Source: Verrucomicrobia bacterium CG1_02_43_26 (GTDB lineage Bacteria; Verrucomicrobiota; Verrucomicrobiia; Opitutales; CG1-02-43-26). Taken from it: 64,000 nucleotides of DNA. The notes below the pieces were generated by a model. The model was not told the DNA's origin and did no database searches. It saw only the letters and a program-made list of their open reading frames with translations. Both the position numbers and the translations under genes were made by a program. The stretch covers positions 32,364 to 96,363 of the forward strand of contig MNWT01000004.1 in NCBI GenBank assembly GCA_001872735.1. The letters run 5' to 3'. This document shows, piece by piece, positions 1 to 64,000 of this stretch. Positions within the stretch are counted from its first letter, which is position 1, and the number at the start of each line of letters is the position of its first letter.

Positions 1-109
1 CGAGCTGATCACGTAAGGGCACTTCAGGCTTAACATCGCTCAAATCTTCATCTGGAGCGATTTCTGAGATAATATCGAGTACTATTTGTTTGACTTGTTC
101 GTATGTCAT
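1..109 (-). CDS. acyl carrier protein, N-terminal part only (gene runs off the left edge)
   Basis: My own minus-strand translation from the ATG at 109-107 gives MTYEQVKQIVLDIISEIAPDEDLSDVKPEVPLRDQL... This resembles the helix I/loop region that precedes the DSL/DSM serine motif of ACPs. It lies 24 nt downstream of a KAS gene on the same strand. It is absent from the ORF track because it is truncated. Confidence 0.55.
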   Translation of the reverse strand, partial: MTYEQVKQIVLDIISEIAPDEDLSDVKPEVPLRDQL

Positions 110-133
110 GAAAAAACAGGATTTTTTTAAATG

Positions 134-1372
134 TTACGCAGAATATTTTTTTATTATTAAAACGGAATTTATACCCAGCATGCCAAAGGAGTTATTTAGT
201 ATCGTCTTCACTTCCGGCAATTTGCGTGGTTCGTTGATAACAAGGTTAGGCATTTCGCACTTGGGGTCAAGCTTATCTACATTTATTGTTGGATGGACTA
301 AATTATCTTTAAAAGCGGGTATATTTCCGGCTAACTCCAAAGCACCGGCTGCTCCCATAGCATGCCCGATAAAGCTCTTTGTATTATTAATATAAGTATG
401 CGGAGAATCTTTAAAAACGGCGCGAATGGCCTCACATTCTTGCTCATCACCTTGAGGCGTGGATGTCGCGTGCGTATTGACGATATCGATGTCTGATGGC
501 TTCATATTGGCCTGCTTCAGCGCTTTTTGCATACACTCCGCCTGGCGTTTTGGATAAGGAAGCACCGCATCTTGGGCGTCCGAATTCATGCAATAACCTG
601 CGATTTCTGCAATGATATTGGCTCCCCTGGCAAGTGCGGTTTCCAAACGCTCAATAAAATAGATACACCCACCTTCGCTGACAACAATGCCATTGCGATC
701 CATATCAAACGGGCGGCTGGCTTTATTCGGAGTTTCGTGCTCGGCAAGAGCACCTTGGCTCTTAAACCCTGCAAAAATACCAAAGGTCTGGCAACTTTCA
801 CTGACTCCCCCAGCAAGCGCGTAATCCACTTCTCTTAAGCGCAGCATTTGGGCGGCTTGTATTAAGCCTGCGTTTCCTGCGGCACAAGCAGCACCAATAG
901 TGTAGTGTGGGCCGGTAATATTTAAATTGATGGTGACTTCCCCGGCTGGGTTATTGGCTACTGTTCGTGGGTTATGATGGTGCGTCCAGTACTTGGTGTC
1001 ATAGTCAAATTTCGAGATATTATAGACCTCGTTTTCAGTCTCTACGTTCCCATGCTCCGTGATTCCTAAATATACCCCTACTCGGTCTCTGTCTACTGCT
1101 TCCCAGTTTATCGCGGAATCTTTTACGGCTTCATGCGCACAGTAAATAGCAATGCTACCGGCTCGAGTACCATTACGCACTTCTTTGCGTTTCTGATAAA
1201 TAAAAGGGTCAAAATCACAAACACCCGCAAGCACAGGACCTATATAACGCATATCAATACGCTGAATATTAGGCTGTCCTGTAAGAAGCGCTTGGCGGAA
1301 ATCAGCCAAGGTATTGCCATTAGGAGCCGTTAACCCTATGCCCGTAATGACTATGCGATCATTGTGATTCAT
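134..1372 (-). CDS. beta-ketoacyl-ACP synthase (KAS I/II family)
   Basis: The ORF is 134..1438; the likely start is MNHNDRIVITGIG at 1372. It has the active-site Cys in GPHYTIGAACAAGN, the catalytic His residues in NTHATSTPQGD and GHAMGAAG, and the C-terminal NSFGMLGINS. Confidence 0.88.
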   Translation of the reverse strand: MNHNDRIVITGIGLTAPNGNTLADFRQALLTGQPNIQRIDMRYIGPVLAGVCDFDPFIYQKRKEVRNGTRAGSIAIYCAHEAVKDSAINWEAVDRDRVGVYLGITEHGNVETENEVYNISKFDYDTKYWTHHHNPRTVANNPAGEVTINLNITGPHYTIGAACAAGNAGLIQAAQMLRLREVDYALAGGVSESCQTFGIFAGFKSQGALAEHETPNKASRPFDMDRNGIVVSEGGCIYFIERLETALARGANIIAEIAGYCMNSDAQDAVLPYPKRQAECMQKALKQANMKPSDIDIVNTHATSTPQGDEQECEAIRAVFKDSPHTYINNTKSFIGHAMGAAGALELAGNIPAFKDNLVHPTINVDKLDPKCEMPNLVINEPRKLPEVKTILNNSFGMLGINSVLIIKKYSA

Positions 1373-1442
1373 AAACAATTTTAAAACGTGAATATTATCG
1401 ACATATAGAGAGTTTTTGAAGCATAAAATGAAAAACAACCTT

Positions 1443-3596
1443 CTATTCTTCTCCGGAGGACAAATAGTCCTTATATCGTTCTTTCCAATCCTTGAGCTTT
1501 TTCAGGTAATAAGTAGGATCATACGGGAGCGTTTCTTTATTAAAATCCTTTACAGAATAGGCTCTCTGCCAATCCGGCTGGCGGGCTTTTTCTCCTTTTG
1601 CAATAAAATAGGCTACCCTGTCTCCCATTCTCGGCATGGGGGTCATTCTAAGCGCCACTTCAAGGGATGCTCTTCGGGGCTTTTTACCCATATCAATTGA
1701 TTTCGCATACGTTTCAGGGTTTTGGCTAAGGCGTTCTCGTTTAGCTAGCAGCATAACATCCATCGTCCCTGATTCTATTTTTCGGGTAAATTCTTCTAAT
1801 AATACTTCGGGTGATACTTCAGACACGCCTAGCTTATAATGGATCAGGCAATTGGTGAGCTCTTTCAAAAAGGGCTCCATTCCTCGAGAGCGTAATGCGG
1901 ATCCTTTTACGATAACGTACTCGCCGTTAAAGAGGGCATAATTCTTGGCTTTATAACAAAACATGGCTGGGTAAGAGCCCGCGTATTCTAGGTCTATGCC
2001 TTCGGGGAGAATAGTGGTCACCAGATCATGCAGCACCATAGGATTGCCCGAATACTCTTGGGCAAACACATACAACCCATCGGTATCAGCTTCCAATACG
2101 GTTGCGCCTCGTCTTTGAAATTCTTCAATCAGGGCGTGCAGCAAATCTCGCCCTTTAGCGGTAAGCTCCGCGGCAAGATCGCTATCCGCAAATCGAGCCC
2201 CATCAAACCCTAGGTAACCGTAAAAGGAATTGATCAATATCTTGAAACTGGCCTGTCTTGCTTCATACTCCTTGCGTAGCACGGGATCTTTTTCTTCATG
2301 CGCTTTCTTTTTATACTCTAAACGATATGCCCGCAATTCTTTAAGGAGCGGGATAAAGATGCCCAAATGATCATTCTTTGGGTTACGGTTCATTTGAATC
2401 AGGAGGCTTGGATAAAGGGAGGCAACGTCAAAATAAAAGACGTTTTTAAAAACTCCCGAGGCAAAGCTTTTGGTATACCCGCCTTCAATCGGGCGCACAG
2501 GAGTGCGATCGGGCAATGCCCAGCGGCCATGATAATATTTTTCAAGTAAAAGTAATTCCACTTTTGTGCCAGTCCCCCTCAATGACGCTTCTTGTAGGGT
2601 AATGGGAAAGTTTTGGGCTTGGGCAAAATAAGTCGGCAAGAGCAAATCAGCAACTCCCTTCGTTTCTCGTAAATCATCCCCTAAATAAGCGAGAAACTGT
2701 GCCCTGTCTTCTTTAAATTGTACCTGTATGCTATTGCCATCAATGTAAGTACGATTATCGGAACTAGAGATACCTAAATGAACGGCTATATTCTTAAGGG
2801 AGTAGGATTCCATCTCACGTTCAGTGAGGTCGTAAATCTGGATCATCAAATAGGTATCAAAAACGGCTCGCCCTGGAATATCACACCGTGGAAAATCAAT
2901 CCAACGTTCAGCAATGCGTATTCGACTATTGCGGAAAATAGCTTCTTGCTGCCCAAAGCGCCCCCATGCACAGGGAATTTTTAGCCGCTTACACCGAATG
3001 CGTAGGTAATCCAAATCAAAACGAAAGCAATTGTGCCCTTCCATCACATCAGGATCGAGTTCCTGGAGCAATTGATTAAAGGCAAGCAAGAGATCTCGTT
3101 CCGCCACATCCGTATAATCTTCCAATACCAGGTAATGCGTTTTTTCACCAAACAATAGGCCAATAGCGAGCACACGATCGTCTTTCTTGCGGGCATCACT
3201 AAACCCGCCGGAAGAGGCTGTCTCGATATCAAACTGGCAGCGGCGCAGTTCCGTAAAGCGCATATCGTGGTATAAACGATATCCATTTTGCAAAAGGTAC
3301 TGGTTCTCTAAATTGCGAATAACTTCGTAGCAATCCTTATCCAGTCTAGCTGCCAATAGATTGTTATAATCCGCAATTTTGTCAAAATGAGCCATACGGC
3401 TCAATCTCCCCTTTCCCGGAAGCTCTTCTAGGTTAACACCTTCACCCGCTCCTCGAGCCAGCCAGGCAAAGGGCTGAAATTTATTTTCGCCTTCAATACG
3501 CGCGTTTCCATCAGACTGGCTAGAGACATGCGCGGTACCCGAAGAATCTATCCAGATGCCACAAAGAGAATGTGATGGAGGAGCAATAATGGTCAT
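1443..3596 (-). CDS. polB: family B DNA polymerase (Pol II-like)
   Basis: Motifs present: FDIET (Exo I), HNCFRFDLDYL (Exo II), DVASLYPS (motif A), KILINSFYGYLG (motif B), EADTDGLYV (motif C) and KAKNYALF (KxY). Confidence 0.9.
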   Translation of the reverse strand: MTIIAPPSHSLCGIWIDSSGTAHVSSQSDGNARIEGENKFQPFAWLARGAGEGVNLEELPGKGRLSRMAHFDKIADYNNLLAARLDKDCYEVIRNLENQYLLQNGYRLYHDMRFTELRRCQFDIETASSGGFSDARKKDDRVLAIGLLFGEKTHYLVLEDYTDVAERDLLLAFNQLLQELDPDVMEGHNCFRFDLDYLRIRCKRLKIPCAWGRFGQQEAIFRNSRIRIAERWIDFPRCDIPGRAVFDTYLMIQIYDLTEREMESYSLKNIAVHLGISSSDNRTYIDGNSIQVQFKEDRAQFLAYLGDDLRETKGVADLLLPTYFAQAQNFPITLQEASLRGTGTKVELLLLEKYYHGRWALPDRTPVRPIEGGYTKSFASGVFKNVFYFDVASLYPSLLIQMNRNPKNDHLGIFIPLLKELRAYRLEYKKKAHEEKDPVLRKEYEARQASFKILINSFYGYLGFDGARFADSDLAAELTAKGRDLLHALIEEFQRRGATVLEADTDGLYVFAQEYSGNPMVLHDLVTTILPEGIDLEYAGSYPAMFCYKAKNYALFNGEYVIVKGSALRSRGMEPFLKELTNCLIHYKLGVSEVSPEVLLEEFTRKIESGTMDVMLLAKRERLSQNPETYAKSIDMGKKPRRASLEVALRMTPMPRMGDRVAYFIAKGEKARQPDWQRAYSVKDFNKETLPYDPTYYLKKLKDWKERYKDYLSSGEE

Positions 3597-3823
3597 TGTA
3601 TTAATTGATAATAACGATCAAGAAGGCTATTATCTCAAACATTAAATGATTTTACAAGCTGTTCCCCGCTATCTATTTCGACTTAACCAGTGTGTATAAA
3701 TCGCGATATGCCCCTTCTCCACTACATACGCTTAAACTATAAATAGTGAAAGCGAAGCTTAATGAGAAAGCTCCGCATTTATGTCTTTAAAAAATATTAA
3801 CCCCATGATAATCTTCATTCTTC

Positions 3824-4483
3824 ATGATTGAAGTCGCTATGACAGATGAAGAACACCATCGCCAACAAAAACACATGCGAATCCGTAGGGTCAAAAAGTG
3901 GCTGCGATACATGCCCAGAAAGGCAACTGTCCACAAATACCCTTTTTTAAAGTGGTTCGCCGCTTCGGCTCGCAAACGCCATTACTTATGGTCATTTCGT
4001 TCGCAACAAGTTGTTCCAGCACTCTACGCGGGTTTTATATTAACGTTCATGCCCCTCTACGGCGTGCAAATTCCACTTGCCTTAACCCTAGCAATTGTTT
4101 TTAGGGCAAACTTGATGATCTTGGTCGCATTGCAGTTGATCAGCAACCCGGCTACCATTGTATTTTTATACCCAATTGCTTATTTCATAGGGGATGCTTG
4201 CATAAATCTGTTTACCGTCTTCGGGAAAGAGGGGCCGGAACTCATGCAGGATTCTTATACGGTAGAAACCGGCATTTTCCTCGGCACCCATGGTAAAAAA
4301 GCAATACGATACGTCATGGCTACCATGCTTGGCGGTATGGTCATGGGGTATTTCTCCGGCCTTATCTCAACCATTTTTTACCGCTATTTTTTAAAAAAGT
4401 GGCAGAAGACTCACCCGCATCCCGCTAAAGAAAAAGCGGACAATGCAAAGTCACCTGCAACTAACCCAGCAGAAAAAAAATAG
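3824..4483 (+). CDS. DUF2062-like membrane protein
   Basis: It has a basic N-terminus followed by several hydrophobic helices. The block RKATVHKYPFLKWF...VPALYAGFILTFMPLYGVQIPLAL resembles DUF2062. An alternative start is at 3839. Confidence 0.5.
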   Translation: MIEVAMTDEEHHRQQKHMRIRRVKKWLRYMPRKATVHKYPFLKWFAASARKRHYLWSFRSQQVVPALYAGFILTFMPLYGVQIPLALTLAIVFRANLMILVALQLISNPATIVFLYPIAYFIGDACINLFTVFGKEGPELMQDSYTVETGIFLGTHGKKAIRYVMATMLGGMVMGYFSGLISTIFYRYFLKKWQKTHPHPAKEKADNAKSPATNPAEKK

Positions 4484-4498
4484 ATACATCAATCCCTC

Positions 4499-5785
4499 AT
4501 GACATTCCGATTGCTCTCCAAAAACTTGCAATATTTCATTACCTCGCTTGTGTTTGCACTTATAACGCATGTTACGGTTGCACAAACCCAAACGGCTCAA
4601 GTGGAACTGGGCATCGATGTCCTGGAGCAAAACAAGTTTCAACTCCTCCAAGGAAAACGCGTTGGCCTACTCACCCACCCCGCGGGAGTAAATCGTCACG
4701 GAGTCAGCACCATAGAAGTTTTAAGGAAGAGTAAATACGTAAATTTGGTCGCCTTATTTGGCCCAGAGCATGGTATTTATGGAAATGAAGCGGCTAATAC
4801 TCCCGTAGAAAATCGTACGGATAAAAGAACTGGGCTGCCTGTCTATTCTCTCTATGGTCAATACAGAAAGCCCACACCGGAAATGCTCAAGGGGCTTGAT
4901 GTCATGGTGGTAGACTTGCAAGACTTGGGCGTACGTTCTTATACCTATATTAGTTGTTTACTCTATGTCATGGAAGCGTGCTTTGAACAGAATGTAGAGG
5001 TAGTCGTGCTCGATCGTCCCAACCCACTCGGAGGCCTTAAGGTAGACGGCCCTATGATGGAAAGGGAATGGATGAGTTATGTAGGCGCCTACAATATACC
5101 TTACGTCTACGGCCTCACCATTGGCGAACTGGCTCGCTGGGCAAAAAGCACTCCGGGTTCCACCATGCTACGCAAAGGGCTAGATCGAAAGGGCAAACTA
5201 CAAGTTGTCACTATGCGCAACTGGAAACGCAGTATGTTGTGGACTGATACTGGTCTGCCTTGGGTGCCCACATCTCCCAATATTCCTGATTTTGCTGCTG
5301 CCATCGGTTACTCTATAACCGGCTTAGGTTCCCAGATAGGTGGCTTTCAACATGGCATCGGCACAGATTATCCCTTTCGCTTATTATCTTACCCAGGAAA
5401 ATCATCCGATGACATTCTAAATGCCTTGCTGGATAGACAAATCGATGGGTTAGGCTTTAAGATTATTGAATATAAGGATCGTCGTGGAAAAATGAATACA
5501 GGTGTATATGTTTTAATCGATGATTGGCAAAAACTAAAGCCCACTGAACTCAGTTTCAATATGATGCAGCTCGCCTGTGAATGGAGCCTGGGGAACCCCT
5601 TTAAGGAAGCATCCAAAAATGATATTGAACTCTTCAATAAACACGTGGGTTCTTCTGCTTGGCTCACTGAGCTCAAAACACGTGGCGAGAGAGCTCGTGT
5701 AAAATATTTCGTAGAGAGATGGGCGCGCGACGCACGTAAGTTCCAAGCCCAAACAGAGCGTTTCTGGTTGTACCCTAAAAACTAG
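4499..5785 (+). CDS. DUF1343 family protein (NamZ-like exo-beta-N-acetylmuramidase), secreted
   Basis: It has an N-terminal signal-like segment. The conserved DUF1343 blocks GLLTHPAGVN, LFGPEHG, DLQDLGVRSYTY and VLDRPNPLGG are present. Confidence 0.75.
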   Translation: MTFRLLSKNLQYFITSLVFALITHVTVAQTQTAQVELGIDVLEQNKFQLLQGKRVGLLTHPAGVNRHGVSTIEVLRKSKYVNLVALFGPEHGIYGNEAANTPVENRTDKRTGLPVYSLYGQYRKPTPEMLKGLDVMVVDLQDLGVRSYTYISCLLYVMEACFEQNVEVVVLDRPNPLGGLKVDGPMMEREWMSYVGAYNIPYVYGLTIGELARWAKSTPGSTMLRKGLDRKGKLQVVTMRNWKRSMLWTDTGLPWVPTSPNIPDFAAAIGYSITGLGSQIGGFQHGIGTDYPFRLLSYPGKSSDDILNALLDRQIDGLGFKIIEYKDRRGKMNTGVYVLIDDWQKLKPTELSFNMMQLACEWSLGNPFKEASKNDIELFNKHVGSSAWLTELKTRGERARVKYFVERWARDARKFQAQTERFWLYPKN

Positions 5786-5795
5786 TATTAATTTA

Positions 5796-6785
5796 CTAAA
5801 CCAACGTTTCCGCTAAAATTCTTTCCGGAGAAAACGTATGTAACCTCGCAGTATACTGGTGTAGCTCGCCGTCAATTTTGATAGAATATTGCAGTTCGTG
5901 CTTTTCATGGCAATACTGCCAAGCAAACTCCTTGCGATCATCGGTATAATGCCAAATGCATTTCATGGATGCTTCATCTTCAGGAATATTTTCTATAGCA
6001 ATACTAAACCGCACTTGTTCCGCCACGTCTTCGGAGCAGTTTAATAAACAATTCTGCTGCCATTCTTGTATAGATTCCGCGTAAGGCGAGGAAGGCTCTA
6101 CGCAAGAAATATGAACGCTTTGAAGGGACTCGACAATCATTTCTGGTTTATACGTACTCAGCAATTGTCCAAGTGCTTGCCGAACCGTCAACAACCGGAA
6201 GCCGAGCAGGTCGCGCACATTTGTTTCTTTCTTCCAAGAAATGGTTTTAAAGCGCTTGTCTTCAATAGAAGAATCATAAACCACGTTACGACATTGCTGG
6301 GCAAATTTTGTAGCATGTTGCATCAGATATTCGCTGCACACGCGATGGATCCAGTAAGAGGTCGGTAAATCATTCTCCAACCAAAGGGAAATCTGCGTCA
6401 CTAAAACATCAAAGCGATTAGGGGTATAATCGATAATGATCGCATCACAGCAACACTTACTCCTAAAATCATCTCCAAGATAGCATTGCGCAAAGAGTTT
6501 TGCGACAGGGGTTTCCTGTTCATTTTGCTCTGGGCAAAGTACTATTATGCGGCTTGGCCTCATCTGGGCAAAATGAACCGCTGTCCAAAAACACTTCAAG
6601 GCATCTTCAGGATCCGTATCCTTGCCCAAGTGCAAAATCAGGTTCATCTGGCAGGCGTGAACAATTCCGTGATCCGATGGAAGAGAATCGTCATCCGCCG
6701 AACATTTCCACATATTAGACAATTCATCCGAGATGTCTTTAATCTTGGTCTCTATCCCGGGCATTATGTCAAATATTTCACTCAT
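5796..6785 (-). CDS. OpcA-like glucose-6-phosphate dehydrogenase assembly protein (tentative)
   Basis: It lies 24 nt downstream of zwf on the same strand. The N-terminal pattern IKDISDELSNMWK...ACQMNLILHLG resembles the OpcA N-terminal signature. The call rests mostly on position. Confidence 0.45.
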   Translation of the reverse strand: MSEIFDIMPGIETKIKDISDELSNMWKCSADDDSLPSDHGIVHACQMNLILHLGKDTDPEDALKCFWTAVHFAQMRPSRIIVLCPEQNEQETPVAKLFAQCYLGDDFRSKCCCDAIIIDYTPNRFDVLVTQISLWLENDLPTSYWIHRVCSEYLMQHATKFAQQCRNVVYDSSIEDKRFKTISWKKETNVRDLLGFRLLTVRQALGQLLSTYKPEMIVESLQSVHISCVEPSSPYAESIQEWQQNCLLNCSEDVAEQVRFSIAIENIPEDEASMKCIWHYTDDRKEFAWQYCHEKHELQYSIKIDGELHQYTARLHTFSPERILAETLV

Positions 6786-6809
6786 ACAAGTAAATCCAGG
6801 TTAAATAAA

Positions 6810-8360
6810 TTAGAAACCGGGAGAACGCCACTCATGTTTACTTTCCCACAGAAGCCGTTCCGCGGCAAGTGGCCCCCAAGAACCCGAAGGGTAATGCTGC
6901 AACCCTCGAGCTTCCATATCTTGCCAAAACTGGAGCACCGGAGTGAACAATTTCCAAGAAGCTTCTGTTTCATCACTACGGATAAAGAGCGTACCGTCCC
7001 CCATCATCGCATCGAGCAATAAACGCTCATAGGCCTCTGGTACATTCATCCCGAAGGTTGAGGAGTAACGAAAATACATCTTCACGGGCTGCGTGAGTGT
7101 TTCTAACCCTGGCACCTTGGAGTTTACCAAAAGCGTTGTTCCTTCATCAGGTTGTATTTGGATCACCATCGTATTCGATGCTAGGTGATAACGATTCGGG
7201 TCTGTAAAAAGGCTCCCGGGTGGGCGTCTAAAGCGTACCGCAATCTCGCTAATCCGCCTAGGCATACGCTTTCCGGATCTTATATAGAATGGTACTCCGT
7301 TCCATCGCCAATTATTGATATAAAGCCGAATAGCGGCGTACGTTTCCGTAAAAGATGCTTTATTGATCTGAGGTTCAGACAGATAACCCGGCACTTTTTG
7401 GCCGTCTACCAAGCCTTCCGAATACTGGCCTCGAATAACATCCCCACCTTCTACTTGGCAATTGATGGGTTGAATAGCTTTTAATAACTTAACTTTTTCA
7501 TTACGTATATCTTCCGGGCTAGTAGACACCGGGGGTTCCATGGCCACCAAACTCAATAGCTGCATGGCGTGATTTTGAATCATATCCCGAAGGGCACCGT
7601 TTTTATCATAGTAACCGGCTCTGGATCCTACCCCTAAAGCTTCCGCAACGGTGATTTGCACGCAGTCCACGTAGCGAAAATTCCAAATGGGCTCAAATAT
7701 CGAATTCGCAAAACGCTGCACGAGCAAGTCCTGTACGGTCTCTTTCCCTAAATAGTGGTCAATCCTGAAGACTTGTGATTCCTGAAAGTGGCAGCCGATC
7801 TTTTTATTCAGCTCCACCGCGGATTGCAAATCTCGTCCAAAGGGTTTTTCTATAACAACTTTAGATGCGCATGCCTTCCCGCGATGCCTTCCTGCTAAAC
7901 CGGATTCCCCCAGATTATCAATAATCGTCTGAAAAACACCGGGCGGTGTAGAAATATAGAACATCAACTGAGTATCGCGACCAACACTCTTTTCGATCTC
8001 TTCTACTTTGCCTTTAAGATGATAAAAGTTCTCAAGGTTGTCATACTGACCGGTAAAATAAAACGTATTTCTTTCAACACTTTCCCAAAGACTCGCGTTA
8101 TACGGGCGCCTGGAAAATTGGGAAAGATCGTTAGCGCTGTCTTTTCTAAATTGATCATCCGATATTTCTTTTCGTCCAAACCCGATTAAATAAAAGTCCG
8201 GTGGCAAAAAATTATCATGGGAAAGATTATAGATAGCTGGCAAAAGCTTACGCGCAGTCAAATCTCCGGACGCTCCGAAGATCACCAAAATGGTCGGGGG
8301 AATGGCGCCATACTTCCCTAAATCGTTCAAAAAAGGGTGTTTAGTAACAGGAGTATCCAT
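6810..8360 (-). CDS. zwf: glucose-6-phosphate 1-dehydrogenase
   Basis: GASGDLTARKLLPAIY (NADP-binding), EKPFG, and the active-site motif RIDHYLGKE. Confidence 0.95.
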   Translation of the reverse strand: MDTPVTKHPFLNDLGKYGAIPPTILVIFGASGDLTARKLLPAIYNLSHDNFLPPDFYLIGFGRKEISDDQFRKDSANDLSQFSRRPYNASLWESVERNTFYFTGQYDNLENFYHLKGKVEEIEKSVGRDTQLMFYISTPPGVFQTIIDNLGESGLAGRHRGKACASKVVIEKPFGRDLQSAVELNKKIGCHFQESQVFRIDHYLGKETVQDLLVQRFANSIFEPIWNFRYVDCVQITVAEALGVGSRAGYYDKNGALRDMIQNHAMQLLSLVAMEPPVSTSPEDIRNEKVKLLKAIQPINCQVEGGDVIRGQYSEGLVDGQKVPGYLSEPQINKASFTETYAAIRLYINNWRWNGVPFYIRSGKRMPRRISEIAVRFRRPPGSLFTDPNRYHLASNTMVIQIQPDEGTTLLVNSKVPGLETLTQPVKMYFRYSSTFGMNVPEAYERLLLDAMMGDGTLFIRSDETEASWKLFTPVLQFWQDMEARGLQHYPSGSWGPLAAERLLWESKHEWRSPGF

Positions 8361-8369
8361 AAAGGTGCT

Positions 8370-8813
8370 TTAGGCAAAGTGTTTCGGGAATAGTGGTACG
8401 TTCGTATAATGTATAACACGGTAGTCATAATTTTGGCAAAGCCTAACTTCCAATACATCAAAACGATAGTAACTATGCTTTTTTCGCTTTTTCCTCAGGT
8501 AAACCTTACAAACCTTTAATAACGCCTCTTTTTTCTTCGTGTTCACACTGTAATAACCGGGCACAAGCCCGCCTTCAGTCCTCGTTTTCACCTCAATAAA
8601 CACCAGTACGTCCTTATCTTTCGCGATAATATCGATTTCATTCTTCACTCGACCGGAGGGGTCAATCCAATTTCGCTCAAGTAATTTGAGTTTCTTATTC
8701 TTTTTTAGAAAATTTGCCGCAATCGCTTCGCCAAAAACGCCTACATCTTTACTGCTGAGTTTAACTTTAAAGACTTTTTTAATCCAATATGCCCAAAAAC
8801 AAAAAATGCTCAT
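8370..8813 (-). CDS. yraN: YraN/UPF0102 family endonuclease
   Basis: GEAIAANFLKK...EIDIIAKDKDVLVFIEVKTR is the D...E.K core typical of YraN. Confidence 0.8.
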   Translation of the reverse strand: MSIFCFWAYWIKKVFKVKLSSKDVGVFGEAIAANFLKKNKKLKLLERNWIDPSGRVKNEIDIIAKDKDVLVFIEVKTRTEGGLVPGYYSVNTKKKEALLKVCKVYLRKKRKKHSYYRFDVLEVRLCQNYDYRVIHYTNVPLFPKHFA

Positions 8814-8899
8814 TTATTTTACGTTAGCTTTTTTGGCCCTAGTTTCAAGTTTCTTAAAATATTTGTATTTTTATAAATTTTTGTGAAAAATAGTAAAAG

Positions 8900-9103
8900 A
8901 TGCCTTCAGAAAAAAAGGAAGAACCTCATAAAAAATTCCTGGGTGTGTACTTTGTCACCTGTGGTATCTATGGTCGTTTATACAAAAATGATGGAGTCAA
9001 TGCTTACATTGGCCGCTGCCCTAAATGCGGAAAACCTTTTCGTATCGGTATCCATGAGGCCAAGGGTACTGAACAGCGCTTCTTTAAAGCGCACTGCCGC
9101 TAA
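8900..9103 (+). CDS. small Cys-containing (zinc-ribbon-like) hypothetical protein
   Basis: This 67-aa ORF carries a CPKCG knuckle plus two more Cys residues (C21, C66). It lies in the gap between yraN and the HDOD genes. The competing ORF 8883..9368 runs antisense through the HDOD gene. Confidence 0.35.
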   Translation: MPSEKKEEPHKKFLGVYFVTCGIYGRLYKNDGVNAYIGRCPKCGKPFRIGIHEAKGTEQRFFKAHCR

Positions 9104-10023
9104 ATCATCCCGTTTAAAATATTCGGCAAACGGGCAATCGTATGTTTCAATGAGGCCACTCCATATTGCGCTTCTTCATCTTCTGTATCAAACAAGATCC
9201 CCCACCCGCTTAATTTATTCCAATCCCCTTCCACAACAGGGTCCAATTGCTCTATCCCATTCACGCCTACAGAGCGAACCATACAATCTGCCACTTGCAC
9301 CGCTGCCGCAAGCAAGGAATATTCCGGCGCCTGCTGAGGTTCCTGCTGAAAGCGCACTGCTTCGATGATATCCGGCGATACTTGGTGTCTCTTTAAATAA
9401 TACGCGCCGATCGCCGCATGATCCCATCCTAAAACCGTTCTTTCTTTCTGTATATACTCTTGGCTATTTTTTGCTTTAAAATTAACCAGGTTAATAAAGT
9501 GTTCAGGAAAAACATACGCCATCACAATTTTCCCAATGTTATGCACTAGCCCAATTAAGTAGTCGGTATCGTCATCGCAATGATAATTAGCAATGGACAA
9601 GATTTCTCGTGAAACAATCGCCGTACCAATGCTATGTCGCCATAGCATCTGCCAGTCGATGTCCTTAAATTTGCTCTGCAATGTATTTAATTCTTCAATA
9701 ATGGGAGTCGCTAGCGCAAGCTCGCGGACTTGTTTCAATCCTAGGTAAAAAATCGCGTCTTCTACATTGCTTACTTTTCTCGTTAACCCAAAAAATACAG
9801 AATTCACCATTTTTAACAAGCGCGCCGTTAATGTCGGATCCCTGCGAATAATTTCAGCAATCTGCGAGGTAACACTGTTCTCAGAACTTAAAAGATCTCC
9901 CAATGCTCTATTAATACTGCGTAACGAGGCTAATTTAGGGCAATCATCAATGCGCTCTTGTATCTCTTCAGAAGAAAGGGGTCTTGATACGTTTTGTGAA
10001 GGTAATGACATGGGAATATTCAT
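9100..10023 (-). CDS. HDOD domain protein
   Basis: IAEIIRRDPTLTARLLKMVNSVFFGL...VEDAIFYLGLKQVRELAL followed by LIGLVHNIGKIV is a typical HDOD signature. Confidence 0.8.
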   Translation of the reverse strand: MNIPMSLPSQNVSRPLSSEEIQERIDDCPKLASLRSINRALGDLLSSENSVTSQIAEIIRRDPTLTARLLKMVNSVFFGLTRKVSNVEDAIFYLGLKQVRELALATPIIEELNTLQSKFKDIDWQMLWRHSIGTAIVSREILSIANYHCDDDTDYLIGLVHNIGKIVMAYVFPEHFINLVNFKAKNSQEYIQKERTVLGWDHAAIGAYYLKRHQVSPDIIEAVRFQQEPQQAPEYSLLAAAVQVADCMVRSVGVNGIEQLDPVVEGDWNKLSGWGILFDTEDEEAQYGVASLKHTIARLPNILNGMI

Positions 10024-10026
10024 TGC

Positions 10027-10881
10027 CTAAACCCTAGCCGATACCAACTGTGACTTCACGCTGTCTATCTTCTCATGCACATCCAATAATATAGAGTGCA
10101 ACAGGGTTTCCGAAAGGGAAAGTTTTTCAAATGTTTCAGGCAAAACATCAAGTGCCCAGGAATCTCGCCCAGGATTATGCCCAATGCCAGCCGCTATCCA
10201 ATTAGCCAAATGCATCATCCACGCGAATTTCGAGTACTTTGGGGAAATGCCTCGGGGATCATACTGAAAGCCAACTGCTTCTGAAATAACCTGCGGAAAC
10301 TTCCATTTTTCCAACAACGCTTGGCTCAACTGCGCGTGATTAAACCCAAGTACCTCTTGTTCAGCTTGGTTCAAGGGGATCATCTTTTCGTCAATCAACG
10401 CAAATACGTTGTCGTACTCTTTGTCAACACACTGGTTGATAACGGTTTTACCGATCGCGTGCAGGAGGCCAATGGTATAACATTCACTTGGGTTTTCCCC
10501 TAGTTTTGTCGCAAGAATTTCCATGCAAAAGGCGCACGCGATTGAATTTTCCCACAGCTGGCCTTCATCCAACACGTAACAGGCCACTTTGCTCCCAACA
10601 AGTCGTTTGGAAATAATCATTCCTACCAGTTTATACAACTCGCGTAGCCCAATACGGCTTATAGCCGTTTCCAGATCATCACAGGGTTCGGAAAAACCGT
10701 AAAACGCACTATTGCTCCACGCAAGTACTTGAGCCGTGAGTGCTTGGTCTACTCGCGCTAATTCAACAATTTCCCAACTGGTGCCTTCTCCACCTTGTAG
10801 TATCGTCAATAGTTTTGGCAATATTTGGGGGCTGGGTGGCAGTTGCTTGTCGTCTGCTAAAATTTCCTGAATAGTAATCAT
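10027..10881 (-). CDS. HDOD domain protein
   Basis: LPPSPQILPKLL...VDQALTAQVLAWSNSAFYGF...LETAISRIGLRELYKLV and GLLHAIGKTV are present. Its start overlaps the cheD stop (ATGA). Confidence 0.8.
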   Translation of the reverse strand: MITIQEILADDKQLPPSPQILPKLLTILQGGEGTSWEIVELARVDQALTAQVLAWSNSAFYGFSEPCDDLETAISRIGLRELYKLVGMIISKRLVGSKVACYVLDEGQLWENSIACAFCMEILATKLGENPSECYTIGLLHAIGKTVINQCVDKEYDNVFALIDEKMIPLNQAEQEVLGFNHAQLSQALLEKWKFPQVISEAVGFQYDPRGISPKYSKFAWMMHLANWIAAGIGHNPGRDSWALDVLPETFEKLSLSETLLHSILLDVHEKIDSVKSQLVSARV

Positions 10882-11408
10882 TGTAATGAAATAATTTTGG
10901 TTCCGGAGGGTGTTTTTACTTCGATAACACCGGTCTCCAGAATTAAATGGAGTGTTCTGTTATTAAACCCGCCTATATCCTCGTCTAGAATCCTAGCTTG
11001 GTAATCCGCTAACGCTGCCTTTGCGGCTGCTACATTACGTTCCCCTATTTTAAAGACATTATTCTCCGTATTCTGTGAAATCACAGAGGCTCCGCCGGCA
11101 ATAAAGAAATTTGTTCTCTGCGGGTCTACACCTAGCTCTGCTAAGGAATCCATAAATACTTTTACCCCCGTGTCCGCAAACATAGAGGGTTGCTTCTTTG
11201 CTTTCTCCACGGAAAGCCTGGAATCAGGCAGCATAAAATGTAATATCCCACCAACACTGTTAATCGGATCATAGGCAACGACACCAACACATGAGCCTAG
11301 CGCATACGTACTCAACACAACACTCGTGTTATTAGACGTTGTCATATCGCCAACGCCGACAACTATTCGTTGAGCATAAAAATTAGAAGTTTTAGGGGAT
11401 CCTCCCAT
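10878..11408 (-). CDS. cheD: CheD-family chemoreceptor glutamine deamidase homolog
   Basis: STYALGSCVGVVAYDP...GGILHFMLPDS carries the catalytic Cys/His context of CheD, and the length of 176 aa fits. Confidence 0.85.
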   Translation of the reverse strand: MGGSPKTSNFYAQRIVVGVGDMTTSNNTSVVLSTYALGSCVGVVAYDPINSVGGILHFMLPDSRLSVEKAKKQPSMFADTGVKVFMDSLAELGVDPQRTNFFIAGGASVISQNTENNVFKIGERNVAAAKAALADYQARILDEDIGGFNNRTLHLILETGVIEVKTPSGTKIISLQ

Positions 11409-11492
11409 GGGTTTTTAATAATAAAGGCTAAATTGAATCCCTGTTATTTTACAGAGGCAAAAGCAGGGGGCTAACATAATAGGGATATATAA

Positions 11493-13466
11493 CTATATTA
11501 TATAGGCTTCGTTCAATTCATCGTCAAGTTCTTCTCGTTGGTTTTTATACTTTGTCAAATTGTAGGTCTCCGTGTTACGTTTTTTATCAAGATCATCTTT
11601 TCGCGATTTCAATATCCTTAAAACCGTCTTCGCTTTCTCTTGTATCGCTTTTTCCTGCAACAACACTTTTCGTGACTTGGTTGGAGAAGCGCTGGGCTTA
11701 GAAACGGCATCACCTGCCCAAATCACCCCACCAATGATCAATCCCGCTCCTAACGCCACCGAAATCACGGAAACATTTTCCGCGAATATTACGCCAAAAT
11801 ACAATAACAGCACTCCCATCGCCACCATGAGAAAAATATATGCCGAGGGAGAGCCTTTCGGCTTCATAACCCCCGCAAGGGTCTCTTTGGCCGCCTTTAC
11901 GCCTCCTTCGTAATGCCTAATCAATGCCTCTTGCTTTTTGATGTCCGTCACGCAGGCTGCTATTTCTTGCTCGTTTTTTTCGCGCTCTTTGTTGGACTTT
12001 TTGAGCTTCTCGTCTGCCTCATCTAATCTTTTCTTTAAATCTTCGCTTTTCGCTTTCCATAAATTGCCTATCTTCGCAAATAGATCTTTTCTTTGTTTGT
12101 GCGGAAATAAGTCCAAATACGTTTTGATCGCATCGTTAAACTCAGGTTTGATAACCATAGTAAAGCGTTTCTTCATTAAATACTGGTCGTTATCTCGTTC
12201 TATAAAGCGGGTCAGTTCTTTTTCTTGTTTGCTAAAAATGATACGCACTAGATCCATATTAAAGTGGTTAAAGTGCGATAAATCCGCAAGTCGCTCTCTC
12301 GACTCTAATTGCGGTATTATCCGCAATACTTCATCATATACAGCCACCCTATGCGCGTAATCTTGGTATTTATCTTTAAGGGTTGATGATAAATGCCAGT
12401 TAACAATACCTTCGCAAACTGGCTCGGCCACTTCAAATCCTCCCGCGATCCCTGTTGAGCTCAACTCTTCTTGCTCTCTCAACCAGGAAAATGCCTCCAA
12501 CACTTCTTCCGGAGCCCTAAACAATTGTAGGCCTTCCACAGTCACCCGTTTCAAATAGCCTGCCCACAGTAACCACTTCTTTTGTACTTCCGTCTTACCT
12601 TCAAAGAGGGTCCCTATGCCTTCGGCGCCTTTTGTCGCATCGTTTTTGGGGATACCAACTACTTTCTCTATCGCAGCTTCCAATTGACCCGGAATCCCTT
12701 TACACGCTTCATAAACCGGATCCAAAAACTTACCGGGTATCTCTCTAAAATTCAGATAGGAAAGAATATCTCGCTTCGTAAATACTTCTAGTGCCACTTC
12801 ACTTAAATGAGAAAACAATGCCGGCCAATCTTCTTGTATTTCCGCTGACCCTTTAAATGCTTTTTTGCCGCTTATAATGTAGCGTACGTCTAGGTCAGGG
12901 TCCAGTTCTTCAAAGGCTTTTACGATACTATAGTGAAAGAACTTCCGATACTCGGGTGAAAAATCATCGTAATCGTCTAAGACAAAAATAACTCTCAGCT
13001 CTTGGCCGCGTTTTTCTTCATAATCATCATAGGCTTTGTAAATGCCTTTTATCAAGAGCCTTACCCACTTCTGGCATTGATCCAATGAGGCTTGCGAGGA
13101 AAAGCCTTGGTAATCGAAGGGATAGGTCGTAGCTTCTCCTTCTCCAGTACCTTCATAAATGCTTTCCAGCTTGGAATTAATCATCTCTTTCAAGGAAACA
13201 AGTTCATCTCGATTCACTTGTATTGCCTGGGTCAGCAACAGGGGCCACTTCTCAAACCACTCTTTCCCTATGCCTTTCGGAGAAAGCCAAACAAAGGGGG
13301 TGTCTATTTCTTTTAACAGGCTCCATAGCTGTCTCACCAATGTCGTCTTCCCTATACCCGTTTGCCCCGCAATGGAAAACAACCCTATACGGTCGTCCTT
13401 CTGGGTAAGTCCGTTCAGTAGCTTGTCTAATTCGACTTCGCGGTTGATTAATGGGGCATCCGACAT
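11493..13466 (-). CDS. NB-ARC/STAND-like P-loop ATPase with C-terminal coiled coils and two TM helices
   Basis: Walker A is FSIAGQTGIGKTTLVRQLW and Walker B is RVIFVLDDYDDF. The C-terminal part has K/E-rich heptad-like segments flanking AYIFLMVAMGVLLLYFGVIFA and VSVISVALGAGLIIGGVIWAG. Confidence 0.7.
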   Translation of the reverse strand: MSDAPLINREVELDKLLNGLTQKDDRIGLFSIAGQTGIGKTTLVRQLWSLLKEIDTPFVWLSPKGIGKEWFEKWPLLLTQAIQVNRDELVSLKEMINSKLESIYEGTGEGEATTYPFDYQGFSSQASLDQCQKWVRLLIKGIYKAYDDYEEKRGQELRVIFVLDDYDDFSPEYRKFFHYSIVKAFEELDPDLDVRYIISGKKAFKGSAEIQEDWPALFSHLSEVALEVFTKRDILSYLNFREIPGKFLDPVYEACKGIPGQLEAAIEKVVGIPKNDATKGAEGIGTLFEGKTEVQKKWLLWAGYLKRVTVEGLQLFRAPEEVLEAFSWLREQEELSSTGIAGGFEVAEPVCEGIVNWHLSSTLKDKYQDYAHRVAVYDEVLRIIPQLESRERLADLSHFNHFNMDLVRIIFSKQEKELTRFIERDNDQYLMKKRFTMVIKPEFNDAIKTYLDLFPHKQRKDLFAKIGNLWKAKSEDLKKRLDEADEKLKKSNKEREKNEQEIAACVTDIKKQEALIRHYEGGVKAAKETLAGVMKPKGSPSAYIFLMVAMGVLLLYFGVIFAENVSVISVALGAGLIIGGVIWAGDAVSKPSASPTKSRKVLLQEKAIQEKAKTVLRILKSRKDDLDKKRNTETYNLTKYKNQREELDDELNEAYII

Positions 13467-13613
13467 ATTTTTATAACTGTCCTATTTTCATGTCGTCATA
13501 AATCGCAATAACTTAAATCACTATAGGAACAAAAAACTGTCCAGGTTGTCTACAAATTATTGAAGTGACAGGACTGCCCAACCTAGATAAACTTTCTATA
13601 TATCCAATAAATC

Positions 13614-14060
13614 ATGCTCACTAGTCCGCTCAATTTAAAACAGCACATAAAAAAGCCCAGCTATCACTTTGTCTGTATCGCTTTTCTTGATGCCCTGATC
13701 ATCGCTTTCTTTTTCTCCTTATTCGGTTCCCGTTTTATCTCCTCTCCGGGAATAGCTATTACTGTGCCCGATGCAAGCGCGGACATCGTCACCCAAAGCA
13801 TCAAAACGGGTAATGTGATCGTTTTAACCATTAAATCAGGCAATATGATTCTGTTCGATGGGGGTATCCATAACCTTAAAACACTTCCCGTCTTGCTTGA
13901 AAAATACCTGCATAACAAAAACAGGGAGTATAGTCTTGTCCTCGTTAAAGCGGATAAAACGGTTGAAATAAACACACTTGCCCAGCTCGCTGGCATCATA
14001 AAAGCCCAAGGAATCACTCAAATACAATTAGCCGCAAACACTCGTGAATCTTCTCTTTAA
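13614..14060 (+). CDS. ExbD/TolR family biopolymer transport protein
   Basis: It has a single N-terminal TM helix (FVCIAFLDALIIAFFFSLF) and a periplasmic domain ending LVLVKADKTVEINTLAQLAGIIKAQGI. Confidence 0.6.
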   Translation: MLTSPLNLKQHIKKPSYHFVCIAFLDALIIAFFFSLFGSRFISSPGIAITVPDASADIVTQSIKTGNVIVLTIKSGNMILFDGGIHNLKTLPVLLEKYLHNKNREYSLVLVKADKTVEINTLAQLAGIIKAQGITQIQLAANTRESSL

Positions 14061-14757
14061 AAAAGCGCTTCCGGTGAACTCGTTTCTCAATATCGCTATT
14101 GTGGCGAGCTTGGTTGTGTATGCCTTAGTTTACTTTTTTCTCTCTGGGTCAATTAACGCTCCCTATTTCCCTTCGTTTCAAACGGGTCATTTTCAGGTTA
14201 ATAGTCTACCGGAGGCATCGGATTTCATCGCGTTTGAGCTCTATAACACCGAGCCTCTTTTCCTCCCTTCCGAATGGAGCGCAAACAGCAATATCCGTAA
14301 CCAAAATTATACAACCGAGCAATTGGCTCTATTAAGCGCCTACGCCCCAAAGACACTAGAGGTAAATGTTCCTTCCACAACATTTTTGCCGTCCCGCTTC
14401 GCTAAAACAAGGGCGTACAGCGTTTTATTCACCTCCCCTTTCAATCTTTACAAACAGGATAAGGCTCCTTCGCTCAATAGGCTGCCAAATAAAGTCTACT
14501 TAAAGCAGGAAAACTTTAATGGCGCGTCACCCTCAACTTTAATCGATTTCGAAGCCTCAAGTAATACCAGCCAAGCCATTTGGTATCCCGTTTCTTTCGC
14601 TTTGCAGGTGCAGGACAGCCTGCCAATTGGTAAGCCCCAGCTCCTCAATTCTTCCGGCAACCTGGATATCGACCAAGAGCTTCTCTCCCGACTAGAGGGC
14701 TACATAAACCGCCAAAATCTTGAAGACGGTTATTACTGTATGACGTGGAGCCACTAA
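14044..14757 (+). CDS. hypothetical membrane-anchored protein
   Basis: A 237-aa ORF (GTG start) that overlaps the exbD-like stop by 17 nt. It has one N-terminal TM helix (FLNIAIVASLVVYALVYFFL). I recognise no family. Confidence 0.4.
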   Translation: MNLLFKKALPVNSFLNIAIVASLVVYALVYFFLSGSINAPYFPSFQTGHFQVNSLPEASDFIAFELYNTEPLFLPSEWSANSNIRNQNYTTEQLALLSAYAPKTLEVNVPSTTFLPSRFAKTRAYSVLFTSPFNLYKQDKAPSLNRLPNKVYLKQENFNGASPSTLIDFEASSNTSQAIWYPVSFALQVQDSLPIGKPQLLNSSGNLDIDQELLSRLEGYINRQNLEDGYYCMTWSH

Positions 14758-14776
14758 CAATACGCTACCACCCTAT

Positions 14777-15067
14777 TTAAAGCTGCGTAAATGCGTAAAA
14801 ATTCACAGCTTTCCGCTCTTCTTCAGGCACTTCCACATACGCCACAATATACCGAAAATACCCCAAACGATCTTTAGGTACATCCAGCTTTATCCGCGTA
14901 ATCTCTTCATACAAAACTTCAGGAGAACGCCCAATCAACTGGTAACTTTCCGTAAACCCCAAATCTAATAGATCCCGCGCGGTTGCTGTATTCACTTTCG
15001 GTATTTTCATAAACGCGGAATTCAGCGCCTCTAAATCTACCTTCTTCTTTTTCTTCTCAACAGACAT
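14777..15067 (-). CDS. small helix-hairpin-helix-like protein
   Basis: The ORF is 14777..15115; the start MSVEKKKKK at 15067 avoids overlap with the SNF2 stop. IPKVNTATARDLLDLGF resembles an HhH motif. Confidence 0.45.
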   Translation of the reverse strand: MSVEKKKKKVDLEALNSAFMKIPKVNTATARDLLDLGFTESYQLIGRSPEVLYEEITRIKLDVPKDRLGYFRYIVAYVEVPEEERKAVNFYAFTQL

Positions 15068-15089
15068 ATACGCCCTATAGTAATAGGCA

Positions 15090-17579
15090 TTAACGATTAT
15101 CTGGCAACAACTCAATCAGATCACTCAACGAGCGATAGTAATTCTTGATGTCAGAAATATCAGACATCGCGCCCACAACGCCGGAGAAAAGGTCTCTCTT
15201 CTCAACTTTAAGCTGCTGCACTCTCGCCTCAATCGTCCCCGGCGTAATCATCCGGTAAACAAACACAGGCTTGTCTTGCCCAATACGGTGCACACGGTCA
15301 ATCGCTTGATCCTCCACCGCTGGGTTCCACCACGGATCCATCAAGAAAACATAATCCGCGTTATGCAGGGTTATTCCCACACCACCGGCACGCAAGCTCA
15401 CTAAAATAATGCCCGCGCCTTCCAGCTTCTGAAAATCATTAACCGGTTCACCACGATCTTTCGTCTGCCCGGTTAAGGTAAACCGTGGCACGTCAGGGAA
15501 AAACTTCGCCAACGCCTGGTCAATCCGATCAATCAAGGAAGTAAACTGGCTAAAGATAACCGCTTTGTGGCCGTTTGCTAAAATCTCCTCAAGCTTATCG
15601 ATCAAATTCAAGATCTTGCCGCTCGCCATAAAATCAATGTCCATCCAAGGCAACAACCCAGGGTCACAACACACTTGGCGCAAACGTGTCAACAGGGTCA
15701 AAAAGCTTAGCGACTGCTCACTCACAGCTTTGGGTAAATCATTCCCCAATTGCGTAATACCCTCCGAAGTCAATCGCTCATATTCCGCACTCTGCACCTC
15801 CGTCAACGGGCACAAACACTCAATCTCAGTCTTACCGGGTAATTCTTTTAAGACATCTTCCTTGGTTCGTCTTAAAACAAAGGGCGCAATCTGTTTACGT
15901 AAAATTTGTTGCACGTGAGGATTCGTAGATCGCTCCTCAAACTGCCTGCGCCCGCCCATTAACCCGGGCATCAAGAAGCGAAACAGCGTCCATATATCCA
16001 AATAACGGTTCTCCAGTGGCGTACCTGTCAAGACGATACGATGCTCGGATTGTATCTTCATACAAGCCTGGGAAACTTTAGCATCCGGGTTTTTAATATG
16101 CTGGGCTTCGTCTAAAATCACGTATCCAAAATTTGTACGATCCAGTAAAAATTTATGTCGGCGTAACTGCGTATAACTCGCCAACCACAATACTTTTTCC
16201 TCGCAGCTGATAAAGTCATGTCCTGCTTTTAAAACCTCAGTCCGTAGATGCGGGAAAAATCGTTTTGCTTCTTTCTCCCAAACAGGAACAACACTGGCTG
16301 GGCAAACTATAATATTCGGCTTATCATAGTAATCACGGCTCGCAATCAAAGACAATATTTGCAACGTCTTACCCAATCCCATTTCATCTGCCAACAACCC
16401 ATGGCAATTATTATCACATAAATGCCATAACCAAGAAACGCCCTGCTTCTGATAGGATCTTAAAAATTCGGGCAATGCTTTGTTATCACTGGGAATCATA
16501 TGCAGAGACTCTCGCCACTGCTTCAACTCGTCAGACAAATTCACCTTCACGGGATCATCCTTCAATAAGGAGAACATCAGGTACTTTGGAATTTCATCCT
16601 CAGGGCTCGAATCCATCCAGTCCTTCCAACTCGCCAACATAGCCGTCTTCTCTTTTGTAAGGGCTACAAGCCCCACTTTTGGAATAAGTAGTGGCTGATG
16701 GTGCGCCCGTATCAATCGCACGCAATCCTCTGGCTCCAAAATACTTTTCCCAATCCGCATATCCCAAGAAAAATCAAGCGTGCCTTCATCTTGATCAACA
16801 AGCGAAAGGGTTAGCTCTACTTCCTGGATGCCTTTAGGGATACGTTTCAGCTCTTCCGGTAGATCAAACTCGAAATACGTTTCCCATGTGCCCACTTCTT
16901 TATCCCAGAAGGTCTTGATTTGCTCCAAATCGTCCAACACATACGTGCCGGCATTGGCTCTAAACTGAAAACTCGATCGTCTTGCCAAGCTCGCCAATCG
17001 TATTAATTTCTCACGCTCTTGGGGCGTTGTCTCATCGGGTAAATTCTTTCCTTGCTTTAAGGCTAAGGAATAGGTTCCGTCCGCATGCTTCCACTGTGGC
17101 TTAAATAAAATACTCTTCAGCCGAGACTCAAATTGCAATACTAGTGGCCGCATCCCATTTGTCTTTGGTTTGCTCAATGCCACATTATACCCAGCTTGCG
17201 CGGGTTCTTCACATTTAGTAGTAACTTCCTGTTTCGCTTCTTGGGGCGTACCTTCCGTGGCAACCACTTTTACAATTTCTAAAAACCCCGCATAGGCGAG
17301 CGCTCTGCCCAAAAAGCCGTCTTGTCCCGCGACACGAATGCTAAAGCTTTCCCCGTCACAGTCCACTAAGGCGTAACAGTCTTCTTGGTCAAATCGAGCA
17401 TTCACAATAGCTCCCGTCTCCGTCAGCTCCAGCTCCCTGATCTCAAAATTTTGAAATATCTCTTTCCCGAGGGACACTTCACTCGGGCTAAATTGCGTTT
17501 TCCAGTTAAGTCCTATTTTTTCAGACCAAAACTGAATCGATTCGGGGCTATATATATGTTTTGGGGGAGATAACGGCAT
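15090..17579 (-). CDS. SNF2-family helicase
   Basis: LADEMGLGKT (motif I), ILDEAQHIKN (motif II), and the C-terminal block LVSLRAGGVGITLHNADYVFLMDPWWNPAVEDQAIDRVHRIGQ. Confidence 0.9.
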   Translation of the reverse strand: MPLSPPKHIYSPESIQFWSEKIGLNWKTQFSPSEVSLGKEIFQNFEIRELELTETGAIVNARFDQEDCYALVDCDGESFSIRVAGQDGFLGRALAYAGFLEIVKVVATEGTPQEAKQEVTTKCEEPAQAGYNVALSKPKTNGMRPLVLQFESRLKSILFKPQWKHADGTYSLALKQGKNLPDETTPQEREKLIRLASLARRSSFQFRANAGTYVLDDLEQIKTFWDKEVGTWETYFEFDLPEELKRIPKGIQEVELTLSLVDQDEGTLDFSWDMRIGKSILEPEDCVRLIRAHHQPLLIPKVGLVALTKEKTAMLASWKDWMDSSPEDEIPKYLMFSLLKDDPVKVNLSDELKQWRESLHMIPSDNKALPEFLRSYQKQGVSWLWHLCDNNCHGLLADEMGLGKTLQILSLIASRDYYDKPNIIVCPASVVPVWEKEAKRFFPHLRTEVLKAGHDFISCEEKVLWLASYTQLRRHKFLLDRTNFGYVILDEAQHIKNPDAKVSQACMKIQSEHRIVLTGTPLENRYLDIWTLFRFLMPGLMGGRRQFEERSTNPHVQQILRKQIAPFVLRRTKEDVLKELPGKTEIECLCPLTEVQSAEYERLTSEGITQLGNDLPKAVSEQSLSFLTLLTRLRQVCCDPGLLPWMDIDFMASGKILNLIDKLEEILANGHKAVIFSQFTSLIDRIDQALAKFFPDVPRFTLTGQTKDRGEPVNDFQKLEGAGIILVSLRAGGVGITLHNADYVFLMDPWWNPAVEDQAIDRVHRIGQDKPVFVYRMITPGTIEARVQQLKVEKRDLFSGVVGAMSDISDIKNYYRSLSDLIELLPDNR

Positions 17580-17729
17580 AACATACTCAAAAGGTTTTTA
17601 TAAAGGAGATCCTAGTTTATCGGAGCTCCATTTCCAAAGCAGGGGTATTGTGCTTAAAAATATAAGGTTGATCAAGTAAAAAAACGAATAATAATTCTCG
17701 AAAGGCTTTGTAGAAAGTCCTGCACGACA

Positions 17730-18128
17730 TTAGGAATCCCAATGTGTCCCATGATTTACCGCTTCCAAGCGCCATCCATTAGGGTCAATCACATACGCGG
17801 CATAATAATGAGCATGGTACTCCAGGTGCATCGATGGGGTTCCATTACAAACAGCACCCAATTTTATCGCATGCTTATACCACTCATCCACAAAGGATTG
17901 GCTACGCGCGTGAAACGCAATATGCAATCCTCTCGCTTTTCCTACATACTCATCGGCGTTCCCTTTCACGCCAATCCAAAAAAATGGCTTACCGTGCTCT
18001 CCATAACCCGCCATACTATATTCATTAAAGGTCATCAAGCGCTCTATACCGAGAATAGCAAGCGTCTCATCATAAAAACGCATGGATTGCTCAAAATCAT
18101 TAACCGCAATCGAAAGGTGGTCTAACAT
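17730..18128 (-). CDS. VOC (glyoxalase/bleomycin-resistance) family protein
   Basis: MLDHLSIAVNDFEQSMRFYDETL and HIAFHA, at the typical ~130-aa VOC size. Confidence 0.8.
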   Translation of the reverse strand: MLDHLSIAVNDFEQSMRFYDETLAILGIERLMTFNEYSMAGYGEHGKPFFWIGVKGNADEYVGKARGLHIAFHARSQSFVDEWYKHAIKLGAVCNGTPSMHLEYHAHYYAAYVIDPNGWRLEAVNHGTHWDS

Positions 18129-18227
18129 CGTCTTATAGGGGGTTGAAAAAATAATAGATAACTATATGCATTCTGTCCAATCCCTCTTTTTTGTCAACAG
18201 GGAAAGCCGAAAAAAGCGTTATTAAAA

Positions 18228-19700
18228 TCAACCAAATCGCTTACTCCTAGCCTCAACTGCCCATTCATAGGTCTCCGAATAATGCTTGGCAGACTTATCC
18301 CATGAGCACTCGTGGCTCATCGCATTGTGTTGTAATTTTTTATACGCCGACTTCCGATCATAATACGTAGCGCATGCCCAGCCTATTGTATAATAAAGGG
18401 CTTCCGGCGTAGGGTGTTGAAATAAAAACCCTGTCCCTTCATCTTTGTCTTCTTGATATTGTGCAATGGTATCGACTAGGCCTCCGGTCGCTCGCGCAAT
18501 CGGTAAGGTTCCATACTGCATCGAATATAGCTGATTTAACCCACAGGGCTCAAAGCGGCTTGGCATAATAAAGAAATCACTCCCGGCTTCTATCTTATGC
18601 GCCAAGCTTTCTTTATAGCCTATGTATACGCCTACGCGCCCTGGGTACAGGGCGGCCATCTGGTTAAACCCGTTCTCCAAAAAGCTTTCTCCGGTTCCCA
18701 ATATCACAATCTGTATGTGCATCTCGTGCATAATCCAGGGTATGATATTCAGTAATAGATCGAGTCCTTTTTGATCAACCAGGCGGGATATGACTCCCAT
18801 CACCGGGATAGAGTCGTTCACTTCTAAATGAAAGAGCTCCTGTAGGTCTTTTTTACAAATGGCTTTTCCGGATAAATCGTCTTTGCTGAAGTTTGCTTTA
18901 ATGAGTTTGTCGGTCTCAGGATTCCAAATATCGGTATCAATCCCGTTAACAATGCCGACTAAATCGCTCGCGCGAAACTTTATCACAGGATCCAACCCGC
19001 ACCCGTACTCAGCCGTCTGTATCTCACGCGCGTAATTCGGGCTAACTGTCGTCAACTTGGTTGCGTTATATATGCCCCCTTTCATCATATTAACATTGCC
19101 GAGCGCCTCCAAGCAGTCTTCTCGAAGCACATGGGCAGGTAATCCCGCAAATCCCAAAACCTCTGGCCCAAAGATCCCTTGGTGCATCAGGTTGTGAATC
19201 GAGAACACACTCGCCACATTCCCTAGGGGCTTTCGCCACTCGATTGTATTGAGATAAACAGGTATCAATCCCGTCGTCCAATCATTGCAATGAATCACAT
19301 CCGGCACCCAATTCAAGTAATAACATAGATCCATAGCCGCGCGGCTTAAAAAGGTAAAGCGCTCATTGTTATCAGCATGGCTACCCCAGGGGCCTGTATA
19401 GATTTCGTGTCGCGCGAAATATTTATTGTACTCAATTAAATTAAGCTTCACACCGGAATCTTCAAAATTCGTCTCCCACAATTGGCAAAACTCCACTCGT
19501 CCGTATCCCAAATTTACAATCATGGGCTCAGGATAAGCTTTATAGTCTCTAGAAAGATCCCAGCCACCGTACTTCGGGCATATAATGCGCACCTCATGTC
19601 CTAGCTTCACAAGCGCTTTAGAGAGCGCCGCCACCATGTCCGCTAATCCGCCTACTTTCGCATAGGGTGCCACCTCGGGGCTGACCATCAATATCTTCAT
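18228..19700 (-). CDS. glgA: glycogen synthase
   Basis: The ORF extends to 19760, but MKILMVSPEVAPYAKVGGLADMV starts at 19700, preceded by GGGAGG. The C-terminal GT-B block is EPCGLNQLYSMQYGTLPIARATGGLVDT. Confidence 0.9.
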   Translation of the reverse strand: MKILMVSPEVAPYAKVGGLADMVAALSKALVKLGHEVRIICPKYGGWDLSRDYKAYPEPMIVNLGYGRVEFCQLWETNFEDSGVKLNLIEYNKYFARHEIYTGPWGSHADNNERFTFLSRAAMDLCYYLNWVPDVIHCNDWTTGLIPVYLNTIEWRKPLGNVASVFSIHNLMHQGIFGPEVLGFAGLPAHVLREDCLEALGNVNMMKGGIYNATKLTTVSPNYAREIQTAEYGCGLDPVIKFRASDLVGIVNGIDTDIWNPETDKLIKANFSKDDLSGKAICKKDLQELFHLEVNDSIPVMGVISRLVDQKGLDLLLNIIPWIMHEMHIQIVILGTGESFLENGFNQMAALYPGRVGVYIGYKESLAHKIEAGSDFFIMPSRFEPCGLNQLYSMQYGTLPIARATGGLVDTIAQYQEDKDEGTGFLFQHPTPEALYYTIGWACATYYDRKSAYKKLQHNAMSHECSWDKSAKHYSETYEWAVEARSKRFG

Positions 19701-20205
19701 ATGCCTCCCATAAGGGACTATTGTAATGAAAAAGGCAAAAACAAAGCGCGGCTCCTTCACTCGTAAAATTTTGCAAAACCGATCACTTCGATTAGAATAC
19801 CGTCATAACCTCCCTATTAAGGCTAATTAACTACGCTCGCGCTCATAGACAATACCAATTTCAACGCTCTTACCGCTTTTCACAAGAACGCCTTTCTCCT
19901 TAATACTGCAGAGTCACTTACCCCTTACGCAGCACTTAAAAAGCGAGTTGTAAAGAAAAGAACGATCATTATTACTGCAATCAACAGGAGGATTTTTGTT
20001 CGGGGTGTCATATACCAAAGGTAACAATGCTTGCTTTCAAGTTCAAACAATTATTTTCTACCTAAAACGAGCGTAAAAAACTGACACCCTTATGTGTAGA
20101 AATTTATTACTTTTAACAAGAAAATCCACACGTTTCCAGAATAAATAACCATGATTCCTTATTAAACCTTAGAGCCTAATTTTTAATAAGATGCTCTCAT
20201 TTTTC

Positions 20206-20245
20206 CAAAAGTTTGTTTCAGGTGAAACAAACCGCCCTTTTTTAT
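20206..20245 (+). repeat. palindromic GTTTGTTTCAGGTGAAACAAAC element with T-tract (copy 1)
   Basis: AAAAGTTTGTTTCAGGTGAAACAAACCGCCCTTTTTTAT. An inverted copy lies at 31553-31590. Confidence 0.7.
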
Positions 20246-20496
20246 AGCGAATTTATATCGAATCTACCGGAAATATACCAATAAAAAATCCCTCTAAGAA
20301 GCCTCGTATATCAATAAGAAATAACGAACTTAACCAAACAAAATATCCCCCTGAAATAGTGAAATCATTCCAACGAAATCACTAAACTATAGCTAAAATT
20401 AATACGAAAAAAACAGCCCCCTGAGCCACACCTCCAATAGGACGGAAAACGGCATTGCTTTGACAAATCGGTAATTTACATTAAGAATAATAGAAT

Positions 20497-20988
20497 ATGG
20501 ACCACCTACATGCTTATTGGCGCATGGAATACGTTGAAAGCTCTAAACAACCAGATGACAAGAGCTTGTTCACGAACATCTTGGAATCCGGAAACGATAG
20601 AGCGGCGCTCATCCTCTATCGCAGCCAACACGCTTTTCTCATCCTGAACAAATTTCCCTATAACGCCGGCCACCTCATGGCTGTTCCGCTTAAGGAAGTC
20701 CCTACATTGGCCGACCTTAACCTTGAAGAACGCGCCGATTACATGGATATTATCATTAAAGGACAAGAGATCCTCACCAAAGCCCTTTCGCCTAGCGGCT
20801 TTAATATAGGCATGAATATCGGCAGCGCTGCCGGAGCAGGCATACCAGGTCACCTTCATTGCCATATCGTCCCTCGCTGGCAGGGGGATACTAACTTCAT
20901 GCCGGTGGTAGGCAACACACGTGTACTCCCTCAAGCACTGGACACCATGTGGCAGCGTCTTAAACAATTCGCTACCGAAGAGGCCTAA
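20497..20988 (+). CDS. HIT family hydrolase
   Basis: The histidine triad GHLHCHIVPRW and FLILNKFPYNAGHLM. Confidence 0.85.
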   Translation: MDHLHAYWRMEYVESSKQPDDKSLFTNILESGNDRAALILYRSQHAFLILNKFPYNAGHLMAVPLKEVPTLADLNLEERADYMDIIIKGQEILTKALSPSGFNIGMNIGSAAGAGIPGHLHCHIVPRWQGDTNFMPVVGNTRVLPQALDTMWQRLKQFATEEA

Positions 20989-21034
20989 AACCGCTCCCCT
21001 TAACCCTTTTCACGACACGATACCCAACAACTCA

Positions 21035-21997
21035 ATGGAATCAAAAACACTACATTTCGCAAACCCAAGATTACTCTCTCAGCTATATCACAATAATGAG
21101 GCAAACCTCACTCATATCGAAAAAGCATTCAACGTGAGTCTTACAACTCGCGATGATTGGCTCACCATAGAGGGTACCCAAGATGACATCGCCCGTGTCT
21201 CCGAATTATTCGATATCCTGAACCTTGCCCGCGCACAGGGGCTCAATATTAATGACTCCGATTTCGATCACATGCTTATTGGCGTTGTAGAAGGGCGCGC
21301 CCATGAATTCAGGGAAACGTTTGAAAACCCGCTTATTCTCAAAATACGCAACAAAAGCCTGGTCCCAAAAACCATCAACCAAAAGCGCTACCTACAATTC
21401 ATTCAAAAACATGAGATCGTCTTAAGTGTAGGGCCCGCCGGTACCGGCAAAACCTACCTGGCCGTAGCCGCCGCACTCGATGCCCTCCTCAATAAAAAAG
21501 TCGAGAAAATCATCCTAACAAGGCCAGCCGTAGAGGCTGGAGAAGCCCTCGGCTTCCTCCCAGGAGACCTCCAGGAAAAGATCCTCCCCTACCTACGCCC
21601 ACTATACGATGCTATGTACGACATCCTTGGCCCCGAAGACACCGAAAAAATGATGGAAAAGCGTATCATCGAAATCGCACCCCTAGCCTACATGCGTGGC
21701 CGCACCCTCTCCAACGCCTACGTCATCCTAGACGAAGCCCAAAACACCACCTCAGAGCAAATGATGATGTTCCTCACCCGCCTAGGCGACAACAGCCGCA
21801 TGATCGTCACCGGCGACATCACACAAATCGACCTCCCCCTTAAAAACAGATCGGGCCTCAAGCAAGCCATCTCCGTATTAAACAATATACAAGGCATAAA
21901 GATATTTTATTTCGAAAATTCAGACGTCGTAAGACACCCTCTTGTGCAGAAGATAATAGAAGCCTACGAACACTTCTTCAACGACCGCGAACGCTAA
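21035..21997 (+). CDS. phoH: PhoH family ATPase
   Basis: Walker A is GPAGTGKTYLAVA, and ILDEAQNTT is present. The ATG at 21035 (MESKTLHF) avoids overlap with the HIT gene. Confidence 0.9.
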   Translation: MESKTLHFANPRLLSQLYHNNEANLTHIEKAFNVSLTTRDDWLTIEGTQDDIARVSELFDILNLARAQGLNINDSDFDHMLIGVVEGRAHEFRETFENPLILKIRNKSLVPKTINQKRYLQFIQKHEIVLSVGPAGTGKTYLAVAAALDALLNKKVEKIILTRPAVEAGEALGFLPGDLQEKILPYLRPLYDAMYDILGPEDTEKMMEKRIIEIAPLAYMRGRTLSNAYVILDEAQNTTSEQMMMFLTRLGDNSRMIVTGDITQIDLPLKNRSGLKQAISVLNNIQGIKIFYFENSDVVRHPLVQKIIEAYEHFFNDRER

Positions 21998-22017
21998 TTT
22001 ATACTGAATTTAACACG

Positions 22018-24405
22018 ATGCCCATCCAAAAACCAAAACGCGCCCGCCGCAAACGCCGCGACGAAGAATCCATCACCCCGGAAGCCTTTCTGGAAAAGAA
22101 ACATATCGCCGGCGCCATAGTTTTTGCACTATTTGCCATAACTACAATCGCCATATGCTTCGGAGGGCAGACGCCAGCTACACTACAAGTCTTACCAAAA
22201 CAAATAGCGAACACAAGAATCGTTGCCAACTTCCCCTTCACCTACGAAAGCAAAATATTAACTCAACGCAACCAAGAACAGCTTCGCAAGCGCATTGCGC
22301 CCGTATATCATCTAGACATGTCTGTCTACGAAAAGTTCAAAAAAGACATGATCCTGTTAGCTGAGGGCCTAACCGAAATTGAAGACAAAGGTATCAAGCA
22401 GCAATTAAGCCCAACTGAAATAGAAAGCGAAGTCAGGGACTTAAAAACCAAATTTAGCAATAAAACCGGCTACTTCTTAAACGCGGAGGACTTAGAGTCC
22501 ATACTCGTATCTACGGACAAGAACGTACAGGAACAGCTATTTGAAGAAGGTTTAATCATTCTTCGTGAAATATTCAGAGAAGGTATTTACGATCCAACCG
22601 AGCTAGGGGCAAAGGAAGGCAAAACATCTCCCTATTTTTATAGCATCGAAATCGAAGGACGGCATAGTGACTCTCGAGTCCTATCCGAAGAAGAAGCACT
22701 ACGCTTTTTGCGAATTAATCTATCCGCGCTTGATATAGACGCGAAGGTAGCTAGGGCCATGTTCCGTATTCTTAAGAGCGGCATAAGCTCAAACTTAATA
22801 TACGATGCGGCAAAAAGCGAAAAAAAGGCAGAAGATGCCATTGCGAAAATGCAACCCGTAACTGTTTCTATAAGCGAAGGGCAAACCATAATAGAGCCGG
22901 GAACAATTGTAGGACCAGAGCAATACGAAACGCTCATTGCCTATCGTGATAGTGCAAAAAAACATGAAGATATTGGATTAGGCTTTAACGCCTCCCTCAT
23001 TGAGCTTTCTGTTGCAACTCTTGGCATTCTCTTTGGAGCCGTTGTCTACCTGCGCTTAAACATGCCCAAACTATTAAAAAGCAAAAGAGATCTAACTTTC
23101 TGCGCAATTCTTTTTTTATTAAACCTGTTTATAATACGACTCATTCTCGAACTTGGTGAAACCGACCTTTTTGGTGCCAATTCTGTTTTCCTTTCGATTC
23201 TGCCCTACATGGCGCCAATTGCTCTCAGCGCGATTCTAATAACAATTATGCTGAATGCTCGATCTGCTATCATTGTCTCCCTATTGGTCAGTTGTTTTTA
23301 TGCCCTCATGCTCGGGAACGTTATACGCTTCCTACTACCTAGCATACTGGTCTGCCTAGCTGCGATTCATTATTCCAACCATATCGTTTTGAGAACAAGG
23401 GTTATACGCGCAGGAGCAATTGCCGGCCTGATAATGGCAATTTGCGCCGCCTTTTTAGGAATATTTAATGACATCAATGTATTTACCATTCTTAATCAAA
23501 TGTTAACCGCACAAATTGCGGGTATATGTACGGGATTGATAGCGATTTTCATTATGCCCCTATTGCAAAGCGTGTTTAAGATGACAACAGACATCACCTT
23601 ACTCGAGTTAACAGATTTCAATCACCCCCTGTTAAGACAACTACAATTAGAAGCCCCCGGAACATACCACCATAGCTTAATGGTAGCCAATTTAGCAGAA
23701 CGTGCCGCGGCGGAAATAAAAGCAAATCCGCTAGTATGCCGCGTCGGTGCCCTCTTTCACGACATTGGAAAGGTTGTGAAACCAGAGTATTTTGTTGAGA
23801 ATCAAAAGGATGGCATTAACCCGCATATGGATCGCAATCCCTCAATGAGCGCATTAGTAATCAAAAGCCACGTAAAAGAGGGTTTATTGATGGGCAAAGA
23901 ATCAAAGCTCCCCAAAGCTGTATTGGATATAATTGAGCAGCACCATGGAACTACGCTCATTCAGTACTTCTTCGACAAGGCTCAACGCCAAAAAAAGCAA
24001 ACAAGTTTACCCTTCATCGCGCCGGAAACGATTATTGGGGAAGAAAAAATTGATGAATCTACGTTCCGCTACGACGGTCCGAAACCCCAGTTTATAGAAT
24101 GCGCCATTGTAATGATTGCCGATACGATAGAGGCCGCTAGCCGCACCTTGAAAAAAGTAAGCGCCCAAAGCATCGAGGAATTAGTAGATCAGGCCTGCAA
24201 GGAAAAGATTGAAGATGGGCAGTTAACCGAATGTCCAATCACCCTGAAGGAAATTGAAAAGCTCAAGAAAAGTTTCATAGTGACAATACTCAACACGCTA
24301 CATTCACGAATAGAGTACCCCAAGGGAAAAGAATCCTCAAGGAGCGCTTATGAACCCAAACAACCCATCAAGATACCTGCGGACGACACAGGAGGTGATG
24401 TTTAA
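22018..24405 (+). CDS. 7TM-HD membrane phosphohydrolase (PgpH/YqfF-like)
   Basis: It has an extracytoplasmic N-terminal domain, a block of about 7 TM helices, and an HD domain (HHSLMVANLAE...ALFHDIGK...EQHHG). The phoH-yqfF-ybeY synteny is conserved. Confidence 0.85.
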   Translation: MPIQKPKRARRKRRDEESITPEAFLEKKHIAGAIVFALFAITTIAICFGGQTPATLQVLPKQIANTRIVANFPFTYESKILTQRNQEQLRKRIAPVYHLDMSVYEKFKKDMILLAEGLTEIEDKGIKQQLSPTEIESEVRDLKTKFSNKTGYFLNAEDLESILVSTDKNVQEQLFEEGLIILREIFREGIYDPTELGAKEGKTSPYFYSIEIEGRHSDSRVLSEEEALRFLRINLSALDIDAKVARAMFRILKSGISSNLIYDAAKSEKKAEDAIAKMQPVTVSISEGQTIIEPGTIVGPEQYETLIAYRDSAKKHEDIGLGFNASLIELSVATLGILFGAVVYLRLNMPKLLKSKRDLTFCAILFLLNLFIIRLILELGETDLFGANSVFLSILPYMAPIALSAILITIMLNARSAIIVSLLVSCFYALMLGNVIRFLLPSILVCLAAIHYSNHIVLRTRVIRAGAIAGLIMAICAAFLGIFNDINVFTILNQMLTAQIAGICTGLIAIFIMPLLQSVFKMTTDITLLELTDFNHPLLRQLQLEAPGTYHHSLMVANLAERAAAEIKANPLVCRVGALFHDIGKVVKPEYFVENQKDGINPHMDRNPSMSALVIKSHVKEGLLMGKESKLPKAVLDIIEQHHGTTLIQYFFDKAQRQKKQTSLPFIAPETIIGEEKIDESTFRYDGPKPQFIECAIVMIADTIEAASRTLKKVSAQSIEELVDQACKEKIEDGQLTECPITLKEIEKLKKSFIVTILNTLHSRIEYPKGKESSRSAYEPKQPIKIPADDTGGDV

Positions 24406-24880
24406 TATAAATTGCATGAGGGAAGTTTTCATCAATAATCAACATCCTAACCTGAAGTTTGAAGCTGACTCGCTTGAAAAGATTATTGCGCTATTAGACA
24501 GTATTCCCGAGGCTAAAATACCACCAGGGGAGCTTTCCATCGCATTTTTAGAGCGCCCCATCATTATCGAGCTACATAAAAATTTCTTTAATGACCCCAC
24601 GCCAACGGATGTTATGACCTTTACCGGTGATCCTGAGATGGATTTTGCCGGAGAAATTTGCGTTTCACCTGACCAAGCTATGGAAGTGCATAATGACCAC
24701 CGCGTCACATTTCCTTACGAACTCATGCTTTATATCGTGCACGGTTGGCTACACCTGGCGGGCTATAATGACAAAACAACTGAAGATATTCAGCAAATAC
24801 GGCATATGGAAAGCGTGGTGATGCAAAAAATACTTGAATGTGAGGGCTTGCCTGAGTTTGTTTTTTTGGATAACGTATAG
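24398..24880 (+). CDS. ybeY: rRNA maturation endoribonuclease YbeY
   Basis: The HGWLHLAGYND motif is present. The third His of the canonical HGxLHLxGYDH motif appears to be replaced (YND). An alternative start is at 24416. Confidence 0.8.
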   Translation: MFNINCMREVFINNQHPNLKFEADSLEKIIALLDSIPEAKIPPGELSIAFLERPIIIELHKNFFNDPTPTDVMTFTGDPEMDFAGEICVSPDQAMEVHNDHRVTFPYELMLYIVHGWLHLAGYNDKTTEDIQQIRHMESVVMQKILECEGLPEFVFLDNV

Positions 24881-24898
24881 GCTGTTCCATACACTGCC

Positions 24899-25543
24899 AT
24901 GTTTAAATCAATTAGAAGTTCATTTTTCACAGGATTATTAATCCTTCTGCCATTAGCCGCTACGATTTTCGTAGTTAAGTTTTTAATAGAGTCTATTGGG
25001 GCTCCCACAAGTAAATTGATATTCTGGTTTATTGATTCAAGTTTGCGTGACCAAATTTGGTTTGAAGGGATGTTAAGCATTGCTTCGATTATCATTATAG
25101 TCGTTTTCATAGCGATTTTGGGATTATTATCCAAGTACTTCTTAGGGCGCTTAATGATGCAATTAGCTGAAAAGGTAATCACATCCGTACCTTTTGTTAA
25201 GACTGTTTATAATACGGTGAAGCAAATTGTTGACACCTTTAGCCAACAACAAAAGGCGGTTTTTCAAAAAACAGTATTGATCGAATACCCTAGACCCGGG
25301 GTTTATGCTTTAGGCTTTTTAACAAGTACCACAAAAGGCGAAGTACAGCAAAAGACTGGAAAAGTTGTGGTTAATGTGTTCGTGCCAACAACACCTAACC
25401 CGACTAGTGGATTTCTATTGATGCTCCCAGAGGACGAGGTGATCGATTTAGAAATGAGTGTTTCTGATGGCATGAAGGTTGTTATTTCTGGAGGAGCACT
25501 TGTACCAGCTTATAATGCAAAACCGCTTGATATCGGAAGCTAG
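24899..25543 (+). CDS. DUF502 membrane protein
   Basis: SFFTGLLILLPLAATIFVV, two TM helices, and a C-terminal PTTPNPTSGFLLMLP block typical of DUF502. Confidence 0.75.
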   Translation: MFKSIRSSFFTGLLILLPLAATIFVVKFLIESIGAPTSKLIFWFIDSSLRDQIWFEGMLSIASIIIIVVFIAILGLLSKYFLGRLMMQLAEKVITSVPFVKTVYNTVKQIVDTFSQQQKAVFQKTVLIEYPRPGVYALGFLTSTTKGEVQQKTGKVVVNVFVPTTPNPTSGFLLMLPEDEVIDLEMSVSDGMKVVISGGALVPAYNAKPLDIGS

Positions 25544-26164
25544 ATGCAATTTCAGGAATTCAGGGGGTACGTGATCCATAAAGCGCCCTCGGCTTCAGAA
25601 AAGAGTATCAGCCGAATCAGTATCCTTACCGCTGCTCAAGGCATTATATTAGGCTTATTTAGGGAAACCAAAAAATCAAGAGCCAGCTCCAGCATAGACC
25701 TCTTTGATCTTGGGGAAATTGTGGTTAAGACGAGAGGTTCGAACCAAGATACTTTTTTCATTCAAGAGTTTCGGCTAGAAAGGCGGCATAGCGACATCAG
25801 CCGCAACTACGAGGCTTTTACCTACGCATGCTCGCTCTCCAAACTTTTGTACAGAAATAACCTGCACCCTGAGTCTACGGAAGACCTCTTTTTGCTTTGG
25901 GAGAAATCCCTGCAACATCTTTTAAACGGATATGCCCCCAGTGTCGTTTACCTAAAAGCGATTTATCTATTGGTGCAACAAGAGGGTTACCCCGTGAAGG
26001 AAGCCTGGCTTAAACAATTACCCACAAAGCTCAGAGAAAGCACCTGGGCTCTATTAAAGGAGCAGTTGCACGCGAAAGCCGACCGAGAAGATCCCCCCGA
26101 ACACCAAGAATCCATCGAGCGACTACACCAATGGATTCGAAAGGAAACGGCGATTATAATTTAG
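25544..26164 (+). CDS. recO: DNA repair protein RecO (short form)
   Basis: It has an N-terminal OB-like pattern (FRGYVIHKAPSASEKSISRISILTAAQGIILG...) and a helical C-terminal part. It sits downstream of ybeY, as in many genomes. No zinc-finger Cys residues are present. Confidence 0.55.
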   Translation: MQFQEFRGYVIHKAPSASEKSISRISILTAAQGIILGLFRETKKSRASSSIDLFDLGEIVVKTRGSNQDTFFIQEFRLERRHSDISRNYEAFTYACSLSKLLYRNNLHPESTEDLFLLWEKSLQHLLNGYAPSVVYLKAIYLLVQQEGYPVKEAWLKQLPTKLRESTWALLKEQLHAKADREDPPEHQESIERLHQWIRKETAIII

Positions 26165-27123
26165 TCTATCGGAGATTGGAGCACACGTTCTGTATTTGCT
26201 ACAAAACGATCACTTGCAGCCGTTAATGCTTGAAGCATTTCAGCAGTGAGCTCGCAATCGCCCGCTTTGGCACATTCTTTTACTTGTTCCGGCTTACGAC
26301 TGCCGATAATGGTCGTTTGGATGTTCTCTTGGGCAATAACCCAAGCCAAAGCAATTTCAGAAGGATGCCTGCCGAGGTCTTGACCGATGGAAGCCAAGAG
26401 ATCGTACACCTTAGCAACCTCACTTTTGATCGGTTCATCAAAAAAACTGTCATAACGGTTCGTACGGGCAGCGACTTGGCGATCCGTTTCTGTTAATTTT
26501 CGTGCTAAGAAACCTCTGGCCAATGGAGCATATGCCATATAGGTTACCCCTGATTGATGACACAGTTCACGTGTGCGCCCTTCATAAAAGCGACACAGTA
26601 AATTATAAGGTACTTGGTTGATAGAAAAATCCGCGAGCTGATCCCCTAGTAACTCCAAATCTTGCTCATGGAAGTTGGATAAGCCAACAGTCAAAGCCTT
26701 TTTACTTTCCTTCAGGGCAAACATGATATCGCAAAAAAGAGAAGCATTTTGCATAAAATCAGATGGCCAATGAATCAGGTAAAGGTCTACATAGTCGCGA
26801 TTAAGCCTCAAAAGCGTCTCATCTAGGCGCTTTTGATAAGCCTCGAGCGTTAGCTCGGCATCCGGCCAAATTTTTGAAACAATAATAACATCATCTCTTT
26901 TATTTCCCAGAGCCCTTCCTAGACGACGCTCGGATTCACCATCACCATAGCCCTCAGCAGTATCAAATGCGGTTATACCACAATCAACAGCAGTTTTTAT
27001 GACAGTTTCCGCCTCAGTTGCGCTACACTTATCGCCCCAACCAATGCTCGGGGCGAGTTGCCAGCAACCCATCGTAAGAACGCTCCAATCTTTATCTATG
27101 CCTAAGCAACGGGTATATTTCAT
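26161..27123 (-). CDS. aldo/keto reductase
   Basis: FDTAEGYGDGESERRLG, DLYLIHWP and IIGSRKPEQV are typical AKR blocks. Confidence 0.9.
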   Translation of the reverse strand: MKYTRCLGIDKDWSVLTMGCWQLAPSIGWGDKCSATEAETVIKTAVDCGITAFDTAEGYGDGESERRLGRALGNKRDDVIIVSKIWPDAELTLEAYQKRLDETLLRLNRDYVDLYLIHWPSDFMQNASLFCDIMFALKESKKALTVGLSNFHEQDLELLGDQLADFSINQVPYNLLCRFYEGRTRELCHQSGVTYMAYAPLARGFLARKLTETDRQVAARTNRYDSFFDEPIKSEVAKVYDLLASIGQDLGRHPSEIALAWVIAQENIQTTIIGSRKPEQVKECAKAGDCELTAEMLQALTAASDRFVANTERVLQSPID

Positions 27124-27155
27124 AATATCTTTAAACTTACAGGTATTCGCTCTCT

Positions 27156-27455
27156 TTATTTGGACTTTTGGGGCGGTGCCTTATCAACGTCTAGCTTCTT
27201 TTTTTGGTAATAGCCCTTTTCTTTTGGGGAACTGGGGTCCGTGCGAGGAATAGGCCTAAGCTCGGTTCGATCATCTTGAGGATGAGGAAGCGGCGCTAAC
27301 GCATCTGGCTCAAGGTGGCCCGGAGGAGGTGTTGGTTGCTGTTCTCTTGGGTGCGGCCGAGGAGGAGGCACTCTAGCCAATAACGGACAACTAATCGCAA
27401 TCATAGACACGAAAGTAAGGACTAACAGCTTTTTAATAAAAGAAGGGAGGGGCAT
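27156..27455 (-). CDS. small proline-rich secreted protein (hypothetical)
   Basis: A signal-like N-terminus (LLVLTFVSMIAISCPLLA) is followed by a Pro-rich low-complexity region. It lies downstream of the FecR-domain gene. Confidence 0.4.
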   Translation of the reverse strand: MPLPSFIKKLLVLTFVSMIAISCPLLARVPPPRPHPREQQPTPPPGHLEPDALAPLPHPQDDRTELRPIPRTDPSSPKEKGYYQKKKLDVDKAPPQKSK

Positions 27456-27527
27456 CGTTTTTAGTTTAAAAAAGAATATCGGTGCACCACAACATCAAAA
27501 AAGCGAATACAATACGGCATCATTCAA

Positions 27528-28589
27528 TCACTCCGGATCAGCGGGACTGGACACAAATTCGTCCTTATTAACAATGGAATTGTCCACAACACCAGCCTGG
27601 GGGGATGATGCCTCTACTGCCTGAGCCGTTAGTGCCACAACTGTTTGAGTTTCAGCTGAGAGCTGGAAAGCCTTTTGTGTTTTTTGCTCAAGTTGCTGTA
27701 AGTCTTTTTGTGCATTTTTTTGAATTTTAGCAGGTTCCTTAAGTGCCTGTATGGCGGGAATCACGGCGTTAAGTGCTGCAAGAACACCTTGATCCGTGAT
27801 ATTAGCATTACGGATAGCCTCCAATATAATATTCTTATCTGCTTGAGTAATGGGTTCAGTCCTTGATTCGCTTGTTGCTATATTGCCCGATGCCAGATCC
27901 TTGTTACCCAAAGAAGTCGTTTTTGCGCCAACATTAAGCTCGCTAACAATCTTTTCGACTTCTTGCAGACCATCGCTGTTAATAGAAACATTATAGGCAG
28001 TTGACGTAACCGAACCAACCACATTAATGATCTTCATGACGAACGAGCCGGTTGTCGTATCCATCACAAAGGAAACATCTGCGATGGTTCCACGAATACC
28101 AGCAACGCCTGCTTGGGTGGTTATCTTAAATGAAGATTTTTTGCTTAATTTTTTTACATCCGCAAGGAGTTGCCCATAGTTGAGAATCAAATCACTTGTG
28201 GATTCGCTCGGATCTGCGTCAAGAAGTTCAAATTTTCGAGTCGAATCATCAAATGATTCTTGCCTAAAACTCGCAATGGAAAGACTGGTATTACTGGAAA
28301 CAACAAGAGTTGAGCCGTTTGAAAAAACCAAAACACAAGAACCATTATCACCTGTAGTAACCGTATAACCCTCATCTAAAATTTGGCCATTATGCGCGAC
28401 AAGCTTTTGGTCATCAGTACCTTTAAGAGCCGACACATCTCCTTTTACGTTCATAAATTTCACCATCCCTTTTGGGAGCTCTGCAAGAAGTAATTGTCCT
28501 GAGAATAGTAAGGATAAAAATATGAATGAAACGATTTTCGGCAATGGTAATGGCATTTTGGGACGTAGTGGTTCTGTGACAAAACTCAA
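27528..28589 (-). CDS. FecR-domain secreted protein
   Basis: A signal peptide, then GDVSALKGTDDQKLVAHNGQILDEGYTVTTGDNGSCVLVFSNGSTLVVSSNTSLSI, which is a FecR-like fold signature. Confidence 0.6.
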   Translation of the reverse strand: MSFVTEPLRPKMPLPLPKIVSFIFLSLLFSGQLLLAELPKGMVKFMNVKGDVSALKGTDDQKLVAHNGQILDEGYTVTTGDNGSCVLVFSNGSTLVVSSNTSLSIASFRQESFDDSTRKFELLDADPSESTSDLILNYGQLLADVKKLSKKSSFKITTQAGVAGIRGTIADVSFVMDTTTGSFVMKIINVVGSVTSTAYNVSINSDGLQEVEKIVSELNVGAKTTSLGNKDLASGNIATSESRTEPITQADKNIILEAIRNANITDQGVLAALNAVIPAIQALKEPAKIQKNAQKDLQQLEQKTQKAFQLSAETQTVVALTAQAVEASSPQAGVVDNSIVNKDEFVSSPADPE

Positions 28590-28654
28590 AGTGATGTTAA
28601 TTTAACATCTATTCAAGCTAAATATGTAAGCCAAAAAAACTATCAAGTTTTCGC

Positions 28655-28687
28655 TTGCAATTTGCGCAAAACCGTCTACTTTATAAT
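28655..28687 (+). promoter_or_regulatory. candidate promoter of tRNA-Val
   Basis: A perfect TATAAT at 28682-28687 lies 13 nt before the tRNA 5' end. TTGCAA at 28655-28660 is a possible -35, but the 21-nt spacer is non-ideal. Confidence 0.35.
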
Positions 28688-28700
28688 TTCATTTGAATCG

Positions 28701-28777
28701 GGACGGCTAGCTCAGTTGGTTAGAGCGGCTGGTTTACACCCAGTAGGTCACAGGTTCGAGTCCTGTGCCGTCCACCA
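28701..28777 (+). tRNA. tRNA-Val (anticodon TAC), CCA encoded
   Basis: Cloverleaf folded by hand. The acceptor stem is GGACGGC/GCCGTCC, the D arm is GCTC..GAGC, and the anticodon stem is GCTGG/CCAGT with loop TTTACAC. The T arm is ACAGG-TTCGAGT-CCTGT, followed by A-CCA. Confidence 0.9.
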
Positions 28778-28849
28778 TTTTCAATTATTTTTGAAAAGTT
28801 CTTATTATTGCATTAGCAAACAAAAAAAGGCAGAGTTTTCCCTGTAGTT

Positions 28850-29707
28850 ATGGAAAGAAAACTTAAAATAGCGAGCAGACGCAGCCCCTTGGCGCTGATT
28901 CAAACGAATATGGTAGGCGAACACTTAGCGGGCGTATCCGGTTATGAGATCGTTGAAAAGGTGACTACTGGTGATAAACAGCAAGGATGGTCTTTAGAGA
29001 AACAAGGTGGGAAAGGCCTTTTTACGAAAGAACTTGAAGAAGCTCTCCTTTCAGGGGAAGCCGATATCGCAATGCACAGCGCGAAAGATCTGCCAACAGA
29101 ACTACCCAAGGGCCTTGTGATCGCAGGCTATCTGCCAAGAGACACTCCCAATGATGTGCTGATCCTGAGAGAAAATATAGTTGGATCGCCCCATAAAATT
29201 GCTACAGCTAGCCCCAGAAGGCGTGCTCAAGTGCGTGTAATGTACCCTAAAGCTGAGTTTTTAGAAATACGAGGGAATGTAGCCACTCGACTGAATAAGA
29301 TGGTAGATGGCTATGCGGATGCTACCGTTATGGCAGCGGCTGGGCTTAAGCGCTTAAACATAGAAAGCTATAGTGGCTTAAAGTTCATCCCATTAGCCGT
29401 GGATCATATGGTGCCTGCGGTAGGACAAGGTGCAATCGCGATTGAATGCCATAAAGACAGGATTGAGGAATTCAGACCCCTGCTTGATGCGGAGACATTT
29501 CAATCCGTTTCTATTGAAAGAATTTTCCTGACCATGTTAGGCGGTGGGTGCCAAACTGCTGTTGGCGGGCATTTTACAGATGGTCACTTGCATATTTTTC
29601 ACGAAGCCGCGGGGTACAGCAAGCACCCCCTCCACAATATAGTGGATTTAGGCCAGACAGCAGAGCGGATTGCTGATATCATACAAGCAATTGGAGTGTT
29701 ACAGTAA
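28850..29707 (+). CDS. hemC: hydroxymethylbilane synthase (porphobilinogen deaminase)
   Basis: LKIASRRSPLALIQT, GKGLFTKELEEALL..ADIAMHSAKDLP, IRGNVATRL, and the cofactor Cys context GGGCQTAVG. Confidence 0.9.
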   Translation: MERKLKIASRRSPLALIQTNMVGEHLAGVSGYEIVEKVTTGDKQQGWSLEKQGGKGLFTKELEEALLSGEADIAMHSAKDLPTELPKGLVIAGYLPRDTPNDVLILRENIVGSPHKIATASPRRRAQVRVMYPKAEFLEIRGNVATRLNKMVDGYADATVMAAAGLKRLNIESYSGLKFIPLAVDHMVPAVGQGAIAIECHKDRIEEFRPLLDAETFQSVSIERIFLTMLGGGCQTAVGGHFTDGHLHIFHEAAGYSKHPLHNIVDLGQTAERIADIIQAIGVLQ

Positions 29708-29820
29708 ACGAGTATAAACAATTTCCATTAAAGTTGTTGATTTTTCTTGTAAACGGCCATATAAAATTGTATCATTTTTGCTTTTAGCCATTTAAGGCTA
29801 ATTAATTCAAAATAAATTAA

Positions 29821-38036: not shown

Positions 38037-38454
38037 GTTGGGATGTGGCGAGATTGGCGAGGTTTTCCGTCTGCTGCGGAAGCTCCTTTACGATATTTCT
38101 GGCGACCAGGAAGATCCAAAGATACTTGAGCGGGCCTGTAACCTTGATGGACGTTGTCAATTTTAGCCCATTGGGAGTGCGCTCCATCTCATGCATACCG
38201 AAGAGACGGGCTCCGAAGAACTTGCAAGAATCCGTATATCTTTTCATTTCAACAACCTCGACCAACTTAAGGGAAACCTCGGGAGCTCCTTTGGGCTTGA
38301 ATACAAAATGGCTACCCACCGCAAAGGAGTCTGACATTTTGGCATATTCGATATCGGTATCCCATTTGTGCCAGTTATTGACATCCTGCCAGAGCGGCCA
38401 GATGTCCTCGGGATTAAGATGCTTAAATGTTTTTGTATAAGAGCGAATCCACAT
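38029..38454 (-). CDS. SRPBCC (polyketide cyclase/START-like) family protein
   Basis: A 141-aa protein with PEDIWPLWQDVNNWHKWDTDI typical of the SRPBCC family. It overlaps the MarR start by 8 nt. Confidence 0.6.
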   Translation of the reverse strand: MWIRSYTKTFKHLNPEDIWPLWQDVNNWHKWDTDIEYAKMSDSFAVGSHFVFKPKGAPEVSLKLVEVVEMKRYTDSCKFFGARLFGMHEMERTPNGLKLTTSIKVTGPLKYLWIFLVARNIVKELPQQTENLANLATSQHV

Positions 38455-38550
38455 GATGTTATGAGTGATGGTGTTTATTTAGTAAACATAATTACTGTAT
38501 ATGAGTTTACTATATTACGTCAAACAAATTTTTGCGCTCAGTGGGGATCT

Positions 38551-40677
38551 TTAGAACACGAGTGCTAGCCCGATGCCGAATTTGTCTTCGGAATCATAGT
38601 TAGCGGAAGCGTAGATGAGCTTGGTGAGCTCGAGGTTGAGGGTGAACGTGTATTCCTTGTCGGTATTCCAGACCCACTGGAAGGCAAGCCTGTCTGTTAA
38701 CTGTAATTCGCTACCGAGCTGGAGACGGAAGTGGCCATTATTATCGACGCGCAACTGGGCATTGACGAGAAGCGGTAACATGTATTCAAGACCGATGAGA
38801 CCGACATTTGTGTATTCATCATCCTCGCGCTTAAAATCACCACCCGCGTAGACTGCGAAAAGACGGGTGAAGTAGCGACGAAAAGCGGGCTCGAACTCGT
38901 AGTTCTTCTTATAATTGTGGCGCGCCTCGAACAAGACATTGTTATCATTGTTCATGAACATCGTGTTCGCAGCCGCAAAATTGGTGTAAACGGCGACATT
39001 TGAGGCATTATACCATTCCCCTCCGTGCTCTCGTTTTGCTTTACGGGAGTGCTCACCGATGGACGGATCAATATAACTCCCCTCGTAATGGATAAGACCC
39101 GCCATTGCGGTTTTCATGTGGTAGAGGTTGTGGCAATGGAATATCCAATCCTTGTCCTCATTCGCCTCGAATTCGATTGTGACGGTTTCGAAAGGTTCTA
39201 CGTTGACGGTGTGCTTTAGAGGGCTGCGCGCGCCATGTTTATTAATAACGCGAAAGAAGTGGCCATGGATGTGAATAGGATGCTTCATCATCGTTTCATT
39301 CGTGATGATAAAAACTACGTTTTCGCCACGTTTAATGAGTATCTTATCCGATTCATTCATGGGCTTACCATTAATACCCCAGGTGAAACGTTCCATGGAG
39401 CCGGTTAGGTTTATCGGAATGGTTCTTGTCGGGTTGTCTACTGGAAGGGTTGTATCTGAAAGCGACTGAATGGGTTGGTAATTATTGAGATATTTGACGA
39501 GGGAAATGTCTTCTGCGGGCCTTGCCTGATGGGAATGATGGATGGGTGAGTGATCGCTCGTGGACGGCGCATCATCCATGCCTGACCCGTGATTCATGTT
39601 TCCCATGTGGTTCATGTCCCCACCATGCGACATGTCCATGAGCACAAGATTTGGCATGGGAATGCTGGGCGCAGGCACAAGTTCCCCGTCTCCAAACGTA
39701 GCGATTGCGTAACCGGTACCATCCTCTGAAGACGCCCTGAATTCGTACTGCTTATTATCGGGGATCGTGACAACGACATCATAGGTTTCCGCAATAGCGA
39801 TGCGAATTTTGTCTGCAAGAAACGGTTGAACATTGAGCCCATCGGCGGCAACCACCTTCATGGGACCACCGGAGTATTGAAGAATAAAATACGAAGAAGC
39901 GCCGGCGTTAATAACGCGCAGAAGAACGCGAGTACCCGATTTAGCGCGCGAGAGGTGTTGCGCGTGATTGCCGTTAATCAAAAAAGCATCATAACCGATG
40001 TCGGTAAGATCCATAGGAGCCATTTGCATGAGTGCGTTTTTGAACCTTATCTTAACGGCCTCGGGACCATTCTGAAGAACCTTGAGCCAAGATTGCACAT
40101 AGCCCTTTTTACGCGCATAGTAATCTGCGTCTATCTTCAAGTGCTTGAGGACATCATCCGGCCGTTCATTTGTCCAATCCGAGAGGACGAGTATGTATTC
40201 TTCATCATAATCCCGTTCAACTGATTCCTTGGGATCAAGAACAATCGGGCCGTACACGCCACTTTGTTCCTGAAGGCCGGAATGGGAGTGGTACCAGTAT
40301 GTACCACTTTGTTTAACAAGAAATTCATATTGATAAAATTCGCCCGGTTTTATGGGAGGAAATGTGACATACGGAACGCCATCCATATCATTTGGAACCA
40401 AGAGCCCATGCCAGTGAATCGAGGTATCCTCATTTAAAGCGTTTGTTACCTTAATACGAAGCAAGTCTCCCTCAGTTGCTCTGATTAAAGGGCCAGGAAT
40501 GGTGCCATTAACACTCATGGCCTGAACCTCCTTTCCGGCAAAATTGACGGTGAGCGGTTGGATGGTGAGTTCGTAGTTGACCGTTTTTGCGTGTGATAAA
40601 GACAAAAGCAGTACCGATGCGAAGATGGCAATGAAGCGGGGTAAAAAAGTTCTCATTCTTGGGCGGGGAGAGCGCAT
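38551..40677 (-). CDS. CopA-type multicopper oxidase fused to a CopB-like C-terminal outer-membrane domain
   Basis: It has a signal peptide. The copper sites are IHWHG, WYHSHS, HPIHIHGH and HCHNLYHM. A Met/His-rich linker reads MDMSHGGDMNHMGNMNHGSGMDD. The last ~165 aa (from GGEWYNAS) form an alternating beta-strand pattern ending ...GIGLALVF. An alternative start is at 40656. Confidence 0.85.
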   Translation of the reverse strand: MRSPRPRMRTFLPRFIAIFASVLLLSLSHAKTVNYELTIQPLTVNFAGKEVQAMSVNGTIPGPLIRATEGDLLRIKVTNALNEDTSIHWHGLLVPNDMDGVPYVTFPPIKPGEFYQYEFLVKQSGTYWYHSHSGLQEQSGVYGPIVLDPKESVERDYDEEYILVLSDWTNERPDDVLKHLKIDADYYARKKGYVQSWLKVLQNGPEAVKIRFKNALMQMAPMDLTDIGYDAFLINGNHAQHLSRAKSGTRVLLRVINAGASSYFILQYSGGPMKVVAADGLNVQPFLADKIRIAIAETYDVVVTIPDNKQYEFRASSEDGTGYAIATFGDGELVPAPSIPMPNLVLMDMSHGGDMNHMGNMNHGSGMDDAPSTSDHSPIHHSHQARPAEDISLVKYLNNYQPIQSLSDTTLPVDNPTRTIPINLTGSMERFTWGINGKPMNESDKILIKRGENVVFIITNETMMKHPIHIHGHFFRVINKHGARSPLKHTVNVEPFETVTIEFEANEDKDWIFHCHNLYHMKTAMAGLIHYEGSYIDPSIGEHSRKAKREHGGEWYNASNVAVYTNFAAANTMFMNNDNNVLFEARHNYKKNYEFEPAFRRYFTRLFAVYAGGDFKREDDEYTNVGLIGLEYMLPLLVNAQLRVDNNGHFRLQLGSELQLTDRLAFQWVWNTDKEYTFTLNLELTKLIYASANYDSEDKFGIGLALVF

Positions 40678-40749
40678 TAATGAGTGATACTACCCCATAA
40701 CATTTTCGCTAGGCAAGCTGTATGTGAGCTGGAATAAGCAAGCTATGCC

Positions 40750-41346
40750 CTACCACTTTACGCCGAAGTCTTCTAGCCCTTCAGTATCGAAACGGACATA
40801 GCAGCGACCCATGCGAAGTTCGGTGGCATTAGGGACACTGGTGACTCCGGGTGATTTGGCTTCGAGCTCGAAGCCGAGGCTTTCGGCGACTGTGATGCTT
40901 CTGGTGTTTTCTTCATCGCAGAGGATAGAGAGTTTCTTGAAGCCGATTTCCTTAAAAGCGTATTGGATGATGGCCGTTACGGCTTCCCGAATGTAGCCCT
41001 TGCCTTGATGATCGAGGTGAATGTAGTAACCCAGTTCTGCGGATGGAATGGCCCAATTGGGGTTATTATAACCAACAACGCCTAGGAGTTCATCCTCAAG
41101 GAAGAAAGGGAAACAGAAAGTTTTTCTAAGAATGTATTCGCTGTAAAATTCGCGCGCGGTATGCTCTACATCGGTCCATGAGCTGACCCCTTCAATCCAA
41201 TTGAACCATTTACCGTATTCTTCCCTTGAGTGTTCGAGCAATGCATATAGCTGCTTGCCATCGCCAGGCATTAAGGGGCGGATGGTGAGCCGATTTGTAG
41301 TGATCGGCATGGGAAGGTCTAGTAAAATTGGATCTTGGATACTCAT
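40750..41346 (-). CDS. GNAT family N-acetyltransferase (RimJ/RimL-like)
   Basis: LTIRPLMPGD, and HQGKGYIREAVTAIIQYAF (the acetyl-CoA Q/RxxGxG/A motif). Confidence 0.85.
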   Translation of the reverse strand: MSIQDPILLDLPMPITTNRLTIRPLMPGDGKQLYALLEHSREEYGKWFNWIEGVSSWTDVEHTAREFYSEYILRKTFCFPFFLEDELLGVVGYNNPNWAIPSAELGYYIHLDHQGKGYIREAVTAIIQYAFKEIGFKKLSILCDEENTRSITVAESLGFELEAKSPGVTSVPNATELRMGRCYVRFDTEGLEDFGVKW

Positions 41347-41419
41347 TATTAATTAAATAGGAAAAAAGATACTGTAATTATGGATGAAAATGGAGTTAAA
41401 AGCAATTAGGATTTTATCC

Positions 41420-42010
41420 TTAATGGCCATGCCGCCAGCATTCTTGCACATGATCGTTGACCAAGCCTACAGCCTGCATGTAGGCGTAGATGATGGTTGA
41501 GCCGACAAATGTCATGCCGCGTTTCTTGAGGTCTTTGGAGATCGCATCACTTTCAGGGGTAGCAGTCGGCGCATCTGATAAGCATTTCCAGTGGTTGACT
41601 ATGGGTTTATTATCAACAAAACGCCAAAGGTAGTTTGAGAAACTGCCAAATTCCTTTTGGATCGCTATAAAAGCTTGGGCGTTTTTGCGTGTGGCGTAAA
41701 TTTTAAGACGGTTTCGGATAATGGCGGGATTATCGCGTAAGGCCTCGAGTTGCTCATCTGTCATTTGGGCAACTTTTTGAACATTAAAGTTGTGAAAGGC
41801 ATTGCGATAGCCTTCGCGCTTTTTGAGAACGGTTTCCCAGCTGAGGCCGGCTTGGGCACCTTCGAGGATGAGCATTTCGAATAAATGTTTATCATCGTGA
41901 ACAGGGATACCCCATTCGTTGTCGTGGTAGTCTGCGTAAAAGGCTTGGTTGGGTTTGTTGCCGAAGCAACGCTTTTTGCCGTCTGGGCTTGTAGGCAACT
42001 TAAGATTCAT
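41420..42010 (-). CDS. tag: DNA-3-methyladenine glycosylase I
   Basis: YHDNEWGIPVHDDKHLFEMLILEGAQAGLSW, and the C-terminal zinc ligands in HVQECWRHGH. Confidence 0.9.
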   Translation of the reverse strand: MNLKLPTSPDGKKRCFGNKPNQAFYADYHDNEWGIPVHDDKHLFEMLILEGAQAGLSWETVLKKREGYRNAFHNFNVQKVAQMTDEQLEALRDNPAIIRNRLKIYATRKNAQAFIAIQKEFGSFSNYLWRFVDNKPIVNHWKCLSDAPTATPESDAISKDLKKRGMTFVGSTIIYAYMQAVGLVNDHVQECWRHGH

Positions 42011-42158
42011 ATCAATTTTCCTTATAACTTTTTACTGAAAATATCGACGTTTTGCACAAGTGGCCAAAGTAAGTTCTCCTCTATTCTGGTTTTTAGTGTA
42101 GTAAAGGCCTCATATGAAGGCAAGGTTGATTAAGTGCTTCAATAGCATTGATATCTTT

Positions 42159-42325
42159 TTAAAATAGGTCAATCCCTTGGGCCATATCAGTTTCAATAAG
42201 GCCAGGATAAACACCGAATACGGGAACGTGATGTGAGTGCCTGATCAGTTCCATTCTAATACCTTGCGTAACCACTCGCCAACTACCGTCATTTCGATAG
42301 GTAATTTTTTCGTTTTTCCGTATTG
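42159..42325 (-). pseudogene. C-terminal remnant of a short-chain dehydrogenase/reductase
   Basis: My own translation gives ...TYRNDGSWRVVTQGIRMELIRHSHHVPVFGVYPGLIETDMAQGIDLF*. This resembles the SDR ...Y..SK.A...L..EL....I.V..V.PG.I.TDM region, but the YxxxK lysine is lost and there is no upstream Rossmann part. Confidence 0.35.
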
Positions 42326-42365
42326 CGGAGGTTAGACAGACAGGCCAGCGGACACTCCTGGCTTT

Positions 42366-42602
42366 TTATAGAAAGCGTTTTTTCGCGAATGCTCTACCGG
42401 ACCCAAGTTTGAAGTATTTCTCTAAGGACATGGCTTTTTCTCTTGTTTCTACTGCTATGTAGCTTTTGAGTTTTGCGGGGAGAAGGGCTGCGGTTGCGGG
42501 GACTCTTTTATCGTTGTGAGCTGTGACGCGTTGTTTGAGGTTATTGCTGAAGCCGATGTAAATGGAGTTGTTTGAGAGTTCTAAAAAATAAACGTACCAC
42601 AT
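42366..42602 (-). CDS. GIY-YIG nuclease family protein (UPF0213-like)
   Basis: MWYVYFLELSNNSIYIGFSNNLKQRVTAHN carries the GIY...YIG motif in a 78-aa protein. Confidence 0.8.
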   Translation of the reverse strand: MWYVYFLELSNNSIYIGFSNNLKQRVTAHNDKRVPATAALLPAKLKSYIAVETREKAMSLEKYFKLGSGRAFAKKRFL

Positions 42603-42611
42603 TTTGAGGGG

Positions 42612-42798
42612 AGTTGTTGGGGTCTTTGTGTGTGTGGGGGGGCTTTATTTGTTTTTTTGGCCTTTGGGATTTTTTTTATTCAGGCCGTAGAGCCTGCCTG
42701 CGCTCGTGAGGTTTGATGTTGGGGTTCTTTTTTTGGGCCTTTTATTGTTTTTTTTGGCTTTTGGGATTTTTTTATTCAGGCCGTAGGGCCTGCCTGCG
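42612..42798. repeat. two tandem copies of an ~85-91-nt T-rich unit ending in a short GC hairpin
   Basis: Copy 1 is 42612-42702 and copy 2 is 42714-42798. Both run G(T/A)TGTTGGGG...TTTTGG(C)CTTTTGGGATTTTTTTATTCAGGCCGTAG(A/G)GCCTGCCTGCGC. Confidence 0.85.
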
Positions 42799-42817
42799 CC
42801 AAGGCTTCGGCAGACAC

Positions 42818-42869
42818 TCTTAGCGACTCATCTCGTTACGGGCGGAACGCCCGTATCTCGAAGCGCTAA
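42818..42869. repeat. REP-like imperfect palindromic element (copy 1), abutting the tRNA-Ser 3' end
   Basis: CTTAGCGACTCATCTCGTTACGGGCG-GAA-CGCCCGTATCTCGAAGCGCTAAG. It is homologous to 43811-43864 and shares the terminal GCGCTAAGGTG. Confidence 0.75.
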
Positions 42870-42870
42870 G

Positions 42871-42958
<88 letters not shown>

Positions 42959-43048
42959 CAAGATTTAAGTATTCGAATGTAATTCATTAAATGCGTTGGG
43001 TCAATGGCAAAAAATGGTCCGTAGGGAATTGAAGCTCCTTTCGTTGTA

Positions 43049-43085
43049 AAATAAAAAAGGGCAACCTCTGATTGAAGCTGCCCTT
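43049..43085 (-). terminator. rho-independent terminator of the 43104..43643 gene
   Basis: The minus strand reads AAGGGCA-(15 nt)-TGCCCTT followed by TTTTTTATTTT, about 20 nt after the stop codon. Confidence 0.6.
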
Positions 43086-43103
43086 GTGTTTAAATAATTT
43101 TGT

Positions 43104-43643
43104 TTATTCGTGCCTGACGTGAAGCCTTCCAAGGTCAGGAGTCCAAGAACCAAGATCTATTTTTGTCAGATTTTTATTGTCATCAAAGCGCAATATTATT
43201 TTGCCGTTGGCGCCCACCTCATGTGGGGCTCCTTTCTCAGGAACATTCAGAATGGTTTTATCATTTTCCTGCATGAATTTACCCGAGGTAATTTCTTTGT
43301 TTATCTCAGCGATCGAGTAACCTTCGGGAATGGAGGGCACGATTCTCCAACGCGGAACATATATCTGCCCCTTAATGATAATTCTATCAATATCAATTTT
43401 GCGATCTATTGAGACAGGTCCACCTAATGTAATATTTCTTACGATCGGCGCACCTGATTTTGGTATAAATGTAATCTGTAAATCTTTAGATGAAATGTTT
43501 GGAAAGAAAAAAGGAGACCACCCCCCCCAGACATGGAAGTCTACGGTAAAGTTTTCTTTTACGTGAAAGGCGTAACCCCTATCCGCTAGTACCCCTACGA
43601 ATAACCCCAATGCAAATAATGTTAATATTAATCTCTTCATCAT
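43104..43643 (-). CDS. small secreted hypothetical protein
   Basis: It has a signal peptide (MMKRLILTLFALGLFVGVLA). I recognise no family. It shows weak similarity to 49425..49973. Confidence 0.6.
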   Translation of the reverse strand: MMKRLILTLFALGLFVGVLADRGYAFHVKENFTVDFHVWGGWSPFFFPNISSKDLQITFIPKSGAPIVRNITLGGPVSIDRKIDIDRIIIKGQIYVPRWRIVPSIPEGYSIAEINKEITSGKFMQENDKTILNVPEKGAPHEVGANGKIILRFDDNKNLTKIDLGSWTPDLGRLHVRHE

Positions 43644-43810
43644 AATGTTTAGTTTTTATTATTAAATATGCTATTGTATGTAAATTATGAATAAATAGCA
43701 AGCATATTCTTACAATACCAGACACTCAAACAGATTAGTATGGGGGTATTTTCGGTTTAGCCTGCCTAGCAGATTGAAGGTTCCATGGACATATAGGCTG
43801 GATTCTCCCC

Positions 43811-43864
43811 CTGAGCGATTCATTTCGATACGAGCCTGTTGCCCGTATCGAAAGATGCGCTAAG
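43811..43864. repeat. REP-like imperfect palindromic element (copy 2), 4 nt after the PEPCK stop
   Basis: CTGAGCGATTCATTTCGATACGAGC-CTGTT-GCCCGTATCGAAAGATGCGCTAAG. The upstream GCCTGCCT(A/G)GC...AAGG(T/C)T motif at ~43760 is also shared with 42790-42806. Confidence 0.75.
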
Positions 43865-43868
43865 GTGA

Positions 43869-45662
43869 CTACAAACGGCAGACGAGTAGCTCGCGTTCAA
43901 AAATAAGCTCTTTAGGCAAATGAGAGGAGAGCTTTAAAAAGAGAGCTTCGTGTTGAAGGGTTTCCATTTTAAGCTTATCTCGATCATAGGACATGAGAGC
44001 CTTCCATTGCTCTTTAGTGAACTTTAGACCACGCCAATCGATGTCCTCATAGCGAGGCATCCAACCGAGAGGAGATTCCTTGGCGAAAGCGCGGCCGCGA
44101 GCGCGTTCTACGATCCATTTAAGGACGCGCATGTTTTGGCTAAAGCCATCCCACATGTAGTTACCCTTTTCATCCCTACGGAACCAATTGACGTGAAAGA
44201 CCCGAGGGGTTTCTGACAAAAAGCGACTCATGTTGATGTAGTGGCGGAAGTAGTCTCCCATATTGTAGCCACAGAAAGGAAGCATAGCCATAGGATCGTG
44301 GCGAAGTTCACCGACAGTACCCTCTGCGGCCGCGGTTCTTTCGGAACCCATAGTTGCGCCGAGGTATACACCATGCGTCCAACTAAAAGCTTGATAGACC
44401 AATGGAACATCTTTACGCCTACCCCCGAAAACAAAAGCACTGATAGGGACACCGTTAGGGTTTTCCCATTCCTTGTCGACACAAGGGCAGTTTTCTACAG
44501 GAGCAGTAAAACGAGCGTTGGGATGGGCAGCGAGACGGCCACAATCGGGAGCCCAGTCATTGCCCTGCCAATCGATTAAGTGCTTGGGAGCTTCTTTTGT
44601 CATACCCTCCCACCAGACATCGCCATCATCTGTTAGGGCGACATTTGTAAAAATAGAGTCCTTGCGACAGGATTCCATGGCATTGGGATTCGTGTCATAA
44701 GAAGTACCCGGAGCCACGCCGAAGAAACCGGCCTCCGGGTTAATGGCGTGAAGCTTGCCATCTTTATCGGGCTTAATCCAGGCGATATCATCCCCGACTG
44801 TGGTGACCTTCCAGCCCTCCATTTCTTTAGGAGGGATGAGCATGGCGAAATTAGTCTTCCCGCAAGCACTTGGGAAAGCAGCTGTGACATAGGTTTTTTC
44901 ACCATCGGGCGATTCAACCCCCATAATGAGCATGTGCTCTGCCAGCCAGCCCTCATCCCGAGCCATATTGGAAGCAATTCTAAGCGCGAAGCATTTCTTA
45001 CCGAGCAACGCATTACCACCGTAGCCACTGCCATAAGAAACGATAGTACGCTCTTCAGGAAAGTGGACGATATGGGTATTTTCGGGATCACAAGGCCAGG
45101 CGACATCTTTTTGCCCAGGTTTTAAAGGACAACCAACGGAGTGGAGACAAGGGACGAAGAAATGACTTTCACCAAGTACTTTGAGCACCCTGTCGCCCAC
45201 ACGCGTCATAATGCGCATGTTAACCACCACATATGGGGAATCGGTTACCTGAACACCGATTTGGGAAATGGGAGAACCTACGGGGCCCATACTGAAAGGA
45301 ATGACATACATGGTACGCCCCTTCATGCAGCCAGCAAAGAGCTTTTCCTTAAGGAATTTGCGCATTTTCCTAGGATTTTCCCAGTTGTTCATGGGACCCG
45401 CGGCATCCGGGCTGTTACTACAGATAAAAGTCTTAGATTCGACACGAGCAACGTCTCTAGGATCTGAACGAAAAAGATAGCTATTGGGACGCTTGGCGGG
45501 ATCTAGCCGAACACACATGCCCGAAGCTTCCATTTGCTTAAAAAGGGTATCAGCCTCCTCTTGGGAACCATCACACCAATGAACCTGATCGGGTTCACAC
45601 ATATCAACCATTTTGCCTACCCATTTGAGTAGCGCTTTGTGAGAAGTTTTGGGTTTATTCAT
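43869..45662 (-). CDS. pckG: phosphoenolpyruvate carboxykinase (GTP)
   Basis: The ORF extends to 45695; the likely start is MNKPKTSH at 45662. GTP-PEPCK blocks are present: FPSACGKTN (kinase-1a), [18 protein letters not shown], and [10 protein letters not shown]. Confidence 0.92.
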
Positions 45663-45882
45663 TGTTATCGCTTCCATTTGAAAATTAGTCTTCAAACAAA
45701 CCTACGATTAGGCAAGCAGATAATTGGGGAGTCTACGGAGCGAAAAGGTGCTCACTTTAAGTAGTGCGCAAAAACTAAGCATACAATCCAATAAACCACA
45801 CTATAATAAAATAAAAATAATTCATAAATTTGACCCAAACAATAACTTATGCGATAATTAATTATAACAAAAAAGTATCGAT

Positions 45883-48800
45883 ATGAATAACCGTAATATA
45901 GAAAAACGAAAATCGTATGAGATGCCAAAATCCAAATTTCAGCAAACGGTGGAGAAATCTGGGGTATTTAGCAACAACAAGTACGGAAAGATTGAATTCA
46001 AGAGTGGGCAAATTGGGTTTGGATACTATACCAAACGCAATATTGGAAGGAACGTTAAATCCTTCATTAGCTTTGGCTTAGGGAAATCTATTCAAGAACG
46101 CAAAAGTGACTATATAAATAAGATTAAGAGCGGGCAAGAAGACGCAAAAATCTTCGACAAGGAGTCAAAGTTAGATAAGGAGAGCAAAAATACCCTAAGG
46201 TCTGCAGTAGAACAGGTAGCGACGAAGAAGATCTTGTTTGATAATAAAGACAACATCACATCTGATATAACCGCTGAAGATGTTTACGATGAGTATTATG
46301 ATACCTATGGAGCAAAGCATTTAGGTATGGAAGTGGAGGAGTTTCAAAAATTGAAAGAAAAGGTATTGGGCACCGAGCAAGAAGATAATCGGGATGTTAG
46401 CAAGGAAGATCAAGAGGATGGATGGGAACTGATAGAGGAGACGAACATTAATAATTGGGAACTGATAGAGGAGGCGAGCATAAAACAGGGCACTAAAGAA
46501 GACTTGATGCTCATGATAGACACTGCGGAGGAATTTAAATTAGGAAAGAAATTGGGAAAGGAATTGCTGGACACTTATTTAAAAGACAAGGACTCCGATA
46601 AAACTTTTAAGGGATTTCAGGAATTCACCGAGAAAATGAACCAAGCAGTAAGCGATTTAAACATAAGGAAAGAATGGGGGATCTCTATATTAGAAGCATA
46701 CCTAGACAATAACGAAAATATCAAAGGCGTTGACGGATTTAATAATTTCATAAAAAACCAAGATAACCTAAAATCATTTATAAATAATTTAAAAAATGAG
46801 ATTATCGATGAAGTTAATAACCATGATTTTGAAAAAGCAGAGATAAATGACCTGAAATCGCTGAGTTATTTAGAAGTGATTGTAAAGTGCGGAAATAAAG
46901 ACCTGCAAAACGCCTTGTTGGGGGCGATTACGGCTGGCTTGGTGGATGATGTTAAGAATATTCATAGCTTAGACTCCGGGGTAAGTCTCAACAAGCGCGG
47001 TTCTTGGCATCAGGGATTAATTCATTACATATTAGGTAATATCAGCGAAGCCACTGATGATGATACGTTAGTAACACTAAACAAATTTTACACAAATACC
47101 CTCACTACAGATCTAGAAAAGGCAAAAGAAGTAATCGCGCTCATTAAGAACGAAGCTACGAAAAATAAAGCACTTCATAGATACGCCAATACAGCAATTG
47201 TGTTTAAGCAGTACGTTTTAGCAGAAGAGGCGCTCAGCAAAACAGAAGTATCTGGTGAGAGAGACGATCTTTATAAAAAACTGGCAGTTCAATATTTGGC
47301 TCTAGAAACACCAGATTACGAGAAGGCCAGCGCCGCCATTGCGAAGATTGACGATACAGATCTAAGAGATTTGCAATACAAGGCTCTCTGTGAGCATTGC
47401 TGTAATCAGAAAATGCCAAACTTTGAAATCGCGAAAAAGGCTATAGACGCCATCGATGACAAAGACACAAAGATGACAGCTTTTAATGTATACGTTAAAA
47501 AATTGGTAGACAATAAGGGATTTAAACTCGCTGAAAAGGCTATAGATGCCATCGTTGACGAAGACACACAAAAGAAGGTTTCCAATGAATATGCTAAAAA
47601 ATTGATAGCAAATAAGGAATCTGAAAAAATTGATAAATTCCTTAAAGACCATGAGCTCAGCGATCAATCCATATATAGAAATGCAATTAATTTATACTTG
47701 GAAGAAGAGTACCTAAATAAATGCGAAAATGAAGATTCACTTAAGGAGCATATTGAGAACAAAATCGACCCTCTTTTAAAGAACATTTCGGATAAAAAAT
47801 TGACCAATGAGATAAAAGATATAATCGCAGAAAAATTGATTACTTTTTGCTACAAAAAGGGCTTCACAAAAACACTCTACGATTACCTTTCATCTACAGG
47901 AAGTAAGATTAAGGGTAATTTTAGAGAGAACCTTATTAAGGATATCAATAACACACTAAAAGAGGGCAAGATCGATAACGCACAACTGAACCTCTTAATC
48001 GCCATTGATAAAAATGGCTTTAAGGAGTTAACTATTTCTGAAAATCAAATAAAAGAACATTTTTTTGGAAAACTTCAGGGAAGCACCAAAAGTAAAAAAG
48101 GGGATGAAGCGAAATTTTATTTTAATGTTTATGAGAAATTAACTCAGGCAACAACGGAAGAAATTTTGATCGAGCTACTAACGAGCGATCAAAGACTTAC
48201 AATAGAAACGTGTATAACACTATTTGGGCTAAACAAGAACGAAGCGAATTTTTATTATGCCAAACATTTGATAGACCGGCTTAGCTCGAATGCGCTAGAC
48301 GTGCCAATAATAATAGTCGATTTATTAAAGAACAACTCATACGACACAGACCAAATGCTGAGTAAAGAAGTCGCTGCTCTATATGGCGGGCTTTTCTTCA
48401 ATGTAGACATGAAAGACGATGAACGCACCTGGCAAAATTGCGCAAAGCAAATTATAGCCCTTCAGCAGTTTGATGAAATCAATAAACTCATCAACCGCTT
48501 GGAATCAGATGAAGATAAAAACAGACTTACTAAAATTGATTATTTGCTAAGCTTATTGGACAAAGAAAGTAAAAACCCAAAGGCGGCCTTGGTATTGATA
48601 AACGCCTATTGTTTACTGGCAAAAGAGAAGCCTGAATACCTTGATAAGGCTATTGCGCTCGTGAATGACAACAAAACGCCCGTTTCGATGGAACTTATCA
48701 CTATTTTATACGAAAAAATCAAGGATCTGGACAAATTCAAGAATGATAAGAAGTATATTAATGAGTATCAAAAAGATGTGGAGCGCTTTATTGAAATGGC

Positions 48801-49206
48801 TGGCAAAGTCGATAAAAAAGAGACCAATGATGTTAAGAATGTTAGTGTCATGTTTTCATCCTTCTTTTTGCAGCTTTCATTCAAAAGCAAAAAGGATTTC
48901 CAATTTGCTAACGCGATAGCGAGTATCCCAACCCTAATCACTAAGATGCAAGAAGCCGAAATAACAGAAGGTAAAAGCTGGCGATATATGCTATTCCAGG
49001 ATTTATTTCTTACCTACGCAGAAAAAACACTACGGAGCAGTCAAGCCGAGAAAGCACTGGAAAAACTTGCCCCAAAGGAACTGCAGGGGGAATACAAAGA
49101 GCTGATCATGAAAAATTTAGGGCGTAACCCCAGCAAAAAGATCAAAACTTACTATAAAACTTTTTTTGGAACTTCGTTTGATGAGGATTCAAAGAAAAAT
49201 AATTAG
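45883..49206 (+). CDS. 1107-aa helical-repeat protein carrying the same N-terminal module as 32818..35625
   Basis: GLGKSIQERKSDYINKI, SDITAEDVYDEYYDTYGAKHLGMEVEEFQKLKEKVLG and LMLMIDTAEEFKLGKKLGKELLDTYL align with the N-terminus of 32818..35625. The centre has ~35-aa helical repeats (A.KAIDAI.D.DT...). The sequence is AT-rich and K/E/N-rich, with no signal peptide. Confidence 0.8.
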   Translation: MNNRNIEKRKSYEMPKSKFQQTVEKSGVFSNNKYGKIEFKSGQIGFGYYTKRNIGRNVKSFISFGLGKSIQERKSDYINKIKSGQEDAKIFDKESKLDKESKNTLRSAVEQVATKKILFDNKDNITSDITAEDVYDEYYDTYGAKHLGMEVEEFQKLKEKVLGTEQEDNRDVSKEDQEDGWELIEETNINNWELIEEASIKQGTKEDLMLMIDTAEEFKLGKKLGKELLDTYLKDKDSDKTFKGFQEFTEKMNQAVSDLNIRKEWGISILEAYLDNNENIKGVDGFNNFIKNQDNLKSFINNLKNEIIDEVNNHDFEKAEINDLKSLSYLEVIVKCGNKDLQNALLGAITAGLVDDVKNIHSLDSGVSLNKRGSWHQGLIHYILGNISEATDDDTLVTLNKFYTNTLTTDLEKAKEVIALIKNEATKNKALHRYANTAIVFKQYVLAEEALSKTEVSGERDDLYKKLAVQYLALETPDYEKASAAIAKIDDTDLRDLQYKALCEHCCNQKMPNFEIAKKAIDAIDDKDTKMTAFNVYVKKLVDNKGFKLAEKAIDAIVDEDTQKKVSNEYAKKLIANKESEKIDKFLKDHELSDQSIYRNAINLYLEEEYLNKCENEDSLKEHIENKIDPLLKNISDKKLTNEIKDIIAEKLITFCYKKGFTKTLYDYLSSTGSKIKGNFRENLIKDINNTLKEGKIDNAQLNLLIAIDKNGFKELTISENQIKEHFFGKLQGSTKSKKGDEAKFYFNVYEKLTQATTEEILIELLTSDQRLTIETCITLFGLNKNEANFYYAKHLIDRLSSNALDVPIIIVDLLKNNSYDTDQMLSKEVAALYGGLFFNVDMKDDERTWQNCAKQIIALQQFDEINKLINRLESDEDKNRLTKIDYLLSLLDKESKNPKAALVLINAYCLLAKEKPEYLDKAIALVNDNKTPVSMELITILYEKIKDLDKFKNDKKYINEYQKDVERFIEMAGKVDKKETNDVKNVSVMFSSFFLQLSFKSKKDFQFANAIASIPTLITKMQEAEITEGKSWRYMLFQDLFLTYAEKTLRSSQAEKALEKLAPKELQGEYKELIMKNLGRNPSKKIKTYYKTFFGTSFDEDSKKNN

Positions 49207-49286
49207 TAACCAGTAAGCCTCCCACCCTTTAACCGGCAGGAAAAACGTACGAACTCCAAGATTTATCTCTGGATATTTACAAGATC

Positions 49287-49347
49287 ACGCATCACCATCA
49301 GTCCATCTATAAATAGAATAGACTGATGGTGATGCGTTAGGTCTTTT
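49287..49347 (+). terminator. 17-bp perfect inverted repeat plus T-tract downstream of 45883..49206
   Basis: ACGCATCACCATCAGTC-(17 nt)-GACTGATGGTGATGCGT, then TAGGTCTTTT. Confidence 0.5.
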
Positions 49348-49349
49348 GG

Positions 49350-49408
49350 AAAAAAGTTCGGCCTGAGAAGAAAATGCATGTAGCATTCTCGCTTAAGCTT
49401 CTTCTCAG
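49350..49408 (-). terminator. candidate terminator of 49425..49973
   Basis: The minus strand reads CTGAGAAGAA-(26 nt with an inner hairpin)-TTCTTCTCAG, then GCCGAACTTTTTT. Confidence 0.45.
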
Positions 49409-49424
49409 TTATTTATTTAGGCTT

Positions 49425-49973
49425 TTATCGAGTGCGGTATGTTAATTTATCCAGCCCATCGAAGTCTGTATCAATACGAATATTTGTTATACTAGCGGAA
49501 CCATCAATCGTGAGCACGATGGTAACTTCGCCCACTGCCTTTCCGGATTCATCGAGCAATTTGGCCTTAACCGGTTGCCTAAATAGGTCGCTTTTTAGGG
49601 TAACTGTTTCAATTTTACCAGTTGCGGTACCCATATAAACCCTTTCACGATCGGGGCCCATGAGATATTTATCCACGGTAAACGCGCAAGCTAGTACAAT
49701 TTCAGAAAGATTCTTGATTGCATCCGGTCCGAGGACTACTTCCTGGTTTACGGTGCCCCTGAAAGCCTTGACAACATCAGAACCCTCGCCGGGTACCGGT
49801 TTCAATGTGAGCACTAGGTCATTAAAGTTGACGTTTGTAAACCGTTCCCCCCAATTACTCAGGACACGAAACTCGGTAGTAAATTTATCGATACCGTAGG
49901 CTAAGCCTACCCCAACCTGAAGCGCAAGGAATACCCCCACGAAAGCCATCAAAATACTTGCTTTTTTTAACAT
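49425..49973 (-). CDS. small secreted hypothetical protein
   Basis: It has a signal peptide (MLKKASILMAFVGVFLALQVGVGLA). The KFTTEFRVLSNW...DLVLTL block resembles NFTVDFHVWGGW...DLQITF of 43104..43643. Confidence 0.6.
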   Translation of the reverse strand: MLKKASILMAFVGVFLALQVGVGLAYGIDKFTTEFRVLSNWGERFTNVNFNDLVLTLKPVPGEGSDVVKAFRGTVNQEVVLGPDAIKNLSEIVLACAFTVDKYLMGPDRERVYMGTATGKIETVTLKSDLFRQPVKAKLLDESGKAVGEVTIVLTIDGSASITNIRIDTDFDGLDKLTYRTR

Positions 49974-49985
49974 AATAAATAATCC

Positions 49986-50055
49986 CTCCTGTTTTTTGTA
50001 GTCATTTTACAACCCCAACATACCCCCTAATGAGGGAATGTCAAAAAAACAGGAG
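49986..50055 (-). promoter_or_regulatory. 5'-leader hairpin that sequesters the Shine-Dalgarno of 49425..49973
   Basis: In the minus-strand RNA, CUCCUGUUUUUUUG (50055-50042) pairs with CAAAAAACAGGAG (49998-49986), giving 13 bp and one bulge. The downstream arm runs into GGAGGG, 11 nt before the AUG. Confidence 0.45.
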
Positions 50056-50234
50056 TTATTTTGCGATCGCATTTTTTGTTGGGTACCAAACAGTGATAGT
50101 TTTGACGGCTGCCAGAAAGATTTTTTATAAAAACGGAAAATGTAATTCTAATTGCATAAAACACTCCTATGCACTAGAGTTAATCTTGAAATACTAGTTA
50201 AGCAATTGGCATTAGAGGATTCCCGGCCAAGGTT

Positions 50235-51047
50235 ATGAGATCACGTTTTATCCCTTATTTATTTTTCTTTGTTACCCAAGCATCCGTCCTAACGAGCTTG
50301 GTTTCGGCATCTCTTATTAATGAGGAAGCGCCCGCGAGAACGGATACCCTTTCGCAAAAACTGATTAATAATTATTTTATGGCGATAGGGGGGTTGGATC
50401 GGTTTCTGACGATATACTCGATACAAAAAGACGGTATCTTGAAAGAAGGCAAAAACGTCTATATGATAAGCCAATGGCAACTGGAGCCGAATTATTTTCT
50501 TGAGGAAAGGACGTTAAACAAAGGCAACACCAAGACGGAGATCTTAAAAGGCTATAACGGAACCGTTGCCTGGACATATGAGCCGACAGAGAAAACAGCA
50601 CTCCCCGTTGTTTTAAAAGCAGAGGAACGTGAAGAACTGCTACGCAATGCTGATTTTTACGGATCCTTTTACGAGCATAGCCAACGAGGGATTATTTTCG
50701 AGTATCGCGGTACCGCAACCTCTAAAGGCAGAAAGCAGTATCTTGTAAAAGGATATTTCCCGGATAAACAGGCCGTGTATTACTATTTTGATGCCAAGAC
50801 GTTTTTAGTGACCCGCCTTGGAACAACTCGAATGATCCAAGGCAATAGGGTTGAGCACGATCTTTATATTGACCAATATTACCTTGTAAACGGGATATGG
50901 ATGCCCAAAAAGATTTCCTATGGTTACGGCAAAGAAATCTATGGGGAACTGACTTGGAGTGATTTCGAGGTCAATACGGAAATGGACAAAAGTATTTTTA
51001 ATCTTCCCGAACCAAACGAAATTTGGCTAAGATCTAAAGCCAAATGA
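50235..51047 (+). CDS. secreted hypothetical protein (possibly LolA-like fold)
   Basis: It has a signal peptide, and the pattern LINNYFMAIGGLDRF...GYNGTVAWTYEP is reminiscent of lipoprotein-sorting-like proteins. Its stop overlaps the next start (ATGA). Confidence 0.45.
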   Translation: MRSRFIPYLFFFVTQASVLTSLVSASLINEEAPARTDTLSQKLINNYFMAIGGLDRFLTIYSIQKDGILKEGKNVYMISQWQLEPNYFLEERTLNKGNTKTEILKGYNGTVAWTYEPTEKTALPVVLKAEEREELLRNADFYGSFYEHSQRGIIFEYRGTATSKGRKQYLVKGYFPDKQAVYYYFDAKTFLVTRLGTTRMIQGNRVEHDLYIDQYYLVNGIWMPKKISYGYGKEIYGELTWSDFEVNTEMDKSIFNLPEPNEIWLRSKAK

Positions 51048-53434
51048 AATTCACGAAAGGGGAAAGGAAAATAGCGTTAAGTGTGCGGGAGTTTGCGGAG
51101 TTCCAGGAAGGACCGTCTCCCTTTAAACGTGAATATACAAGCCCCTCGCGGCTAGCCCAGGGAGTTGCCTGCCATAACGACATCAATGCCCTTACCCGCA
51201 AACAGGAACTGGAGGCGTTGTTTGAAGTTTCCGTAAAAGGGACATGGGTACATAAAAGCTGGCATATCGAGATACAAGGACGTATTGACCAAATTATTAT
51301 CGAAGGAGAACAAGAGAGGACTATCCAGGAGATAAAATCCGTTTCACAAAGGCTTCCCCTACCCTATGAGCAACTGAAGCGAGACTACCCGCATTATTTC
51401 AAACAGCTAGCCACCTATATAGTACTGTCACAATTATTACCTGAAAATAAAGGCATTAGCTTTTCCGGAGAGTTGATCTTTGTGGATATAGCGGACGGGA
51501 CGATGCAAGTTGTACCGCTTAAAGAAGCCGCTGAACAGCTTTTCAAAGAACAGTTGAACCGTATTTACCCCTTTTTGCTGGATCGTTGGGATTATTTAAA
51601 CAAGTTATCCGCCCTACAATTCAATCCCCCCTTCCCTGAATTCAGAGAGGAGCAATGGGTAATCAAAAAAGGTCTTTTTGACTCGATACATTCTAAAAAA
51701 ATAACCTTACTGGAAGCGCCCACCGGATTTGGCAAGACAGGCACGGTACTGGATTTTGCGTTGGGGAAATTAAGAGACGGTGTATATTCCAGAGCCATTT
51801 ACCTGACAGGGAAATCGACAGGGCAGCTGGAGGTGGTCCAGCAATTAGAAAAAATGCTACCGGAGAAAGATTCGTTGCGCTATATACAATTGAGAAACCG
51901 TTCCGAGCATGCCATACGATCCGAACTTCACTCGTGCCAAGCTTACGGCAGCTGCTCGGAAGGTCTAGCGGAGAATTGGGATAAGTATAGTATACATTTA
52001 CCCAGGCTCTTTGACCAAGGGACGATCACAGTTGACCTCGCAAAAGAAGTGGGCGCCCAAACCGGTATTTGCCCGTATGAAATTTCGAGAGCAGCACTCC
52101 CCTACTCGTCTTTCTGGATATGTGATTACAATTATCTGTTTGCCCCGAGCAGCCAAAGTGTTTTAGAAAATCAGATCGATTATGACCCGCGGCAAACGTT
52201 GCTTATTATTGACGAAGCCCATAACTTAGCCTCGCGCGTAGCAGATGTATTTTCATTTGAAGCATTATATAACGATGCAGAAAGCGTTTTAAGCGACTTG
52301 TATTTTGTCCATAAAAGAAAGTCCAAGCTACTCGGCCATTGGAAACGTTGGCTAGAATTCCTAAAAGCCCTTAAGCCGACTGATCGCCTGGAGCTTACCC
52401 TAGAGTATGAGTTAAAAGAAATTTTGAATGACCTGTTTATCAGCTTACAGCATGATGTAATTGAGTATGATTCGTTATCTGCTTACACGAAAGAAACGTT
52501 GTGGGAAATACCACTTAAGCGAAACATCGTGTGTGATGACAATCTTTCGAAATTAGTATGGATCCAGGAATCAGGAAGATTATCCGTTAACTGCTTAGAC
52601 GCGGGCCCTGTGATTGCATCAATCTTGCCCACCTTTAGCAATGTAATATTAATGTCTGCCACGCTTTCTCCGATGGATGCCTACATAAGAAGCATCGGCA
52701 TCAAAAAGGAGCATATACAGTATGTACAAACGAAGTGCGATTGGAGGGACAATGCGTATGATGTGGCGATAGACCGGAGAGTCGATACCCGATTGAAGCA
52801 GCGAGAACAGCATTATGAAGATACAGCCGATACCATTCAACGGATATCAAGTTTTTCAGACACGCCTATTGTTGTGCTATTCCCCTCCTACCAATACGCG
52901 GAAACGGTGTTACCCTATGTAAAAGCAATCAGCCCGTTAACGAGAGTTGTGATACAGCCCCGGGGTGGTAGTTTGCACGAGCAAGCTCGATTTTTGGAAG
53001 AAAGCCTTCGGTACCGCGATGTACTATTCTTGATCCTGGGCAGCGGTTTCTCTGAAAGCATTAATGTACTCGGCGGCAGAATTTCGCATATCATGGTTGT
53101 CGGACCCGCGTTACCCCAAGTAAACCCAGTGCAGAACGCGAAGCTGGAAAAAGCCGAGCAAGAGATGAGTCGAACAGCTGCCTTTCGTGATGTGTACCAA
53201 ATTCCTGCAATCCAGAAAATCAACCAAGCGCTGGGGCGCTTTGTGCGCATGCCCGGGCAACACGCTAAAGTATTGCTCCATTGTAAACGGTTTGCAGAAA
53301 CAGACTACAAGCAACTACTTGCAACGGAATATCAAACAGGGAAGTTAATAAAAACACGGGATGATTTAGAGAACTGGCTTCACGGAACGCTAGTAAACGA
53401 TTCCCGAGAAGAAGACCCTATGCTGAGTTTTTAA
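51044..53434 (+). CDS. PD-(D/E)XK nuclease domain fused to an XPD/DinG-type (Rad3-like) helicase
   Basis: The N-terminal part has GVACH, GRIDQII, IQEIKS (E-x-K) and KQLATY (QxxxY), a RecB-family nuclease motif set. The helicase part has EAPTGFGKTG (Walker A), LLIIDEAHNL (DEAH), and Cys residues between them (HSCQAYGSC...GICPYE...WICDYNY) at the position of the Fe-S domain. Confidence 0.8.
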   Translation: MKFTKGERKIALSVREFAEFQEGPSPFKREYTSPSRLAQGVACHNDINALTRKQELEALFEVSVKGTWVHKSWHIEIQGRIDQIIIEGEQERTIQEIKSVSQRLPLPYEQLKRDYPHYFKQLATYIVLSQLLPENKGISFSGELIFVDIADGTMQVVPLKEAAEQLFKEQLNRIYPFLLDRWDYLNKLSALQFNPPFPEFREEQWVIKKGLFDSIHSKKITLLEAPTGFGKTGTVLDFALGKLRDGVYSRAIYLTGKSTGQLEVVQQLEKMLPEKDSLRYIQLRNRSEHAIRSELHSCQAYGSCSEGLAENWDKYSIHLPRLFDQGTITVDLAKEVGAQTGICPYEISRAALPYSSFWICDYNYLFAPSSQSVLENQIDYDPRQTLLIIDEAHNLASRVADVFSFEALYNDAESVLSDLYFVHKRKSKLLGHWKRWLEFLKALKPTDRLELTLEYELKEILNDLFISLQHDVIEYDSLSAYTKETLWEIPLKRNIVCDDNLSKLVWIQESGRLSVNCLDAGPVIASILPTFSNVILMSATLSPMDAYIRSIGIKKEHIQYVQTKCDWRDNAYDVAIDRRVDTRLKQREQHYEDTADTIQRISSFSDTPIVVLFPSYQYAETVLPYVKAISPLTRVVIQPRGGSLHEQARFLEESLRYRDVLFLILGSGFSESINVLGGRISHIMVVGPALPQVNPVQNAKLEKAEQEMSRTAAFRDVYQIPAIQKINQALGRFVRMPGQHAKVLLHCKRFAETDYKQLLATEYQTGKLIKTRDDLENWLHGTLVNDSREEDPMLSF

Positions 53435-53915
53435 GCGACAGAAAGATGTCCACTTGCGCATTTTGAGGATCTGCGCAACGACTATCATAGACCTCGAAGT
53501 CTGTACGATAGGCACGTTCCCCACCCAGCTCTTCAGGACTCAGTTTCCAAATAGTTTTCCAAGCAGAAATGATCATAGCGGGTATCGGCCCATTATCTGA
53601 AGGAATAACCGCGTAGGAGCGTTTTTCAATAAGGATATCAGAAAAGCCCTCGGCAGGATCTAGGTTGGTAGGGACTTGATAGCCGATAGTGTAATCATAG
53701 TCTCCGCTTTCATCGCTCTCATAAACGGAATAAACGACAAAAACCTTTAAGGGATCGATGACTTGCGGGATTTTAGCCAATAAATTTTCTTCCTGAAAAC
53801 GAGCCCAAAGCGCCGGCATTTTGCCCGTTCCCGACATTTCGGCAGCGTTGTTTGTTCTAACACTGATTCCCCTTACGAGAAAAGCATCTTTGTCTACGAT
53901 CTTAAATAAACCCAT
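53418..53915 (-). CDS. GyrI-like small-molecule-binding domain protein
   Basis: A 165-aa protein. The pattern FLVRGISVRTNNAAE...WARF...YSVYESDESGDYDYTIGYQV...FEVY fits the GyrI-like/effector-binding fold. Confidence 0.6.
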   Translation of the reverse strand: MGLFKIVDKDAFLVRGISVRTNNAAEMSGTGKMPALWARFQEENLLAKIPQVIDPLKVFVVYSVYESDESGDYDYTIGYQVPTNLDPAEGFSDILIEKRSYAVIPSDNGPIPAMIISAWKTIWKLSPEELGGERAYRTDFEVYDSRCADPQNAQVDIFLSLKNSA

Positions 53916-53954
53916 TGCGCTTCCTTTTTGATTTTGATAAAAAGTTTATTCACC

Positions 53955-54905
53955 ATGGTAAGTATAAATGATACCGTATGGCAACGGAAAGATTTAATAG
54001 ATATTGAATCTCTGTCTATTCAAGAAATAGAAGCTGTTTTTCGTGTGGCGAAAGAATATAAAGACCGTCTTGAGGACAGGAGCAACTCATTTACAGAACT
54101 TGAGGGAACGACTGTAGTAAACCTCTTTATTGAGCCGAGCACACGGACACGCGTGGCATTTGAAGTGGCAGCAAAGAAACTAGGCGCAAGCGTCATCAAC
54201 ATAGCCAGCGCCACAAGCAGCCTAACTAAAGGGGAATCCCTGCGCGACACGGCATTAAACTTAAAAGCACTCCAAGCGGACATCGTTATACTGCGGGATA
54301 AAGCGCCCGGATCCTCGCTACAATTAAGTAAATGGCTGGCTATTCCCGTCATCAATGCCGGTGATGGCGCGCACGAACACCCGACACAAGCCCTACTGGA
54401 CTGCTTCACCCTACATGAACAGTTTAAAGGCACTATTAAAGGTAAAAAAGTGACGATATTGGGTGACATCCTGCATAGCCGAGTAGCTCGCTCTAACATA
54501 TGGGCGTTACAAAAACTAGGGGCGGAAGTGACCTTAGCCGGCCCCTTAAATCTGGTACCCAAGGAATTTGAAGCCTTCGGCGTAACAGTTTGCCATGATT
54601 TAAAATCCGCTATACAAGATGCAGACGTAGTCATGTGCCTGCGTATTCAGCAAGAAAGGTTGACGGGATCTGCCTCATCCTTAAAGGAATATAAGCGGTT
54701 ATTCGGGCTGAACAAAGCCAGAATGACCTGGATGAAACCGGATGTAATTATTATGCACCCCGGCCCGATCAATAGAGGCGTGGAGATGGACGCTGACGTG
54801 GCGGATTCTGAGAATTCTGTAATATTAGAACAAGTGACAAACGGTGTCGTCACAAGAATGGCAGTGCTTGCGTATTGTTATAATGCATACAAAAATAAAC
54901 GATAA
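53955..54905 (+). CDS. pyrB: aspartate carbamoyltransferase catalytic subunit
   Basis: EPSTRTRVAFEVA, HEHPTQALLD and IMHPGPINRG are present. I prefer the ATG at 53955 over the TTG at 53928. Confidence 0.92.
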   Translation: MVSINDTVWQRKDLIDIESLSIQEIEAVFRVAKEYKDRLEDRSNSFTELEGTTVVNLFIEPSTRTRVAFEVAAKKLGASVINIASATSSLTKGESLRDTALNLKALQADIVILRDKAPGSSLQLSKWLAIPVINAGDGAHEHPTQALLDCFTLHEQFKGTIKGKKVTILGDILHSRVARSNIWALQKLGAEVTLAGPLNLVPKEFEAFGVTVCHDLKSAIQDADVVMCLRIQQERLTGSASSLKEYKRLFGLNKARMTWMKPDVIIMHPGPINRGVEMDADVADSENSVILEQVTNGVVTRMAVLAYCYNAYKNKR

Positions 54906-54907
54906 TT

Positions 54908-56245
54908 ATGGCACAGTGTATTTGGATAAAGAACGGACAAGTCATTGACCCCGCAAACAAACGTAACGAAACAAGCGACGTGTACGTTAAAGACGGCAAG
55001 ATTGTTGATACTCTTGATATTGCAGAAAAAGAAAGCGCGCAGATTATTGAAGCAAACGGCTGTGTAGTTTGCCCCGGCTTAATAGATATACATGTGCATT
55101 TCAGAGAACCCGGACAGACCCACAAGGAAACAATTACTTCCGGATCAATGGCTGCGGCAGCAGGCGGTTTTACCACCGTTGTTTGCATGCCAAATACCTC
55201 CCCAGCACTAGATAACGTAGGCACCCTGGAGCTTGTGCAAAAAACGATTAAGCGAGATGCTGTGATCAACGTCCTGCTTACCGGAACGTTAACAATGGGA
55301 CGCAAAGGTGAGGAACTAACACCCATGGGAGCGTTAAAAGACGCGGGCGTCGTAGCGGTTACCGATGACGGGGATTGCATACAATCGAATGCGATTATGC
55401 GACAAGCGATTGAATATGCCTTGATGTTTAATTTGCCCGTAATGGACCACTGCCAGGATGCTTCGTTGACCAGTGGATCCGTGATACATGAAGGCGAATG
55501 GTCGCTGAGACTAGGCCTAAAAGGTTGGCCCAGAGCAGCAGAAGACATTATCGTCGCGAGAAACATAGCCTTATCCGAAAGCACGGGAGCGCATATACAC
55601 ATGCAACATGTGAGTTCTGGGAGCGCGGTGGATTTAATCCGCCAAGCTAAGCGAAAAGGAATACGCGTTACCGCGGAAGCGACCCCTCACCACATAGCAT
55701 TATCCGATTCATGTATTCAAGAATACGATACCCATTTCAAAATGAACCCGCCCTTACGCGAAAAAACGGATCAAGAGGCTATTATTAAAGGACTACTAGA
55801 CGGGACCATTGATATCATCGCTACAGATCACGCGCCTCATGCTAAAGATGAAAAAGATGATACGTTTGATAGTTCTCCATTCGGCATTACCGGACTAGAG
55901 ACCTCGCTACCCGTTTGTTTGGAGACGTTAGTAAACACAGGCAACTGTGACCTATCTTATTTGATAGCTTTAATGACGCATAAACCGGCCGAACTTATCA
56001 ACATAAGCAAAGGAACATTATCTACCGGAGCAGACGCGGACATTACTATTTTTGATCCCCTGGAAACGTTTGTTTACAATAAAACATTCAGCAAATCCAG
56101 GAACTCACCCTGGTGGGGCCAATCGCTTACGGGAAAAGTGAAGTATACGATATGCGCAGGCCGTGTTGTTTACGAAGATGACGCTTCGGCGCAAATTTTT
56201 TCCGCGAAGACCAATAACTCGCGCTCCATTCTGTCGACACTGTAG
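54908..56245 (+). CDS. pyrC: dihydroorotase
   Basis: GLIDIHVHFREPG (HxH), ATDHAPH, and 445 aa typical of the class I enzyme. Confidence 0.9.
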   Translation: MAQCIWIKNGQVIDPANKRNETSDVYVKDGKIVDTLDIAEKESAQIIEANGCVVCPGLIDIHVHFREPGQTHKETITSGSMAAAAGGFTTVVCMPNTSPALDNVGTLELVQKTIKRDAVINVLLTGTLTMGRKGEELTPMGALKDAGVVAVTDDGDCIQSNAIMRQAIEYALMFNLPVMDHCQDASLTSGSVIHEGEWSLRLGLKGWPRAAEDIIVARNIALSESTGAHIHMQHVSSGSAVDLIRQAKRKGIRVTAEATPHHIALSDSCIQEYDTHFKMNPPLREKTDQEAIIKGLLDGTIDIIATDHAPHAKDEKDDTFDSSPFGITGLETSLPVCLETLVNTGNCDLSYLIALMTHKPAELINISKGTLSTGADADITIFDPLETFVYNKTFSKSRNSPWWGQSLTGKVKYTICAGRVVYEDDASAQIFSAKTNNSRSILSTL

Positions 56246-57171
56246 TTTTTGGCCTCCTGTATGCCCGCCTCACGAATACGCTCCTTTAGAGCGTTATCGG
56301 TTAAGATTGCCTCCAGTGCCTTAACAAACTGATCAACATCACCATCGGGCACAACGAGAGCTGTTTTATTATCATGCATATATTGCCCAGCCCCACCACC
56401 GGTGCAACCGACAACGGCGCAACCGCACGCCATGGCCTCTAAAGGCGGGAGCGAGAAGCCCTCCGGGAAAGCCGTAGCCATGAAGACATCGGTACGCTGG
56501 AATTGCTCGATCAATTCATGTTGTTTATAAACGGCATCTAGCCCTAAGATATTGACCCGATTTTTAATTTCCGGGTTTAATTTACCAACGACCCTATTTG
56601 CCAAATCAGCATTTTTAAAATTCAAGAAAATGACTCGATTGACCTCCCTGATAGCGGGGTCTGGTTTAAAAGCAGAGAGATCAATGCCATTCATTACTAA
56701 AAACTTAGGCAATGCGGAATAGTGTGTCGTTTCCTGCAACAATAAGTCTGAAATGCATAATATATGAGTATAGCCCAAAGCTTGAAAGTCAGGGGGATTA
56801 CCTAATCTTTGCTGCACCAAAGATATTCTTGTTTTACATTTAAATTGGCTGACCACGTACGGCATCATTTCGGGAATGATGACAATGTCCTCCTCGCGCA
56901 TTATCTTGAGTGCCTGTTTAAGCGTAATGTGGGGGGTAGCGTGCTCATGATACCCTACGGTAAAGTTTCCCGCGTGAACGGGAAACGCTTGATAACCCTG
57001 TTTGTTTAAAAAATCGCAATGCTGAAGAATAATTTTAACGCCACCTGTAGGAGGAAGCACCCTGCGCTTCAGGTACTTTCTAAAATAATAACGCAAACGA
57101 GATTCCCCTGCTTTACGGAATATATAAGGTGGAGGAATGATATAAAAGAAACGATGCGCTAGCCGACCCAC
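56170..57171 (-). CDS. glycosyltransferase family 1 (GT-B)
   Basis: The C-terminal EGFSLPPLEAMACGCAVVGCTGGGAGQYM is an E-x7-E type motif. The gene has a GTG start and overlaps the pyrC 3' end convergently by 76 nt. Confidence 0.75.
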   Translation of the reverse strand: MGRLAHRFFYIIPPPYIFRKAGESRLRYYFRKYLKRRVLPPTGGVKIILQHCDFLNKQGYQAFPVHAGNFTVGYHEHATPHITLKQALKIMREEDIVIIPEMMPYVVSQFKCKTRISLVQQRLGNPPDFQALGYTHILCISDLLLQETTHYSALPKFLVMNGIDLSAFKPDPAIREVNRVIFLNFKNADLANRVVGKLNPEIKNRVNILGLDAVYKQHELIEQFQRTDVFMATAFPEGFSLPPLEAMACGCAVVGCTGGGAGQYMHDNKTALVVPDGDVDQFVKALEAILTDNALKERIREAGIQEAKNYSVDRMERELLVFAEKICAEASSS

Positions 57172-59432
57172 TTTTTATATTTATTCGTAAGTTTGCCTAT
57201 TTTTTTGCGAACAGCAGCAACTTGCTCTTTCTCAAGGAAAGATTGTACCAAGGTCTTAGAATGCTTGCGGTATGCTTTAGAAATCTTCAGAACCTGACTC
57301 TGAATGTTTTTCATAACAATCCGAGAGACAAGCGGCTTTGAGAAATTCAAGACTGCGGTCATTGCCGGGATTTCTGAATTATAGATCAGTTCCATGGTTT
57401 GCCTTAAGTCGCTATAAAGCGTAACATCCTCGTGTATGACTAATACCGTGATATCGGCTTGAAGCGCTAAGTACTGTGTTAATGGCCGTTCCAATATGGT
57501 ACCGGAATCAATAAAGATGAAATCGTAGACACCCTTAGCAGATGCGATCATATGAGCCAACTCTCGATATTGAGCGTTGTTCCATGTTATTTTACGAAAA
57601 ACAGCAACGTCTATTTTTCTTTCCGGATCAAACAAGATACAATCTTCCCAACCGACCTCTCCTCGGATATAATTTTCCAAATAATAATCCGGCGGATTAA
57701 GGTTAAGCAACCTACCGATGGACGGATGTAAATTATCAGCTTCGATTAACAAAACCCGAGGACAAAAATTCGTCATTGCGTGGGCAACGTTAATGATCGT
57801 TTCCGTAACGCCACTACCACGCTCAAGCCCAGTGAATATGGCGCATTTACTACCATGTACTTTTCGCTCCTTATCCAAACGGATGGCCAAACGCCTTAAA
57901 GAGGACACGGTAGGGTGAATAGGAATATCTAAAGTTGCACGTACGTAAGGTTTTTCAGAGGAACGCAAATCGTATTCAACAATGGGATCCGGAGCAATTC
58001 TGCCCAAGGCGCGGTTCAGTTCAACGCTCCTACGGATACGGTCATCCATAACATCATATACAAAAACAGGGAAACCGACTATGCCAAACGCAAAGACAAA
58101 ACAGACCGCAAGGATCTTTCTAAAACTTGTCCTAGCAGGGAAATAAGGTGCCCTGGCTTTGGATTCAATCGAGATACGCGCAGGTGCTTTAGAATCGGCA
58201 TATAAGTCTTGAATTTTGCTCTCCAGTGGAACAATTCTCTCTCTCAGATCCTTAACCTCTGCCTCCATACGCGTTCCCTCGCGCATTTTTCCGGAAGTAT
58301 CTCTTGTCTGCGCGCGTACCTCTTCTAACGAAGCATGCATCGTTTCCTCCGCGGAAACCGCTGCTTTATACTTAGCTTCAGATTCGATGAGCATCTTCTT
58401 CAGATCATAATCACGTTGCTCTCGGATAATTTTACGATCCCTTGCCGTAACATTCTCAAGGTGGTTTTTCAGATAGTTTTGCATGCTCTCCATGCGCTCT
58501 TCAACAAACTTGCGATCAGGATTTTCTTTAGCAATACCATGGATAGAAGCGCGCATATCCTGCATCATCTGATAGGTCCAAAATTGTATTGACCATATTG
58601 ATTCGTCACGGGCAACCATCTCATCTGCAGCCGCATCTGGTGATAGTTTTTCCACAGCCGTAACAATTTCAATCGCAGACCTGTAGTCGGCTTCGGCATT
58701 GAAGCGAGCGGCACTAATCATGGCATAGGACTCCTCGAGGGAAGAAAGCCTGTCATAATACATATTAAACTGCTCGCTAAAAGAGCTACTACCGGTTTCT
58801 TTAACAAGTTGATAAAGTTTTTTCTCCCTTTCGATTAACGCTTCGGCAAGTTCCTTTTGTTTTCCAAGCAAGTAAGCAAAGCGCCTGGAGTTAAGCTGCT
58901 CCTGATCGTCTCTTTGCTTATTGATGTAGACCTCCATGATCTGATTAATCATTTCAGCTATACCCTCGGGCTCAAGGGATTCCATACTTAGGCGAATAAG
59001 ATGGGTTCCGTCAACATGAGCTACCAAAAAATTTCTTTGTAAAATCGTAATATTAGTCTCTATCGGTAAAGCTGGGTCGAGAAAGGTAGGCCACTCGTTT
59101 TCAGGTAGCTCTAATAAAGCGGCTTTAAGGGTATCATATGATTGGATGATTCTGGCCTGGGTACTTGCGTAATCATCAAAATAATTTGAAATAGACATAG
59201 GGTCTGTTTCCCCACTCACGGAAGAAACAACACGAGCGATTTGCAAAAAGCCCTCTGATTCGTAGTAAGTTTTACTGAGAATAAGGGCAAACGGAAGCAA
59301 TAAAATAAAAAGGAGAAGACCAACGATAGAAACGGGTATAGTTCGCTTTAATACAAAGTAAAAAATATCGAACCCCTTTTTAGGATTACCAGCAAGATTG
59401 CTTTCAAATTCTGGATTTTCTGTATTATTCAT
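57159..59432 (-). CDS. Wzc/GumC-like polysaccharide co-polymerase with a degenerate BY-kinase-like C-terminal domain
   Basis: It has an N-terminal TM helix, a long coiled periplasmic region, a second TM helix (ILAVCFVFAFGIVGFPVFVY), then a P-loop-like domain. That domain has VLLIEAD and DFIFIDSG, but its Walker A reads GLERGSGVTET, with no Lys. Confidence 0.75.
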   Translation of the reverse strand: MNNTENPEFESNLAGNPKKGFDIFYFVLKRTIPVSIVGLLLFILLLPFALILSKTYYESEGFLQIARVVSSVSGETDPMSISNYFDDYASTQARIIQSYDTLKAALLELPENEWPTFLDPALPIETNITILQRNFLVAHVDGTHLIRLSMESLEPEGIAEMINQIMEVYINKQRDDQEQLNSRRFAYLLGKQKELAEALIEREKKLYQLVKETGSSSFSEQFNMYYDRLSSLEESYAMISAARFNAEADYRSAIEIVTAVEKLSPDAAADEMVARDESIWSIQFWTYQMMQDMRASIHGIAKENPDRKFVEERMESMQNYLKNHLENVTARDRKIIREQRDYDLKKMLIESEAKYKAAVSAEETMHASLEEVRAQTRDTSGKMREGTRMEAEVKDLRERIVPLESKIQDLYADSKAPARISIESKARAPYFPARTSFRKILAVCFVFAFGIVGFPVFVYDVMDDRIRRSVELNRALGRIAPDPIVEYDLRSSEKPYVRATLDIPIHPTVSSLRRLAIRLDKERKVHGSKCAIFTGLERGSGVTETIINVAHAMTNFCPRVLLIEADNLHPSIGRLLNLNPPDYYLENYIRGEVGWEDCILFDPERKIDVAVFRKITWNNAQYRELAHMIASAKGVYDFIFIDSGTILERPLTQYLALQADITVLVIHEDVTLYSDLRQTMELIYNSEIPAMTAVLNFSKPLVSRIVMKNIQSQVLKISKAYRKHSKTLVQSFLEKEQVAAVRKKIGKLTNKYKKWVG

Positions 59433-59493
59433 CCGATTTTAGCGGGGCAATTTTCTATAGTGTAGCAAGAAGTATAAGCTTTTCAACACAATA

Positions 59494-60660
59494 CTAATTA
59501 CTACCATTAACAAATCCGGTTTGTCCAAACAGTTCTTTTCGAACCTCTTGCATAACGCCAAAATCTTCTGCAATACCTGTTCCGAGGCTTATTAACTGGA
59601 CAGTGGGAGTAACACTTTGAATGAAATAATTCCATTTAGAGAGATCTTGTTGACCAACAAAAATGATGTCGTGATTTCTTAGGATAAAGTTATTGGAAAA
59701 ATTAGCATTAACAAGCAATTCCCGAAGGTCGACATTGCGAACATAACCCTTTCTGTCCTTTTCTCTGACGATATAAACACGACCCGCATCGGCATCTATG
59801 AGAGGTCCACCCGCGAACATCAATGCGTCAAGCAACGTTAATTTTGTCTTTAAACGAACGGCTCCTGGGTTTTTCACTTCACCCATGACATAGACTACTT
59901 CATCCTCACTTTCAGGAATAAAAATAATATCATCATTTTTAATACGCATGTTATAAGCGATATTACCGTTATTTAAAAGCTCACGCAAATCGACCCAGAA
60001 AATGGTATTCTTTCCTCGAACAATTGAGCATTTCGTCAAAAAAGATTCTGTCGCTAAAATAGGCAAACCACCGGCCAACGAAAGCGCCTCCATGAGCGTC
60101 CCTTTACCCGAAAAGCGGACAATACCAGGATTAGCAACACGCCCTAACACAAACGCCTTATTATTGTTATAAGTTCTAATTTTTATGACAACCTCTGGAT
60201 CTGTATAGAAAGGCCTTAGTGCTGCTGTCACATTAATCGTAACTTCATCTAACGTAAGGCCGTTAACATTTAAATAACCTGCTCTGGAAACCGATATTGT
60301 ACCATCCGGCGAAACCGTAACATCGTTATCCGAGACCTCTGGCCGTTTCCAAACTTGGATACTCAGGACATCTCCGGGGCCAAATTTGTAGGTATCATCG
60401 ATATCATCACCCGCTTGTTGAATTTCTTTGGGTGTCGTATAATTGACTCTGTCTCCTATTTCGGAGTAAAAGACATCCTTCATCATACGAACGGTTTCAT
60501 CCTGAGGCGCGCTGGAAGCGTACTTACTAAAGTCCTCTTCCTTACCCTCGTTATCGAATACACCTGGCTGCATTTTGGCATAACGTGAGTGGGAGCACCC
60601 CGATAGGAGGGCGACCAAGAACAGGACAAACAGGATATGGGCTTTTTTTATTTTAGGCAT
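59494..60660 (-). CDS. Wza-like polysaccharide export lipoprotein
   Basis: It has the lipobox LLSGCS, the Poly_export block FGPGDVLSIQVW, and repeated SLBB-like segments (GEVKNPG...L.LLDAL..AGG). Confidence 0.85.
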   Translation of the reverse strand: MPKIKKAHILFVLFLVALLSGCSHSRYAKMQPGVFDNEGKEEDFSKYASSAPQDETVRMMKDVFYSEIGDRVNYTTPKEIQQAGDDIDDTYKFGPGDVLSIQVWKRPEVSDNDVTVSPDGTISVSRAGYLNVNGLTLDEVTINVTAALRPFYTDPEVVIKIRTYNNNKAFVLGRVANPGIVRFSGKGTLMEALSLAGGLPILATESFLTKCSIVRGKNTIFWVDLRELLNNGNIAYNMRIKNDDIIFIPESEDEVVYVMGEVKNPGAVRLKTKLTLLDALMFAGGPLIDADAGRVYIVREKDRKGYVRNVDLRELLVNANFSNNFILRNHDIIFVGQQDLSKWNYFIQSVTPTVQLISLGTGIAEDFGVMQEVRKELFGQTGFVNGSN

Positions 60661-61659
60661 TTATTTCACTCGATTTCTCAATCCAGAACCAGACATGACT
60701 CCAAAGACATAACGCATAATTCCGAAAAATTGGGGAATAACAACAAAACTACAATGCCAAGCATATCTTTTTGCGCTAATATAGTCTATTTTTTTATTTT
60801 CCCTAAAATAATCAATACGAAAAAGCCTCGGATATAATAATAAGCATAAGCCCAGCAAAAATATAAGGATGCCGACCATTTGCCCAAAGAGCAAGCAAAT
60901 GAAGGCAACGAAAGATAACCCCACAAAACCACCGCCACGAGCCATTATACGGCCTAGTTCATACACCCAAAAAGAACCCTTCCTTAGGCCATGAGCCCCG
61001 CATATGGCAGCATAACCATAACCCGAACGGTATGCACGTTTCCAATACTGACCGAAAGATTTCATTGCAATGTTGTGGCGGCCCATGGGCGCGTCTATAT
61101 GAATAATTTTCCAGTGATTTAATTTGTGAATGCGTTGGCTTAGATCGGGATCCTCTCCAACAATCCAGTCCTCTCGATAGCCTCCCGTTTCTTGCAAAAT
61201 AGATCTACGCATAAACACGTTTCCACCAAAAGCCTGGGATTCTCCGGGGTCTGCCCCCCACTCTAAATGCGCGATAAAATGGTAAATATTAGCCTTAGGA
61301 AATACTTCATGCAAATTACCGCTAATCGCGCCGATATTATCCTCAATTGCATGTGTCGCGAAGTTAAGCCAATCGGGATGAAGTTCTGTATCTGAATCCA
61401 GAAACTGTACCCACTCAGCGTTGCCCGCCCTCCATCCGGCATTTCGCCCCATTCCGGGAGTTGGATATTTTGTATCGAGCTCGATAATCTCGATTGAAGG
61501 AAATCGCCCGGCGATACTCACACTACTATCTCGAGAGCCCCCATCAACGTAATATATTTGTAATTCACTCAGAGGATAATTGCTGTTCAATACGCTCTCT
61601 ATACAGCTCTTCAATGTATTTTCCGTATTAATTCCTATGATAACAACATCAATTTTCAT
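60661..61659 (-). CDS. glycosyltransferase family 2 with C-terminal TM segments
   Basis: VVIIGINTENTL, YYVDGGSRDSS, FLDSDTEL (DxD), and a C-terminal hydrophobic region. Confidence 0.85.
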   Translation of the reverse strand: MKIDVVIIGINTENTLKSCIESVLNSNYPLSELQIYYVDGGSRDSSVSIAGRFPSIEIIELDTKYPTPGMGRNAGWRAGNAEWVQFLDSDTELHPDWLNFATHAIEDNIGAISGNLHEVFPKANIYHFIAHLEWGADPGESQAFGGNVFMRRSILQETGGYREDWIVGEDPDLSQRIHKLNHWKIIHIDAPMGRHNIAMKSFGQYWKRAYRSGYGYAAICGAHGLRKGSFWVYELGRIMARGGGFVGLSFVAFICLLFGQMVGILIFLLGLCLLLYPRLFRIDYFRENKKIDYISAKRYAWHCSFVVIPQFFGIMRYVFGVMSGSGLRNRVK

Positions 61660-61662
61660 AAG

Positions 61663-62634
61663 TTACTTCCAAGGTTTTTCCGGGGAAATTTTTCCGAATC
61701 TTGTTTCACGCAGAGATGCCATAATAAGTGCCATCAGGGCTGCTGCATTTTGCCGCTTGAGTTGACGATGCGGCCTTATTAAATTAACAATCCAGCGGAG
61801 TGCGTGCCAAAGGAGTTCTATGCCCATATTGCTTAAAACGGACAAACAGCCATAATTTTTTCTAAAATAGAGACACTCGGCCAACATTCTAAATTTTACG
61901 ATCTGAGCGGACCCTTGATCAAATAATTTATCCTTAACCGTCTTGCTGCTTGCGCCACCTTCATGCGTGATGATTATTTGCGGAACAAACATGACCTTCC
62001 AGCCGTTTTGCTTTGCCCTAAGGCATAAATCCGTCTCCTCGTAGTAGAGGAAAAAGCGTTTATCCAGAAAACCAATTTCATCCAACATTGCCTTGCGGAT
62101 GCAAAAAAAAGCACCTGGAACCCAGTCCACTTCAATTGTCGAATTGTAATCGAACCATTTGTAGTCTCCATTACCAAAAAACTTGATGTGACGATAACGA
62201 TCGCTTAGCCCTGATATCATTAAAAATTTATACCACGCGTTAGGAAAACGCCTTGCTGAGGGAACCGTATTGCCCGTTGTGTCCAAAACCTTACCGCCAC
62301 AGATACCGCATTCGGGAGTATCATCCATAAAGGCTCTCGCGACCTGAAAGGCATCGTTCAGGACAACGGCATCCGGATTGACTAAATAAATATAATCACC
62401 CTTACATTGCCTGTAAGCTTGTGCGTTTGCTGCCGCAAAGCCTAGATTTTCCTTATTTTCGATTAATACGACATCGGAAAATTTTGATTTAACCATCTCA
62501 GCAGAACCATCCATCGAATTATTATCAACTACGATAATTTCGGAAGAAATGCTCTCTAAAGCGCTACAAACACTGCTTAAGCATGCCGATAGATCATGCT
62601 TGGTATTGTAGCTGACAATAATAACGGAATCCAT
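61663..62634 (-). CDS. glycosyltransferase family 2
   Basis: SVIIVSYNT, IVVDNNSMDGS, YLVNPDAVV, and YYEETDLCLRAKQNGW (rhamnosyltransferase-like GT2 pattern). Confidence 0.85.
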   Translation of the reverse strand: MDSVIIVSYNTKHDLSACLSSVCSALESISSEIIVVDNNSMDGSAEMVKSKFSDVVLIENKENLGFAAANAQAYRQCKGDYIYLVNPDAVVLNDAFQVARAFMDDTPECGICGGKVLDTTGNTVPSARRFPNAWYKFLMISGLSDRYRHIKFFGNGDYKWFDYNSTIEVDWVPGAFFCIRKAMLDEIGFLDKRFFLYYEETDLCLRAKQNGWKVMFVPQIIITHEGGASSKTVKDKLFDQGSAQIVKFRMLAECLYFRKNYGCLSVLSNMGIELLWHALRWIVNLIRPHRQLKRQNAAALMALIMASLRETRFGKISPEKPWK

Positions 62635-63014
62635 GTACGGGAGTTAATATTTTGCCCGAGCCCGGGCAAATACTCCCCTAATCATGAAAACGTTCTTAAA
62701 ATTAAGCAAGTCCTTACTGCTAATAGCGATACAGAAAAAAACACCCCTATGCGAAGAGCTTACCCCTTATGATCCCAAAGACCTCGGGTTGCCTGCTTGC
62801 CCCTCTTTGTTTTTTGCCGAGGATGGAAATGCATCTTTTTCTTTTCTTTTGCGTTATACTCATCCTTCAACTTATGGACATCCGATTTACCGCCATGCAC
62901 AAGCTTATTTGCCTTTTCAAAATATTGCCCTGATACAAAAAACATATAATACCTTCGTTAAGTTCTACCCCAATATAACGCATGAATATTGATATCTCAA
63001 AAAAAACCTCTGTT

Positions 63015-63992
63015 TTATTGCAACACAGATTTCAATTCTTCCGGGCTATTCACGTATGGCAATTGGGCTTCGAGGTGAAACAGTTTGATAAATTTTTTTA
63101 TTTGATCGGACGGTTGCAAAAAAATGTAGCGAACGTGGTGTCGCCTGCAATAGCGAGCTAATTGAGCCATTCGCCCTAAGCCTGCGCTGTCTACCGCAGT
63201 TACCTCACTCAAATCGCATAAAACAGGGAAATCCCAAGACTCGGGCCACTGGAGGTCGTATACCAAATCCTGCGTCAAATCGCCCTTCCAGCGCAAATAA
63301 GCAAACCCCTCCTCGCTCACCTTAATAGGAGCCTGCGGTATAGCGTTATGCTCTTTTCGTTTAAGTAAGCGAAACTGATACCACGTCATACGCCCAAAAA
63401 AGAGAAAATCCCTTAAATACCGCTTTGTCAATCTAGCCGGATCAGTAATCAGGCGCCAAAGCCATTCCAAACTGCACGATTGCATCCATTTAGGCGCTCG
63501 TATTTGCTTTCCCGCAATAAAATCCAAACTTGCGCCCACACCTAACGTGAGCGGCACACCTGTTTCTTTATAATAGCGGTGGATCCATAACTCTTGCTTA
63601 GGGCATCCGAATGCAACCATTAATAAATCAGGTTGCGCAGCTTTTATTCGGGTAATGATTTGCGCGTTATCCCAGCTATCAATTTCCCCATAAGGAGGAG
63701 ATTCGTGCCCCGCGATCCTTAAGTCAGGTAACGTTACCTGGAGCTTTTTTATCAATTCCTGGAGTGTTTTGGGATCGGATCCTAAAAAATATATCTTCTT
63801 ATTTAATAATGAACATAATTCCAGTAATTTTGGCGTTAAATCTGAACCCGCGATGCGGTGTCGCAGGGGTTGGCCAAATAGACGAGAAAGCCAGACAAGC
63901 GGCATACCATCGCAAAATATAGTTCCCGCAAAAAAGAGAATCTCCCGTAATTCAGGATTCTCAAAAGCTTTTTCCGTAAAATCCACATTCAC
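63015..63992 (-). CDS. WecG/TagA/CpsF-family glycosyltransferase fused to a C-terminal STAS domain (N-terminus probably beyond the window edge)
   Basis: The GT part has FCDGMPLVWLSRLFG, VAFGCPKQELWI, GVGASLDFIAGKQIRAPKWMQSCSLEWLWRLITDPARLTKRY. The C-terminal ~100 aa read LRWKGDLTQ...VLCDLSEVTAVDSAGLGRMAQLARYCRRHHVRYIFLQPSDQIKKFIKL, which is STAS-like. There is no in-frame stop between 63992 and the window end. Confidence 0.8.
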   Translation of the reverse strand: MNVDFTEKAFENPELREILFFAGTIFCDGMPLVWLSRLFGQPLRHRIAGSDLTPKLLELCSLLNKKIYFLGSDPKTLQELIKKLQVTLPDLRIAGHESPPYGEIDSWDNAQIITRIKAAQPDLLMVAFGCPKQELWIHRYYKETGVPLTLGVGASLDFIAGKQIRAPKWMQSCSLEWLWRLITDPARLTKRYLRDFLFFGRMTWYQFRLLKRKEHNAIPQAPIKVSEEGFAYLRWKGDLTQDLVYDLQWPESWDFPVLCDLSEVTAVDSAGLGRMAQLARYCRRHHVRYIFLQPSDQIKKFIKLFHLEAQLPYVNSPEELKSVLQ

Positions 63993-64000
63993 GGTTACAA

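What the first reader, a model, noticed from the sequence alone, without database searches (positions are those of the whole stretch)
9100..13466. Orphan CheD embedded in a tight operon with a STAND-like ATPase and two HDOD proteins
Four co-oriented genes are arranged as follows:
- An NB-ARC/STAND-like ATPase.
- An 84-nt gap, then CheD.
- An ATGA start/stop overlap, then HDOD-1.
- A 3-nt gap, then HDOD-2.

CheD normally deamidates methyl-accepting chemoreceptors and partners with CheC within che operons. Here no cheA/W/Y/R/B/C gene and no MCP gene is visible in 64 kb. HDOD domains are degenerate HD-type modules of poorly understood signalling function.

The pairing of a switch-like STAND NTPase, a glutamine deamidase and two HDOD proteins is not an arrangement I know as described. 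It could be a new signalling or stress/defence module in which CheD modifies a non-chemoreceptor target.
Basis: partly seen in the sequence, partly recalled or inferred. Interest (0 to 1): 0.65.

Follow-up and report, generated by a model that had tools for sequence, protein, structure and literature searches.

The report
CheD–HDOD chemotaxis module with membrane ATPase
A conserved four-gene operon in a groundwater verrucomicrobium joins the chemoreceptor-modifying enzyme CheD to two different HDOD proteins and an uncharacterised membrane-anchored switch ATPase; relatives show that the CheD–HDOD pair belongs to their chemotaxis gene clusters, which gives the poorly understood HDOD domain a concrete partner to test.

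Summary
Four co-oriented minus-strand genes (ATPase 13466-11493, CheD 11408-10878, HDOD-1 10881-10027, HDOD-2 10023-9100) have the stated 84-nt gap, ATGA overlap and 3-nt gap. The 64 kb holds no other che, MCP, receiver or flagellar gene.

The adjacency is conserved. The same cassette occurs in five lineages in two deep clades, with ATPase identity of only 23-36%.

CheD is not a true orphan in evolutionary terms. Its Opitutales orthologues (54-60% identity) sit inside canonical flagellar/che clusters (CheR-CheB-REC/HD-CheW-CheD). There CheD is followed, usually with a 4-nt overlap, by the HDOD-1 orthologue. Two cassette-bearing relatives have a CheW gene within 0.5-5 kb.

The ATPase belongs to an undescribed family of about 119 clusters at 50% identity. 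It has a STAND/Cdc6-like nucleotide-binding module, a coiled-coil stalk and a transmembrane hairpin. A distant member pairs with an HDOD-1-like gene alone.

Best reading: this is an accessory branch of the verrucomicrobial chemosensory system, with HDOD-1 as the CheD partner where CheC would be expected, relocated in this lineage. Whether this genome has chemoreceptors elsewhere could not be tested.

Verdict: a new variant of a known kind, of moderate interest.

The parts
11493..13466 (-). 657-aa membrane-anchored STAND/Cdc6-like P-loop NTPase, a member of an undescribed family. Layout: nucleotide-binding, helical and winged-helix module (aa ~1-290), helical region to ~455, long helix 459-532, TM hairpin, long helix 596-651.
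   Evidence: ORF. The family has 119 representative clusters, mostly full-length at 620-690 aa. Family members hit AAA_16 (34 of 48) and ATPase_2 (15 of 48). The AF2 model has pLDDT 88. Foldseek matches Cdc6/ORC, plant NLRs and Apaf-1 at E 3e-7 to 1e-4.
13344..13367 (-). Walker A motif (aa 34-41, GQTGIGKT).
   Evidence: G39 is present in 48 of 48 family members and K40 in 44 of 48.
12966..12992 (-). Walker B motif (aa 159-167, VIFVLDDYD).
   Evidence: A hydrophobic run followed by D164 and D165. D or E at position 164 occurs in 37 of 48 members.
12684..12701 (-). GxP motif (aa 256-261, KGIPGQ), a STAND signature.
   Evidence: G257 is present in 48 of 48 members and P259 in 44 of 48.
11709..11846 (-). 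Transmembrane hairpin (aa ~541-586) at the tip of the coiled-coil stalk.
   Evidence: Kyte-Doolittle 19-residue windows score above 1.6 across aa 538-588. The AF2 model has helices at 541-560 and 567-586. G551 (48 of 48) and G580 (45 of 48) are conserved.
11409..11492 (-). 84-nt intergenic spacer between the ATPase and CheD. It contains a weak hairpin and a weak promoter-like match, so differential expression is possible.
   Evidence: Sequence. The scan found no more sites than shuffled controls. The corresponding gaps in relatives are 40-93 nt.
10878..11408 (-). CheD-family glutamine deamidase, 176 aa, with the catalytic Thr35, Cys40 and His57 intact.
   Evidence: PF03975 at 95 bits. The alignment to T. 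maritima CheD (2F9Z) keeps the T, C and H positions. It is 65% identical to the orthologue in L019, a level like the housekeeping neighbours.
10027..10881 (-). HDOD-1 ('H1' type), 284 aa. Its start overlaps the CheD stop (ATGA). The metal site is degenerate.
   Evidence: PF08668, E=4e-47. Aligned to the di-iron HDOD 3HC1 it reads WENS, HA, H and QY at the ligand motifs, so it keeps 2 of the 6 aligned ligand positions. H1 orthologues follow CheD in 9 or more lineages. Orthogroup tree.
9100..10023 (-). HDOD-2 ('H2' type), 307 aa. It is an old paralogue of H1 (about 25% identity) and resembles the HDOD of PDB 9QZK.
   Evidence: PF08668, E=2e-46, and HD at 30.8 bits. It keeps three His ligands but has HD changed to HN and HH changed to QQ, as in PDB 9QZK. 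H2 orthologues are 45-71% identical to one another across lineages. They occur in the four ATPase cassettes whose sequence could be read (window, L019, L022, L026) and in L020.
13467..13613 (.). 147-nt divergent intergenic region between the ATPase and the ExbD-like gene. It presumably holds the operon promoter.
   Evidence: Sequence. The only promoter-like consensus match here is on the + strand, and no site count exceeded the shuffled controls. The promoter assignment is inference only.

Best explanation
The four genes are one operon encoding an accessory branch of the verrucomicrobial (Opitutales-type) chemosensory system. The steps below are marked as shown or inferred.

1. CheD. Shown: it is a CheD-family enzyme with its catalytic residues intact. 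Inferred: it deamidates chemoreceptor glutamines, as CheD does elsewhere.
2. HDOD-1. Shown: it has a degenerate metal site and is almost always translationally coupled to CheD. Inferred: it is the stoichiometric CheD-binding partner or regulator and occupies the place that CheC holds in Bacillus/Thermotoga-type systems.
3. The cassette version found here. Shown: a membrane-anchored STAND/Cdc6-like NTPase and a second HDOD resembling PDB 9QZK (HDOD-2) are added. Inferred: the NTPase acts as a nucleotide-dependent switch or scaffold at the membrane that recruits or releases the HDOD-CheD complex, and so controls when CheD acts.
4. Location. Shown: in this lineage the module lies away from any che or flagellar genes, among housekeeping genes. 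Inferred: it still serves chemoreceptors encoded elsewhere in the genome.
For: 1. The cassette ATPase-CheD-H1-H2 recurs in the window, L019, L022, L026 and the P0063 contig. ATPase identity across these is only 23-36%.
2. CheD orthologues at 54-60% identity lie in flagellar/che clusters, and CheD is directly followed by H1. Examples are L021 and L023 (CheR-CheB-REC/HD_5-x-CheW-x-CheD-H1), L029-31 (CheW nearby) and L032. In Rariglobus a further HDOD paralogue follows CheA, convergent on CheD.
3. The CheD and H1 reading frames overlap by 4 nt in 8 of 10 lineages and by 11 nt in one more.
4. CheW lies 0.5 kb downstream of the cassette in L022 and 5 kb upstream in L026.
5. No CheC family is annotated within 10 kb of CheD in any che-embedded locus.
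6. H1 is the hub: it pairs with CheD without the ATPase, and an H1-like HDOD pairs with the ATPase without CheD in the P0002 lineage.
7. CheD keeps the Thr/Cys/His positions. CheD, H1 and H2 are 65%, 70% and 58% identical between the window and L019, similar to GlgA, SNF2, G6PD and PolB at 61-75%. They are therefore under strong constraint in the relocated form.
8. The ATPase keeps Walker A, Walker B and GxP motifs, folds like Cdc6/ORC/NLR modules and has a TM hairpin.
9. HDOD-only proteins repeatedly give swimming phenotypes in other bacteria (PMC11813219; PMC11004494). One HDOD protein, SadB, acts as a protein adaptor without needing a ligand in its pocket (PMC12075610).
Against: - No che, MCP, receiver or flagellar gene lies in the 64 kb or in the 20 kb around the L019 cassette. 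Use of chemoreceptors in this organism is therefore an assumption.
- No physical CheD-HDOD or HDOD-ATPase interaction has been shown or modelled.
- H1 and H2 carry no conserved receptor-like [ASTG]xx[EQ][EQ]xx[ASTG] motif, which CheC-style mimicry might predict.
- The P0002-type ATPase-HDOD pair lies beside RecC, MmeI and toxin-antitoxin genes, with no che genes in view.
- CheD scores far below the NCBIfam equivalog cutoffs (119 bits against 240).
- Context is known for only a handful of the roughly 119 ATPase clusters.
Confidence: 0.55

Rival explanations
1. The cassette is an autonomous signalling, stress or defence device. The STAND-like NTPase senses a cue and oligomerises, the HDOD proteins act as adaptors, and CheD deamidates a non-chemoreceptor target. 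The organism has no chemoreceptors.
For: - No che or MCP gene lies in the 64 kb or around the L019 cassette.
- STAND NTPases are often defence or death switches; fold matches include NLR resistosomes and Apaf-1.
- The ATPase-HDOD pair without CheD sits near RecC, MmeI restriction-modification and RelB/YafQ genes.
- The ATPase evolves fast: 36% identity where neighbours are 58-75%.
Against: - No cassette gene matches a PADLOC model, apart from a sub-threshold HD-domain hit of HDOD-2 to Cas3 (E=7e-4, 17.8 bits).
- The ATPase family has no relative in viral contigs.
- The locus is syntenic among housekeeping genes and has ordinary GC content, so it is not an island.
- CheD and H1 orthologues are embedded in che/flagellar clusters.
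- CheW lies close to the cassette in L022 and L026.
- The CheD active site is unchanged.
Confidence: 0.2
2. The module is a nucleotide second-messenger node, for example for c-di-GMP. One or both HDOD proteins bind or hydrolyse a nucleotide and link it to motility. CheD is a passenger gene with its usual role.
For: - The che clusters of relatives carry a REC-HD_5 (HD-GYP-like) protein next to CheD.
- H2 passes the Pfam HD threshold (30.8 bits; 42 bits in L022).
- H2 in L020, L022 and L026 keeps five of six metal-ligand positions.
- According to PMC12075610, earlier work reported c-di-GMP binding by P. fluorescens SadB.
Against: - H1 lacks four of six ligand positions in every lineage, and the window's H2 lacks three (HD changed to HN, HH changed to QQ).
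- P. aeruginosa SadB showed no c-di-GMP binding and did not need its pocket (PMC12075610).
- The tight translational coupling is specifically between CheD and H1.
Confidence: 0.15
3. The adjacency has no functional meaning. It is an accident of rearrangement that placed a decaying CheD next to unrelated genes.
For: The window lineage has lost the che context around CheD.
Against: - The gene order recurs in five lineages across two deep clades.
- The 4-nt overlap is conserved.
- CheD, H1 and H2 are conserved at housekeeping levels, and the catalytic residues are intact.
Confidence: 0.03

Closest known systems
CheC-CheD pair of Bacillus subtilis and Thermotoga maritima chemotaxis (PDB 2F9Z)
   Same: - The CheD-family enzyme is present with the aligned Thr/Cys/His positions intact.
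- A small partner gene is tightly linked to cheD.
- In relatives the pair lies inside che clusters with CheR, CheB and CheW.
   Different: - The partner is an HDOD protein, not a CheC/CheX/FliY-type phosphatase.
- No CheC family appears in any locus examined.
- No receptor-mimic motif is found in the partner.
- Here a membrane NTPase and a second HDOD are added, and the che context is missing.
Stand-alone HDOD proteins that affect motility: PSPTO_4229, PFL_0554/PFL_5871, Cj0248, and SadB and GsmR
   Same: - H1 and H2 are single-domain HDOD proteins of about 280-310 aa, the same size class as PSPTO_4229 (273 aa).
- They are homologous to Cj0248 (PDB 1VQR).
- H2 shares the HN and RFQQ(D/E)P motifs with the HDOD of PDB 9QZK.
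- These proteins have a genetic link to motility.
   Different: - None of those proteins has been connected with CheD or with a STAND-like NTPase.
- SadB carries an extra YbaK-like domain and GsmR a receiver domain.
- The mechanism of those proteins, apart from the SadB adaptor role, is unknown.
STAND NTPases (AAA_16, ATPase_2, NB-ARC, NACHT) and Cdc6/ORC
   Same: - Walker A, Walker B (hhhhDD) and GxP motifs, plus the N-terminal (F/I)GRxxEL motif in the family consensus.
- A nucleotide-binding, helical and winged-helix-like architecture matched by Foldseek over about 400 columns.
   Different: - There is no TPR, WD40 or LRR sensor arm. The protein has a helical domain, a roughly 70-residue coiled-coil stalk and a C-terminal TM hairpin instead.
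- The window protein is below every Pfam gathering threshold.
- The family has no Pfam, NCBIfam or PADLOC model of its own.

Membership tests
CheD (PF03975, chemoreceptor glutamine deamidase) | Pfam CheD domain above the gathering score. | tested here: met
   95.3 bits against a cutoff of 25, covering the full 108-position profile.
CheD (PF03975, chemoreceptor glutamine deamidase) | Catalytic Thr/Cys/His. The T21/C27/H44 numbering of T. maritima CheD is recalled from Chao et al. 2006, not read here. | tested here: met
   Thr35, Cys40 and His57 align to the 'TLGLGSC' and 'HVMLPDS' segments of 2F9Z.
CheD (PF03975, chemoreceptor glutamine deamidase) | NCBIfam equivalog-level score. | tested here: not met
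   The best score is 119 bits against a cutoff of 240 (NF041119). This is a divergent clade. Its orthologues in Opitutales are nevertheless named CheD and sit in che clusters.
CheD (PF03975, chemoreceptor glutamine deamidase) | Co-occurrence with MCP, CheA and CheW in the same genome. | not testable with these tools
   They are absent from the 64-kb window. The rest of the MAG could not be reached. The feature is met in relatives.
CheC-CheD type adaptation module | A CheC/CheX/FliY-family partner gene. | tested here: not met
   No CheC family appears in the window or within 10 kb of CheD in L017, L021, L023 or L024.
HDOD (PF08668) | Pfam HDOD domain above the gathering score, in both proteins. 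| tested here: met
   160.6 and 158.3 bits against a cutoff of 22.9. PDB homologues include 3M1T, 3HC1, 1VQR and 9QZK.
Catalytic HD-superfamily phosphohydrolase | An intact H...HD...H...HH...D metal-binding set, as in the di-iron site of 3HC1. | tested here: not met
   H1 reads N, HA, H and QY. H2 reads H, HN, H and QQ.
STAND NTPases. The definition (Leipe, Koonin and Aravind 2004) is recalled, not read here. | Walker A, Walker B with paired acidic residues, and the GxP motif. | tested here: met
   G39 in 48 of 48 members, K40 in 44 of 48, D164/D165 present, G257 in 48 of 48 and P259 in 44 of 48.
STAND NTPases. The definition (Leipe, Koonin and Aravind 2004) is recalled, not read here. | The N-terminal hhGRExE motif. 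| tested here: inconclusive
   The family consensus is FIGRxxEL. The window protein reads LINREVEL, with Asn in place of Gly.
STAND NTPases. The definition (Leipe, Koonin and Aravind 2004) is recalled, not read here. | Nucleotide-binding, helical and winged-helix domain order. | tested here: met
   Foldseek matches Cdc6 (1FNN, E=2.6e-7), ORC2 and the NLRs NRC2/3/4, Roq1 and Sr35, and Apaf-1, over about 400 columns. TM-scores are low (0.2-0.26 on the query) because of domain orientation and the extra C-terminal half.
STAND NTPases. The definition (Leipe, Koonin and Aravind 2004) is recalled, not read here. | A C-terminal repeat-type sensor or scaffold arm (TPR, WD40 or LRR). | tested here: not met
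   The C-terminal half is helical, with a coiled coil and a TM hairpin. No repeat family is detected.
NB-ARC (PF00931) | Pfam gathering score. | tested here: not met
   21.0 bits against 23.5, and only profile positions 2-49 of 248. A few family members just pass the cutoff, but on the P-loop region only.
Known anti-phage defence systems (PADLOC-DB 2.0) | A match to any defence-protein model. | tested here: not met
   The ATPase, CheD and H1 have no hit. H2 has one marginal HD-domain hit to Cas3 (E=7e-4).

The most novel reading that the evidence does not exclude
The cassette is a self-contained membrane signalling device in a lineage that has lost chemoreceptors. The STAND-like NTPase switches on a cue. 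The two HDOD proteins act as adaptors. CheD, whose fold is recalled (not tested here) to resemble deamidase toxins, deamidates a new non-receptor substrate. This would be the first CheD working outside chemotaxis and the first biochemical role for HDOD proteins.
Probability: 0.15. Interest if true: 0.85.

Novelty: new variant of a known kind. Interest (0 to 1): 0.55.

Why it matters
- HDOD is a widespread signalling domain. Several mutants give motility phenotypes, but no general mechanism is known.
- A translationally coupled CheD-HDOD pair, conserved across Opitutales che clusters that show no CheC, gives a specific and cheap hypothesis to test: HDOD-1 binds and regulates CheD.
- The cassette also exposes an uncharacterised family of membrane-anchored STAND-like NTPases, about 119 clusters at 50% identity, whose only known genomic partner is an HDOD protein.
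- If this genome turns out to lack chemoreceptors, CheD would have a new substrate. That would be a more important result.

Tried and rejected
- The genome-collection scan with CheD returned only two distant, irrelevant loci, from a Bacillota and a Cesiribacteraceae genome. Neither locus has an HDOD gene near CheD, so they served as negative controls.
- The 48-sequence ATPase alignment was too divergent for a metagenome scan. A 6-sequence alignment yielded one locus, L022, which proved very informative.
- A profile search of the ATPase family through the word-indexed database recovered only two true members. The roughly 119 family members from the exhaustive search could therefore not be looked up for genomic context.
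- I tested whether the ATPase coiled coil, H1 or H2 carries a conserved receptor-like deamidation or methylation consensus. None is conserved. The ideas that the ATPase is the CheD substrate, or that an HDOD mimics a receptor, have no support.
- The longer ATPase homologues (730-806 aa) have no informative fused domain.
- The promoter and terminator scan gave counts no higher than shuffled controls.
- The viral-contig scan found nothing.
- Literature searches found nothing for the MAG identifiers and nothing relevant for CheD in Verrucomicrobia.
- The small conserved protein upstream of CheD in che-embedded loci is unrelated to the ATPase and has no Pfam match.

Full report
**Observation.** The four minus-strand ORFs are exactly where the finding places them: ATPase 13466..11493 (657 aa), CheD 11408..10878 (176 aa), HDOD-1 10881..10027 (284 aa) and HDOD-2 10023..9100 (307 aa).
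- Pfam confirms CheD (95 bits; cutoff 25) and both HDODs (E about 1e-46).
- The 84-nt gap, the ATGA overlap and the TAG-GCA-ATG junction were read directly from the sequence.
- GC content is ordinary for the window.
- The 64 kb holds no other chemotaxis or flagellar gene. tblastn with Opitutaceae CheA, CheW, CheR, CheB, MCP, receiver proteins and FliE/F/G/I recovers only CheD and the two HDODs.
- The larger ORFs are housekeeping genes: zwf, opcA, glgA, an SNF2 helicase, phoH-ybeY, PEPCK, pyrB/C and polysaccharide genes.

**Source.** The CheD sequence occurs on 13 public contigs. One is a 385-kb contig of GCA_002322915.1, and others come from groundwater MAGs named 'Verrucomicrobia bacterium CG1_02_43_26' and 'CG_4_9_14_3_um_filter_43_20'.

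**Is the adjacency conserved?** Yes, at two levels.
- *The whole cassette, ATPase-CheD-H1-H2.* It recurs in five places:
  - the window;
  - L019, which is fully syntenic and has 65% CheD identity;
  - L022, a metagenome contig with 23-24% ATPase identity;
  - L026, where H1 is interrupted by a scaffold gap rather than decayed;
  - the P0063 contig, where a 642-aa protein with no Pfam match precedes CheD-HDOD-HDOD. No DNA could be fetched for this contig, so that protein could not be tested against the ATPase model.

  In a rough neighbour-joining tree these CheDs fall in two separate clades.
- *The CheD-H1 pair alone.* It occurs inside or beside flagellar/che clusters:
  - L021 and L023 read fliE-I | CheR-CheB-REC/HD_5-x-CheW-x-CheD-H1;
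  - L029-31 have CheW nearby;
  - L032 also carries the pair.

  The CheD and H1 frames overlap by 4 nt in eight of ten lineages and by 11 nt in one more.
- *Variants.*
  - L020 has a REC-Hpt-like protein in place of the ATPase, then CheD-H1-H2, with FlgO and an MCP-signal protein nearby.
  - In Rariglobus hedericola and another Opitutaceae genome, CheD sits after CheR-CheB-REC/HD_5, and a third HDOD paralogue follows CheA.
  - In L022 a CheW gene lies 0.5 kb downstream of the cassette. In L026 one lies 5 kb upstream.
- No CheC-family gene appears in any of these loci.
- The two non-verrucomicrobial CheD loci that were fetched have no HDOD gene nearby.

**The HDOD proteins.** They fall into three old orthogroups.
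- H1 follows CheD. H1 orthologues are 38-46% identical across lineages.
- H2 is the second gene. H2 orthologues are 45-71% identical.
- The third type is linked to CheA.
- H1 and H2 are only about 17-27% identical, so they are not a recent tandem duplication.
- Against the di-iron HDOD 3HC1, H1 has lost four of the six ligand positions in every lineage.
- The window's H2 keeps three His ligands but reads HN and QQ at the other positions, like PDB 9QZK. Some H2 orthologues keep the HH pair.
- Neither protein looks like an active HD hydrolase in this genome.

**The ATPase.** An exhaustive HMMER search finds 119 representative clusters (66 at E<=1e-10). Most are full-length at 620-690 aa.
- It is therefore a real family with no model of its own in Pfam, NCBIfam or PADLOC.
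- Members match AAA_16 (34 of 48) and ATPase_2 (15 of 48).
- Walker A, Walker B and the GxP motif are conserved, and the family consensus begins FIGRxxEL.
- The AF2 model (pLDDT 88) shows a nucleotide-binding, helical and winged-helix-like module. This is followed by a helical region, a 74-residue helix, a TM hairpin (aa 541-586) and a 56-residue helix.
- Foldseek matches Cdc6/ORC, plant NLRs and Apaf-1.
- 'STAND-like' is therefore fair. However, there is no repeat-type sensor arm, and the window protein is below every Pfam threshold, NB-ARC included.
- A distant member, P0002 (23-24% identity), is followed directly by an H1-like HDOD gene and no CheD.
- H1 is thus the common element between the CheD pairs and the ATPase pairs.

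**Constraint.** The table compares identity between the window and L019.

| Protein | Identity (%) |
|---|---|
| CheD | 65 |
| H1 | 70 |
| H2 | 58 |
| Housekeeping neighbours (GlgA, SNF2, G6PD, PolB) | 61-75 |
| ATPase | 36 |

CheD also keeps the Thr/Cys/His positions of T. maritima CheD. The relocated operon is therefore maintained by selection and is not decaying.

**Interpretation.** The most economical reading is that CheD-H1 is an ancestral component of the Opitutales chemosensory cluster.
- H1 acts as the CheD partner where CheC is absent.
- The ATPase and H2 form an add-on that places this pair under a membrane-bound nucleotide switch.
- In the window lineage the cassette has moved away from the che genes.
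- The gene linkages are shown. The CheD-H1 complex, the role of the NTPase and the use of chemoreceptors in this organism are inferred.

That reading, an autonomous module with a non-receptor CheD target, is not excluded. I could not inspect the rest of the genome, and the P0002-type pair lies among RecC, MmeI and toxin-antitoxin genes.
- Four observations weigh against a defence role:
  - there are no PADLOC hits;
  - there are no viral relatives;
  - the locus has a housekeeping, syntenic setting;
  - relatives have che genes close to the cassette or the pair.
- A second-messenger role for the HDODs is possible but weakened by their degenerate pockets.

**Literature.** No paper in the searchable library mentions HDOD and CheD together.
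- HDOD-only proteins have swimming phenotypes in Pseudomonas, and earlier work cited there reports the same for Xanthomonas GsmR and Campylobacter Cj0248 (PMC11813219, PMC11004494).
- SadB works as a proteolysis adaptor without needing a ligand in its pocket (PMC12075610).
- None of these has been tied to CheD or to a STAND-like NTPase.

**Verdict.** The 'orphan, non-chemotaxis' interpretation is only partly supported. This is a new variant of a known kind: a chemosensory accessory module with a previously unreported CheD-HDOD coupling and a new membrane NTPase family. The key unknown is whether this genome has chemoreceptors, and a simple whole-genome domain scan would answer it.

Noticed in passing
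L021:9562-9984, L023:9625-9978, L029:4303-4695, L032:3-356: A small conserved protein family (117-140 aa, no Pfam match) lies directly upstream of CheD-H1 in every che-embedded locus. Members are mutually homologous (E 1e-7 to 1e-22) and unrelated to the ATPase. It may be a further uncharacterised chemotaxis component.
   Followed up: partly
L022:4985-5938, L026:5720-6673, P0063 contig 4315-5271: An ATP-grasp gene (PylC-like_N/ATP-grasp_3) lies co-oriented directly upstream of the ATPase in one cassette clade: 32 nt upstream in L022 and about 100 nt in L026 and the P0063 contig. The window and L019 have no such gene.
   Followed up: no
window 11493-11507 (ATPase C-terminus): The ATPase family ends in a conserved E-P-Y-(V/I) tail (E in 34, P in 36 and Y in 37 of 48 members). 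The window protein reads EAYII. This could be a docking motif, but that is unexplained.
   Followed up: partly
window 8900-9103 (+): A 67-aa ORF with a CPKC motif converges on HDOD-2 and overlaps its stop codon by 4 nt. It is called as a gene in the public MAG annotation but not in L019.
   Followed up: no
window 13614-14757 (+): An ExbD/TolR-like gene and a 237-aa gene with no Pfam match are transcribed divergently from the ATPase. The pair is syntenic in L019 but diverges fast (34% and 27% identity). No ExbB or TolQ homologue is seen next to it.
   Followed up: partly
window 32818-35625 (+): A 935-aa protein with many ankyrin repeats. This is unusual for free-living bacteria and is often seen in host-associated ones.
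   Followed up: no
window 45883-49206 (+): A 1107-aa ORF with no Pfam match lies in the lowest-GC stretch of the window (36.5% at 46-48 kb). It may be horizontally acquired.
   Followed up: no
L017:10581-13596, L024:14755-17053: In Opitutaceae a third, distinct HDOD paralogue is encoded immediately after CheA. This is a second HDOD-che linkage that I did not find described.
   Followed up: partly
window 1443-3596 (-): A family-B DNA polymerase (DNA_pol_B_exo1 plus DNA_pol_B). It is conserved in L019 at 61% identity.
   Followed up: no
window 20921-24880 (+): A phoH, 7TM-receptor-HD hydrolase and ybeY operon. This is another HD-type signalling protein in the window, apparently unrelated to the cassette.
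   Followed up: no

Follow-up and report, generated by a model that had tools for sequence, protein, structure and literature searches.

The locus examined here raises the question of what is encoded by a long, AT-rich reading frame, and whether the N-terminal module that a sequence-only reading had recognised both in it and in a second gene of the same DNA marks a family of domain-swapped paralogs. The frame, referred to as p1, lies in a 64,000-nucleotide stretch (the window) from the MAG 'Verrucomicrobia bacterium CG1_02_43_26', an uncultured groundwater organism. MAGs of this organism are labelled as 3-µm-filter and, by our reading of the labels, apparently also as 0.2-µm-filter material; a literature search on the MAG name found no paper. 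The 1107-aa frame that had been described was confirmed, and every peptide block quoted from it is present. Its start at 45883 is supported by the N-termini of p1 and its two paralogs, p2 and p3, since M1, N2, S11, S17 and F19 are invariant in all three. The exact p1 protein was found on contigs from 48 blocks of a metagenome collection, and the identical full-length sequence occurs in assemblies of several samples and sources. The absence of an annotated function, the failure to find a homologue outside the genome and a low-complexity-like composition might suggest that the frame arose by chance or is a pseudogene in decay; this is scarcely credible given 1107 codons without a stop in 3.3 kb of 36% GC DNA, the recurrence of the intact gene in several assemblies, the regular secondary structure that is predicted for it, and a head whose protein sequence is conserved while synonymous change is saturated. 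We conclude that p1 is a genuine protein-coding gene. Its parts and surroundings are listed in Table 1.

Table 1. Features of the p1 locus and its paralogs, with positions counted from the first nucleotide of the window.
Feature	Position	Strand	Remarks
p3, paralog, 271 aa	31724..32539	+	first ~117 aa of the head, then three Ank-like repeats
p2, paralog, 935 aa	32818..35625	+	full head (aa 1-216), then ankyrin repeats
Promoter-like site, TTGACC-17-GATAAT with TG	45830..45858	+	25 nt upstream of the ATG; 10/12 consensus matches
p1 coding sequence, 1107 aa	45883..49206	+	NCBI OIO60896.1 / PIP59232.1, 'hypothetical protein'; NCBI call starts at Met14 (1094 aa)
p1 head, aa 1-60	45883..46062	+	basic, polar N-terminus without signal peptide; low-confidence prediction
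p1 head core A, aa 65-162	46075..46368	+	helical; conserved G-x-GKSI-x-ERK-x-DY and SDIT...YGAKHLG blocks
p1 acidic disordered linker, aa 163-204	46369..46494	+	Trp motifs DGWELI (46417-46434) and NNWELI (46450-46467)
p1 head core B, aa 205-262	46495..46668	+	helices, LMLMIDTAE..LGK.LG...L..YL; p2 homology stops here
p1 TPR-like helix-hairpin repeats, aa 412-590	47116..47652	+	five units; tandem period, repeat HMM and P0004 alignment
p1 remaining all-alpha body, aa 591-1107	47653..49203	+	degenerate helical hairpins, alpha-solenoid-like; pLDDT 60-84 in parts
Strong hairpin	49287..49337	.	81 nt past the p1 stop; 20-nt arms with 95% complementarity; flanking genes convergent
Second, weaker hairpin	49363..49408	.	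10-nt perfect arms; adjoins the 3' end of convergent gene 49425..49973

The N-terminal alignment of p1 and p2 claimed by the sequence-only reading proved significant: residues 1-262 of p1 align to 1-216 of p2 with 35% identity over 249 aa (BLASTP E=3e-25; tblastn E=3e-25 to 3e-26). The further suggestion of three alignable N-termini holds over the whole head for p2 and over the first ~117 aa for p3 (tblastn E=9e-14), and p3 was also the sole return of a word-indexed protein search with a three-head profile. Beyond the head, as had been proposed, BLASTP detected no significant similarity between p1 and p2. The p2 repeats match Pfam Ank_2 (E=3.6e-25), and the Ank-like repeats of p3 share 43% identity with p2 aa 571-729, with a sub-threshold Pfam Ank match (E=0.0028); p1 matched no Pfam Ank model. 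The same head is therefore carried on different repeat bodies, TPR-like in p1 and ankyrin in p2, with half a head and Ank-like repeats in p3, and sequence comparison identifies the three genes as a modular paralog family. Both p2 and p3 sit 10-14 kb from p1 in the same genome. Of the 84 residues identical between the p1 and p2 heads, 48 are encoded by different codons; dS is undefined (saturated) and dN is 0.59. Saturation of synonymous sites indicates that the duplication is old and that the head is under protein-level constraint, and it contradicts the idea of recent domain shuffling.

The head has a charge layout common to p1 and p2, with a basic N-terminal third (net charge +4, +2 and +4 per 20-aa window at the p1 N-terminus, with an identical pattern in p2) followed by the acidic linker. 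No hydrophobic signal peptide was found in p1. The head-only AF2 model gave pLDDT values of about 80-88 over core A, whereas aa 1-12, 32-36 and 54-66 and linker residues 165-199 stayed below 50; pLDDT was 66 for this model and 53 for that of full-length p1, which corresponds to low to moderate confidence. A Foldseek search of PDB and BFVD with the head model returned no significant match (best E=1.4 and 0.86, respectively). A Walker A reading of the G-x-GKS block, which is F-G-L-G-K-S in p1, T-G-I-G-K-S in p2 and N-G-A-G-K-F in p3, was rejected: position -5 is I, N or a gap rather than G or A, and the head model has no beta sheet. Likewise, no Pfam NTPase model matched the head at E<=10. Just past the head, an L..YL......GF..F unit seems to be repeated near aa 269-293 of p1, as judged by eye from the translation and without scoring.

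The ~35-aa repeats described for the rest of the protein are real, as three clear copies of 33-35 aa at aa 482-582 (47326-47628), with a tandem DNA period of 99 bp at 47435..47617 (81% match); they do not form a regular array throughout the body. The repeat is not listed by self-BLAST and was found with an HMM built from the repeats, and the i-E of about 1e-20 obtained for each copy is a score against an HMM made from those very copies. Two further, degenerate units lie upstream of the three clear copies and are visible only in the alignment with P0004, the better of the two sole non-self matches of p1 in a library of 1.84e9 sequences (E=9e-8); the other is P0005 (E=7e-4). The 33-aa repeats of both P0004 and P0005, which match Pfam TPR_12, TPR_2 and TPR_19, are in register with the repeat region of p1. 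The repeats of p1 are thus tandem ~34-aa hairpin units homologous to TPR arrays. Pfam TPR models were not listed for p1 or its fragments even at E<=10, and no Pfam HEAT, Sel1 or armadillo model matched p1. Each unit is modelled, at low confidence, as a hairpin of one short and one long helix, and the protein is predicted to be all-helical past aa ~205. Foldseek searches with the full-length model returned generic TPR/HEAT solenoids (E about 1e-4); given TM scores of 0.1-0.18 and a model pLDDT of 53, this resemblance, including that to HEAT karyopherins, is class-level only.

Because these two matches are STAND NTPases, P0004 with caspase, AAA and TPR_12 domains and P0005 with NACHT and TPR domains, p1 could be taken for a sensor protein in conflict or anti-phage defence. 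Its repeats would then correspond to the TPR sensor arms of STAND/Avs-type NTPases, and its head would be the effector domain. Residues 412-590 of p1 follow those arrays in register (A-E-x-x-I-x-x-I-x-D ... A-L), and an N-terminal module followed by C-terminal repeats resembles the STAND/Avs-type layout. However, the likeness is limited to the repeat units: p1 reaches no Pfam TPR model, has about five units and neither an NTPase nor a caspase domain, and some 520 further body residues match nothing. The G-x-GKS block is non-canonical and lacks the strand-loop-helix context, the neighbouring genes are housekeeping genes, and in PADLOC-DB p1 and p3 were unmatched, with p2 giving only a weak, sub-threshold match to candidate family PDC-M07B (E=9e-5, 20.7 bits). 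A role in defence is accordingly considered improbable.

The distribution of the family was determined by searches of several collections. Among 1.84 billion cluster representatives, searched exhaustively with HMMER, the head was found in its own paralog only (profile positions 1-262 to p2 1-216), no relative was found among the GTDB species genomes scanned with p1, and head patterns returned a single gene from JGI metagenome contigs, p1 itself at 100% identity. Searches with p1 or the head gave no meaningful match in Pfam (E<=10, head and body fragments), PADLOC or PDB sequences (p1 and head profile), and NCBIfam, searched with p3 and neighbouring genes only, gave nothing meaningful. Among 80 PEPCK loci of other species, the best PEPCK was 75% identical (relatives in Opitutales and Puniceicoccales), and none of the p1 neighbours was kept beside PEPCK. 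On every contig that carries the identical PEPCK and reaches past it, the p1 position is occupied by p1 or by an ORF fragment. The p1 family is therefore a three-member orphan, restricted in the searched collections to one sampled population and not conserved elsewhere among the representatives, the GTDB genomes and the JGI contigs.

The promoter-like site of p1 lies within the 187-bp divergent intergenic region between PEPCK and p1; such sites are no commoner than expected from shuffled sequence, and it should be read as a consensus match only. Downstream, the hairpin at 49287-49337 has a predicted dG of -38.8 kcal/mol (z=-8.8), with 0 of 200 shuffles as stable, and is probably a terminator. 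For the second, weaker hairpin, both strands gave a dG of about -17 kcal/mol (z=-2.5). The p1 gene had been described as bracketed by its own strong terminators. This stands for the 3' side, and the 5' intergenic region is unstructured (z=0.16) and is a divergent promoter region common with PEPCK, so that a terminator upstream of p1 was rejected; with a hairpin on the 3' side only, the view of p1 as a self-contained unit closed at both ends is not supported. The possibility that the 49287-49337 hairpin is a dispersed repeat element was also discarded, its own two arms being the only matches in the window. The neighbours of p1 are housekeeping genes (PEPCK, a DinG-like helicase, hemC and pyrB/pyrC-type genes); no family match was obtained for the ORFs at 43104..43643, 49425..49973 and 50235..51047. 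No secretion-system genes were found in the window and its flanks and no chaperone gene in the window, nor was a DnaA-box cluster found near the GC-skew switch.

The AT-richness of p1 was confirmed (GC 0.364, whereas 43 other ORFs average 0.452; z=-3.2). This composition, the failure to find homologues in other species and the gene's own promoter-like site and 3' hairpin would fit a recently acquired, horizontally transferred accessory gene. However, it is codon positions 1 and 2 that carry the deficit (GC2 0.255, z=-3.7), whereas GC3 is just one standard deviation below the mean of the window ORFs (0.407 versus 0.467, z=-1.0), and K, E, N and I make up 38% of p1 residues compared with 24%. 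The deficit thus follows amino-acid content rather than foreign codon usage, and AT-richness fails as a sign of accessory or foreign status. Moreover, paralogs with the same head nearby and saturated synonymous divergence indicate that the family is old in this lineage, no integrase or transposase family was found among the genes called within about 10 kb (a tRNA is located some 3 kb upstream), and a donor sequence is absent from every searched collection. Recent acquisition is therefore regarded as unlikely.

Since no recognisable part of p1 is enzyme-like, the sequence suggests that p1 is most likely a binding scaffold. The reading we prefer, with a probability of roughly one half, is that the p1 family consists of lineage-restricted binding scaffolds with a common head and swapped bodies, which are possibly effector-like. 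The head would confer a function common to the family, for example by anchoring its members at a single partner or compartment or by delivering them through an export route other than Sec, and the interchangeable solenoid would bind a target specific to each paralog.

Such scaffolds might never leave the cell. The proteins could be cytoplasmic, lineage-specific adaptors whose head anchors all three at a single bacterial structure or complex while the bodies recruit different bacterial clients. The housekeeping neighbourhood with no secretion genes, the lack of a signal peptide, the fact that the closest sequence relatives of the repeats are TPR arrays from STAND NTPases, a cytoplasmic class of bacterial proteins, and the presence of p1 or an ORF fragment on every population contig that reaches its position are all consistent with this. 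On the other hand, the ankyrin repeats of the paralogs, the absence of orthologues elsewhere and the K/E/N-rich content fit fast-evolving interaction proteins better than core scaffolds, and the acidic Trp motif in the disordered linker resembles a docking peptide, for which a bacterial partner is equally possible. We consider a purely cytoplasmic role a tenable but minority option.

Ankyrin and TPR repeats are classic 'eukaryote-like' binding modules in host-associated bacteria. Their occurrence in this family, together with the lack of a Sec-type signal peptide, may instead point to p1 being an exported 'eukaryote-like repeat protein' that acts in an effector-like manner on a protist host or predator, with the acidic Trp motif as a linear docking motif. 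The linker peptides bearing this motif are EDQEDGWELIEE in p1 and EEDEWEAVT in p2; the p2 counterpart at the aligned position is DEWEAV, and W181 is invariant in the aligned heads. Across the 18,603 aa encoded by window ORFs, the strict pattern [DE][DEGSTN]W[DE].[ILV] has just two occurrences, one in p1 and one in p2, both in a predicted-disordered linker. Against this, evidence of export is absent: no secretion or chaperone gene was found in the window, the neighbours are housekeeping genes and the gene content of the window resembles that of a free-living bacterium. In addition, a eukaryotic partner of this groundwater MAG is not known, and confidence in the p1 structure models is low to moderate (pLDDT 53 and 66). 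The exported form is our favoured specific version of the scaffold reading and is proposed tentatively. PMC3681970 describes a verrucomicrobium, V. spinosum, whose type III system is functional.

The layout of the family also resembles that of known effector families. The Salmonella SifA/SseJ/SspH family has a common N-terminal translocation domain of ~140 aa, and Stavrinides et al. 2006 reportedly described 'terminal reassortment' of type III effectors, a term used in PMC3136466. Like reassorted effectors, p1 and its paralogs share an N-terminal module that is polar and without a Sec signal, and carry unrelated C-termini, here Ank- or TPR-like bodies. Unlike them, the p1 head has no sequence similarity to known translocation domains, and the genes lie among housekeeping genes in a window where no secretion-system or chaperone gene was found. 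F-box/BTB families with repeats have undergone 'massive' expansions in Parachlamydiaceae, according to the title of PMC4209131. They too belong to PVC organisms, are lineage-restricted and combine one common domain with repeats, whereas the p1 family has three members, its head is no known eukaryotic domain and no intracellular life is known for the organism.

LIR/AIM sequences are Atg8-family interacting motifs that are used by some bacterial effectors, such as Legionella RavZ. In both p1 and p2, a W/F/Y-x-x-L/I/V pattern of this kind follows acidic residues in the predicted-disordered linker, as DGWELI and NNWELI in p1 and DEWEAV in p2, and DGWELI and DEWEAV fit the extended LIR pattern at the aligned position. 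This is a pattern match only, and the 'W-acidic' motif of kinesin light chain or a docking site of a purely bacterial kind would be about as good a fit; the generic LIR pattern is common, at 2.2 per 1000 aa across the window ORFs, so that the acidic Trp motif by itself proves nothing. It is a long shot that the head is an undescribed delivery or host-docking module whose W-x-x-[LIV] is a working LIR-type (or W-acidic) motif, tethering the repeat bodies to eukaryotic autophagy or transport machinery.

Taken together, the p1 family illustrates diversification of repeat proteins in which one terminus is kept and the solenoid is exchanged. The 'domain swap' between p1 and p2 is ancient rather than recent, and the AT-richness of p1 is a product of its amino-acid composition and gives no indication of horizontal transfer. 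If the head did tether the bodies to eukaryotic machinery, this would reveal a hidden protist-associated lifestyle in an 'environmental' verrucomicrobial lineage; if it is an export or docking module, p1 and its paralogs would represent a new modular repeat-protein family and a hint of interaction between a subsurface verrucomicrobium and eukaryotes.

The open reading frame p1 encodes a helical-repeat protein, and all peptides quoted for it and for its paralog p2 (head plus ankyrin repeats) in the sequence-only reading were found in the two translations. The N-terminal homology proposed there was borne out by BLASTP: p1 aa 1-248 align significantly with p2 aa 1-205 (35% identity, E=3e-25), and the two proteins share no other significant similarity. 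When the heads were used in tblastn, one further relative was found in the whole window, the paralog p3, whose match (E=9e-14) is limited to p2 residues 1-117. In p3 the ~117 aa of head are joined without a break to three ankyrin-like repeats of ~40 aa, which share 43% identity with p2 aa 571-729. By alignment, p3 appears to have arisen from the neighbouring p2 gene by tandem duplication with an internal deletion; its intact 271-aa product is recorded on 34 contigs. The p2 repeats match Pfam Ank models in short stretches only. By eye, those at window 34500-35625 (p2 aa ~570-935) seem to recur every ~40 aa, an unusually long period (…TPLHWAASNGNLDKVILSL..AG......I..L.SIKD…). The sequence-only reading holds in most respects, and, with one conserved head on unrelated repeat bodies across three genes, its description of p1 as a modular, domain-swapped paralog is supported. 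Invariance of M1, N2, S11, S17 and F19 in the alignment of all three N-termini favors the ATG at 45883 as the p1 start over Met14, where NCBI records begin (1094 aa).

Coordinates of features in and around p1 (window positions unless given as aa)
Feature	Position	Strand	Detail
p1 ORF	45883..49206	+	1107 codons without stop
p2 ORF	32818..35625	+	935 aa
p3 ORF	31724..32539	+	271 aa
Head helical core	p1 aa 65-162		G-x-GKSI-x-ERK-x-DY and SDIT...YGAKHLG blocks
Head acidic linker	p1 aa 163-204
Head second helical part	p1 aa 205-262		LMLMIDTAE...LGK.LG...YL
Acidic Trp motifs	46417-46467 (p1); 33274-33291 (p2)		DGWELI, NNWELI (p1); DEWEAV (p2); aligned position in predicted disordered linker
Promoter-like site	45830-45858		within 187-bp spacer 5′ of p1
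Strong hairpin	49287-49337		downstream of p1; 20-nt arms, -38.8 kcal/mol, z=-8.8
Weaker hairpin	49363-49408		downstream of p1, adjoining convergent gene
tRNA gene	42875-42959	-	adjoins stand-alone GIY-YIG protein

Identical residues occupy 84 of the 216 aligned codons of the p1 and p2 heads, 48 of these 84 being encoded by different codons, and nucleotide similarity does not extend beyond a 24-nt stretch. The dN of 0.59, together with a dS that is saturated and undefined under NG86, indicates that the duplication and body exchange are old and that selection on the protein has preserved the head, which rules out p1 as a chance ORF; that it is non-functional is hardly credible. The gene is AT-rich, as had been judged by eye (GC 36.4%, where 43 other window ORFs average 45.2%, sd 2.7; z=-3.2), but this does not mark it as accessory. 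The deficit lies in codon positions 2 (0.255 against 0.375, z=-3.7) and 1 (z=-2.6) rather than in GC3 (0.407 against 0.467, z=-1.0), and K, E, N and I account for 38% of p1 residues, compared with 24% elsewhere, so the AT-richness reflects amino-acid content and not a foreign codon-usage signature. Recent horizontal acquisition of p1 is quite unlikely, since both GC3 and the age of its paralogs in the genome speak against it. Low-GC 1-kb windows comparable to the p1 gene also occur at 8001-9000 (0.374) and 59001-60000 (0.380).

The gene had further been described as bracketed by terminators, which holds on the 3′ side (hairpin z=-8.8) but not on the 5′ side, where no structure was found (folding z=0.16) and p1 shares the divergent 187-bp spacer with the GTP-dependent PEPCK gene. 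Contigs with an identical PEPCK that extend far enough all carry p1 or an ORF fragment at its position, and every member of the 90%-identity cluster is identical to p1 or a fragment of it, the sampling representing one population. Contigs encoding exactly this protein turn up in 48 blocks of the metagenome collection, with an unchanged gene order throughout, and the NCBI records of the protein are ‘hypothetical’, labeled ‘Verrucomicrobia bacterium CG1_02_43_26’ or ‘CG_4_10_14_3_um_filter_43_23’. The nearest PEPCK genes of other species (Opitutales and Puniceicoccales relatives) are only 75% identical, and none of the p1 neighbours is present in their flanks. A tRNA gene and, beside it, a called stand-alone GIY-YIG protein of 78 aa (6484-6720 in L081) lie within window 42366-42959, some 3 kb 5′ of p1; there is no integrase near them and hence no clear island structure.

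The N-terminal third of the head is basic and polar, without a hydrophobic signal peptide (~+12 net charge over the first 80 residues of p1), and the p2 N-terminus has the same charge pattern. A head-only AlphaFold2 model, built from a three-sequence alignment, gave mean pLDDT 66 and pTM 0.65, with helical parts at ~80-88 and the linker below 50. The G-x-GKS of the head was considered as a Walker A motif and is not canonical. p1 also carries short duplications in the head and immediately beyond it: a 12-bp period at 46537-46566, inside the head, encodes KLGKKLGKEL, and an unscored L..YL......GF..F unit was seen by eye twice in p1 (aa 228-252 and 269-293; window 46567-46761 region) and once in p2. 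In the linker W181 is invariant, and the strict pattern [DE][DEGSTN]W[DE].[ILV] occurs twice in 18,603 window-ORF residues, both times at the aligned p1/p2 sites; matches to a looser published LIR pattern are found at 2.2 per 1000 residues. Judged from their sequence, these motifs may act as docking peptides of LIR-like or W-acidic type; that the head is a new delivery or docking module with a working LIR-type motif is a long shot.

An exhaustive HMMER search with a profile of full-length p1 and the p2 head, covering 1.84 billion representatives that stand for ~15 billion proteins, returned five matches: two p1 fragments, p2, and two long STAND-type NTPase proteins, P0004 (E=9e-8) and P0005 (E=7e-4), both confined to p1 aa 413-587. 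The head was absent outside its own family in this search, although p3 missed E<=0.001, so that equally divergent heads may have been overlooked. Nor was it found in GTDB species genomes, elsewhere in JGI metagenome contigs (patterns GKSI[QK]ERK and Y[DI][TD]YGAKH), in PDB sequences, or in the PDB and BFVD fold libraries.

The ~35-aa repeats reported for the p1 body were confirmed as three strong copies (aa 482-516, 517-549 and 550-582) with a 99-bp period at 47435..47617 (Tandem Repeats Finder), but not as a long regular array, since an HMM of these units found no further significant copies in p1. AlphaFold2 gave a poor full-length model (pLDDT 53), wholly helical from ~aa 205, with each repeat unit modeled as a short and a long helix. 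Foldseek against PDB retrieved generic TPR and HEAT solenoids only (Ski3, Ctr9, karyopherins; E ~1e-4, TM 0.1-0.18), a predicted likeness of class, not family. Over five units, p1 aa 412-590 is in register with the 33-aa repeat arrays of P0004, which joins a caspase domain and AAA ATPase to long arrays, and of P0005, a NACHT protein with similar arrays. TPR_12, TPR_2 and TPR_19 are called in these two proteins, and p1 itself reached no Pfam model. That p1 is a conflict-system sensor without the NTPase is improbable. Two other large window ORFs have no recorded Pfam match (11493-13466, 657 aa; 57159-59432, 757 aa) and add to the unannotated proteins of the MAG.

Elsewhere in the window, cumulative GC skew has a minimum near 23-25 kb (window 20000-28000), and genes switch from mostly minus strand before ~20 kb to plus strand at 20.5-35.6 kb, a combination that resembles the switch at a replication origin. 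However, the 22 DnaA-box matches (15.5 expected) form no cluster, and no gene for DnaA was observed.

Taken together, p1, p2 and p3 form a three-member, lineage-restricted family with no recognizably enzymatic part, no Sec signal and a conserved Trp peptide in a predicted disordered linker, and they may be binding scaffolds (probability about 0.5). The head would do the same job in all three, whether by docking the protein to a single partner or compartment or by delivering it along a non-Sec route, and the solenoid would confer target binding specific to each paralog. Ankyrin and TPR ‘eukaryote-like’ proteins are found in host-associated bacteria, and effector families can keep the N-terminus while exchanging the C-terminus, known as terminal reassortment. 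That term is used in PMC3136466, and PMC3681970 and PMC4209131 describe, respectively, a type III system in Verrucomicrobium spinosum and repeat-protein expansions in Chlamydiae. By these four analogies, the scaffolds might be effector-like, exported to act on a protist, the Trp motif serving as a short linear docking motif; this tentative version, somewhat unlikely, is weakened by housekeeping-only neighbours, no secretion gene seen in the window and no known host. A purely cytoplasmic scaffold is likewise possible, if doubtful. For the family as a whole, the head has a novel sequence and no recognizable fold match, but the architecture is familiar: these are orphan helical-repeat proteins of an uncultured groundwater verrucomicrobium.
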